DNA from: Alkanindiges illinoisensis DSM 15370
Lineage (GTDB): Bacteria > Pseudomonadota > Gammaproteobacteria > Pseudomonadales > Moraxellaceae
DNA: 32,000 nt
Direction of reading: 5' to 3'
Assembly: GCF_000619845.1 (NCBI RefSeq)
Contig: NZ_JHUX01000003.1
Span: 400,064 to 432,063 of the forward strand
Shown: positions 1 through 32,000 of the stretch, in pieces
Layout of the letters: each line of letters begins with the position of its first letter
Numbering within the stretch: position 1 is the stretch's first letter
Position numbers and translations under genes: made by a program
The notes under the pieces: model-generated
What the model saw: the letters and a program-made list of their open reading frames with translations, nothing else
Told to the model about the DNA's origin: nothing
Database searches by the model: none

Positions 1-1
1 C

Positions 2-760
2 ACCCAGACGGGTCTGGGGGCCGGGGTAGGGTTAATGGCAGGTGCAGTGGCCGGGATGTTAACGGCACTGCTGTTTGCCATTCTTGCCCTGTCGCTGGCT
101 GCCAATCAGGCCGCCTGTGGTTTGGCACTCACCATTTTTGGGGTAGGACTGTCGGCGTTTATCGGACAAAACTTTGTCAGTACCAGTTTACCCGGCTTAC
201 AACCTTTAAGTATTCCCGGCCTGTCTGATATTCCCTTGATTGGCCCGATTCTATTTCATCAAACCTATGTGGTGTACCTGTCCATTATTACCTTGTTGCT
301 GGTCTGGTGGGTATTGGCAAAAACCCGTTTGGGGCTGTTGCTCAAGGCAGTGGGCGAGTCACCTGAATCGGCGCATGCCATGGGCTATCATGTGCTGGCC
401 ATCCGTTATGGCGCAGTGCTGTTTGGTGGTGCAATGGCCGGGATTGGTGGTGCATTTTTATCGACCGTCTATACACCGCTATGGGTAGAAAACATGGTGG
501 CTGGCCGTGGCTGGATTGCCATTGCGCTGGTGGTATTTGCCACATGGAAACCGTTGCGCCTGATGCTGGGTGCTTATTTGTTTGGCGGGGTGACCATTCT
601 GCAATTTCATGCACAGGCATTGGGCATTGAGGTCCCTGTCGAGGCACTGGCTGCACTGCCATATCTCGCCACTATTATTGTGCTGGTGATTATTTCCCGT
701 GACCATAAATTACTGCGCATGAACCTGCCAGCGTCACTGGGTAAATCATTTTTGCCTTAA
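2..760 (+). CDS. ABC transporter permease, C-terminal part; the gene starts upstream of the window. BMP/nucleoside or simple-sugar type, YufQ/RbsC-like.
   Basis: The reading frame is open from base 2 with no stop before the listed ATG at 35. The protein is highly hydrophobic and multi-TM. It has the cytoplasmic loop LKAVGESPESAHAMGYHV typical of this permease family. Confidence 0.75.
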   Translation, partial: TQTGLGAGVGLMAGAVAGMLTALLFAILALSLAANQAACGLALTIFGVGLSAFIGQNFVSTSLPGLQPLSIPGLSDIPLIGPILFHQTYVVYLSIITLLLVWWVLAKTRLGLLLKAVGESPESAHAMGYHVLAIRYGAVLFGGAMAGIGGAFLSTVYTPLWVENMVAGRGWIAIALVVFATWKPLRLMLGAYLFGGVTILQFHAQALGIEVPVEALAALPYLATIIVLVIISRDHKLLRMNLPASLGKSFLP

Positions 761-844
761 ACCGGTCGCAGCTCATCATTTAAATAATAACTTAATACAG
801 TATTGCTGGCATCAAGTTCCGCTAAATAAAAAGGACAGTACTAA

Positions 845-883
845 AGCCTGAAATCAAAATGTATGCTTATTGAATTTCAGGCT
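845..883. terminator. Hairpin between convergent genes (permease + / fic -), a possible bidirectional terminator
   Basis: AGCCTGAAAT (845-854) pairs with ATTTCAGGCT (874-883). The loop is 19 nt and the flanks are AT-rich. Confidence 0.4.
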
Positions 884-930
884 ATTGATGAAATTTAATA
901 AGCATTATTTTGTCTGTTTATTATTTCTTA

Positions 931-1665
931 TTATTTTAGTCCCAATACCTGCTGATAGGGCTTAAAGCCTTCCATCACAGCATTGGCAATCAGTTGAATA
1001 AAGGGTTTGATACTTTTAGAAGTTGTCCACTGATCCAAAGCCTCATAATAGGCTAACCGGTTTTCAACGGTAATCACACAAGGAGGATAACCGGCTTTCA
1101 TCAGTTCCAGATTCATCAGTAAACGGGATGTCCTGCCATTGCCATCAATAAAAGGATGAATGCCAACAAAATCTGCATGAACATAAGCAGCCCGTTCAAC
1201 CGGATGAAGATGAGCGGCCTGTTGATGATACCACTCAACAAACTGATTCATTTTGTCAGCAATCACTGTATGGTCGGGTGGCGTATGGGAGGCACCCGCA
1301 ATCAGTACATTGTTTTGCCGATAGCGACCAGCATTTTCATCATCAATATTTTTTAGGACTAACTGGTGAATATTACGGATTTGCCACTCTGAAAAAGTCT
1401 CATGCTTTTTAATAATATCCTCAACAAAAAAAATGGCATTACGATGGTTAATCGCTTCAAAGTGTTCACGGATTGCTTTACCACCCACCGTAATGCCTTC
1501 TAAGACAACCTTGGTCTCAAGCAAGGTAAGCGTATTGCCTTCAATGGCATTGGAGTGATAAGTCCAGCGTAACACCAAATCATCGTGCAGGTTCTTGACC
1601 ACCGCACCCGGCAGAGGACGGTGATTATCAAGCTGATGCTTTAACTGATCGATTCGTTCAAACAC
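931..1665 (-). CDS. Fic-domain protein (AMPylase family), class II with an N-terminal inhibitory helix
   Basis: It carries the canonical Fic active-site motif HPFIDGNGRTSRLLMN (HxFx[D/E]GNGRxxR). The auto-inhibition motif [S/T]xxxE[G/N] is present upstream as SNAIEGN. The start codon is GTG. Confidence 0.9.
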   Translation of the reverse strand: MFERIDQLKHQLDNHRPLPGAVVKNLHDDLVLRWTYHSNAIEGNTLTLLETKVVLEGITVGGKAIREHFEAINHRNAIFFVEDIIKKHETFSEWQIRNIHQLVLKNIDDENAGRYRQNNVLIAGASHTPPDHTVIADKMNQFVEWYHQQAAHLHPVERAAYVHADFVGIHPFIDGNGRTSRLLMNLELMKAGYPPCVITVENRLAYYEALDQWTTSKSIKPFIQLIANAVMEGFKPYQQVLGLK

Positions 1666-2244
1666 GCCACTGACCTAAAAAAATCATTCTCTTGATCATA
1701 CCTGATATGCCTAAAATGAAAAAATAAAGTTTTATGGTTAATATCAAAAAAACCTTAATTATCAAAGGACAAATATTGCTACTTTTGAAGAGTGTGTAAG
1801 AGCTTATAGTTTTGATAAAAAATAACTGATTTACGCTACTAAATTATAAAATAAGTAATTGATATTTAAAGTTAATTTTTCTTAAAACTGTGTTCTTGGG
1901 TGTTTCTAATAAAAGTGTACCTTGTAGTATACCTTATTAAGAAAATTATAGAAAAATTCAATGAAATCAGTAGTAAAATACTGCTGCATCGTGGGGAGGT
2001 GTGAACTGATATCGAGCATGGGATTGGTGGCGTTCACTGGGTATAAAATCCTCTGGAAACAATAAGAACAGATAAGTTATGCATGCGTTAATTTTTCGCA
2101 GCTATTCGATAAGAATCACTTTGTTCCTTAAAAAATATATTTTTTCAAAGGTGAAATAAAGTTATCGAAACCTAAAAAACACGCGGTATTGCATTTATAT
2201 TTTATTTTATCAAATTTAGGGGTGTTAATGAAAAGGAATAAGTC

Positions 2245-2486
2245 ATGCAAGATGTGAGCGTTAAGCGCAGGGTAGCCTTATCCACTTGTGCCATTGAAAA
2301 AATGAAAGCAGGCGATACCGATAAAAGTGATATTGGTGAGTATATTGGTTTAAGAGTAATGTGTAGCAAAGCTGGTGCAAAAAGCTTTGTCTATCGTTAT
2401 CGAAGCCCTATTGATAATTCATTAAAAAAATAGCCCGTGGGGCATATCCTGCCATGTCGCTTGCAAAGGTCCGGGTATCCTTATAA
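2245..2486 (+). pseudogene. Remnant of a P4/CP4-57-type tyrosine integrase: N-terminal DUF4102-like arm only, frameshifted and truncated
   Basis: Frame 1 (2245-2433) gives ...LRVMCSKAGAKSFVYRYRSP..., which matches the integrase N-terminal pattern (L.V..sG.K.w.yRYR). After the stop, a different frame (2439-2486) reads GAYPAMSLAKVRVSL*, matching the conserved lG.yP..SLa.AR segment. No catalytic domain follows. Confidence 0.6.
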
Positions 2487-2615
2487 ACAATTGATATTAA
2501 GATAAATAATAAATGAGCATTACCAATTTTACTTTAGTAATTTTTGGATTATTTCTGCGGATACTTAAGACCGAAAACGCACTTTGACTGCAATAAATCT
2601 CTAAAAGCATACTCG

Positions 2616-2644
2616 TTGCTATTATGTAGTTATTGCTATAGAAT
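2616..2644 (+). promoter_or_regulatory. Sigma70-like promoter of tetR with an embedded quasi-palindromic operator
   Basis: TTGCTA (2616-2621), 17 bp, TAGAAT (2639-2644). The spacer contains TGTAGTTATTGCTATA (2625-2640), which shares the TGTAG[C/T]TAT half-site with the palindrome at 3274-3289. Confidence 0.4.
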
Positions 2645-2675
2645 GGCATCATTGAATATTTATGGATGTAGTGTT

Positions 2676-3257
2676 ATGGCTGGCCGGCCCCGTCAGTTCG
2701 ATATTGAAAAAGCCACTGAGACTGCGCTGCATCTGTTTATCGAAAAAGGTTACGAAGGCGCATCATTTGCCGAGCTGGTCAAGGCAATGGGCATCAGTCC
2801 ACCCAGCTTTTACGCAGCCTTTGGAAGTAAGGAAGCACTGTTTCGCCGTGTACTGGAACGCTATGTAGTAAGCGCCAGAGCTGCCATGCGTGAAGCAGTG
2901 GCACAGCCTACCGCGCGTGAAGTCGTTAGGCACTTGCTGACTGCTCTAGCGACGGCCGCCACCAGCCACCCTACAGCACGTGGATGCCTATTGGTACAAA
3001 GTGCACTTGTCTCAAGCGATAATTCTGCGGATGTACGGGACGATTTGCGTCTGGAGCGTGAAGTAACGACTGCTGCACTAGCAGCCCGCTTTAGGGAAGC
3101 TGAACAGCGTGGCGACAAAACCTTACCAGGAAACCCGAATGCAATGGCACGACTGACAAGCATGATCCTTAGCGGTATTGCTACTCAGGCAGCCAGTGGT
3201 ATCGAATTTGAAGCATTGATGGGTGCAATCAATGCCTATGTTGACCAGTTCAGCTAA
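2676..3257 (+). CDS. TetR/AcrR-family transcriptional regulator
   Basis: The N-terminal HTH segment is RPRQFDIEKATETALHLFIEKGYEGASFAELVKAMGISPPSFYAAFGSKEALF. I chose the ATG at 2676 (MAGRPRQF). The listed ORF start at 2544 adds a Cys/Tyr-rich extension that is not protein-like and overlaps the predicted promoter. Confidence 0.85.
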   Translation: MAGRPRQFDIEKATETALHLFIEKGYEGASFAELVKAMGISPPSFYAAFGSKEALFRRVLERYVVSARAAMREAVAQPTAREVVRHLLTALATAATSHPTARGCLLVQSALVSSDNSADVRDDLRLEREVTTAALAARFREAEQRGDKTLPGNPNAMARLTSMILSGIATQAASGIEFEALMGAINAYVDQFS

Positions 3258-3270
3258 TTTTTTTAATCAA

Positions 3271-3292
3271 TTTTGTAGCTATAACTACAAAA
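3271..3292. promoter_or_regulatory. Palindromic operator candidate between tetR and mdaB
   Basis: TTTTGTAGCTATAACTACAAAA. The core TGTAGCTATAACTACA (3274-3289) is self-complementary at 14 of 16 positions. It lies 41 bp upstream of the mdaB start. Confidence 0.4.
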
Positions 3293-3332
3293 AACTGCCG
3301 AATACCCAAATATCTACTCATGGAGTAACACA

Positions 3333-3914
3333 GTGAAAAAAGTTCTTATTATCAACGCACACCTACCTTATTCATACTCACCGGGACAACTCAACGCGAC
3401 ATTGGTTGAACGGGCAGAAGCATACTTTCGCGGTAAAGGCTATGAAGTGGAAAAAACCATTGTCGCAGAAGGCTATGATGTTGCTATCGAAATCGAAAAA
3501 ATCAGGTCGGCAGATGTGGTCTTCCTTCAAATGCCTTTAAACTGGATGGGCATGCCCTGGACATTTAAGAAATATACCGACGAGGTGTGGAGTGCAGGAA
3601 TGTTTGGTATCTTGTCTAATACCGATGGCCGCAGTTCAGCGGCTCCCAAGGACAATTACGGCATGGGTGGCCTGCTGAAGGGGCGTTACATGCTGTCGGT
3701 AACTGCAAATGCGCCAGCTGAAGCCTTTAATGATCCTGCTCAAGCCTATTTTGCGGGACGAAGCGAAGATGATCTGACCTGGCCCATTGACCTGAACTTT
3801 AAATGGATTGGGCTTGAGAAAGTGCCATCGTTTTGGGCCTATGATGTCATGAAGAATCCTCAAATTGAGAATGACTTGGTGCGGTTTGATGCGCACCTGT
3901 CGACTCACTTTTAA
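3333..3914 (+). CDS. mdaB: NADPH:quinone oxidoreductase MdaB (flavodoxin-like fold)
   Basis: It is 193 aa, the same length as E. coli MdaB, and collinear with it as I recall the sequence (ILIIN...GQLN.TL...ADVV..QMP..WMG.PW..KKY.D.V...YML). The start is GTG, preceded by GGAG. Confidence 0.8.
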   Translation: MKKVLIINAHLPYSYSPGQLNATLVERAEAYFRGKGYEVEKTIVAEGYDVAIEIEKIRSADVVFLQMPLNWMGMPWTFKKYTDEVWSAGMFGILSNTDGRSSAAPKDNYGMGGLLKGRYMLSVTANAPAEAFNDPAQAYFAGRSEDDLTWPIDLNFKWIGLEKVPSFWAYDVMKNPQIENDLVRFDAHLSTHF

Positions 3915-4178
3915 TACCAGTTACCAGCACATGAGGAGTTCCCATAGCATTTAGCAATACAGCAGTCATCTTCGGCCCAAGCCCAGGCCCAGGCATCGGC
4001 GCGGCCACCACCCGTGAGTTCGCAGCACTTAGTCTACCGTTTTGCACCCGCGCTCGTGGCAGCAGGCGAGGGTTCGTTGCTCTTCACTGGTAACGGGTTC
4101 GCACTCACTCCAAAGGGCCATGGCTTTGGCACATTGAGCGCTGGCAAGTCTGCTGAGGCCGAGAGTTACTCGATCCGC

Positions 4179-4646
4179 TTACTCATCCGCCCGAATCCAG
4201 ACTACTGTTCTACCCAGCACACTGGTGCCTACATAACCGCGCATTTTCAAGCGGCGGCCATCAGGAGACAGTTTGGCTTTACCGCGATAAATCTTTCCAG
4301 AATCGATATCAAGTGCATATCCATCTGTATATTCATTAGCTTTGCCATTCGATTTTAAGCCCCATACCAATTTAAGACCAAGTAGTGGTTTATTTTGAAA
4401 AGGCGGTGGGCACTTGGTGCAATATGGATTTTCTTTGCGGAGGCTGTCAACAAACCGGTCAATTCTTACCGAAAATGTGCCGTCCGGTTCTTCAATGACT
4501 TCACTAATTGATTTAACCACACCGCTTTTAGAGTCGACGACTTTCCATTTGCCCACAATGTCATTATTGGCGAACAGAGCAGGTGAGTAAAACAATGCTG
4601 CCATGACAAGCAAGCTGTTTGTTAGAACTTTAATATTCATGATCAA
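4179..4646 (-). CDS. DUF2147-family periplasmic protein
   Basis: It has the signal peptide MIMNIKVLTNSLLVMAALFYSPALFA. The DUF2147 pattern is present: GKWK..D..sG..KS...I, C.KCP...NKPLLGL...W, G.I.D...GK.Y..K..L..DG..L..RGY.G.S.LGRT..W.R. Confidence 0.75.
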   Translation of the reverse strand: MIMNIKVLTNSLLVMAALFYSPALFANNDIVGKWKVVDSKSGVVKSISEVIEEPDGTFSVRIDRFVDSLRKENPYCTKCPPPFQNKPLLGLKLVWGLKSNGKANEYTDGYALDIDSGKIYRGKAKLSPDGRRLKMRGYVGTSVLGRTVVWIRADE

Positions 4647-4671
4647 TCCCTGAAAATTTATAACGTTAAAT

Positions 4672-4731
4672 CCTCAAAATCCAGAGTGATAAAAAACAAG
4701 TTATCTTGATTGTTAAATCTGGATTTTGAGG
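4672..4731. repeat. Perfect 14-bp inverted repeat, either a large hairpin terminator or an operator, between the ADC-like-1 stop and the DUF2147 start
   Basis: CCTCAAAATCCAGA (4672-4685) pairs with TCTGGATTTTGAGG (4718-4731). The 32-nt loop itself contains a CAAG-ATAA-CTTG mini-hairpin. Confidence 0.5.
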
Positions 4732-4792
4732 GGCGAGGGTTCATAGAAAAATCCCACACGTGATCTAATTCACATATGGGGTTTAATCAGTC

Positions 4793-5845
4793 TTACTTTG
4801 TCCCGTTCGGAGTATTAAAGGCTTTCAATGGCACTGGCATGTGGAGAGCCAGTTGTGCATCCTTAACCACATCAAGGCGCAATACTTTATTTGCGCCCAG
4901 TTCATCCAGTAAGCGGCTTAGTGGGCCACCATTTCGTACCAGTTTCACATTTCTGGGGAAAAGCTGTTGCCCAAATGACAGCGTGTTAGACTGCACTGAG
5001 GCCTGGTTCCACACGCCATCAATTTTGTGAATCATGGTTTTGGTTTCCAGATGCGATTGGGGTTTAACCTGTTTAATCTGGGGTAGTGGGGCAGTCAGGC
5101 TTAAATCCGTTTTGCCATTGGTGTCTAAAACACTGGCTTTGACTTGTGTCCCGATATTGACATCAATATTGGTGAGCCATTTGGGAAGCTGATAGCCATA
5201 GACACCACGGACTCGTGCAATTTCGGTATCGACTGGCAAGGCCAGCACGTGCCCGTAAAAATGACGATTACGCATGGCACCGAATAGTTCGGTTGCATTT
5301 AATCCTTTTGCATCAGGCTTGCGAATCACCACAGCTACCGAGACTTCATCGTACGGATCGGCATCAGCGACGGTATAGGAATAAAAGGTTAGTGAAACCA
5401 GTCCATATCCTGGAAAGGCCTGCAATGGTTCAAGCGGCGCCGGTAATTTTTCCCGTAGACGTGATACTGGGGCTAACATCAATAGCTGTACATTGCTGGT
5501 ACGATAATAAAAGTTTGGTGACCAGACTGGTCCAACCCGACTATTCACCAGTTTTTTTGGAATGCTCCGGAAAAAGTCAATATTTCCTGCGGCTGGGTCT
5601 TTGGCCACTTCATCCAGATTAGGGTTCATACGGAAACGGTCGTAATAGCCTCCTTTAGGCACTTTAACTTTCTGATTCCCGTATTCAATTTCGATAAATT
5701 GTTGGGGTGTACTGCTCATTGCTAGCGGTACTGAAGGATTGGCTTTAACGGCCTCTGCTGAATCAGTTGCATGCGCATGGGTAGCCATGAAAACAACCAT
5801 TGCTGTAGCTGACATCGAGTGCGGAAATTTCCAACGATTAAACAT
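4793..5845 (-). CDS. Acetoacetate-decarboxylase-like (ADC/beta-cone fold) family protein, paralog 1, with an N-terminal signal-peptide-like extension
   Basis: The segment ARVRGVYGYQLPKW resembles the ADC-family GRE..G.PK catalytic-lysine motif. YYRTSNVQLLMLAPVSRLREKLPAPLEP parallels the C. acetobutylicum ADC segment YRTDMDALRKVVPEPLE. The N-terminus is MFNRWKFPHSMSATAMVVFMATHAHA/TDS. An alternative internal start at 5719 (MSSTPQQ) would remove the signal peptide. Confidence 0.55.
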   Translation of the reverse strand: MFNRWKFPHSMSATAMVVFMATHAHATDSAEAVKANPSVPLAMSSTPQQFIEIEYGNQKVKVPKGGYYDRFRMNPNLDEVAKDPAAGNIDFFRSIPKKLVNSRVGPVWSPNFYYRTSNVQLLMLAPVSRLREKLPAPLEPLQAFPGYGLVSLTFYSYTVADADPYDEVSVAVVIRKPDAKGLNATELFGAMRNRHFYGHVLALPVDTEIARVRGVYGYQLPKWLTNIDVNIGTQVKASVLDTNGKTDLSLTAPLPQIKQVKPQSHLETKTMIHKIDGVWNQASVQSNTLSFGQQLFPRNVKLVRNGGPLSRLLDELGANKVLRLDVVKDAQLALHMPVPLKAFNTPNGTK

Positions 5846-5875
5846 TTCGGGCTTCTCATCATTTGTCCTGATGAA

Positions 5876-5906
5876 ATGCTAGGTTTAAAGCATGGTTGAA
5901 GGTCAA
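5876..5906 (-). promoter_or_regulatory. MerR-type promoter with 19-bp spacer (site S3), driving ADC-like paralog 1
   Basis: The minus strand reads TTGACC-TTCAACCATGCTTTAAACC-TAGCAT. The -10 ends 30 nt upstream of the ATG at 5845. Confidence 0.5.
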
Positions 5907-6206
5907 GCGTTTTAATAGAATGGCTGGAGTCTATGCTGTTATCAAATAATATTATTTAATTACAAAGACATAATTTGGGTTGAGGGGCATGGAGAGCCTA
6001 GGAAAAATTTATTTTTATGATGGATATACTTAAATATTACTTAAAACGATTCATTTATTCATGGGCAAGATTGTTTAGTGTAGGGCATAAGCAAATACCA
6101 GTCGAGTGAAGATTAGATGAATAAAGATCAGTGCATGTAAAAGACAACCTGTTTTTCCGCATCATGCGAGAAAGATGGGAAAAGCAGGCATGCTTTGCTG
6201 CAAATG

Positions 6207-7193
6207 CTATTGTTTTACAATTAGAGCCAGTTTACCGACATGCTGGCCTTGATCAAGCAGCTCATGGGCCTGCCGCGCTTCGCTTAACTCAAAGCTTTTA
6301 TACAGCAAGGGTTTTAACTGGCCTTGCGCAATGAGTGGCCATACTTTGTCCTGCAAGGCTGCCATGACTTCTGCCTTGGCTTCTGGGGTTTGCGAGCGTA
6401 ATGTTGCACCCAGGTGAGTTAAGCGTTTTGCCAGTAATGGAAAAAAATTAACCTGTTCGGCCAGTCCCTGCATCACACCTACTTGCAGGATGGTGCCATT
6501 CATCGCAGCCACCTCGTAATTACGCTGGATATAATTACCGGCAATAATATCCAGGACAAAATCCACGCCACGACCTTGGGTGTGCTGCTTCACCTGTTCG
6601 ACAAAATCATCTTTACGATAATTAATTGCCACATCAGCGCCAAGGGCAACGCTGGCTTTTTGGTGTTCGGCGCTCGAAACGGTGGTAAAAATCTGGGTTG
6701 CGCCAAATGCCCGGGTGAGCATGGTGGCGGTGGTGCCAATGCCAGACGTGCCACCATGAATCAGGATAGAGCTGCCCGGGCGCCATTTGGCATGCTGGAA
6801 CAAGTGTGACCAGACCGTCATGAAGGTTTCCAGCAAGATTCCACCTTCCACCAGTGTGAGGCCTTGCGGAATAAACAGCACGTTGTCCTGATGGGCAACC
6901 ACATATTCAGCATAACCACCGCCCTGAACCAGGGCACACACTTCATCGCCTGCCTTAAAGCTGCTGACCCGTTTTCCCACCTGTTTGACAATACCAGAAA
7001 CTTCCAGCCCCGGAATATCAGTCACTCCGGGAGGTGGATTATATAAGCCCTTACGCTGCATGACATCCGGGCCATTGATACCCGCTGCCACCACCTCAAT
7101 CAGTACACCATTATCGGTCAGTGCTGGCATGGGACGTTCACTAAGCTCAATGACTTCCGGCCCACCAGCGCCATTAAAAATAATACTTCGCAT
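6207..7193 (-). CDS. NAD(P)H:quinone oxidoreductase, zinc-independent MDR family (Qor/PIG3-like)
   Basis: It has an MDR N-terminal GroES-like domain (GVLIEVVAAGINGPDVMQRKGLYNPPPG..DIPGLEVSGIV). The Rossmann motif is IHGGTSGIGTTA. AGGAGA precedes the ATG. Confidence 0.9.
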   Translation of the reverse strand: MRSIIFNGAGGPEVIELSERPMPALTDNGVLIEVVAAGINGPDVMQRKGLYNPPPGVTDIPGLEVSGIVKQVGKRVSSFKAGDEVCALVQGGGYAEYVVAHQDNVLFIPQGLTLVEGGILLETFMTVWSHLFQHAKWRPGSSILIHGGTSGIGTTATMLTRAFGATQIFTTVSSAEHQKASVALGADVAINYRKDDFVEQVKQHTQGRGVDFVLDIIAGNYIQRNYEVAAMNGTILQVGVMQGLAEQVNFFPLLAKRLTHLGATLRSQTPEAKAEVMAALQDKVWPLIAQGQLKPLLYKSFELSEARQAHELLDQGQHVGKLALIVKQ

Positions 7194-7237
7194 TGATCAT
7201 CTCCTGATCCCCCGCTTGCCTATTTAGTTTTAGACAT

Positions 7238-7278
7238 TAAAAATAAACACAGGATTTGCGGGAGGAGCTAAATCCTGC
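7238..7278 (-). terminator. Rho-independent terminator after the aldehyde dehydrogenase gene
   Basis: The minus strand reads GCAGGATTT-(12 nt loop)-AAATCCTGT followed by GTTTATTTTTAA. Confidence 0.5.
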
Positions 7279-7292
7279 CTTTGCGGGTATGG

Positions 7293-8744
7293 TTAAAGCT
7301 TGGATGAGCTGGTTTTCTTACCTAAAGTAACCTGAAGGGCCAGTTCCATAAAACGGCCAAACGGGGCCTGTAGCAGGCTTGGCAGATTCCAGCGCCCCTG
7401 GTCAAAGACACCTTTGGCATGACTCATGGAGCGGAAGCCTTCAATACCGTGATAGGCCCCCATACCACTGGCACCAACGCCACCAAAGGGCAGGTCATCC
7501 TGTGCCACATGAATAATGGTGTTATTGAGACCCACATTGCCCGAGGTAGTCCGTTTAAGCACTTTCTGGCAGTCTGCATCTTTTTCGCCAAAATAATACA
7601 GGGCCAGTGGACGTGGGCGATGATTGATATAGTCAATCACCTCATCAATACTGCGATAGGTGCGAACAGGCAGGATTGGGCCAAAAATTTCTTCCTGCAT
7701 GATGGCATCATCATCATGAGCGCCGACCACCAGTGTGGGTGCCAGCGTACGTACGCGGTTAGCCGCAGACTCCGGTTTTACCCCAACTTCAATCACGCGT
7801 GCACCCTTTTGACGGGCATCGTCCAGCAGATTTTGTAAGCGGTCATAATGGCGGTCATTCACAATGGAAGTGTAATCATTGCTATGAGGCCCATCAGGAT
7901 AAAAGCGGCTAACCGTGGCATGATATTGCTGGATAAAATCCTCAACATCATCTTCATGCACCAGCGCATAATCGGGTGCAACACAAGTTTGCCCACCATT
8001 TGACAGCTTGCCATAGGCAATACTGCGTATGGTTCGTTCATTGACCTGACCACGGGCAACGATCACTGGACTCTTACCACCTAGTTCAAGGGTGAGTGGC
8101 ACCAGATTGTCACTGGCGGCTTGCATCACCTTGCGGCCAACTGGTGTGCTGCCTGTAAACAACAAATGATCAAACGGCAGGCGACTAAACGCCGCACCAA
8201 CTTCCGGCCCACCCAGCACCACGGCTACTTCTTCCACGGGAAAGGTGGCGGCCAGCATGCGCTCAAGTACTTCACTGGTACGGGGCGTGAGCTCAGAAGG
8301 TTTAAGCATAGCCCGATTACCGGCGGCTAGTGCCGTTGCCAGCGGAATCAGGGTTAGGGAAACCGGATAGTTCCATGGTGCCATCACACCAACAATACCT
8401 TTGGGCTGGTATTCCACATGGGCTTGCGCGCTGCGGTAGAACAAACTGACATGGCGGCGCTCGAGTTTCATAAAGCGGCGCAGGTGCCGGGATAAATAAT
8501 CAATGGACTGTACAACACCCACCAGTTCCATGACATCGGTTTCATGATAGGAGCGGTGGCCAAAGTCTGCACTGATGGCTTGTTGCAGCTCACTACGATA
8601 TTCAAGGACGGCTGCACGCAATTTGGCAAGCTGTGCCTTGCGTTGTTTCAGGTTTGCAGGCTCTGTGTTTAGAAAAGCCATGCGCTGACGGGCGAGAATG
8701 TCAGCCGCAGTGCTAGTACTATTCAATTCTTGTGCATTTGTCAT
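7293..8744 (-). CDS. NAD(P)+-dependent aldehyde dehydrogenase, class-3 / coniferyl-aldehyde dehydrogenase-like
   Basis: ALDH signatures are present: LTLELGGKSP (catalytic Glu), GQTCVAPDY (catalytic Cys), FTGST.VG and EEIFGPILPV. The length of 483 aa and the N-terminal coiled segment are typical of the CalB-like subgroup. Confidence 0.9.
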   Translation of the reverse strand: MTNAQELNSTSTAADILARQRMAFLNTEPANLKQRKAQLAKLRAAVLEYRSELQQAISADFGHRSYHETDVMELVGVVQSIDYLSRHLRRFMKLERRHVSLFYRSAQAHVEYQPKGIVGVMAPWNYPVSLTLIPLATALAAGNRAMLKPSELTPRTSEVLERMLAATFPVEEVAVVLGGPEVGAAFSRLPFDHLLFTGSTPVGRKVMQAASDNLVPLTLELGGKSPVIVARGQVNERTIRSIAYGKLSNGGQTCVAPDYALVHEDDVEDFIQQYHATVSRFYPDGPHSNDYTSIVNDRHYDRLQNLLDDARQKGARVIEVGVKPESAANRVRTLAPTLVVGAHDDDAIMQEEIFGPILPVRTYRSIDEVIDYINHRPRPLALYYFGEKDADCQKVLKRTTSGNVGLNNTIIHVAQDDLPFGGVGASGMGAYHGIEGFRSMSHAKGVFDQGRWNLPSLLQAPFGRFMELALQVTLGKKTSSSKL

Positions 8745-8784
8745 TTGAGATTTCCCGGTGTCATCGCAGTGAAAAGCCGTCTAT

Positions 8785-9690
8785 TCAAAGCCCTTTATTT
8801 AAAGGCGTAGGCATATTCAGTACCAGTTGAGCATCCTTAACAACATCTAGACGCAGGATTTTTGCAGCACCTAGTCCATCCAGTAACTGGCTTAACGGGC
8901 CGCCATGCCGTACCAGTTTTACCTTTTTGGGGAAAAGCTGCTGGGCAAATGACAATGTATTGGACTGTACCGATGTGCTGTGCCATACCCCATCCACCTG
9001 ATGAATCATGGTCTTGGTTTCCAGATGCGATTGTGGTTTGACCTGTTGTAGTTTAGGTGTGGGCAGGGTTAAGGTCAGGTCAGTGTTGCCATCAGTATTT
9101 AAGATACTGGCTTGCACTTCTGAGCCAATATCAAGGCTAATATCGGTGAGCCATTTGGGGAGCTGATAACCATAGACACCGCGTGTCCGGGCAATTTCCG
9201 TGTTAACCGGTAAAGCCAGCACATGGGCAAAGAAGCTGCGACGGCGCATGGCATCCAGCAACTCCAGCGCATGAGATCCTGTAGCACCCGGCTGGCGAAT
9301 CACGACGGCTACCGATACCTCATCGTAGGGGTCGTTGTCGCATACTGCGTAGGAAAAGAAAGTTAAAGCCACCAGACCAAATCCCGGAAAAGCTTGCAGC
9401 GGTTCAAGCGGGCTGGGCAAGGCAGCGCGTAGCTTGCTCATCGGCGCGAGCATGAGTAACTGGACATTGCTGCTACGGTAGTAAAAATTCGGTGCCCAGA
9501 CTGGACCAACCCGTGAATTCACCCGCTGCTTGGGGATTCTGCGAAAAAAATCCACATTACCAGCAGCAGGATCCTTGGCAACCTCATCCAGATTGGGATG
9601 CATATGAAAACGGTCATAGTAGCCCCCTTTAGGAACTTCTACGGTTTGGCTACCAAATTTAACTTCAACATGCTGTTGTGCTGTATTCAT
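8785..9690 (-). CDS. Acetoacetate-decarboxylase-like family protein, paralog 2 (no signal peptide)
   Basis: It is collinear with the 4793-5845 product. My hand alignment gives 219 identical of 296 aligned positions. The ARTRGVYGYQLPKW motif is the same. It starts at MNTAQQHVEV, which aligns with residue ~43 of paralog 1. Confidence 0.55.
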   Translation of the reverse strand: MNTAQQHVEVKFGSQTVEVPKGGYYDRFHMHPNLDEVAKDPAAGNVDFFRRIPKQRVNSRVGPVWAPNFYYRSSNVQLLMLAPMSKLRAALPSPLEPLQAFPGFGLVALTFFSYAVCDNDPYDEVSVAVVIRQPGATGSHALELLDAMRRRSFFAHVLALPVNTEIARTRGVYGYQLPKWLTDISLDIGSEVQASILNTDGNTDLTLTLPTPKLQQVKPQSHLETKTMIHQVDGVWHSTSVQSNTLSFAQQLFPKKVKLVRHGGPLSQLLDGLGAAKILRLDVVKDAQLVLNMPTPLNKGL

Positions 9691-9764
9691 GATGGTTGAC
9701 CTTTATTGTTGACGGACTGGCGAAACAGCCTTGACGACAAGCGAATTCATTGCTGTTAAAACAT

Positions 9765-9795
9765 ACTATAAGTTTTAAGTTCACTTTAAGGTCAA
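9765..9795 (-). promoter_or_regulatory. MerR-type promoter with 19-bp spacer (site S2), driving ADC-like paralog 2 and ALDH
   Basis: The minus strand reads TTGACC-TTAAAGTGAACTTAAAACT-TATAGT. The dyad is TTAAAGT-GA-ACTTAAA. Confidence 0.55.
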
Positions 9796-9879
9796 GCGAA
9801 AAAATGCAGTTTTTCTCATAAATGTAGAAAGTGTTTGTAGTGCTTCAGCGTTTTTTATTAGTCATAAATTTAAAAGCCA

Positions 9880-9910
9880 TTGACCTTAAGGTGAGCTTTG
9901 GGTCTACAGT
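9880..9910 (+). promoter_or_regulatory. MerR-type promoter with 19-bp spacer (site S1), driving the alpha/beta hydrolase gene
   Basis: The plus strand reads TTGACC-TTAAGGTGAGCTTTGGGTC-TACAGT. It lies back-to-back with S2 in the same divergent intergenic region. Confidence 0.5.
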
Positions 9911-10029
9911 CAGGATGCGATATTACAGCTTGCTTTGTTGATAATAGCCCGGCATCACTCTTTATCGGTCTGGGTTATCGACAACAGGTGTTCTTATTGG
10001 AAACTGTTCTATGACACAGGAGAATAAGC

Positions 10030-10860
10030 ATGGCATACGTCACAACAAAAGACGGTGTTGAGATTTTTTATAAAGACTGGGGCCCGCGGGATGCCCAGGT
10101 GATTTTCTTTCATCATGGCTGGCCCTTGAGTTCTGATGACTGGGATGCCCAGATGATGTTTTTTTTAGATCAGGGTTTTCGGGTAGTGGCGCATGACCGC
10201 CGTGGGCATGGCCGTTCCAGTCAGGTCTGGGATGGTCACGACATGGATCATTATGCCGATGATGTAGCAGCCGTGGTTAACCAGCTAGGCGTGCAGGGTG
10301 CAATCCATGTGGGGCACTCAACCGGCGGTGGCGAAGTGGTGCGCTACCTGACGCGGCATAGAGATGACCCTGTGCCCAAGGCGGTATTAATTAGTGCTGT
10401 ACCACCCTTAATGGTCAAGACCGACAGCAATCCGGGCGGCTTACCCAAAAAGGTATTTGATGACTTTCAGGCCAAGCTGGCCGCCAATCGGGCAGAATTT
10501 TATAATGAGATTCCTTCTGGCCCTTTTTATAACTATAACCGCCCCGGTGTGGAAGCTTCTGAACCAGTGATCAGGAACTGGTGGCGGCAGGGTATGATGG
10601 GTGGTGCCAAGGCGCATTATGATGGCATTGTGGCTTTCTCCCAGACTGATTTTACCGAAGACCTCAAGCAAATCACCATTCCTGTGCTGGTCATGCATGG
10701 CGATGATGATCAGGTGGTGCCTTATGAAAATTCTGGCCCATTGTCCGCCAAGCTGCTGCAAAACGGCACGTTAAAGACCTACAAGGATTTTCCACACGGG
10801 ATGCCCACAACGCATGCCGAAACCATCAATGCCGATCTTCTGGCATTTATTAAAAGTTAA
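10030..10860 (+). CDS. Alpha/beta hydrolase, non-heme (cofactor-free) haloperoxidase / perhydrolase / arylesterase family
   Basis: The N-terminus is typical of the family: TKDGVEIFYKDWGP...VIFFHHGWPLSSDDWD.QM.F....GFRV.AHDRRGHGRS. It has the nucleophile elbow GHSTGG. An Asp (HGDDDQVVP) and a His (FPHGMP) are positioned to complete the triad. Confidence 0.85.
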   Translation: MAYVTTKDGVEIFYKDWGPRDAQVIFFHHGWPLSSDDWDAQMMFFLDQGFRVVAHDRRGHGRSSQVWDGHDMDHYADDVAAVVNQLGVQGAIHVGHSTGGGEVVRYLTRHRDDPVPKAVLISAVPPLMVKTDSNPGGLPKKVFDDFQAKLAANRAEFYNEIPSGPFYNYNRPGVEASEPVIRNWWRQGMMGGAKAHYDGIVAFSQTDFTEDLKQITIPVLVMHGDDDQVVPYENSGPLSAKLLQNGTLKTYKDFPHGMPTTHAETINADLLAFIKS

Positions 10861-10901
10861 GTGTTGTGGCCGCATAAAAGCCACCACTGCTAATAAACGC
10901 A

Positions 10902-10926
10902 TGGGCTATTCATAGAGGATAGCCCA
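10902..10926. terminator. Hairpin between convergent genes (hydrolase + / merR -)
   Basis: TGGGCTAT (10902-10909) pairs with ATAGCCCA (10919-10926), with a 9-nt loop. On the minus strand it is followed by TGCGTTTATT. Confidence 0.35.
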
Positions 10927-10929
10927 ACC

Positions 10930-11340
10930 TCAATTTGCATCAGGAAAATAGACCTTAAACAGGCGTTGCGCATTTTCTTCACAGCTAATTTCATCAGGCT
11001 TGTCATTAATGGCCTGAATCAGCGTTATCAGATTTTGTTTATTCTCAGCCAGTTTTTTTTCCAGTGCTTCAATTTCACTGACTTTCTGGTTCAGGCTCTC
11101 AATCAGTTTGTCATGGTTCCAAATCGTCATATTGCCTGGCAGCAGGGATTTGATTTCAGCTAAGGAAAAGCCCGCCTGTTGCGCCTGTTTGATCAGTAAT
11201 AATTGTTGAAGGTCAGTATCGCTATACTCGCGATACCCATTGGCTTTACGTTTGGCTTTCGGCAACAGTTTAATTTGTTCATAGTAACGGATGGTTGGGG
11301 TATTCAATCCACTTAAGCGGGAGAGTTCACTAATATTCAT
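10930..11340 (-). CDS. MerR-family transcriptional regulator (short effector region, single Cys, no metal or Fe-S cysteine cluster)
   Basis: The N-terminal wHTH is MNISELSRLSGLNTPTIRYYEQIKLLP...NGYREYSDTDLQQLLLIKQAQQAGFSLAEIKSLL, followed by a coiled-coil dimerisation helix. Start ambiguity: the ATG at 11340 gives the canonical N-terminus. The ATG at 11361 (MSIGQTE...) would be nearly leaderless relative to promoter S5. Confidence 0.85.
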   Translation of the reverse strand: MNISELSRLSGLNTPTIRYYEQIKLLPKAKRKANGYREYSDTDLQQLLLIKQAQQAGFSLAEIKSLLPGNMTIWNHDKLIESLNQKVSEIEALEKKLAENKQNLITLIQAINDKPDEISCEENAQRLFKVYFPDAN

Positions 11341-11350
11341 CTCGGTTTGT

Positions 11351-11404
11351 CCTATTGACATTCAAGCTTACTTTAGGCCTAGAGTGCACTTGAATGTCAA
11401 TAGG
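11351..11404. promoter_or_regulatory. Mirror-symmetric control region: two overlapping divergent 19-bp-spacer promoters (S4 + strand, S5 - strand) inside a perfect 16-bp inverted repeat
   Basis: CCTATTGACATTCAAG (11351-11366) pairs with CTTGAATGTCAATAGG (11389-11404). S4 (+) is TTGACA(11355-60)-TTCAAGCTTACTTTAGGCC-TAGAGT(11380-85). S5 (-) is TTGACA(11400-11395)-TTCAAGTGCACTCTAGGCC-TAAAGT(11375-11370). Confidence 0.55.
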
Positions 11405-11505
11405 GATAAGCCCGCTTTTGCGGTAATTTTTCTGGGTAGCAGGCCACAAAATTATGGGTGTTACTACAACTGCAAACCCAGCTTACCTTTGTGTTCAAAA
11501 AACAG

Positions 11506-11536
11506 TTGACATTCAAGTTAGCTTTAACATTAAAGT
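11506..11536 (+). promoter_or_regulatory. MerR-type promoter with 19-bp spacer (site S6), proximal promoter of the DJ-1/epimerase pair
   Basis: TTGACA-TTCAAGTTAGCTTTAACAT-TAAAGT. The dyad is TTCAAGT-TA-GCTTTAA. It lies 85 nt upstream of the ATG at 11621. Confidence 0.55.
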
Positions 11537-11620
11537 CTTTGCCATGGCACAAACGATGCAACGTTTGATGAACATGTTCCACCATAGTACCTATGACAAT
11601 AATCATTGAGGAATCCAGAA

Positions 11621-12427
11621 ATGTTCAAGACTCGAAATGCTTCACACGGTTTGCTCGCGATGTTTGCCTTAATGTTTAGTATGAACTCGACGCAAGCTGT
11701 TGAACCTACTCCTGTAACTACTCAATCCGCTGCTATGGGAAAAATTTTGGTGGTAATGACCAATCATTCGGCTTATCCCACCCGTCAGGACAAGACAGGC
11801 TTATGGTTTACTGAACTAACAGAATTCTACGATGTCATGCAGGCAGCAGGGTTGCAAATGGACTTTACCAGCCCTGAAGGCGGCGAGATTCCCCTGGATG
11901 ATCGTAGTATGAAACCTATTTATCTCAATGCTGATGCACGTAAACATCTGGCCGATCCGGCATTTATGGCACGTCTTAAAACAACCTTACCAGCCCGTTC
12001 AATTGATCCATCGCAATATAAGGCCATTTATTATACGGGTGGTCATGGCACCATGTGGGATTTTCCCAATAACAAAGATCTAAAGAAAATCAGTGAACAG
12101 ATCTATCGCCAGGGCGGTATGGTGACAGCAGTGTGTCATGGTGTTGCCGGATTACTGCCGCTACAGGACGATCAGGGTCAGCCACTGATTAGTGGACGTA
12201 CAGTCACCGGTTTTTCCAATACTGAGGAGGTACTTGCAGGCATTAAATCACAGGTTCCTTTCTTATTGCAGGATGAGTTAAGCAAACGTGGTGCGCACTA
12301 CAAGAAAGCCCTAATTCCATTCACCTCGTATGCAGTCACTGATGACCGGGTTATTACAGGTCAGAATCCGCAGTCAGGCGGTGAGGTTGGTAAAGCGTTG
12401 CTTAAGCGTCTAAATGCTGGGAAGTAA
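11621..12427 (+). CDS. DJ-1/PfpI superfamily protein, Hsp31-like (glyoxalase III/deglycase-type), predicted exported
   Basis: YTGGHGTMWDF...VTAVCHGVAGLL matches the Hsp31 nucleophile-elbow region as I recall it (GGHG...CHGP). A strong SD (GAGGAA) precedes the ATG at 11621. The N-terminus MFKTRNASHGLLAMFALMFSMNSTQA/VEP looks like a Sec signal peptide. Confidence 0.8.
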   Translation: MFKTRNASHGLLAMFALMFSMNSTQAVEPTPVTTQSAAMGKILVVMTNHSAYPTRQDKTGLWFTELTEFYDVMQAAGLQMDFTSPEGGEIPLDDRSMKPIYLNADARKHLADPAFMARLKTTLPARSIDPSQYKAIYYTGGHGTMWDFPNNKDLKKISEQIYRQGGMVTAVCHGVAGLLPLQDDQGQPLISGRTVTGFSNTEEVLAGIKSQVPFLLQDELSKRGAHYKKALIPFTSYAVTDDRVITGQNPQSGGEVGKALLKRLNAGK

Positions 12428-12475
12428 TTTATATGCTGGGAAATTATCTGTAATTGATTAGTGAGGAGAAGCGTC

Positions 12476-13402
12476 ATGCAAACGATATTAGGTGCGAATG
12501 GCCAGATTGGTCGAGAAGTGGCAATCTGCTTAAAGGAAAGTTTTACTGACGATATTCGTCTGGTCAGCAGAAAACCGCAAAAGGTGAATGACACGGATCA
12601 ACTGTTTAGCGCAGATTTACTTGATCCCCAGCAGGCGCTTGATGCTGTTGAAGGTTCGGACATCGTTTACATGACGGTCGGACTGCCGATGGATACCGAG
12701 CTATGGGTGAAGCAGTGGCCAATTCTCATGCACAATGTGATTGAGGCCTGTATCACCCATAGCGCCAAGCTGGTGTATTTTGATAACACCTATATGTATC
12801 CGCAAACTGCAACGCCGCAAACCGAAACAACTCCATTTTTACCCAACGGGGCTAAGGGTAAGGTTCGTGCCGACATTGTCAATGAGCTGCTTGAAGCGAT
12901 GGCGCAAAAACGGATACAGGCAGTAATCTGCCGGGCACCAGAATTTTATGGGCCGGGTATCACGCAAAGTATTACCAACAGTACCATTATCGACAATATC
13001 AAGGCCGGGAAAAAACCCAAGGTGTTTTTACGCGATGATACCTTACGTAGCCTGATTTATACCCCGGATGCCAGTCGTGCGATGGCGCTGCTGGGTAATA
13101 CGCCTGATGCGTATGGACAGACCTGGCATCTACCCGCTGATGATCAGCGTCTGACCTATCGTCAGTTTATTGAGTTGGCAGCACAGATCTTTAAGGTTGA
13201 TCCAAGTTATACAGTGGTTAAAAACTGGCAGCTCAAGCTGGGTGGGCTTTTTAATAAAACGATTCGTGACGCAGCCGAGTTATTGCCACGCTACAAAGTC
13301 GACAATATCTTTGTTTCAGATAAATTTAAGCAACGGTTTCCAGAGTTTAAAGTCACAACTTTTAGAGAAGGGCTAACCGCCATTCGGGATGAAAAGGGTT
13401 AA
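12476..13402 (+). CDS. NAD(P)-binding epimerase/dehydratase-family protein (atypical/extended SDR)
   Basis: The N-terminal glycine motif is ILGANGQIGREV, and the overall pattern is that of an extended SDR. The SD GAGGAG lies 7 nt before the ATG at 12476. A gap of only 48 nt from the DJ-1 gene suggests co-transcription. Confidence 0.8.
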   Translation: MQTILGANGQIGREVAICLKESFTDDIRLVSRKPQKVNDTDQLFSADLLDPQQALDAVEGSDIVYMTVGLPMDTELWVKQWPILMHNVIEACITHSAKLVYFDNTYMYPQTATPQTETTPFLPNGAKGKVRADIVNELLEAMAQKRIQAVICRAPEFYGPGITQSITNSTIIDNIKAGKKPKVFLRDDTLRSLIYTPDASRAMALLGNTPDAYGQTWHLPADDQRLTYRQFIELAAQIFKVDPSYTVVKNWQLKLGGLFNKTIRDAAELLPRYKVDNIFVSDKFKQRFPEFKVTTFREGLTAIRDEKG

Positions 13403-13517
13403 GCAGCAGCGTTATGAGTACGACGTTGAGAAGGACCATGACTTGCCTTGGATTAAATACTTGCAGAGGGTAGGAGCACATGAAAATATTATATGGTCCT
13501 GAAAGTCGTGCTCAAAG

Positions 13518-14582
13518 ATGATTTCTAGTCCGACCAATGAACAAGACTCTGAAGATTATGTACTGGCCAGCATTCTGGAGCAATGTCTTGCCAACTGGCG
13601 TCGACATGGCATTAACACCGATGCCTTAAGTCATATGGTTGGTGTTGATCTGGCAAAAGCAGCGGCAAGTCCAGAAGGCTGGATCAGTGTCCGGTTACTG
13701 GAAGACATGGTACAAAAAATAGCCTGGTTTGCACCTGACCCGCTACTGGGCCTGCATGCTGCCAGTATGGAGGATATGGGCGGTTTTGGCGTATTGGGCT
13801 ATCTTGAGCAAACCTGTGGCACCTTGCAGGAAATTTACGATGCGACCATGCGTTATGAGCGGTTAGTCAGCGATATTGGCACCACCACACTACGGCATGA
13901 ACCGGGTATGGTTTTTTGCATCTGGCACTGTAAAACCGAAGATCCGCTGTTTCGCCGGCATGCCACCGAATTTATTTTAGGCTGCTGGGTACGCCATATC
14001 CGCTTTGCCAGATTGCCGCTGAGCAAACTATTAAAAGAAGTGCATTTTAGTCATCCTGCGCCAAGCAACCCTGCCTTACAGGCAGACTACGAGAATTATT
14101 TTGGCTGCCCGGTTAAGTTTGATCAGCCCGAATCAGCATGGGTGGTGCCTGTCGAGATGATGACTGCCCGGTTAAGGCTACCTAGTCCTAGTTTACAGCT
14201 TACCTTAGAGCGTCATGCTCGCCTGTTGCTGAGTGAACGACGTAAAAAACCGTCATTACGGGAGCGCATCAAGAGCCAGTTACGGGTATTACTGATGAAG
14301 GGCAATATTTCCCGGGATTATCTGGCCAGTGAGCTTGGCGTGAGCAGCCGCCATTTACATCGGCAGTTACAAAGTGCAGGGAGTAGCTATAGTCAGCTGG
14401 TCAATGAACTACGCATTGAGATGGCCAAAACTTTACTACAAGACCCATTGTTAAGTGTCGACGCAGTAGCACAGCGCTTGGGGTTTAGTGAAGCAACGCC
14501 GTTTATTCGCTGGTTCCGGCAGCATTTTGGCAATACCCCCAGACAATATCGTCAGCAGTTAAATGCTGATACACCACAATAA
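13518..14582 (+). CDS. AraC/XylS-family transcriptional regulator with an N-terminal AraC-binding-like (OruR/virulence-regulator type) sensor domain
   Basis: The C-terminal double HTH reads ISRDYLASELGVSSRHLHRQLQSAGSSYSQLVNELRIEMAKTLLQD..LSVDAVAQRLGFSEATPFIRWFRQHFGNTPRQYR. Confidence 0.9.
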   Translation: MISSPTNEQDSEDYVLASILEQCLANWRRHGINTDALSHMVGVDLAKAAASPEGWISVRLLEDMVQKIAWFAPDPLLGLHAASMEDMGGFGVLGYLEQTCGTLQEIYDATMRYERLVSDIGTTTLRHEPGMVFCIWHCKTEDPLFRRHATEFILGCWVRHIRFARLPLSKLLKEVHFSHPAPSNPALQADYENYFGCPVKFDQPESAWVVPVEMMTARLRLPSPSLQLTLERHARLLLSERRKKPSLRERIKSQLRVLLMKGNISRDYLASELGVSSRHLHRQLQSAGSSYSQLVNELRIEMAKTLLQDPLLSVDAVAQRLGFSEATPFIRWFRQHFGNTPRQYRQQLNADTPQ

Positions 14583-14756
14583 AATAAAGTGTTAAAACAG
14601 ATGCCAAGTCAGGGTTTAAAAAACAGTGGATGGATGCAAGAAATAGATTAAAAAAGATCAGTGAATCGCTACTTGGTGCCTTAAACGTATAAATAGTCCA
14701 CCGCTCAGGCTGATCGCCTTAAACTCTTTGGCCAGTTGACGGCCAAAGTGGGATCT

Positions 14757-16271
14757 ATGAATAAATCAACCAACTCTGAAGGGCTAGAATTTCCTGGCGC
14801 TGCTTCATCCAGTAAACCCAGCACCACACCCGCTGCAAAACATATTATTCAGTCTGCTTTAGCAGCAGTCCCATCACCTGCGGCTAATAATGTTAAACAT
14901 GAAAAAAACTGGCGCAAGCATTATCCGATTTATTTCCGCGCCCTGGTTGAGGCAGGCATTGCCTCAGTGGATCACCCTGTAAAGATTGCCCGGGCTGGAC
15001 TTTCCGCCGCGCAGCAATTATTTATATTTAACCGGGGAACCCAGCAGCTCCCACTTGTAGATGCCATGAATCATTATCAGGAGCAGCCATTTGAATCCTT
15101 TACCCTTAAAGGCAATGGAAGTGCCGAGGTTGAACCCTGGACGGTACCTTATCATGGCCAGCAATTACAGGGACAGGCATTATTAAACCAGATTGAGCGT
15201 TGGGAACAAGAGCACATTATTGAACCCAGTCATGCTAAGGCGCTGCGTGCCGTACAGGCGCATCCCGAATGGTTTGACTTATCCGACCGCACCGTCGTGT
15301 TGTTTGGTGCAGGTTCGGAGGCTGGCCCACTAACCTGGTTATCAAAATGGCGCGCCAATATTGTGGCGGTTGATTTACCCAGTCCAGCGATCTGGGAGAA
15401 GATTACCGGGATTGTGGCTAAGGGTAATGCAACCCTGATTGCCCCGCAGCAAACTGGCAGTGATGGCAAAATGCAGCTGGGCGCAAACCTATTAACCCAG
15501 ACTCCGGAAATTGCCAACTGGCTTAATACATTTACCCAGTCCTTAGACCTTGCCGGGATTGCCTATCTGGATGGTGAAAAACATGTTCGGGTATCCATGG
15601 CGATGATTGCTATTATGGATAAGGTCAGCCAGGCCAAGCCGGATAGCAGTATTATGTTTATGCTGACGCCAACTGATATTTACGCTATTCCCAAGCAGGT
15701 TGTGCAAAGCAGCTTGATGATTCGCAAACGACGTAAGCAGGTTGAAAAGCTATTAACCCATGCCATAAAAAAGCTCTCTTTATCGCATTTCTTTACGCCC
15801 ATCAATGGAACCTTGTTGCCATCAGACAATGGACAGCAGTATGGCATTTCTGACTGTATGGTGATTGAGCAGGGACCTAACTATGCACTGGCCAAACGCT
15901 TACAGCAATGGTATGCACTATTGGCCCATAGCCGGGGACAGCGGGTAGCCATTAATATTGCACCTTCCACCACCACGCTATCTGTGGTGAAAAACCCATT
16001 GCTAAAGGCAGCTTTTGCTGGCGCTGATCTGTTCAAGGTTGAAACTTTTAATCCTGAAACCACCAATGCCATTATGGCAGCGCTCTGGGTGCATGATCTA
16101 CACAATCCGGACAGTGCGGCTAATCCGCAAAAGCCGCTAAATCATCCTTTGGAACTCATCATGGAAGGCGCAAACCATGGGGGGCTGTGGCATGTGGCAT
16201 ACCTTGCCCGAACGGCACTGCCATTTGCTGCGGTTTATGGCTGGGGCAAGCAAAAGTTAAAGTTGGTTTAG
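14757..16271 (+). CDS. Uncharacterised protein with a central Rossmann-type dinucleotide-binding motif
   Basis: This is a long ORF with protein-like composition. VVLFGAGSEAGPLTWLSKWRANIVAVDL (nt ~15297-15380) is a beta-alpha-beta GxGxxxG motif ending in an acidic residue. The N-terminus is a low-complexity S/T/P/A tract. I recognise no family. The start is either ATG 14757 or TTG 14736. Confidence 0.6.
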   Translation: MNKSTNSEGLEFPGAASSSKPSTTPAAKHIIQSALAAVPSPAANNVKHEKNWRKHYPIYFRALVEAGIASVDHPVKIARAGLSAAQQLFIFNRGTQQLPLVDAMNHYQEQPFESFTLKGNGSAEVEPWTVPYHGQQLQGQALLNQIERWEQEHIIEPSHAKALRAVQAHPEWFDLSDRTVVLFGAGSEAGPLTWLSKWRANIVAVDLPSPAIWEKITGIVAKGNATLIAPQQTGSDGKMQLGANLLTQTPEIANWLNTFTQSLDLAGIAYLDGEKHVRVSMAMIAIMDKVSQAKPDSSIMFMLTPTDIYAIPKQVVQSSLMIRKRRKQVEKLLTHAIKKLSLSHFFTPINGTLLPSDNGQQYGISDCMVIEQGPNYALAKRLQQWYALLAHSRGQRVAINIAPSTTTLSVVKNPLLKAAFAGADLFKVETFNPETTNAIMAALWVHDLHNPDSAANPQKPLNHPLELIMEGANHGGLWHVAYLARTALPFAAVYGWGKQKLKLV

Positions 16272-16404
16272 CCTTTATTGATCCATAACTATTGCCACGA
16301 GTGGTAAAAGACGCTGAAGCGGCCTTTGACAAGGCACTGGCTAGCAGTAAAACGTAACTCAGAGGAGACAGTAGGAATATCATGGTATACCGGTTAAAGC
16401 TGAA

Positions 16405-16770
16405 TCATAAGGCCGGCTGATGGTTCAGCGCAAACTGCCGGCGCGCTTCTTCAATCTGGCCATGATGCGCTTCGACCCAAAGCCAGACCCCACAGAAAGC
16501 GCTGCCCAAACTCTTACCAAGTGGGGTTAGGCTGTACTCGACACAGGGTGGTACAACCGGATGTACTACCCGACTGACCAGGCCATCACTTTCCATTTGA
16601 CGCAAAGTTTTAGTCAGCATTTTCTGACTAATTCCCTTAACTTGTTTACCAAGCTGGGTGAACCTCAGGATATGCGCCTCTTCTAATGCTTCTAGAATCA
16701 GCATTGTCCATTTATCGGCAACGCGGCCAATAATCTCATGCACCAGTTTTTCTACCGCCGGGTTAGTCAT
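16405..16770 (-). CDS. HxlR-family (MarR-like wHTH) transcriptional regulator
   Basis: VADKWTMLILEALEEAHILRFTQLGKQVKGISQKMLTKTLRQMESDGLVSRVVHPVVPPCVEYSLTPLGKSL is the HxlR signature region. The ATG at 16770 is preceded by AGGAGA. The upstream part of the listed ORF is therefore probably untranslated. Confidence 0.85.
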   Translation of the reverse strand: MTNPAVEKLVHEIIGRVADKWTMLILEALEEAHILRFTQLGKQVKGISQKMLTKTLRQMESDGLVSRVVHPVVPPCVEYSLTPLGKSLGSAFCGVWLWVEAHHGQIEEARRQFALNHQPAL

Positions 16771-16847
16771 GGCTGGTGTCTCCTGCCGGATTTGTAGCGT
16801 CTGTTTATCATCTTGCACTTGAATGGTTATCACTCTCTTTTAGGGAG

Positions 16848-16870
16848 GTATGGCACTTTTGGGTGCCTAC
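16848..16870. promoter_or_regulatory. Imperfect inverted repeat in the hxlR/SDR divergent region (operator candidate)
   Basis: GTATGGCAC-TTTTGG-GTGCCTAC. The arms are complementary except for one extra T. Confidence 0.25.
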
Positions 16871-16927
16871 TTTCTAATCTATTGTGAGTATTTTATGATA
16901 GAAGTACAATCTGAGCGGAGCGAATAA

Positions 16928-17689
16928 ATGAAACTAACTGGCAATACGATTTTAATTACGGGTGGTGGTTCGGGCATTGGCAAGGCTCTAGCAAAAGCTT
17001 TTTATGATAAGGGTAACAAGGTCATTATTGCAGGACGTCAGGCTGACAAACTCGAAGCGGTTGCATCAGCCTTTCCCGGTATGACCTTCATGACGGTTGA
17101 TATGACCAGTCTGGCGTCAATTACCGCATTCTCTGAAAAAATCATTGCTGAACATCCTGATTTAAATGTGATTATCAACAACGCTGGTATTATGATTCCA
17201 GAAGATTTGCTCACAGCACCTGCCAATCTGGAAATTGCCGAACGCACAGTTTTAACCAATCTGTTGGGGCCAATTCGCCTGACCTCAAGCTTGTTACCAC
17301 ATTTGATGCACCAGAAGTCTTCAACCATTATGATGGTGACTTCAGGACTGGCCTTTGTTCCTCTGGTAATGACACCAACTTATAATGCAACCAAGGCGGC
17401 ACTTCATTCGTACAGTATTGCACTGCGTCAGCAGCTCAAAGACACATCGACTGAAGTGATTGAAATTATCCCGCCCTATGTGCAAACAGAGCTGATGGGT
17501 ACCCAGCAAGCCAGTGATCCTCATGCCATGCCACTTGCGGATTTTATTGATGAGGTGATGCTGCTGCTTGAAAAAAATAATGGTACGGCAGAGATTGTAG
17601 TAGAACGTTGCAAACCCCTTCGCTATGCGGCTGAAACCCATACCTTTGGGCAGACATTTACTATGCTTAATCAACAACATTCACAGTAG
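16928..17689 (+). CDS. Short-chain dehydrogenase/reductase (classical SDR)
   Basis: It has TGGGSGIGKALA (TGxxxGxG), NNAG and the catalytic YNATK. It is divergent from the HxlR regulator, which is a common pairing. Confidence 0.9.
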   Translation: MKLTGNTILITGGGSGIGKALAKAFYDKGNKVIIAGRQADKLEAVASAFPGMTFMTVDMTSLASITAFSEKIIAEHPDLNVIINNAGIMIPEDLLTAPANLEIAERTVLTNLLGPIRLTSSLLPHLMHQKSSTIMMVTSGLAFVPLVMTPTYNATKAALHSYSIALRQQLKDTSTEVIEIIPPYVQTELMGTQQASDPHAMPLADFIDEVMLLLEKNNGTAEIVVERCKPLRYAAETHTFGQTFTMLNQQHSQ

Positions 17690-17735
17690 GATTTTTTTGA
17701 ACTAACGTAATCACTAAAGAGCAGTGACCTAATAG

Positions 17736-17971
17736 CTTACCAGGCCTAATCATGTGGACACCGCAAGGTTATACGCAAAGAGCTCAACTGAAAAAATTAT
17801 ACAGGTAATTATTCAGGAATCGATCGATTCCTATCCGGGTAATTGTCCCTGTTCTGATAATAGTACCTATAACGGCAGTCGCTGTGGTGACCACAGTGCC
17901 TAGAGCCGGGCAGGCCGCTATTCACCGATCTGTTATCCCAGCGAAGTCACCAGTGACATGATCAAGGGATG
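17736..17971 (+). pseudogene. Possible inactivated small Cys-rich protein gene (in-frame TAG, no usable start)
   Basis: The frame reads ...SYPGNCPCSDNSTYNGSRCGDHSA*SRAGRYSPICYPSEVTSDMIKG*. The pattern CPC...G.RCG..SA.SR.G...P.CY resembles a small conserved proteobacterial protein family as I recall it. The TAG is at 17901-17903. Confidence 0.3.
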
Positions 17972-18157
17972 AAAGAGCAGGCATTAATCAACATGCGTAT
18001 TACCACCGTCATTTTTTTATTCTGGGCCTGTTTCTCTTAATTCCTCTCACTGCTGCAACTCATAATTACCTGCCTTAGGAGCGCGAATTTGGAAAAGGAA
18101 CGATTGAACATGACGATTAGTCAATTCCACTATAGTGAGCAAATCACAATAATCCAG

Positions 18158-19597
18158 CTATTGAGCAGTAGATGTCGTACTTGGCGACGAGCCGCCAAGT
18201 ACCACAAAAAGTTGAGCAGTGTCTGAAAAACGCTGGCTCTGCGCTTCAATTAAACCCAGTTGTGCGCGGCTTAGCTGCCGGGCCGCATCTTCAATTTGCA
18301 GCAAACCGGTATTGCCAGCCTGATAACTTTTACGTGAAAGTTCAAGGGAAGCCCTTGCTGTACTTACGGCTTGCTGCTGGGCTGCTTCAGCGTCGGCATC
18401 ATGCTGTAGTGCTTGCAGCACATCCGCAACCTGTCCAAATGAATTGAGAATTACCTGTTTATACTGTGCCAGTGTGGCCTGATAGCCATGTTCGGCAGCC
18501 TGTTTTTGGGCAGAAAGCCTGCCTCCGTCGTAAAGTGGGGCAGTCAGGCCAGCAGCCAATGCCCAAGCCGTATTAACACTTTTAAATAAGCCACTGGGTG
18601 TCAGTGCTTCCTGTAATAAGTTGGCCGACAGGTTCACTCGTGGATAAAGATTGGCAGTTGCCACGCCCACTGCCGCACTGGCAGCCTGTAAATTAGCTTC
18701 TGCGGCCAAAATATCCGGCCGTTGCCGCACCAGTTCGGATGGCAAACTCACGGGTAATTCCTGTGGCAGCGTGAAGTCATTCAGGCTAAATACAGGAACT
18801 GTCGAGTTGGCCGGTGTACTGCCCGCCAGTACAGCCAGCGCATGTTGTGCCAGACTTAACTGCTGGTGTAACGGTGGAAGCAGCGCCAAATCAGCATCCA
18901 GCTGGCTTTGGGCTGTCAGTACTTCAACTTTTGTCCCCGAACCACCCTTAAACGCGGCTTCAACCAGCTTTAGGGTATTTTTATCTTCGGCAATAATGGT
19001 TTCAGTAACCTTGATTCTGGCCCGAGTGGTGGCAATGGACAATGCTTGTGCCACCACATTACCGGTGAGTTGTAGATAAGCAGCCTGCAACTGGTATTGC
19101 TGATAGGCAGCCATGGCCCGTTGCTGCTCAATACTGCGTTTATTACCGCCAAACAGATCCAGTGACCAGCTTAAGGCAGGTCCTATTTCATAGTAGGTAA
19201 AGGGCGGGATGGTAAAATCAGCCGGGCCAAACAGTGCTGCGCCATATTTTTGTCGGCCTGCTGTGCCGGTGAGCGACAATTGTGGCTTGAAGGCACCCTG
19301 TTCTGCCTGTACCAGCGCATTGGCTTGCAGGACGCGCTGCTGGGCTGCAACCAGATCCTGATTATTGGCAATGGCCTGCCTAATGAGGCTGTTAAGTGAA
19401 CTGGAGGCAAACAGGTTCCACCACTGGGCACTCAATTGCTTTCCCAAAACCACATGCTGGCCAGTAGCCTGTAACGGGATTTCATTGGGACTGGTATAGG
19501 TTGCAGGCACAGCTAATACAGGTGCCTGATAATCAGGACTGACCGCACAGCCAGTAAGCATTGCTAACCCAGCAATAAATGAACAGGACTTTTTCAT
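18158..19597 (-). CDS. Efflux outer-membrane factor lipoprotein, NodT/OprM family
   Basis: It has a lipobox (MKKSCSFIAGLAMLTG/C). Two OEP repeats are present, with a typical A/Q/L-rich coiled composition. It starts 2 nt after the emrB-like stop. Confidence 0.9.
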   Translation of the reverse strand: MKKSCSFIAGLAMLTGCAVSPDYQAPVLAVPATYTSPNEIPLQATGQHVVLGKQLSAQWWNLFASSSLNSLIRQAIANNQDLVAAQQRVLQANALVQAEQGAFKPQLSLTGTAGRQKYGAALFGPADFTIPPFTYYEIGPALSWSLDLFGGNKRSIEQQRAMAAYQQYQLQAAYLQLTGNVVAQALSIATTRARIKVTETIIAEDKNTLKLVEAAFKGGSGTKVEVLTAQSQLDADLALLPPLHQQLSLAQHALAVLAGSTPANSTVPVFSLNDFTLPQELPVSLPSELVRQRPDILAAEANLQAASAAVGVATANLYPRVNLSANLLQEALTPSGLFKSVNTAWALAAGLTAPLYDGGRLSAQKQAAEHGYQATLAQYKQVILNSFGQVADVLQALQHDADAEAAQQQAVSTARASLELSRKSYQAGNTGLLQIEDAARQLSRAQLGLIEAQSQRFSDTAQLFVVLGGSSPSTTSTAQ

Positions 19598-19599
19598 GG

Positions 19600-21207
19600 T
19601 TACTCCATCACTGCTGCGTGATCAGCACTGGGTGCCTGACTAGGACGTTTTAATAGGAACAATAGCGGTATGACCGCCAGCGTAATAACCATCATGAGTT
19701 TAAAATCATTGATATAGGCAATCATGGCAGCCTGGTTGGTAATCATGCCATCCAGCGTTGCCAATCCTGCCTGTGTGGTGGGCACAATGTGGCTGGCGTG
19801 ATAGGCCGGGTCAGACAGGTTATAGGGCGTAATATGTTCAGTCATGTGCGAATGCATGATCTGGGTATTCTGGGTCAACAGGGTTTGCACCACAGAAATG
19901 CCAATGGCACTGCCAATATTACGCAGTAAATTAAAAAATGCAGTGCCTTCATTGCGCAACGAAGACGGCAGGGTGCCAAAAGCCAGCGTTGACAGCGGCA
20001 CATACGATAACCCAATGCCAAAGCCCTGAATAATACCCGAGGTAATAATCAGCTCTTTATCCATCAGCAGGCTAAAATGCGTCATCTGCCAGAGTGAAAA
20101 TGCCGTTAACCCCAGACCAGTGGCCATGATATAGCGTGCATCAATTTTGCCGGTTAGCCTGCCTACCACCATCATGGCCAGCATGGTGCCAGCGCCACGG
20201 GGTGCCGTGACCAGCCCGGTTGTAATCACCGGATAACCCATTTGATGCTGGAGCAGGGGTGGAACCAGTGCCAGTGTGGCAAACAGCACCACACCAACCA
20301 GAAAAATAAATACATTGCCAGCCACAAAGTTGCGATCCTTAAACAGGGCCGGGCTTAAAAAAGGCCGTGGGTGAGTCAGGGTGTGCACAATAAACAAGTA
20401 AAACCCAATGACAGCCACCATGGCTTCGAGCATGATCTCAGAAGAGCCAAACCAGCCCTTAAGCTCACCACGATCCAGCATTAACTGTAGACCGGCAAGG
20501 CCAAGGCTTAAGGTAAAAAAACCGTAGAAATCAAATTTATTGGCGTGTTTCCGGGTTTCTGGCAGCGAGGCAGACAGACTTAAAAACGCCAGAATACCAA
20601 TCGGCACATTAATAAAAAATACCCAGCGCCAGCTGTAATCTTCGGTAAGCCAGCCACCTAGCATAGGACCTAGAATGGGACCCATGGTCACGCCAACGCC
20701 CCACAGCGCCATGGCCTTGCCAAAATCCTCAGGACGGTTGATGTCAAACAGCACGGCTTGCGACAAGGGAACCAGGGCAGCACCCGAAATGCCCTGCAAT
20801 AGCCGGAACAACACAATTTGCGGCAAGCTGGTGGCAAGCCCGCACAAGGCAGAAGCCAGCGTAAAGCCAATAATGGAAATCAGGAAAACTTTCTTGCGGC
20901 CAAAGCGACCAGCCAGCCAGCCTGTTAATGGAATCATGATGGCGGTGGCAATAATATAAGAGGTCAGCACCCAGCTCATCTGATCCTGCGTTGCAGACAA
21001 TGAACCCTGCATCTTGGGCAAGGCGACATTGGCAATGGTAGAATCAATGGCCTGCATAATGGTTGCTGCCATCACTGAAATGGTAATCAGGCCATGATTC
21101 AAACCGGCAGCCGGTATATTGTCCTGCGGTGGATGAGGGTCGGTTGACCCAACCCCGGCATCTTCAATGATCTCATCAATGGAGTCATGCGCGGAATGCT
21201 CAGCCAT
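19600..21207 (-). CDS. emrB: MFS drug efflux transporter, DHA2 (14-TMS) EmrB/QacA family
   Basis: It is 535 aa and hydrophobic. It has MFS motif A-like GWLAGRFGRKKVF and DHA2 motif C-like segments. It sits between an HlyD-type adaptor and an OMF. Confidence 0.9.
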   Translation of the reverse strand: MAEHSAHDSIDEIIEDAGVGSTDPHPPQDNIPAAGLNHGLITISVMAATIMQAIDSTIANVALPKMQGSLSATQDQMSWVLTSYIIATAIMIPLTGWLAGRFGRKKVFLISIIGFTLASALCGLATSLPQIVLFRLLQGISGAALVPLSQAVLFDINRPEDFGKAMALWGVGVTMGPILGPMLGGWLTEDYSWRWVFFINVPIGILAFLSLSASLPETRKHANKFDFYGFFTLSLGLAGLQLMLDRGELKGWFGSSEIMLEAMVAVIGFYLFIVHTLTHPRPFLSPALFKDRNFVAGNVFIFLVGVVLFATLALVPPLLQHQMGYPVITTGLVTAPRGAGTMLAMMVVGRLTGKIDARYIMATGLGLTAFSLWQMTHFSLLMDKELIITSGIIQGFGIGLSYVPLSTLAFGTLPSSLRNEGTAFFNLLRNIGSAIGISVVQTLLTQNTQIMHSHMTEHITPYNLSDPAYHASHIVPTTQAGLATLDGMITNQAAMIAYINDFKLMMVITLAVIPLLFLLKRPSQAPSADHAAVME

Positions 21208-22267
21208 GAGTCAAACCTTGCAGGCGGCTATAATGGGTGTCAATTTTCACATTAACACTAAGACCGGCATGTAATGGAATCCTAGGGTCTGGATCATCAA
21301 TGCTAATGCGCACCGGCAGCCGCTGAACCACTTTTACCCAGTTTCCTGTGGCATTTTCCGGCGGTAGCAGGGCAAAGCTTGAGCCGGTACCCGGACTAAA
21401 ACTCATGACCCGGCCATGAAAGACATGTCCCGGATAGGTATCGACTTCAAAGGTAGCTTGCTGATCAGGCAGCATGTGGGTCAGTTCGGTTTCCTTGAAA
21501 TTGGCCTGTACCCAGATATTTTTTGACATCACTGCAAATAGCGGAGTTGCCGCAGTAATGTAGTTGCCCACTTGTAACTGGTCGACCTTGGCCACAATTC
21601 CGTCAACAGGTGCTTTGACCACAGCATAGGATAAATTCAGCAAGGCACGGTCAAGCTCGGCCTGGGCCTGCTGTACGGATGGATGAGCATTTACAGTAAT
21701 ATCAGGATTGTTATTCAGGTTGGCCCGGGCATTGGCCAGTTCCTGATTGCTGGCATTGACCTGCTGTTCAGCATTTACAAACGCATGATGCGCCTGTTCC
21801 AGCTGCACTTGTGAGGAAATCCCTTGCGCCGCCAGATTTTTCTGGCGCTCAAATTCGGTCTTTAAATAAGCAACCGTTTGCTGGGCTGCCTGTACATCGC
21901 TTTGACGTTGACGGTAAGTGGCCTTCAGGGCACCAATTTGCATTTTCGCATTCGCCAGTTGGGCTCGGGCACTGTCTACAGCAATTTTTAACTCACGGTC
22001 ATCCAGCATAAATAAGGTGTCACCCTGATGAACCTGCTGGTTTTCATGAACCAGAATCCGGGTGACCCGTCCGCCGAGATTGCTGCTGATATCAGTGCGG
22101 GCTGATTGAATATAGGCATCATCCGTCGTCATGTAGCGGCCACCCTGAATAAACAGCACCGCGACTATCAGTAAAATCAGTACAGGGCCAGCAATCAGCA
22201 GCAGGCGTCGATGTCGCGTCAGCCAGTTTGGTTGGGAAGTGGTTGGATCTGTTACTGCCCCGGCCAT
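21200..22267 (-). CDS. emrA: HlyD/EmrA-family membrane fusion (periplasmic adaptor) protein
   Basis: It has a single N-terminal TM (LLLIAGPVLILLIVAVLFI), a coiled-coil hairpin and barrel-sandwich motifs. The stop overlaps the emrB start by 8 nt (ATGGCTGA). The start is ATG 22267, or GTG 22285 as an alternative. Confidence 0.88.
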   Translation of the reverse strand: MAGAVTDPTTSQPNWLTRHRRLLLIAGPVLILLIVAVLFIQGGRYMTTDDAYIQSARTDISSNLGGRVTRILVHENQQVHQGDTLFMLDDRELKIAVDSARAQLANAKMQIGALKATYRQRQSDVQAAQQTVAYLKTEFERQKNLAAQGISSQVQLEQAHHAFVNAEQQVNASNQELANARANLNNNPDITVNAHPSVQQAQAELDRALLNLSYAVVKAPVDGIVAKVDQLQVGNYITAATPLFAVMSKNIWVQANFKETELTHMLPDQQATFEVDTYPGHVFHGRVMSFSPGTGSSFALLPPENATGNWVKVVQRLPVRISIDDPDPRIPLHAGLSVNVKIDTHYSRLQGLTHG

Positions 22268-22371
22268 AAATACTCTCAAAGTCACCCATAAAAAGTGCGG
22301 GCATTATGCGACGGGAGGCTAATAATGTTAATATCCTATAATATGAATAAACTATTCGATGGAAGCGAATA

Positions 22372-23274
22372 ATGCGCGGAACAGAGTTTGCTGAATTAAG
22401 TGCCTTTATTGCGGTTGCAGAGCAGGGCAATTTTGCCAAAGCGGCCATTCAACTGGGAATTGTGCCATCAACCCTAAGCCAGACCATTCGCAATCTGGAG
22501 GAACGGCTAGGCGTGCGTTTGTTAAACCGCACTACCCGTAGCGTTGCCTTAACTGAAGCCGGGGAACGCCTGCTAAACCGTAGCCGACCCGCTTTTCTGG
22601 AATTACAGGAAGCGGTGGAGTCCATTGGCGACTTTCGCAATACCCCGACAGGAACCTTAAGGCTCAGCGTATCCAGTGTTCCTGCCCAGCTGGTGCTTGC
22701 GCCGCTCATCAAACAGTTCCTGATGGCCTATCCTGCCATTAGCCTTGAAATTATTATTGACAATACCGATAGCGATATTGTCAGCGGCCGCTTTGATGCA
22801 GGAATCCGCTACGGCATGCGTATTGAAAAAGACATGATGCGGGTGCTGGCCAGTCCGGCATCGCGATTGATTGTCATTGCTTCTCCAGACTATCTGCAAC
22901 GCCATGCTGCACCGCAGATACCACAGGACTTGCAAATGCACAACTGCATTCGCCTGCGCAAGTTTGACCAGAACCTGGTGCCGTGGCTGTTTGAAAAAGA
23001 CCAGAATGTACTTGAAGTGGCAGTAAATGGCTCGCTGATTGTCAATGATATCGACTTGCTTATTAAGGCGGTCAAAGATGGCATTGGAATTGGCTGCATG
23101 GTGGAAGCCTATGTGGCAGAAGAAATCAGGCAGGGAGTCCTTATTCCATTATTGCTGGACTGGTCAACGGCCACGCATAGTTATTATCTGTACTATGCCA
23201 ACCGGCATCAGCTACCTGTTCCCCTCAAAATTTTTATCCAGTTTTTACGCGCGCACTTAAAGAAGGTAAGTTAA
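22372..23274 (+). CDS. LysR-family transcriptional regulator, divergent from the efflux operon
   Basis: The N-terminal HTH is FAELSAFIAVAEQGNFAKAAIQLGIVPSTLSQTIRNLEERLGVRLLNRTTRSVALTEAGE. It is followed by a LysR substrate-binding domain. Confidence 0.9.
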   Translation: MRGTEFAELSAFIAVAEQGNFAKAAIQLGIVPSTLSQTIRNLEERLGVRLLNRTTRSVALTEAGERLLNRSRPAFLELQEAVESIGDFRNTPTGTLRLSVSSVPAQLVLAPLIKQFLMAYPAISLEIIIDNTDSDIVSGRFDAGIRYGMRIEKDMMRVLASPASRLIVIASPDYLQRHAAPQIPQDLQMHNCIRLRKFDQNLVPWLFEKDQNVLEVAVNGSLIVNDIDLLIKAVKDGIGIGCMVEAYVAEEIRQGVLIPLLLDWSTATHSYYLYYANRHQLPVPLKIFIQFLRAHLKKVS

Positions 23275-23301
23275 CTTGGGAAAGTAAAAGGAAACTTTTA
23301 A

Positions 23302-23601
23302 AGCTGGACTTTAGACTCATCAAAGTTAGGGCAGGCACGTATTGTCCTGAGCATGGTCAATAATACGACCAGTGCCGTAACATTTACCGTGCAAGCCAAT
23401 AATTACCGCAGTGATGGCCCGTGGACCTATACGTTGCCTGCGGGTACGACAGCAAGCGATTACTGGAATGCTGAACTGTATGGCAACTGCTGGTATGACC
23501 TGTTTGCCACAGCCAGTAGTGATAGTACATCTTTCCTGGAAGGCAAAGCCGATAACCTGAAGTATCTTATCCTAATGATAGATATAAGTTTATTGATATA
23601 A
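23302..23601 (+). pseudogene. 3' remnant of a phosphocholine-specific phospholipase C / acid phosphatase gene (C-terminal DUF756 repeat only)
   Basis: The open frame reads ...IVLSMVNNTTSAVTFTVQANNYRSDGPWTYTLPAGTTASDYWNAELYGNCWYDLFATASSDSTSF. This matches the DUF756 pattern (L.L.N.g...v.F.V..NaY......y.v.aG......W.....GWYDL.v......F). The expected RRFAGH..E tail is replaced by unrelated AT-rich sequence. About 640 aa of upstream gene are missing. Confidence 0.45.
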
Positions 23602-23878
23602 TCAGCAATGTGCTAGTGCATGTTGTATTTACCTAAGCATACTTAAAATGTACTGGCAATCCTTATCTCATGCTATGCCATCATGATTACAAGCCAGACA
23701 GGTCGTCCTACAGTGTAGTGGATTTCATGGACCGGTTAATAAGCACAAAATCAGGGTTTCATTTAAAAACCAACTTAATAGATTACTAATTAATCTTGTT
23801 AAAAAATTTAACCTAAGATTCCTATAATTTTTAATGATTTTTTTATGATGGATACTTGGTTTTCAGGAGAGAATAATA

Positions 23879-24145
23879 ATGATTATTGATTTGCTGGTAA
23901 GGGCAAACCCAAATGTCATGTTTTCCATTGATGGTGACCCTGCTTATCTGGAGGATGAGTTATATATCCAACAGATTACATCAGGTTATGAAAAGCTCTG
24001 GCAGGAACTCAAGCTCCCAAAATTCATGCATGTGGCCTTGAAGAAGACTTTTGAACATCCCACTAATATGGTTTATCTGTATGACCTGGAGCATAAATCT
24101 AAACTAGATGAAATTGGGTTTTATGAAATCGCTAAGGTGCATTAG
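23879..24145 (+). CDS. Hypothetical protein (orphan, 88 aa) in an AT-rich islet
   Basis: A strong SD (AGGAGA, 23865-23870) lies 8 nt before the ATG. I recognise no family. Confidence 0.4.
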   Translation: MIIDLLVRANPNVMFSIDGDPAYLEDELYIQQITSGYEKLWQELKLPKFMHVALKKTFEHPTNMVYLYDLEHKSKLDEIGFYEIAKVH

Positions 24146-24374
24146 TCGCAGGTGCAACCTGATCCGTTATGATATAGCTCATGAATGGAAAGACAGAGCC
24201 ATAACGGATTCTGCCAGAGAAACTATTTATGGTTTACTGAGTAGCATAACTGAGCTGGTGGATTATAAGCGTAGGGTTAAAAGTACCGATACTGGCTGGA
24301 ATCAGCAAACATTAACCAAACCAGATGCGCTGGTTAATGAATCTATTTTAGGAAGACTATTCTTTTTTTGGTAA
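24123..24374 (+). CDS. Hypothetical protein (orphan), overlapping the preceding ORF in the +1 frame
   Basis: The ORF is open from 24108, and the in-frame ATGs are at 24108 and 24123. It overlaps the upstream ORF by 23-38 nt. No SD is evident. It could instead be the distal part of one frameshifted gene. Confidence 0.3.
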   Translation: MKSLRCISRRCNLIRYDIAHEWKDRAITDSARETIYGLLSSITELVDYKRRVKSTDTGWNQQTLTKPDALVNESILGRLFFFW

Positions 24375-24454
24375 GCAAATAAGTGGTTTACATAGCATCT
24401 TGCAGTTTGTCTGGTTCACCCCTAAATGTAGCTATTAAGCTTTTGTAGCGTAAG

Positions 24455-24715
24455 TTATTTCATATAACGTTTAATAATCGTCAGCACTTCTTCAAGCTCG
24501 CGCTGGTTTTGTTCATTACCAATATGTTCCCTAAGATGGTTTTCAAGTACTTCATTCATGAGGCCATTCACGGCACCCTGAATTGCAGCAATCTGCTGTA
24601 GCACCTTTAAGCATTCAATATCCTGGCCTAATGCGTCTTCCAGCGCATTCACCTGTCCTTTTATTCTGCGGATACGACTAATTAACTTATTTTTATCGCC
24701 GTGGATATGACTCAT
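24455..24715 (-). CDS. rcnR: RcnR/DmeR-type Ni/Co-responsive repressor (CsoR/RcnR/FrmR family, DUF156)
   Basis: It is 86 aa, starting [11 protein letters not shown]..., and collinear with E. coli RcnR as I recall it (MSHTIRDKQKL...[20 protein letters not shown]). The ligand fingerprint His3-Cys35-His60-His64 (H-C-H-H) is present. The upstream part of the listed ORF is not protein-like. Confidence 0.9.
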   Translation of the reverse strand: [86 protein letters not shown]

Positions 24716-24736
24716 CGTAAAAATTCCTAAAATAAA

Positions 24737-24757
24737 ATATACTGGTGGGGAGTATAT
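24737..24757. promoter_or_regulatory. RcnR-type operator (TACT-G-tract-AGTA) in the 68-bp rcnR/CDF divergent region
   Basis: ATATACT-GGTGGGG-AGTATAT: perfect 7-bp inverted arms flank a G-rich 7-mer. This matches the published E. coli RcnR site architecture TACT-G6-N-AGTA. Confidence 0.7.
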
Positions 24758-24783
24758 TAACAATAATTGATAGGCAAAACAGT

Positions 24784-25719
24784 ATGTCTGATTCCAGAGT
24801 TCATCACCATCAATTTGATACAGGCAATCCACTGGCTCAACGTAATGTTTTAATTGCAGTGATTATCACCGTGGTCATGATGGTGATAGAGATTGCTGGA
24901 GGTGCATACTTTAACTCGATGGCTTTGCTTGCTGATGGCTGGCATATGAGTTCGCATGCACTGGCGCTGGGATTGGCCTATGGGGCATATGTAGCGGCTA
25001 GATATCTCGCCCATGATCAACGCTTTTGTTTTGGGACATGGAAAATAGAAATACTGGGTGGATTTACCAGTGCCATTCTTCTATCGGTAGTCGCTGCTGC
25101 CATGTTGTTTTATTCTGTAGAGCGCTTATTTAATCCAGTCACGATTTATTATAACCAGGCCATTTTGATTGCGGTCATTGGCTTAGGCGTTAATCTGGTC
25201 TGTGCCTGGCTGCTCAAGGATAACCATCATCATTCACATGACGAGCATAGCCATCATAGTCATCACCATCACGTACATCACCATGACTTAAACCAGAAAG
25301 CAGCGTATTTGCATGTACTGGCTGATGCAGCGACGTCAGTGCTGGCGATCATTGCTTTACTGGCAGGCAAGTTTTTTCACTTAAATTGGCTAGACCCGGT
25401 ACTGGGAATCGTAGGTTCAGGCTTAGTAGCGGTATGGGCTTTTGGACTCATTAAAAGTACCAGCAAGATATTACTAGACGCTGAGATGGATGAGCCGGTG
25501 GTAGACGAGGTGAGAGAAGTGATCCATGAGATGTCATCAAATATTCAAATCACTGATCTACACGTGTGGAAAGTCGGTAAGGGCAAGTATGCCTGTATTT
25601 TAGCGTTGTTTTCACCAATTCCATTAAGTGCAGATGCGGTGCGGGAGAAATTAAGCATTCACGAAGAACTGGTGCATATCAGTGTTGAAATTAATCATCA
25701 ACACAGAACCCATATATAA
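24784..25719 (+). CDS. dmeF: Cation diffusion facilitator (CDF) metal exporter, DmeF/CzcD-like, His-rich
   Basis: It has six TM helices with the CDF signature (LLADGWHMSSHALAL; HVLADAATSVLAI). A cytoplasmic His-rich loop reads NHHHSHDEHSHHSHHHHVHHHD, and the N-terminus contains HHH. The symbol is inferred from the pairing with an RcnR-type regulator. Confidence 0.85.
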   Translation: MSDSRVHHHQFDTGNPLAQRNVLIAVIITVVMMVIEIAGGAYFNSMALLADGWHMSSHALALGLAYGAYVAARYLAHDQRFCFGTWKIEILGGFTSAILLSVVAAAMLFYSVERLFNPVTIYYNQAILIAVIGLGVNLVCAWLLKDNHHHSHDEHSHHSHHHHVHHHDLNQKAAYLHVLADAATSVLAIIALLAGKFFHLNWLDPVLGIVGSGLVAVWAFGLIKSTSKILLDAEMDEPVVDEVREVIHEMSSNIQITDLHVWKVGKGKYACILALFSPIPLSADAVREKLSIHEELVHISVEINHQHRTHI

Positions 25720-25981
25720 AATTCTGGTTAACAGGTCTGTGTTCCCAGCCTTGATTGAGACATCAGGGCTCACAAGCAGAATTATCGATGTTAGATATTC
25801 TTGCAAATAGAGCGTATGGCCATTTAACCTATTCGCTATATTCATTGATCAGTAAAAACCGATTGATCATGGTATCAAGGCAAAGGCAGTAATCAGTATT
25901 ATTTTGTAGGCACCAGTATTTTTATACACAGGCTTGATACGTAAGTTTGCGCTTAAAATAATACATTGATTTTTATAGTGG

Positions 25982-27337
25982 TTATTTTTTGATGTTCATC
26001 AAATAGTCAGCTAAAGCTTCATAGGCTGGCAGTGAGGTAGCATCGTTGGCACTATTGGCTGCTACTGGATGGGATGCAAATCGAACTATGACCATTTCAG
26101 CCGTGGGGTCGATATAAATAGTCTGACCATGCACACCACGCGCTGTAAATGCACCATGGGCGTTGCCCTTATGCCACCACATATCACGATAAGACCAGTT
26201 GGTTAGCTCCGGATGATCTCCCTTGACAAATGCAGTCTTACTTCCACCTGCTGCAATTTCCTCAACGGCTTGCGCAGGAATAATTTGCTTACCTTGCCAT
26301 ACACCGTGATTACGAATCAATTCACCAAAACGAGCCATATCGCGTAAGCCAGCATTAAAGCCCCCACCTGCAAATGGTACACCTAATTCATCGACTGAAT
26401 AATAGCTATCTTGTTCCATGCCCAGCTTGCTCCAGATACGCTCGCTCAGTAACTGGTTGACAGACTGTCCACTGGCGCGTGCGACCAGCCAGCCTGCCAA
26501 GTCAGCATTTGGGGTTTTATAACCAAAAGCTTCACCATGTTTTCCTAACTTTTTAACAGTTTCTAGGGCTTGATAATAGCCAATAGCACCTTTATAGCCT
26601 TGTGGTTTTGGTAAGGGATTACCTGCGGCCGAATAACTCCAGATTTCCGCTTTTGGATTGGCGTAATCTTCACTAAATTGCAATGCAGTAGTCATATCCA
26701 GGACTTGTCGTACCGTAGCATCGGCAAAGGCAGAGCTTTTAAGCTCAGGAATATAATCAATGACTAATTTTTTATCATCTAGCTTGCCTTCTGCCACCAA
26801 TATGGCAGCTAATGTGCCTGTTAATGACTTGGTCACTGACATGGCTGCATGTTGTTTATCTGGCGTCAAAGCACCCAGATAGCGCTCATAGACAATATGC
26901 CCTTGATGCAACACGATAATGCCATCGGTATAATTTTGTGCTAGTGAGTCCTGCCAGGTTATATCCTGCTTGGTATGCAGTGGGCGAAATCTGATGGCAT
27001 CAATTTTTGGGTCAGGTTGATAAGATAGAGTAGAGGGTGCCAATAATCCACGTGATACATTAACAGTTGGCATAAAATCCCGCATATGCACCACACTCCA
27101 GCGCATGGCAGGAAACTCAAAAAAAGAGCCATCGGCAAATCTTAATTGCTTATCTTTAGGTGGTGGAAAACCCTGCATCCAGCGTAATTTGACAGGATCA
27201 CTCTCTTGTGCTGATAAATACTGTGGTTTGTTAGGCATTGCATGGGCATAAATCTGCACCAAGAAAGCAGAGGCACCTAATAGTGCTGGTATCGTACATT
27301 GCAGCCAGGTCGCGTATTTTTTTGTTCTAGCCAACAT
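25982..27337 (-). CDS. Exported serine hydrolase of the beta-lactamase/transpeptidase-like fold (class C / 6-aminohexanoate-dimer-hydrolase-like)
   Basis: It has a signal peptide (…ALLGASAFLVQIYAHA). The SxxK motif is AMSVTKSLTG and there is a YAN motif (DYANP). The length of 451 aa is typical of EstB/NylB-like enzymes. Confidence 0.8.
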   Translation of the reverse strand: MLARTKKYATWLQCTIPALLGASAFLVQIYAHAMPNKPQYLSAQESDPVKLRWMQGFPPPKDKQLRFADGSFFEFPAMRWSVVHMRDFMPTVNVSRGLLAPSTLSYQPDPKIDAIRFRPLHTKQDITWQDSLAQNYTDGIIVLHQGHIVYERYLGALTPDKQHAAMSVTKSLTGTLAAILVAEGKLDDKKLVIDYIPELKSSAFADATVRQVLDMTTALQFSEDYANPKAEIWSYSAAGNPLPKPQGYKGAIGYYQALETVKKLGKHGEAFGYKTPNADLAGWLVARASGQSVNQLLSERIWSKLGMEQDSYYSVDELGVPFAGGGFNAGLRDMARFGELIRNHGVWQGKQIIPAQAVEEIAAGGSKTAFVKGDHPELTNWSYRDMWWHKGNAHGAFTARGVHGQTIYIDPTAEMVIVRFASHPVAANSANDATSLPAYEALADYLMNIKK

Positions 27338-27689
27338 GATTTGCTCCTTACCTGAACTGCATGATGAAAGTGTCGATTATCTATTTTTAATGTATTTGAA
27401 ATATCTCGTGTTAAAAGCAATGACTGCCCGCAATTTCATCTTTCTGATATAACATGGGCTATGCCAATATCAGTCTTCCAGTGTTGATAGCATACTTACA
27501 CATCGAGTTTCTTGATTTTTTGTTACTTCGCGTTTGTGGTTGAGAAGGCTTTAAAACTTATGATCACTTTATTTAGGGATCTATCTATTAAGCTAGATGG
27601 GAATGATGATGTATAAAAGGTTAATTTAAATGATTGGATACTTCGGTGGCATATGAAGATAAAAACTACAATCTCATATAATCGAAATT

Positions 27690-28106
27690 TTAATGATCCT
27701 TGTATGGTTCTTTATTATCTTCTATCCGCTCTTCCAGTTCCTCACAAGCCTCTTTAGCCAATATCTGGTATTTTTTCCGGTAAGCTTCCAGCTCGGCACT
27801 ATTTAAGTTTTCCAGATTAAGCAAAGCATTATCAGCAGCCTTTTTGACCCGGATTAATTCATCAAGTTTAAGTTGAATCGCAGTTGTATCAGAGTTTTGG
27901 GTATTTTGGATCAGGAAAACCATTAAGAAGGTAATGATGGTTGTGCCGGTATTGATGACCAGTTGCCAGGTATCACTATAATGAAAAACAGGACCAGATA
28001 CTGCCCACGCAATAACGACAATGACTGCAATTAAAAAGGTCGCCGGACGACCTGAGTATTTGGCTGCTCCCCGTGCAATGGCTTCATAGTAGTGCATCAG
28101 CTTCAT
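27690..28106 (-). CDS. Low-affinity iron permease (Fet4-like, PF04120) family membrane protein
   Basis: GRPATFLIAVIVVIAWAVSGPVFHYSDTWQLVINTGTTIITFLMVFLIQNTQNSDTTAIQLKLDELIR matches the family core as I recall it (two TM helices, then the LIQN.QN.D..A...KLDELI segment). Confidence 0.7.
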   Translation of the reverse strand: MKLMHYYEAIARGAAKYSGRPATFLIAVIVVIAWAVSGPVFHYSDTWQLVINTGTTIITFLMVFLIQNTQNSDTTAIQLKLDELIRVKKAADNALLNLENLNSAELEAYRKKYQILAKEACEELEERIEDNKEPYKDH

Positions 28107-28455
28107 TTAATATTCTCCCTAGCCTTAAGTGAATATTAAATGAGACAACAACAACTTATGTAGCGTTAGCCTGTAAGTTTATTAATACTCTGCGTAATCG
28201 GGGTATGACGCAAATCACATTGCGGATCAGGTGGGATTGATCTGTATCTTATTGACTTAAGGTGACTTGATCTGTAGGTATCTTTTATCTACTGCGTCAG
28301 TTTCTTCTTGGTAAGACAAAAAAGGCTTAGTAAATTTTTTGCTAAATTTATTCCAAAGCGGCAACAAGCCATCAACAAAGCTCATATAGGGTTAAGCGTC
28401 TATACAGCTCACAATTGAATATTCTATTTATTCAGTTTCAGTTGGGAGACTTCTG

Positions 28456-28788
28456 ATGCAAATGATGAATAACTTATCTGAGTGTGCCAAAGCCTGTATT
28501 GAATGCTCACTTGCCTGTACCCATTGTGCTTATGCGTGTTTAAGAGAAGAAGATGTAGAAATGATGCGAGAGTGCATTCAGCGCTGTCTGGAATGTACTG
28601 AGCTATGCAAATTATGTGCTTCATTTGACCAGCGGCAATCAGTCCTCACTTCGAAACTTTGTGCTGTCTGTGCTGAGGCATGCGAACGCTGCTTTGATGA
28701 ATGCAGTACCCACAAGGATGATCATTGCCAGCGCTGTGCCCAAGCCTGTAAAAAATGTGCAGAAGAATGTCGCAAAATGGCCGCATAA
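28456..28788 (+). CDS. Four-helix-bundle Cys-rich copper-binding protein (DUF326 / Csp3-like)
   Basis: It is 110 aa with 19 Cys in repeated CxxxC/CxxC helical spacing (CAKACIECSLACTHCAYAC...CIQRCLECTELCKLC...CAVCAEACERCFDEC...CQRCAQACKKCAEEC). There is no signal peptide. GGGAGA precedes the ATG. Confidence 0.8.
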   Translation: MQMMNNLSECAKACIECSLACTHCAYACLREEDVEMMRECIQRCLECTELCKLCASFDQRQSVLTSKLCAVCAEACERCFDECSTHKDDHCQRCAQACKKCAEECRKMAA

Positions 28789-28805
28789 GTTGTAAGAGGC
28801 TGATT

Positions 28806-28845
28806 AACGGCAACGCTTCCCTTTTGCTGGGGTTGCCGTTTTAAA
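28806..28845 (+). terminator. Rho-independent terminator after the DUF326 gene
   Basis: AACGGCAAC (28806-14) pairs with GTTGCCGTT (28832-40), with a 17-nt loop. It is followed by TTTTAAA. Confidence 0.55.
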
Positions 28846-28849
28846 CTGG

Positions 28850-29086
28850 TTATTGAACATTTGCCGGAAAACCATCTTCTGCTAAAGCAGTTGTGATTTG
28901 ATTAGCACTTGCCTTGGTTTCAACACTAACCACTTTGGTTGATAAATCTATCTCTACTTTAGCATCTGGATCAACATCATGAATGGTTGCGGTTATAGGA
29001 GTAATGCAGAGTGCTTGGATAGATTGCCTGATACTGATGGGAAAGTATTGAGATGCCTGAGCAAAATGGCTGCGATATCCCATCAT
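28850..29086 (-). CDS. HMA (CopZ-like ferredoxin-fold) domain protein with a degenerate metal-binding loop
   Basis: The C-terminal two-thirds (ITATIHDVDPDAKVEIDLSTKVVSVETKASANQITTALAEDGFPA) is collinear with CopZ-type HMA domains. Where GMxCxxC is expected, the sequence reads RQSIQALC, with only the second Cys retained. Confidence 0.55.
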   Translation of the reverse strand: MMGYRSHFAQASQYFPISIRQSIQALCITPITATIHDVDPDAKVEIDLSTKVVSVETKASANQITTALAEDGFPANVQ

Positions 29087-29455
29087 GTTATTAATAAGCT
29101 GGGTCTGTGAATAAGCAGGCTCTCATCAAAGCTATTAGTAATGATGTGTTTTATTTTACTGATGAGACTTTAAGGCATGCACTACAAATGAAACCTTTGA
29201 GCATCTAGATTGCTCCATTAGGGTGCAAGTGATGGCATACACCGGACTGATAGTAATTGCGATAGCTGTGCTAGCGTTATCACTCGGATTTAAGTCCTAT
29301 CTTAAGTGAAATAGCATACCTTTTAAGCAAACACTGATAATCAGCAGAAAGATTTGCTTAATGTCAGGAAATGATGTGTTGCTGGGATTTATTGATTTTG
29401 CTAATACTCTCACTATGAACAATGATGTCTTCAAATCAGAGTGGTGGTGAAAGTA

Positions 29456-30289
29456 ATGTGGCAAGCAAAGTTATCACTGGGCTTTGAGAGACAAATCAAT
29501 CGCACCATTTTGAAGCATCGTAAACATAATGGCCCACTTCGGGTGCAAAAAGCGCTTTGGCCAGAAGCCACCGGTGTATGCCATGTGATTATTGTACATC
29601 CACCAGCAGGCTTTGCAGGCGGTGATGAGTTAAGTATTGAGATTAGCGTTGGACAGGATAGCCATGCCCTGATCACCACGCCGGGAGCTGGCAAGTGGTA
29701 CGCCAGTACCGGACAAACTGCGAGGCAAGCGATTGAGTTACAGGTGGCTGACAATGCCATTTTAGAGTGGCTACCGCAGGAAACCATGCTGTTTAACCAA
29801 GCCATTGCAGAAAGTCAGACCACCATTCATTTGGTTACGAGTGCTGCTTTTATCGGCTGGGATATTCTGGTGATTGGCCGCCAGTCCCGTGCGGAAAAAT
29901 TTGACACAGGACAATATCATAACCAGTTAAATCTCTGGCAAAACGGGCAGTTGCTCGTTAAGGATCAATTGGCTTTCAAGGGGAATGATCGCTGGCTAAG
30001 CTCACCGTTAGGGATAAACCAGCAAGCCGTAAGCGGTGCATTTTATGCAGTGCCACCGCAAATCTGCCGCGATGAGGCCAAACTGGATGAACATATTAAT
30101 ATTTTACGGGACTTGATGAGCCGGATGAAAGTGCCCGTGCATTTAACCCGCTTGGGCTATACCGTGATCGCGCGTTACCTGGGCAACGATACCCGGCAAT
30201 GTCTGGATGCCTTTGCAGGTTTGCGCGCCAAATGCCGCCGCGAATGGTTTGGTCTGGATGAAGAACTCCCAAGGATCTGGAAAACCTGA
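29456..30289 (+). CDS. ureD: Urease accessory protein UreD
   Basis: WQAKLSLGFERQ..RTIL.HRKH.GPLRVQKALWPE...C.V.IVHPPAG.AGGD.L is the UreD N-terminal signature. The ATG at 29456 is preferred, and the GTG at 29441 is possible. Confidence 0.85.
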   Translation: MWQAKLSLGFERQINRTILKHRKHNGPLRVQKALWPEATGVCHVIIVHPPAGFAGGDELSIEISVGQDSHALITTPGAGKWYASTGQTARQAIELQVADNAILEWLPQETMLFNQAIAESQTTIHLVTSAAFIGWDILVIGRQSRAEKFDTGQYHNQLNLWQNGQLLVKDQLAFKGNDRWLSSPLGINQQAVSGAFYAVPPQICRDEAKLDEHINILRDLMSRMKVPVHLTRLGYTVIARYLGNDTRQCLDAFAGLRAKCRREWFGLDEELPRIWKT

Positions 30290-30379
30290 TACTTATATCA
30301 ATTGCTGGTTTATTCATCATTAAACGCAAAATTTGCATACTTCTTGCTTTTATTAAAATGTTAACAAAAGAGCTTACCT

Positions 30380-30682
30380 ATGGAACTGACCCCAACCGAA
30401 AAAGACAAGATGCTAATTTTTACTGCCGGGCTGGTGGCAGAACGGCGAAAAGCTCGTGGATTAAAGCTCAATTATCCCGAAGCAGTTGCCTATATTTCCG
30501 CAGCACTACTGGAAGGGGCACGTGATGGCCGTAGTGTGAGTGATCTGATGCATTATGGTACGACACTGCTGACGCGGGATGATGTGATGGATGGCGTGGC
30601 AGACATGATTGCCGAGGTTCAGGTGGAAGCGACCTTTCCCGATGGTAGCAAGCTGGTGACCGTGCATCAGCCTATTATGTAA
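30380..30682 (+). CDS. ureA: Urease subunit gamma
   Basis: [40 protein letters not shown]... is near-universal UreA sequence. Length is 100 aa. Confidence 0.95.
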
Positions 30683-30705
30683 ATAGCAATAATAAGGAAC
30701 AGTAC

Positions 30706-31011
30706 ATGATTCCCGGTGAAACTTTTGTGGAAGCTGGTGACATTGAAATTAATGCAGGCCGTCAAACTATGCGAATTGATGTCAGCAACCATGGGGATCG
30801 TCCCATCCAAATTGGTTCGCACTTTCATTTTTATGAAGTCAATGACTCACTGGTATTTGAGCGTGAGCAAAGCAAAGGCTTTCGCCTGAATATTCCAGCG
30901 GGTACAGCCGTGCGTTTTGAGCCGGGGCAAGTGCGGCAGGTTGAACTGGTAGCCCTTGCCGGCAAGCGTGAAGTGTATGGCTTTGCCGGACGGGTAATGG
31001 GCGCACTTTAA
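30706..31011 (+). CDS. ureB: Urease subunit beta
   Basis: MIPGE....G.IE.NAGR......V.N.GDRPIQ.GSH.HF.E.N..L.F.R....[15 protein letters not shown] is the canonical UreB pattern. Confidence 0.95.
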
Positions 31012-31052
31012 TTGTTAAAGAAAAAAATAGAAGATTTTAGGAAGCATACCCT

Positions 31053-32000
31053 ATGAAAATGTCGCGCCGTGCTTATAGTGAAATGTTTGGCCCGACCAAA
31101 GGTGACCGGGTTCGGCTGGCAGATACCGAACTGCTGCTTGAGGTTGAACACGACTACACCTGCTATGGTGAAGAGGTGAAATTTGGTGGCGGCAAGGTCA
31201 TTCGGGATGGTATGGGCCAGTCCCAGCTGAATGCTGAATTTGTCGCCGATACCGTAATTACCAATGCGCTGATTGTGGACTGGTGGGGTATTGTTAAAGC
31301 CGATGTGGGGCTTAAAAATGGCCGGATCTGGAAAATTGGTAAGGCGGGTAATCCCGATATTCAGCCTGATATTGATATTCCGCTAGGGGCAGCGACCGAA
31401 GTGATTGCCGGTGAAGGGCAGATTTTAACCGCAGGCGGCGTGGATACCCATATTCACTGGATTTGCCCGCAACAGGTGGAAACCGCCTTAATGTCCGGTG
31501 TAACGACCATGATTGGTGGTGGTACGGGGCCTGCTGCTGGAACATCTGCCACCACAGTGACGCCGGGGCCGTGGCATATTGCGACCATGTTGAAATCAAT
31601 TGATAGCCTGCCGATGAATATTGGCTTGCTGGGTAAAGGGAATTTAAGTTTGCCTGAGCCCATTGCCGAGCAAATCAGGGCAGGTGTGGTGGGCTTAAAG
31701 CTGCATGAGGACTGGGGATCAACCCCGGCAGCAATTGATAACTGCCTGACGGTGGCTGACCAGTACGATGTGCAGGTTGCCATCCATACCGATACCTTGA
31801 ATGAAAGCGGTTTTCTGGAAGCTACCTTAGGCGCATTTAAGGACCGCACTATTCATACCTATCATACTGAAGGCGCAGGCGGTGGCCATGCACCCGACAT
31901 TTTAAAAGCGATTGGGCAGGCCAATGTGTTGCCGTCCTCAACCAATCCCACCCGTCCGTACACCATCAACACTATTGATGAGCATCTGGACATGCTGATG
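31053..32000 (+). CDS. ureC: Urease subunit alpha, N-terminal 316 codons (runs off the window)
   Basis: The ATG at 31053 gives [55 protein letters not shown]... It contains the nickel-site motif [14 protein letters not shown] and the carbamylated-Lys region (GLKLHEDWG). It is absent from the ORF track only because no stop lies in the window. Confidence 0.95.

Follow-up and report, generated by a model that had tools for sequence, protein, structure and literature searches.

Why would a bacterium keep genes for two acetoacetate decarboxylase (ADC)-like enzymes on either side of an aldehyde dehydrogenase (ALDH) gene and a PIG3-type quinone oxidoreductase (QOR) gene, with one of the two products apparently destined for the periplasm? 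This arrangement is found in the window, by which we mean the whole stretch of 32,000 nucleotides from Alkanindiges illinoisensis DSM 15370 that was analysed (Table 1). The answer that we consider probable is a MerR-controlled reactive-carbonyl/electrophile detoxification regulon, in which the ADC-like enzyme of Moraxellaceae operates in two compartments.

Table 1. Genes, predicted sites and residues of the locus (positions within the window)
Feature	Position	Strand	Basis
DUF2147 protein with predicted signal peptide	4179..4646	-	Pfam DUF2147
Intrinsic-terminator-like hairpin and T run after paralog 1	4753..4780	-	sequence
Paralog 1, ADC-like enzyme, predicted exported, 350 aa	4793..5845	-	ORF
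Paralog 1 predicted Sec signal peptide, MFNRWKFPHSMSATAMVVFMATHAHA, followed by TD	5768..5845	-	composition and orthologs
Paralog 1 MerR-type promoter/predicted operator, TTGACC-19 bp-TAGCAT	5876..5906	-	pattern and conservation
PIG3-family NAD(P)H quinone/alkenal oxidoreductase (QOR), 328 aa	6207..7193	-	TIGR02824
Aldehyde dehydrogenase (ALDH), 483 aa	7293..8744	-	Pfam Aldedh E = 2.5e-87
Paralog 2, ADC-like enzyme, predicted cytoplasmic, 301 aa	8785..9690	-	ORF
Paralog 2 predicted Schiff-base Lys179	9156-9154	-	hhalign to CaADC K115
Paralog 2 Glu124	9321-9319	-	hhalign to CaADC E76
Paralog 2-ALDH operon MerR-type promoter/predicted operator, TTGACC-19 bp-TATAGT	9765..9795	-	pattern and conservation
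MerR-type promoter upstream of α/β-hydrolase, 2 mismatches to pattern	9880..9910	+	pattern
α/β-hydrolase, non-haem haloperoxidase/esterase-like, predicted regulon member	10030..10860	+	Pfam Abhydrolase_1 E = 1.1e-30
MerR-family regulator	10930..11340	-	Pfam MerR_1 E = 3.7e-20
Overlapping divergent MerR-type promoters, 11355-11385 (+) and 11370-11400 (-)	11351..11404	.	pattern
MerR-type promoter of exported DJ-1 gene	11506..11536	+	pattern
DJ-1/PfpI protein with predicted signal peptide, predicted periplasmic regulon member	11606..12427	+	Pfam DJ-1_PfpI
NAD-dependent epimerase/NmrA-like protein	12461..13402	+	Pfam Epimerase

An ancient pair of paralogs

The coordinates and strands given to the four central genes by the initial annotation were confirmed for all four ORFs. 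The collinear ADC-like products, for which 219 identities over 296 positions had been counted by hand, share 220 of 296 residues in a gap-free BLASTP alignment (74% identity, 89% positives, E = 9e-175). Their DNA forms direct repeats in constant register, spaced by 3974 nt and 72-73% identical, and identity across the protein-aligned core is 70.6%. The codon differences between the two copies comprise 119 synonymous and 76 non-synonymous changes; purifying selection is indicated for both alike.

The repeat had been taken as a duplication bracketing the ALDH and QOR genes. The flanking direct repeat stands, but the duplication did not arise around these two genes. Paralog 1 has orthologs with 96% and 85% identity, and the sampled long forms (those with a signal peptide), paralog 1 included, make up a single clade with 95% bootstrap support. 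Because this one clade spans Alkanindiges and Acinetobacter, the split between the paralogs is old and not a local duplication, and the tree indicates that they are ancient paralogs common to both genera.

A conserved operator and its predicted target genes

Paralog 1 had been credited with a MerR-type promoter of its own; exactly 30 nt indeed separate the end of its -10 element from the ATG at 5845, and a matching copy lies upstream of paralog 2. The window contains six matches to the pattern where 0.03 would be expected, and the divergent pair sits in a 27-nt inverted repeat at the start of the MerR regulator gene. The promoter is real and conserved: it precedes 81 of 83 ADC-like homologs in other genomes (0.9 in shuffles), and the exported orthologs all have a site 196-219 nt before their GGYYDR anchor. 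We found 197 operator sites in 80 loci. Downstream of them lie genes for ADC-like proteins (82), cytoplasmic DJ-1 (32), α/β-hydrolases (31), periplasmic DJ-1 (12), epimerases (5) and other products (33); the 20 full-length products examined in this last class all resemble Old Yellow Enzyme (OYE). The ADC-like enzyme would be the most constant member of the regulon. The operator would also control the periplasmic DJ-1 and the α/β-hydrolase in the window, and the cytoplasmic DJ-1 and the OYE ene-reductase in other genomes. Since it is shared by DJ-1, α/β-hydrolase and OYE genes, it points to a reactive-carbonyl/electrophile detoxification regulon.

Linkage is conserved to different extents. The MerR regulator is adjacent in 57 of 80 loci, and an α/β-hydrolase is a neighbour in 39. 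The DJ-1/PfpI gene, which likely starts at the MFK at 11621, has orthologs with signal-peptide-like N-termini in five genera. The epimerase/NmrA-like gene follows it after 33 nt, an adjacency also seen in locus L039, and is probably part of the same operon. A DUF2147 gene lies downstream of the exported paralog in another Alkanindiges locus (L005) and in locus L081 as well, and its membership of the system is uncertain. Given the terminator-like hairpin behind it, paralog 1 would be monocistronic.

The ALDH gene starts 40 nt downstream of paralog 2, with which it is probably co-transcribed. Its nearest NCBIfam model is an MdlD-like benzaldehyde dehydrogenase, below cutoff; the QOR scores 430.8 bits against the TIGR02824 cutoff of 296.8. 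A hairpin with a T run in the ALDH-QOR intergenic region may attenuate readthrough.

The pairing of paralog 2 with ALDH had suggested a lyase-to-aldehyde-to-acid route, apparently run in two compartments. Read as a dedicated catabolic route, the ADC-like lyase would release an aldehyde that ALDH turns into an acid for growth. The close spacing behind one promoter was upheld, the gene order, with paralog 2 followed by ALDH, recurs in L081, and 32 of 80 loci have an ALDH no more than 7 kb away. Yet the operon link is lineage-specific, as ALDH directly follows the ADC-like gene in few lineages only. Furthermore, the route would come without transporter or downstream assimilation genes and under a MerR-type activator instead of a substrate-specific catabolic regulator, whereas the co-regulated DJ-1, OYE, QOR and α/β-hydrolase are typical of electrophile defence. 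The conserved partners of the ADC-like gene (MerR regulator, DJ-1, α/β-hydrolase and OYE) thus argue for electrophile detoxification, and we regard a dedicated catabolic route as unlikely.

Fold, family and active site

Enzymes of the ADC superfamily need no cofactor; an active-site lysine forms the Schiff base through which they work. Both paralogs contain the motif AR(V/T)RGVYGYQLPKW, whose lysine is K222 in paralog 1 (5182-5180, minus strand) and K179 in paralog 2. The initial annotation had equated this motif with the Schiff-base region and placed both proteins in the ADC family, and each proposal found support. When the AF2 model of paralog 2 was searched with Foldseek, 24 of 24 significant matches were ADC-superfamily structures (E = 1e-12 to 2e-9, TM 0.52-0.64 on target length) and the next match had E = 1e-2, at an identity to solved ADCs of merely 13-15%. 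The model has a pLDDT of 77.5, which is below 50 at residues 171-175, just ahead of the lysine, and across residues 1-70. The Pfam ADC matches of paralog 2 (E = 5.2e-6, 26.6 bits) and paralog 1 (E = 2.5e-5, 24.4 bits) stay below the gathering score of 29.8; the Pfam model also matched 27 of 28 relatives. No NCBIfam model matches the ADC-like proteins, and searching the PDB with their sequences found no chain. An hhalign comparison with Clostridium ADC (CaADC, sequence checked against 3BH2) placed K179 on K115 and E124 on E76 (probability 84.9%, E = 6.5e-6). Among relatives as distant as 24% identity, K179 occupies one of six invariant columns, and E124 shows at least 90% conservation in the same alignment. 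Both paralogs have the ADC fold, and they belong to a diverged superfamily branch of uncharacterised function.

Alternatively, such proteins might perform no turnover and use the reactive lysine to bind or scavenge carbonyls stoichiometrically. This would suit a gene that is often monocistronic and strongly regulated, with no substrate-defining partner universally linked to it. However, more than 100 columns, the Glu76 equivalent among them, are invariant across α-, β- and γ-proteobacteria, in keeping with a precise active site, and every characterised ADC-fold protein in the PDB is an enzyme, which makes mere scavenging quite improbable.

We find it very improbable that the paralogs are genuine acetoacetate decarboxylases (EC 4.1.1.4) that serve ketone-body or PHB metabolism by converting acetoacetate to acetone. 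They bear that family name in databases and keep the fold and the Lys115 and Glu76 equivalents, but Arg29 and Glu61, the determinants of true ADC decarboxylases, align with Ser73 and Thr110 in the window protein. Because these two residues are not conserved, the database name 'acetoacetate decarboxylase' is probably wrong here. The low identity to solved ADCs, the sub-gathering Pfam scores, a neighbourhood free of PHB or acetoacetate genes and the detoxification partners under a MerR activator also speak against acetoacetate as a substrate, with which an exported copy would be hard to reconcile.

The regulator

The longest ORF of the MerR-family regulator starts at 11361; the true start is likely Met8 (11340), which is conserved in 74 of 78 orthologs. 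The protein falls below the NCBIfam cutoffs for CueR and NmlR. It has a single conserved cysteine, Cys127 in the C-terminal tail, which 76 of 78 orthologs share, and it would probably sense electrophiles. CueR is its best NCBIfam match, and the -35 and left half-site of these promoters may resemble the copA promoter, which could suggest a metal-responsive regulon with CueR-like copper sensing, the ADC-like proteins serving metal stress. But the match of 80.8 bits is far under the CueR cutoff of 147.4, CueR binds Cu(I) via a cysteine pair whereas only one cysteine is conserved here, and the genes downstream of the 197 operator sites examined include no metal transporter or chaperone. A role in metal stress is therefore highly improbable.

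The N-terminus of paralog 1

Paralog 1 exceeds paralog 2 by 43 N-terminal residues (initially put at about 45), which resemble a signal peptide: the n-region has a charge of +2 and no acidic residues, A-H-A stands at -3 to -1, and a variable linker follows to about codon 46. Its hydrophobic core (maximum KD10 = 1.9) is the weakest of the long-form set. At least 12 long-form orthologs have n-regions of +1 to +3, KD10 values of 1.9-2.7 and small residues at -3/-1, so that the architecture is kept while the sequence has diverged. Judging from these orthologs, the long N-terminus is a conserved Sec-type signal peptide, by which paralog 1 would apparently be exported to the periplasm and cleaved. 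It is hardly credible, and largely refuted by the comparison, that the extension is an ORF-calling artefact and both copies are cytoplasmic: the start at 5845 has a weak SD and codon 43 (5719) is an in-frame ATG, but no SD precedes that codon either, the promoter is always upstream of the long start, and Alkanindiges and Acinetobacter orthologs lack the internal ATG and keep an open frame with signal-peptide-like sequence, those of Acinetobacter with a strong SD before the long start and no internal start.

The proposed system

In the detoxification regulon that we favour, the MerR-family regulator, whose gene lies at a distance of 1.2 kb, would activate both ADC-like genes from promoters with a 19-bp spacer. 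Paralog 2 would act in the cytoplasm, co-transcribed with ALDH and possibly also with the quinone/alkenal reductase, and paralog 1 would be made with a Sec signal peptide, cleaved after AHA and active in the periplasm. Periplasmic versions would exist only for the cofactor-free members (ADC-like, DJ-1). As for the chemistry, we tentatively suggest iminium-catalysed hydration and retro-aldol cleavage of α,β-unsaturated carbonyls, the reverse of the known Sbi00515 aldolase-dehydratase reaction, giving small aldehydes for ALDH to oxidise. A literature search found no paper on the ADC-like subfamily or on this regulon. This so far undescribed gene set is conserved in many proteobacteria, including Acinetobacter baumannii.

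Comparison with known systems

The best structural matches are the ADCs of C. acetobutylicum and Chromobacterium violaceum (3BH2, 3BGT; E = 9.5e-13, TM 0.61-0.64 on target length). Their Lys115 and Glu76 have equivalents in the window proteins, which differ in Arg29 and Glu61, in overall sequence, and in genomic context and regulation, making decarboxylase function unlikely. Two other superfamily members, Sbi00515, the Streptomyces bingchenggensis aldolase-dehydratase (4ZBO, 4ZBT, 6EEJ), and Swit_4259 (5UPB), are not decarboxylases; they are cofactor-free and act on carbonyl/enone compounds, according to PDB titles. The window proteins share their fold (Foldseek E = 4e-10 to 2e-9) and their departure from CaADC at Arg29 and Glu61, and the conserved Lys and Glu imply similar Schiff-base chemistry. 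In contrast, identity is only 13-14%, the window proteins are extended at the N-terminus by some 45 residues that include GGYYDR, V-Y replaces R-E of the GRE(I/L)xGxPK motif, and they belong to a MerR-regulated detoxification regulon with one paralog predicted to be exported. MppR of enduracididine biosynthesis (4JM3 and related) also has the ADC fold (E = 3e-11) and uses Schiff-base chemistry on 2-oxo acids, according to PDB titles. It is encoded in a natural-product gene cluster, whereas the window has no biosynthetic neighbours.

At the level of regulation, the E. coli NemR-nemA-gloA system likewise combines an OYE ene-reductase with carbonyl-detoxifying enzymes, co-induced by electrophiles, but NemR is a TetR-family repressor and its regulon has neither an ADC-like member nor a periplasmic arm. 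AdhR of B. subtilis and NmlR of Haemophilus and Neisseria are MerR-family activators of aldehyde-detoxifying dehydrogenases with long-spacer promoters (PMC5045206, PMC5001606), and the AdhR regulon includes the DJ-1/PfpI protein YraA, according to the title of Nguyen et al. 2009 (cited in PMC5045206). On these accounts, the MerR-type regulator, long-spacer promoters, aldehyde dehydrogenase and DJ-1/PfpI protein of the window find counterparts there. The window regulator differs in scoring below the NmlR cutoff and in having its single conserved cysteine in the C-terminal tail, and its regulon is larger and of another composition, with ADC-like, OYE and α/β-hydrolase members and two types of DJ-1.

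Two diverged ADC-like paralogs

The two acetoacetate decarboxylase (ADC)-like genes of the window, paralog 1 (the long, putatively exported form) and paralog 2 (the short, cytoplasmic form), lie on the same strand around genes for an aldehyde dehydrogenase (ALDH) and a PIG3-type quinone oxidoreductase (QOR). The four minus-strand genes proposed in the initial annotation are all present in the ORF table, and its hand count of 219 identities over 296 positions between the paralogs is close to that of BLASTP, which gives 220/296 with 89% positives and 0 gaps (E = 9e-175). The pair was also recovered by a repeat finder, as direct repeats of constant register spaced by 3974 nt and 72-73% identical. 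When their core DNA is aligned through the proteins it is 70.6% identical, third codon positions are just 47% identical, and the codon differences comprise 119 synonymous and 76 non-synonymous changes; hence purifying selection acts on both copies, and their synonymous sites are near saturation. Both products keep the lysine-containing motif noticed earlier, AR(V/T)RGVYGYQLPKW, the lysine being K222 (paralog 1) or K179 (paralog 2).

Neither copy is a pseudogene, because every invariant column of the family is kept, and a recent tandem duplication is excluded because third-position identity is low and other genera have orthologs of either copy. In a neighbour-joining tree (200 bootstraps) all 13 long homologs sampled fall in one clade at 95%, and paralog 2 groups among the short forms at 100%. 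Long forms with a named source come exclusively from Acinetobacter, among them A. baylyi and A. baumannii (407 sequences in one cluster). Both types of copy lie together in one cluster in A. courvalinii, A. gyllenbergii, A. calcoaceticus and Acinetobacter sp. Ac_5812. From this single long-form clade and these shared clusters, we infer that export was gained once, in an ancestor within the Moraxellaceae, and that the two copies in the window are an old pair that did not arise around the ALDH and QOR genes. A related metagenomic contig (L081), whose paralog 2 ortholog is ~90% identical, has the window's order of short copy, ALDH, QOR, long copy, DUF2147 and Fic. The Fic-domain gene is syntenic downstream of DUF2147 in both (6359-7093 in L081), and TetR and flavodoxin-like genes are inserted between the two in the window.

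Features of the window, in order of position
Feature	Position	Strand	Remarks
Fic-domain gene	931-1665	-	downstream of DUF2147
Stress/detoxification modules	2544-3914 and 16405-23274
Terminator-like hairpin	4780-4753		paralog 1
Paralog 1	4793-5845	-	350 aa, ORF table
Promoter of paralog 1	5906-5876		TTGACC-19 nt-TAGCAT
QOR	6207-7193	-	328 aa, ORF table
ALDH-QOR hairpin	7240-7283	-	possible attenuator or terminator
ALDH	7293-8744	-	483 aa, ORF table
Paralog 2	8785-9690	-	301 aa, ORF table
α/β-hydrolase	10030-10860		operator upstream
MerR-family regulator	10930-11340	-	Pfam MerR_1, MerR, MerR-DNA-bind
Inverted repeat	11351-11404		27 nt, 85% complementary, arms abutting
DJ-1, signal-peptide type	11606-12427		operator upstream
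AraC-family regulator	13518-14582
ORF of 511 aa	14736-16271	+	TTG start
Low-GC region	23001-29000		GC 0.38-0.42
UreD	29441-30289		urease region
5_ureB_sRNA match	31203-31485	-	RF02514, 78.4 bits, full length

Fold and catalytic residues

The sole Pfam match of both paralogs is ADC (PF06314), over positions 32-139 of the 238 of the profile. The scores stay below the gathering threshold of 29.8 bits, at 24.4 bits for paralog 1 (E = 2.5e-5) and 26.6 bits for paralog 2 (E = 5.2e-6). Among their relatives 27 of 28 match the same family (best E = 4.6e-19), and a precomputed PF06314 assignment exists for many close homologs; a scan of NCBIfam gave no model for the ADC-like proteins. PDB sequence searches with paralog 2, a profile of close homologs (A1) and a distant relative (P0241) returned nothing useful, and a diverse profile (A3) gave a marginal match to 3BH2 alone (E = 0.59). 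An AF2 model built from 25 homologs has a mean pLDDT of 77.5 and a pTM of 0.74, with residues 1-70 and 171-175 poorly modelled, and all 24 Foldseek matches in the PDB at E <= 1e-3 are ADC-superfamily structures (probability 1.00, E = 1e-12 to 2e-9, TM 0.52-0.64 on target length; next match at E = 1e-2). They include the Chromobacterium (3BGT) and Clostridium (3BH2) ADCs, Legionella 3C8W, MppR, Methanoculleus 3CMB, the Sbi00515 aldolase-dehydratase and Swit_4259. The family membership suggested in the initial annotation is thus borne out by the fold.

An exhaustive representative search gave 479 cluster representatives at E <= 1e-3, and conservation is high, with ~70% identity between Bradyrhizobium and Acinetobacter proteins. 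When 28 full-length relatives with identities as low as 24% are aligned, just six columns never vary (P67, Y122, P161, G171, P178 and K179), and E124 is kept in at least 90% of the sequences. The motif lysine is one of these six residues. Profile-profile alignment (hhalign, with a single-sequence version run too) against three solved true ADCs gave 84.9% probability (E = 6.5e-6, 175 aligned columns); the sequence of the Clostridium acetobutylicum ADC (CaADC) was confirmed to be that of 3BH2. The alignment pairs G171-K179 with G107-K115 and E124 with Glu76. Because it sets K179 on Lys115, we take the motif lysine as the predicted counterpart of the Schiff-base lysine, which agrees with the earlier equation of the motif with the Schiff-base region of ADCs.

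The resemblance does not extend to two other active-site residues. Arg29 and Glu61 of CaADC are hallmarks of true decarboxylases; in the alignment they have no match, standing opposite Ser73 (with Arg72 adjacent) and Thr110 in a part of the alignment of moderate confidence, and the R-E position of the canonical GRExxGxPK motif reads V-Y in the paralogs' clade. We regard the proteins as enzymes of the ADC fold and lysine-imine type that are, given these replacements, probably not acetoacetate decarboxylases, despite their NCBI and UniRef name.

A putative signal peptide in paralog 1

Long homologs of 340-357 aa recur, and their N-termini differ in sequence while sharing an architecture: a start with MFN or similar, 1-3 basic and no acidic residues, a hydrophobic core of at least 10 residues (maximal Kyte-Doolittle average over 10 residues, KD10, of 1.9-2.7), A, S, T or V at -3 and A at -1, and a variable linker of ~20 residues, rich in Ser, Thr, Asn and Gln, before the conserved domain. 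Across the 12 long forms compared, the n-region charge ranged from +1 to +3. Paralog 1 has an n-region charge of +2 with no acidic residues, a KD10 of 1.90 and A-H-A at -3 to -1, so that charge, h-region and small -3/-1 residues are those of a predicted Sec (SPase I) signal peptide. Direct inspection of the sequences shows no long form with the twin-arginine Tat consensus S/T-R-R-x-F-L-K (two homologs, P0117 and P0275, have a bare RR), nor one with a lipobox or a Cys at +1.

Export depends on translation from the long start of paralog 1 rather than from the internal ATG at position 5719 (codon 43), and here the initial annotation is supported by comparison. In Acinetobacter orthologs the long start follows a strong Shine-Dalgarno sequence (AGGAGGAA), no counterpart of the internal ATG occurs in Alkanindiges or Acinetobacter orthologs, and the frame of the extension stays open and retains its signal-peptide properties in orthologs despite sequence divergence. 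In every case, too, the MerR-type promoter precedes the long start, and its distance to the GGYYDR anchor is 196-219 nt vs ~130 nt in short forms. This conserved architecture suggests that paralog 1 is exported.

A shared MerR-type operator

The operator pattern TTGACNTTNAANNNNNCTTNANNNNTANNNT, allowing <= 2 mismatches, occurs at six sites in the window vs 0.03 expected: upstream of paralog 1, paralog 2, the α/β-hydrolase gene and the DJ-1 gene, and as a divergent overlapping pair at the MerR gene. All six have a 19-bp spacer; the pattern is TTGACC-19 bp-TAnnnT, with the dyad TTnAAGT-N2-ACTTnAA within the spacer. The AdhR operator presumably resembles this dyad, a likeness to which we give no weight in our conclusions. 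Spacers of 19 bp are a hallmark of MerR-activated promoters (PMC5001606). At paralog 1 the end of the -10 is 30 nt from the ATG at 5845, which it precedes, exactly as first described. The two divergent promoters at the regulator's start overlap within an inverted repeat, an arrangement like that of merR/merT. Because the longest merR ORF (start at 11361) begins just 8 nt past the -10, translation probably starts at the conserved Met8 (11340).

The promoter is real and conserved well beyond the window. Our comparison set comprised 80 loci from species-representative genomes of Burkholderia, Paraburkholderia, Ralstonia, Pseudomonas, Acinetobacter, Aquirhabdus, Shinella, Bradyrhizobium and a Neisseriaceae bacterium. 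There, 81 of 83 ADC-like genes have an operator promoter at a fixed distance, vs 0.9 with shuffled upstream regions. These loci have 197 operator sites in total, which precede ADC-like genes (82), cytoplasmic DJ-1 (32), α/β-hydrolases (31), signal-peptide-bearing DJ-1 (12), an epimerase-like gene (5) and other genes (33). Downstream ORFs were extracted for 21 of these last 33 sites, and 20 of them encode proteins of 410-417 aa with Old Yellow Enzyme (OYE) motifs; the one scanned against Pfam matched PF00724 (E = 4.9e-55). Operators before an OYE of ~412 aa (PF00724) were seen in L057, L061, L064, L065, L067, L071 (~5600-4360, minus strand), L072, L078, L001 and other comparison loci. The 32-kb window itself has no OYE gene, and this regulon member is either elsewhere in the genome or lost.

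A MerR gene is found within 7 kb in 57 of the 80 loci, and a single cysteine (position 127 in the window's protein) is conserved in 76 of 78 regulators. CueR binds Cu(I) via a cysteine pair; since a second conserved cysteine is missing among the 78 regulators, they have no such pair, and with a TIGR02044 score of 80.8 bits vs a cutoff of 147.4 the regulator is not CueR. It is not NmlR or AdhR either, since window-type regulators have no cysteine at the position of Cys54, the absolutely conserved residue that defines NmlR/AdhR (PMC5001606), and the NmlR model of NCBIfam scores 57 bits vs a cutoff of 175. Many clusters of Burkholderia and Paraburkholderia (e.g. L013, L016 and L028) have two MerR paralogs, one adjoining the ADC-like gene and the other adjoining cytoplasmic DJ-1 and ALDH; the window's cluster has only one.

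Proposed operon structure and regulon partners

Having its own promoter and terminator-like hairpin, paralog 1 is probably monocistronic. Paralog 2 and ALDH are separated by 40 nt on the same strand, with no terminator found between them by the terminator scan. Their order is retained in L081 and nearly so in a Shinella locus (L064). Most genomes have ALDH at another place in the cluster or lack it, and it lies within 7 kb in 32 of the 80 loci. ALDH is followed by a hairpin, CAGGATTT-12 nt-AAATCCTG, and then TGTTTATTTTT, which the scan missed because its loop exceeds 8 nt. Given this hairpin and T run, an attenuator or terminator may split the operon, and QOR may be only partly co-transcribed.

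A DJ-1 protein with a predicted signal peptide (MFK..., AxA) is found in Burkholderia, a Neisseriaceae bacterium, Aquirhabdus, Acinetobacter and Pseudomonas. Since these span five genera, the regulon seems to have included cytoplasmic and periplasmic DJ-1 proteins already outside the Moraxellaceae, which would have extended this logic to the ADC-like enzyme. Besides the window, signal-peptide DJ-1 genes were seen in L004, L019, L034, L035, L039 and L071-L075. The second, cytoplasmic DJ-1 type is frequently close by under the same operator, in parallel with the cytoplasmic and periplasmic pair of ADC-like proteins.

Other features of the window

The stress/detoxification modules elsewhere in the window are small: TetR with a flavodoxin-like NAD(P)H quinone reductase, divergent HxlR and SDR genes, and LysR beside an MFS/HlyD/OMP efflux pump. 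No MerR-type operator was found in these modules. The 511-aa ORF, downstream of the AraC-family regulator, has no Pfam match at E <= 1e-3. The low-GC region (vs ~0.47-0.51 elsewhere) contains a cation-efflux gene, a beta-lactamase-fold gene and a low-affinity iron permease, and may have been acquired horizontally. The sole Rfam match of the window lies in the urease region and probably reflects conserved ureB coding sequence rather than an sRNA in this organism.

Discussion

Our computations identify a pair of ADC-fold paralogs that both keep the catalytic Lys and Glu and lie behind a conserved operator shared with DJ-1, α/β-hydrolase and OYE genes; one of the two has a conserved signal peptide. 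A highly conserved protein named acetoacetate decarboxylase in hundreds of genomes is very probably something else. No other target of this MerR-type stress regulator is as constant as the ADC-like protein, and since the operator is now definable, there is a direct experimental route to the protein's function.

What this function might be can be sketched. The regulator would sense an electrophile or oxidant via its single cysteine and then activate the regulon. Enzymes dependent on NAD(P)H or FMN (ALDH, QOR and OYE) would stay in the cytoplasm, and the cofactor-free ones (ADC-like and DJ-1) would also operate in the periplasm. Our best guess for the chemistry, held with low confidence, is that the ADC-like enzyme works by iminium catalysis and takes as its substrate an α,β-unsaturated or dicarbonyl compound, whose hydration and retro-aldol cleavage would release small aldehydes for oxidation by ALDH. 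This chemistry is near the lyase-to-aldehyde-to-acid route first suggested, in a frame of detoxification and not of catabolism. With low confidence, we propose that the ADC-like protein is a cofactor-free iminium detoxifier of α,β-unsaturated or dicarbonyl electrophiles and the core of an undescribed proteobacterial MerR regulon, which in Acinetobacter (including A. baumannii) and relatives would have a periplasmic arm of exported ADC-like and DJ-1 proteins intercepting the toxin before it reaches the cytoplasm. The exported form occurs in A. baumannii, and the system may therefore matter for surviving electrophiles that come from the host or from disinfectants.

We know of no extracytoplasmic ADC-fold enzyme described so far. 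If this is right, the exported ADC-like and DJ-1 proteins suggest a periplasmic defence against reactive carbonyls, a subject little explored in Gram-negative bacteria. A full-text literature search, with most subscription journals outside its reach, found no paper on the ADC-like subfamily, its regulon, its operator or the exported paralog; its matches to the genistein-induced canonical ADC blr7028 of Bradyrhizobium, to Legionella lpg0672 (in an OMV proteome list) and to a Cupriavidus paper are not relevant. An ADC subfamily of ~300 aa as the core target of a regulon, the operator and an exported ADC-fold paralog therefore appear to be undescribed. The proteins themselves are in databases, widely named and probably wrongly so, and the ADC fold and its lysine chemistry are known for the superfamily; in the Sbi00515 aldolase-dehydratase, the reaction given in the PDB entries is the reverse of the one proposed here. 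MerR-type regulons of carbonyl stress are known as well: that of NmlR (PMC5001606) and that of AdhR, which includes the DJ-1/PfpI protein YraA (Nguyen et al. 2009, as cited in PMC5045206).

Follow-up and report, generated by a model that had tools for sequence, protein, structure and literature searches.

A candidate reactive-electrophile regulon around a single-cysteine MerR-family gene in Alkanindiges illinoisensis

Six copies of one promoter-like element occur in a 32-kb stretch of Alkanindiges illinoisensis DNA (32,000 nucleotides, hereafter the window) and raise the question of which regulator acts on them, and in response to what. The initial annotation had proposed MerR-type promoters of an undescribed carbonyl/electrophile regulon. 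All six 31-bp sites (S1–S6) were found where, and on the strands, it had placed them:

9880..9910, + strand: S1 promoter-operator, TTGACC/19 bp/TACAGT; one mismatch to the search pattern, 35.1 bits; alpha/beta hydrolase ORF 119 nt downstream
9765..9795, - strand: S2 promoter-operator, TTGACC/19 bp/TATAGT; exact match, 35.1 bits; ADC2 ORF 74 nt downstream
5876..5906, - strand: S3 promoter-operator, TTGACC/19-bp spacer/TAGCAT; exact match, 32.6 bits; ADC1 ORF 30 nt downstream
11355..11385, + strand: S4 promoter-operator; exact match, 39.5 bits
11370..11400, - strand: S5 promoter-operator of merR; exact match, 38.5 bits
11506..11536, + strand: S6 promoter-operator, TTGACA/19 bp/TAAAGT; exact match, 35.7 bits; DJ-1 ATG (11622) 85 nt downstream

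The search pattern, TTGACMTTNAA-N5-CT-N7-TA-N3-T, has five exact matches in the window (S2–S6), S1 being recovered with one mismatch. No exact match arose in any of 100 dinucleotide-preserving shuffles of the window, and tolerating up to two mismatches gave a mean of 0.09 matches per shuffle. A matrix derived from the six sites, to which it assigns 32.6–39.5 bits, found no other position reaching 14 bits on either strand of the window. A ‘seventh copy’ proposed at 28252 was rejected on its score (below 14 bits) and on its half-sites, which lie one base too close; the partial copy TTGACCTTTA noticed at 9696 is not a site.

As had been claimed, the spacer is 19 bp in all six sites, with positions 1, 2, 4, 11 and 12 invariant, and every site is intergenic; a gene start lies 8–120 nt downstream of each. 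The dyad within the spacer is real as well, but ‘7-2-7’ describes it less exactly than a 16-bp palindrome (halves TTAAAGTT and AACTTTAA) occupying spacer positions 1–16, with its centre between positions 8 and 9. No canonical sigma70 promoter with a 16–18-bp spacer was found upstream of the target genes in the window. S4 and S5 interlock in a 46-bp near-palindrome (11355–11400). S5 is the merR promoter, and its -10 ends 29 nt ahead of the ATG at 11340. S4 is divergent from merR and lacks a gene of its own; 120 bp downstream it meets S6, and it is directed towards the DJ-1 operon.

Orthologues of the 136-aa MerR protein (63–81% identity) are present in 50 Alkanindiges/Acinetobacter loci, where they are surrounded by 196 sites that score 25 bits or more, up to six per locus, with the consensus TTGAC(C/A)-TTAAAGTTAACTTTAAnCT-TAnnnT. 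These sites were first found with the matrix from the window's six, so that the consensus is biased, a bias that a dyad-only search and a metagenome scan lessen without eliminating it. In the consensus of 126 distinct sites, the -35, the 16-bp palindrome and the three TA...T letters of the -10 carry near-maximal information; variation is free in the central part of the -10 and at spacer positions 8, 9 and 17. The dyad-only search, covering the window and the 50 related loci, returned 201 dyads preceded by TTGAC. TANNNT follows at exactly 19 bp in 200 of them, as expected of a MerR-type design with its palindrome inside the spacer, and in none is TANNNT present solely at another length; the spacing is therefore conserved in orthologous loci, a check that the initial annotation had suggested. 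ORFs of at least 100 aa make up 81% of this DNA, and 176 of the 201 dyads lie outside them. In Acinetobacter, the merR promoter is TTGCTT-17-TAAAGT, which overlaps the divergent operator and differs from S5. The divergent S4-type promoter stands before a small DJ-1 gene in Acinetobacter and before an AraC-family gene in the sister species A. hydrocarboniclasticus.

The suspected link to the local regulator was also borne out. Sites cluster near merR orthologues in Alkanindiges, Acinetobacter, Pseudomonas and Stutzerimonas, and in Pseudomonas putida and Stutzerimonas, where the regulator is about 45% identical, both the promoter design and the neighbouring gene families recur. A metagenome scan with the motif only gave 126 sites on 120 contigs, 70 of which encode a relative of the regulator. 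From these sequence comparisons, which establish the promoter-operator design, its link to this MerR regulator and the target set, we regard it as very likely that S1–S6 are promoters controlled by the product of the following gene:

10930..11340, - strand: merR, 136-aa MerR-family regulator; PF13411, PF00376, PF09278

As announced, merR is the sole MerR-family gene in the window. Its start was placed at 11340 rather than 11361, because the orthologues all begin MNISELS. Pfam profiles recognize MerR winged helix-turn-helix and coiled-coil domains, and no NCBIfam equivalog, including CueR, ZntR, CadR and MerR, was reached at its cut-off; the protein does not pass the tests that define SoxR, NmlR/AdhR and the metal sensors. 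The AlphaFold2 model (pLDDT 93.4) has CueR and CadR as nearest folds, with alpha5 at 76–112, a loop at 113–119, alpha6 starting from Cys120 and a C-terminal region of about 25 residues. Cys120, kept in 100 of 105 relatives, is the one cysteine of the entire protein, in agreement with the earlier remark that the cysteine sets of SoxR and of the metal sensors are missing. CueR, by comparison, has two loop cysteines, and the one kept here aligns with its distal one; the CueR counterparts of His76 and Asp77 are its His76 and Ser77, the metal-selectivity position. Trp74 is the commonest residue at its position (61 of 105 relatives), as is His76 (68 of 105). By its sequence, then, the merR product belongs to a single-cysteine, CueR-like MerR subfamily. 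The regulon was called undescribed, and our full-text literature search turned up no publication on this regulator; in a 2021 review, SoxR and NmlR/AdhR are given as two of the redox-responsive MerR members known from reports to date, and they are the only ones mentioned. A resemblance to the SoxR box had also been pointed out and is real, the core AAGTTAACTT being common to the E. coli K-12 soxS promoter and the Acinetobacter consensus.

Which genes would this regulator control? The window offers the following candidates:

4793..5845, - strand: ADC-like protein 1 (ADC1), 350 aa, S3 target; PF06314 (ADC) 24.4 bits, below the cut-off of 29.8
6207..7193, - strand: PIG3-family NAD(P)H quinone oxidoreductase, 328 aa; TIGR02824 430.8 bits, cut-off 296.8
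7293..8744, - strand: aldehyde dehydrogenase, 483 aa, second gene of the S2 operon; PF00171 293.8 bits
8785..9690, - strand: ADC-like protein 2 (ADC2), 301 aa; PF06314 26.6 bits, below cut-off
10030..10860, + strand: alpha/beta hydrolase of the perhydrolase/non-haem haloperoxidase/arylesterase type, 276 aa, S1 target; PF00561
11622..12427, + strand: DJ-1/PfpI protein of the Hsp31/glyoxalase III type, S6 target; PF01965
12461..13402, + strand: NAD-dependent epimerase/dehydratase-family (SDR-type) protein; PF01370, PF13460
13518..14582, + strand: AraC-family regulator; PF12625, PF12833

ADC1 is predicted to be exported, a signal-peptide-like extension (MFNRWKFPHSMSATAMVVFMATHAHA) preceding a body homologous to ADC2, and the sites ahead of its orthologues recur in Acinetobacter. 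ADC2 carries no signal peptide and has no sequence relative in the PDB; its Acinetobacter orthologues are likewise preceded by sites. Neither of the two ADC-like proteins has a relative of solved structure. The aldehyde dehydrogenase gene follows ADC2 after 40 bp; its orthologue has its own site in two related loci (L009 and L013), and in Stutzerimonas (L083) a site precedes an Aldedh gene. The quinone oxidoreductase gene is probably the last of the S2 operon. What speaks for its membership is its conserved end-of-operon position, after an aldehyde dehydrogenase or a saccharopine-dehydrogenase-like gene in L013, L020 and L043; a hairpin and T-run within the 99-bp gap behind the aldehyde dehydrogenase gene count against a shared operon. 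The hydrolase matches esterase 1ZOI (E = 4e-160) and non-haem chloroperoxidase 4DGQ (6e-151), and its orthologues stand directly behind sites 29 times in Acinetobacter and once in P. putida (L082). The DJ-1/PfpI protein begins with a signal peptide (MFKTRNASHGLLAMFALMFSMNSTQA) and is predicted to be periplasmic; its PDB relatives are ThiJ/PfpI 4P5P (3e-50), glutathione-independent glyoxalase III 4LRU (2e-36) and yeast Hsp31. The epimerase-family gene, 33 bp further on, is probably in the same operon, and both in P. putida (L082) and in three metagenome loci a homologue is preceded by a site of its own. The AraC-family gene could conceivably be a distal member: its orthologue (90% identical) follows the divergent promoter at a distance of 178 nt in A. 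hydrocarboniclasticus (L001), a locus without the segment matching window positions 11403–13547.

Downstream of the sites in the 50 related loci we counted 69 DJ-1, 46 ADC-like, 29 alpha/beta hydrolase, 2 aldehyde dehydrogenase and 4 merR genes, plus 57 genes without a homologue in the window, the inspected ones encoding an Old Yellow Enzyme (OYE)-type flavin oxidoreductase or a saccharopine-dehydrogenase-like protein. The 126 metagenome sites precede OYE genes in 65 cases, merR in 13 and hydrolase genes in 9. The carbonyl/electrophile theme initially proposed is thus upheld by the glyoxalase III-type DJ-1 protein, aldehyde dehydrogenase, PIG3-type oxidoreductase and perhydrolase-type hydrolase of the window, and by the OYE and 1-Cys peroxiredoxin targets of relatives. 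Roughly 330 genes are associated with sites in genomes and metagenomes; those identified among them encode carbonyl, quinone or peroxide enzymes, and no metal efflux pump, metal chaperone or metal-binding protein was identified.

MerR-family regulators are described as distorting DNA at 19–20-bp spacers (PMC9909328, PMC5001606). S1–S6 would accordingly be MerR-type sigma70 promoters with a near-perfect -35 (TTGACC/TTGACA) and a TANNNT -10, whose spacer, being over-long, would prevent RNA polymerase from contacting the two elements at the same time. The 16-bp palindrome is the candidate operator for a dimer of the MerR protein. If it works as CueR, SoxR, BmrR and MerR do, the dimer without its ligand would keep the promoters off, and the signal-bound dimer would kink and under-twist the dyad, realign -35 and -10 and activate transcription; activation by DNA distortion, as opposed to plain repression, we infer from promoter geometry and the family mechanism. 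The stimulus is likely to be a reactive electrophile or an oxidant. More tentatively, and at somewhat less than even chances, Cys120 may be the covalent sensor; it is proposed because the protein has no other cysteine and because this one, almost invariant, opens helix alpha6 at its N-terminal end, in the place of the second copper ligand of CueR. Its alkylation or oxidation might be relayed to the hinge of the other subunit (Trp74, His76).

The same residues allow other readings. In one, the signal is a small molecule, for instance an aromatic or lipid-derived compound, bound non-covalently in a pocket made up of Trp74, His76 and alpha6, and the genes constitute a catabolic or xenobiotic pathway. 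MerR proteins that bind drugs form a well-established class, the conserved Trp74, His76, Asn123 and Arg126 could line such a pocket, and the esterase, aldehyde dehydrogenase, ADC-like and reductase genes could be pathway steps. However, the ligand domains of BmrR and TipA are far larger than the C-terminal region of about 25 residues found here, and a lone OYE reductase is the commonest partner in metagenomes. Moreover, the gene sets are modular and reshuffled among species, each gene or gene pair having its own promoter, and exported and cytoplasmic paralogues coexist; parallel detoxifiers therefore fit better than an ordered pathway, and we judge non-covalent sensing unlikely. Still less probable is a metal sensor in which His76, Asp77 and Cys120 of two subunits bind metal and some connection with metals explains the co-regulation of the enzymes. 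CueR and CadR are indeed the best matches in sequence and fold, and the alignment of Cys120 with the distal loop cysteine of CueR, and of His76/Asp77 with its selectivity position, would allow Cys120 to be a metal ligand (or structural). Yet this single loop cysteine replaces the two common to ‘almost all’ metal-sensing MerR members, the CueR, ZntR, CadR and MerR equivalog cut-offs are all missed, and no metal-handling gene was identified among the associated genes.

The sites could also be a dispersed repeat, or constitutive promoters related through cassette duplication, without MerR control. Paralogue pairs (ADC1/ADC2; two Acinetobacter DJ-1 genes) do suggest that cassettes were duplicated together with upstream DNA, but conservation is confined to functional positions (-35, palindrome, TA...T) and unrelated gene families are preceded by the same design. 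This design persists with regulators of only 32–49% identity (Pseudomonas, metagenomes), its exact 19-bp spacer (200/201) is unexpected for constitutive promoters, and the regulator gene is found on 70 of 120 contigs obtained through the motif alone. We consider this explanation extremely improbable.

A MerR-controlled reactive-electrophile regulon, taken as a whole, is thus the picture that we hold to be decidedly probable. In the window, S3 would drive the exported ADC-like protein, S2 its paralogue with the aldehyde dehydrogenase and probably the quinone oxidoreductase, S1 the perhydrolase-type hydrolase, S6 (with S4 upstream) the exported glyoxalase III-type DJ-1 protein and the SDR/epimerase-family reductase, and S5 merR itself. 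In relatives, the regulator would also control an OYE ene-reductase, a saccharopine-dehydrogenase-like reductase, a cytoplasmic DJ-1 protein and a 1-Cys peroxiredoxin. From this target set, that of relatives included, the regulon would therefore detoxify reactive electrophiles in both cytoplasm and periplasm, removing 2-oxoaldehydes, alpha,beta-unsaturated carbonyls, quinones and possibly peroxides or peracids.

Reading of window 5700-11700 located six 31-bp promoter-operators at the coordinates and on the strands reported in the initial annotation. In each, a strong -35 is separated by exactly 19 bp from a usable -10, and the interval holds a palindrome. They lie before functionally related genes and are co-inherited with a single MerR-family regulator. 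The sites, with the genes that they are predicted to drive, and the regulator gene are as follows (ADC-like, PF06314-like protein; ALDH, aldehyde dehydrogenase; QOR, quinone oxidoreductase; SDR, epimerase-family reductase type):

S3, 5876..5906, minus strand: 350-aa ADC-like protein, its first ~26 residues signal-peptide-like
S2, 9765..9795, minus strand: 301-aa ADC-like paralogue without this extension; 40 bp on, ALDH; 99 bp on, PIG3-type NAD(P)H QOR
S1, 9880..9910, plus strand: 276-aa alpha/beta hydrolase
S4, 11355..11385, plus strand: lacks a gene of its own and points at S6, at a distance of 120 bp
S5, 11370..11400, minus strand: merR
S6, 11506..11536, plus strand: signal-peptide DJ-1/PfpI protein; 33 bp on, epimerase/SDR-family protein
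merR, 10930..11340, minus strand: gene of the 136-aa regulator

All sites are intergenic and oriented towards a gene start, and the 19-bp spacer is found in six out of six, as had been claimed. Five of them fit the degenerate pattern TTGACMTTNAA-N5-CT-N7-TA-N3-T without any mismatch, and S1 departs from it at one position. Chance matches to it numbered 0 in 100 dinucleotide-preserving shuffles of the window, with a mean of 0.09 at two mismatches. With a log-odds matrix derived from them, the six sites score 32.6-39.5 bits, and no further site of at least 14 bits was found on either strand of the whole 32-kb window. A proposed seventh copy at 28252 is therefore not retained: it stays below 14 bits, the gap between its half-sites is one base short, and the DUF326 gene is 200 nt away. 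The sequence TTGACCTTTA at 9696 was also discarded, being a -35-like word alone with neither dyad nor -10. A sigma70 scan of 5700-13500 for canonical promoters (spacers of 16-18 bp) found none in the intergenic regions concerned.

S4 and S5 are interlocked as a 46-bp near-palindrome (11355-11400) with dyad centres 18 bp apart. The right arm of each operator (ACTTTA or ACTCTA; ACTNTA) is at the same time the opposite-strand -10 (TAAAGT or TAGAGT) of the partner promoter. Directly past S4, within 11386-11505, come a small hairpin, CCGC-TTTT-GCGG, and then a T-rich stretch. The start of merR was placed at ATG 11340 because all orthologues begin with MNISELS; an alternative start at 11361, which would fall on the predicted transcription start, was rejected.

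The window MerR protein is 100% identical to an annotated Alkanindiges illinoisensis protein, and orthologues of ~70% identity are annotated in many Acinetobacter species, A. baumannii included. A scan using one genome per species gave 50 orthologous Alkanindiges/Acinetobacter loci (L001-L050, 58-81% identity), among them those of A. nosocomialis, A. pittii and A. seifertii. In nearly every case the same element lies immediately upstream of the orthologue and is directed away from merR. At a threshold of at least 25 bits, the matrix recovered 196 sites in these loci, with at most six per locus. Since a matrix scan presupposes the spacing, the window and the 50 loci were rescanned for the dyad only (TTNAAG-N4-CTTNAA, at most one mismatch). 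For 200 of the 201 dyads directly preceded by TTGAC, a TANNNT is present exactly at the 19-bp spacing, and for none of the 201 does a -10 occur at some other length only; the spacing is thus conserved in orthologous loci, as anticipated. ORFs of at least 100 aa make up 81% of the DNA, yet 176 of the 201 dyads fall outside them.

From 126 distinct sites, the consensus TTGAC(C/A)-TTAAAGTTAACTTTAAnCT-TAnnnT was derived. Information is near-maximal in the -35, in a 16-bp palindrome covering spacer positions 1-16 (centre between 8 and 9) and at the T, A and T of the -10, and it drops almost to zero at the central -10 positions and at position 17 of the spacer. An origin of the sites as copies of a dispersed repeat is ranked low, conservation being restricted to functional positions; judged from this distribution of information, the pattern reflects selection on function rather than repeat ancestry. 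Beyond the palindrome and shortly ahead of the -10, spacer position 18 (e.g. window 11378 and 9903) is a C in 116 of the 126 distinct sites and could be a contact of the promoter or of the regulator.

In the 50 loci, the gene directly behind a site encodes a DJ-1 protein in 69 cases (either ~230 aa and cytoplasmic or ~270 aa with a signal peptide), an ADC-like protein, again in two forms, in 46, an alpha/beta hydrolase in 29, MerR in 4 and ALDH in 2. A further 57 genes are without window homologue; the members inspected encode a ~412-aa NADH:flavin oxidoreductase of the Old Yellow Enzyme type (OYE; PF00724, 193.7 bits) or a ~420-aa saccharopine-dehydrogenase-like protein. Gene order is reshuffled among species, each unit having its own promoter. 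The segment corresponding to window 11403-13547 (S6, DJ-1 and epimerase genes), for example, is missing from A. hydrocarboniclasticus (L001) as a result of an insertion or deletion, and the S4-type promoter there faces a 90%-identical AraC-family gene 178 nt away.

Site-driven operons of L013, L020 and L043 all end with the QOR gene, a conserved position that supports its inclusion in the predicted regulon, despite a hairpin and T-run in the ALDH-QOR gap of the window. The hairpin (~7228-7262, minus strand) consists of CAGGATTT-N12-AAATCCTG followed by TGTTTATTTTT; it was not reported by the terminator scan because the scan permits loops of 3-8 bases only, and could act as a partial terminator within the S2 operon.

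Among solved structures, relatives of the S1 hydrolase are the esterase 1ZOI (E = 4e-160) and a non-haem chloroperoxidase (6e-151) of the perhydrolase group, and those of the S6 DJ-1 protein include glutathione-independent glyoxalase III and yeast Hsp31; no PDB relatives were found for the ADC-like proteins. In the window, signal-peptide-like N-termini are seen on both the longer ADC-like paralogue (4793-5845) and the DJ-1 protein (11622-12427). Acinetobacter has exported and cytoplasmic forms of DJ-1 and of ADC-like proteins within one regulon, which suggests detoxification in two compartments. No metal transporter occurs in the identified regulon, whose targets are DJ-1, ADC-like, hydrolase, ALDH, QOR, OYE, SDR and peroxiredoxin genes. 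Elsewhere in the window we noted a TetR regulator with a flavodoxin-like (quinone-reductase-type) protein (2544-3914), an HxlR-family regulator divergent from an SDR gene (16405-17689), a LysR regulator (22372-23274) divergent from an HlyD-MFS-OEP efflux system (18158-22285), and a CsoR/RcnR-like repressor with a cation-diffusion facilitator (24455-25719). The region around the cluster looks like a stress and detoxification neighbourhood.

Regulator and promoter extend beyond these genera. A profile search of 1.8 billion representatives returned full-length relatives at ~35-46% identity, and one of these led to homologues annotated in Pseudomonas putida, Stutzerimonas stutzeri and P. citronellolis. 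The regulator genes of P. putida and Stutzerimonas are neighboured by epimerase-family, alpha/beta hydrolase, ALDH, DJ-1 and OYE genes, preceded by the same 19-bp-spacer promoter, e.g. TTGACATTAAAGTTAGCTTTAATCTTAAGGT. Thirty other loci collected with the peptide RYYEQIKL (L051-L080) were set aside: they encode ordinary CueR/HmrR copper regulators with a C...C loop and are uninformative on the operator.

A metagenome scan for the exact pattern, using the motif alone, yielded at least 120 contigs. Among the matches listed (126 sites), the motif stands before an OYE gene 65 times, merR 13 times, a hydrolase gene 9 times, an ADC-like gene 4 times, an epimerase-family gene 3 times, a DJ-1 gene twice and an ALDH gene once. 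The same matches include 20 other genes, nine of which encode one ~212-aa protein containing PADYTPVCTTELG (contigs L106, L118, L121, L126, L128, L136, L148, L163 and L179). We read this protein as a 1-Cys peroxiredoxin and one further inspected gene product as an SDR-like protein, and that of contig L147 looks like an MDR-type, alkenal-reductase-like enzyme; these three identities come from reading the sequences, not from a family search. A relative of the regulator (32-70% identity) is encoded on 70 of the 120 contigs among the matches listed. From these gene counts and the co-occurrence of the regulator, regulator and OYE together seem to make up the core unit, of which the Acinetobacter/Alkanindiges clusters would be expanded versions.

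The merR product is the sole MerR-family protein of the window, as stated in the initial annotation. It contains a MerR winged helix-turn-helix (wHTH; PF13411, 72.3 bits; PF00376, 53.7 bits; both above cut-offs) and the MerR DNA-binding/coiled-coil domain (PF09278, 39.8 bits). The AlphaFold2 model (pLDDT 93.4) shows the canonical fold: alpha5 is a single helix of residues 76-112, followed by a seven-residue loop (113-119) and a final helix, alpha6 (120-131). Helix alpha6 opens with the only cysteine, Cys120. Of 105 aligned relatives, 100 keep this residue and 71 have it as their sole cysteine; at the hinge and the beginning of alpha5, Trp74 (61/105) and His76 (68/105) are each more frequent than any other residue at the same position. 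A second cysteine occurs in 20 of the 105 at position 52 in helix alpha3, which we take to be the site of the NmlR/AdhR sensor cysteine. Relatives of this kind may be a link or an intermediate between the two thiol-based MerR groups.

By sequence and fold, the nearest solved proteins are CueR and CadR (phmmer E = 2e-13; Foldseek TM ~0.72-0.78). As modelled, the protein is built like CueR: the wHTH is followed by a long helix for dimerisation, then by a short loop and finally by a short C-terminal helix that begins with Cys. The dyad of its predicted sites is nested in a 19-bp spacer, as for CueR-type regulators. A manual alignment anchored on KV(S/A)EIE, with an offset of one residue, places Cys120 on the distal copper ligand Cys120 of CueR. 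These likenesses would fit a metal sensor, a reading that we nevertheless rank low. Metal-sensing MerR proteins are recognised by two loop cysteines (PMC9909328), and this feature of CueR, ZntR, CadR, PbrR and MerR is absent here: the distal Cys alone is present, the proximal ligand Cys112 of CueR being replaced by Ile111/Asn112, with Ile111 aligned to Cys112. No NCBIfam equivalog reaches its cut-off with the window protein (CueR, 80.8 vs 147.4 bits; MerR, 68.9 vs 150.9; ZntR, 61.3 vs 168; CadR/PbrR, 57 vs 151.5). Finally, metal sensors control metal efflux or sequestration genes, whereas the predicted targets here are enzymes acting on carbonyls, quinones and peroxides.

Resemblance of the sites to the SoxR box, suggested initially, holds for the core of the operator. 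The E. coli K-12 soxS promoter, TTTACC-TCAAGTTAACTTGAGGAAT-TATACT, also has a 19-bp spacer and has the core AAGTTAACTT in common with the Acinetobacter consensus, seven of nine half-site positions being identical. The SoxR-box operator CCTCAAGTTAACTTGAGG differs from the sites at its outer positions, and the soxS centre lies 1 bp further upstream. SoxR also serves a redox/stress response, as we infer for the regulator described here. The proteins, however, share only 26% identity, and the SoxR model TIGR01950 gives 29.4 bits against a cut-off of 116.9. The CX2CXCX5C [2Fe-2S] motif of SoxR is lacking, as previously noted, since the protein has a single cysteine. In addition, SoxR controls one secondary regulator, whereas many enzyme genes would be controlled directly in the present case.

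Functionally closest are NmlR/AdhR of Neisseria, Haemophilus and Bacillus, MerR-family thiol-based carbonyl/formaldehyde sensors. The AdhR regulon includes the DJ-1/PfpI-type protein YraA (PMC5001606). NmlR/AdhR proteins are without C-terminal sensor region, carry a Cys in alpha3 (HiNmlR Cys54, AdhR Cys52) and have operator repeats that flank the -35 (PMC5001606). In the window protein, unlike in these, alpha3 (residues 41-55) is cysteine-free, with Gln at position 52; the single Cys comes after the dimerisation helix, a conserved loop and alpha6 follow the coiled coil, and the dyad lies inside the spacer. The NmlR model NF041849 accordingly gives 57 bits for a cut-off of 175. Physiological analogues are found in NemR-NemA-GloA of E. 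coli (TetR family) and YodB/HypR of B. subtilis (DUF24 family), in which a cysteine-based regulator is reported to control an OYE reductase along with glyoxalase or quinone reductases; these belong to other regulator families and act by de-repression and not by DNA-distortion activation. On its sequence, the regulator is neither SoxR, nor NmlR/AdhR, nor a metal sensor by the two-cysteine criterion, and its predicted function parallels that of the NmlR/AdhR and NemR regulons.

A quasi-palindromic operator in an over-long spacer of 19-20 bp is a feature of the MerR family, whose members bind such dyads as dimers, repress at rest and, upon signal, bring -35 and -10 back into line by kinking and under-twisting the DNA (PMC5001606, PMC9909328). 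By analogy, a dimer of the window MerR protein would occupy the spacer dyads, repress in the resting state and activate by under-twisting in response to its signal, so that promoter action would be the same as for CueR, SoxR and MerR. The targets (glyoxalase III-type DJ-1, ALDH, QOR, OYE ene-reductase, alkenal-reductase-like enzyme, peroxiredoxin and perhydrolase) point to a reactive electrophile, or damage from it, as the probable signal. Cys120 is the candidate sensor. A thiol at the N-terminus of a helix is typically reactive, and in CueR-type dimers this loop packs on the hinge of the partner subunit, which fits the conservation of Trp74 and His76.

The autoregulatory logic appears to differ between the two genera. 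The merR gene of Alkanindiges is served by a 19-bp promoter of its own, S5, an arrangement from which positive feedback would be expected. In most Acinetobacter species of L001-L050, the merR promoter is apparently an ordinary TTGCTT-17-TAAAGT, 45-30 nt upstream, overlapping the divergent operator, and classical autorepression is predicted.

A 2021 review lists SoxR and NmlR/AdhR as two of the redox-responsive MerR members described to date and names none besides these (PMC9909328). We found no paper on this regulator or operator in the full texts searched, among which subscription journals are few, and an earlier computational prediction, for instance in a regulon database such as RegPrecise, may exist. 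We rate the canonical MerR promoter mechanism as known, and the proposed sensor type and predicted regulon as unreported. Tentatively, and as a reading somewhat less likely than not, we propose a third, unreported kind of redox/electrophile MerR sensor, widespread in Pseudomonadales and beyond. It would have arisen from a CueR-type ancestor by loss of the proximal loop Cys, the thiol at the N-terminus of alpha6, beside the partner hinge, serving as covalent sensor of reactive electrophiles; through many 19-bp promoters it would direct a two-compartment defence including exported DJ-1 of the glyoxalase III type and exported ADC-like proteins.

The regulator and its promoter design are present in the Acinetobacter calcoaceticus-baumannii complex and in Pseudomonas putida, which gives them clinical and biotechnological reach. 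Host or disinfectant electrophiles relevant there are methylglyoxal, acrolein and other lipid-peroxidation aldehydes, quinones and hypochlorite products. The system can be tested directly, having a defined operator, a single candidate residue for sensing and a short list of targets, and the promoters could be used as natural electrophile-responsive elements in biosensors. If the proposal is true, it would add an evolutionary case in which a metal-sensor scaffold was turned into a thiol-based electrophile sensor. Association with the predicted regulon also gives a physiological context to the ADC-like proteins and to the exported forms of DJ-1, both of them poorly understood.
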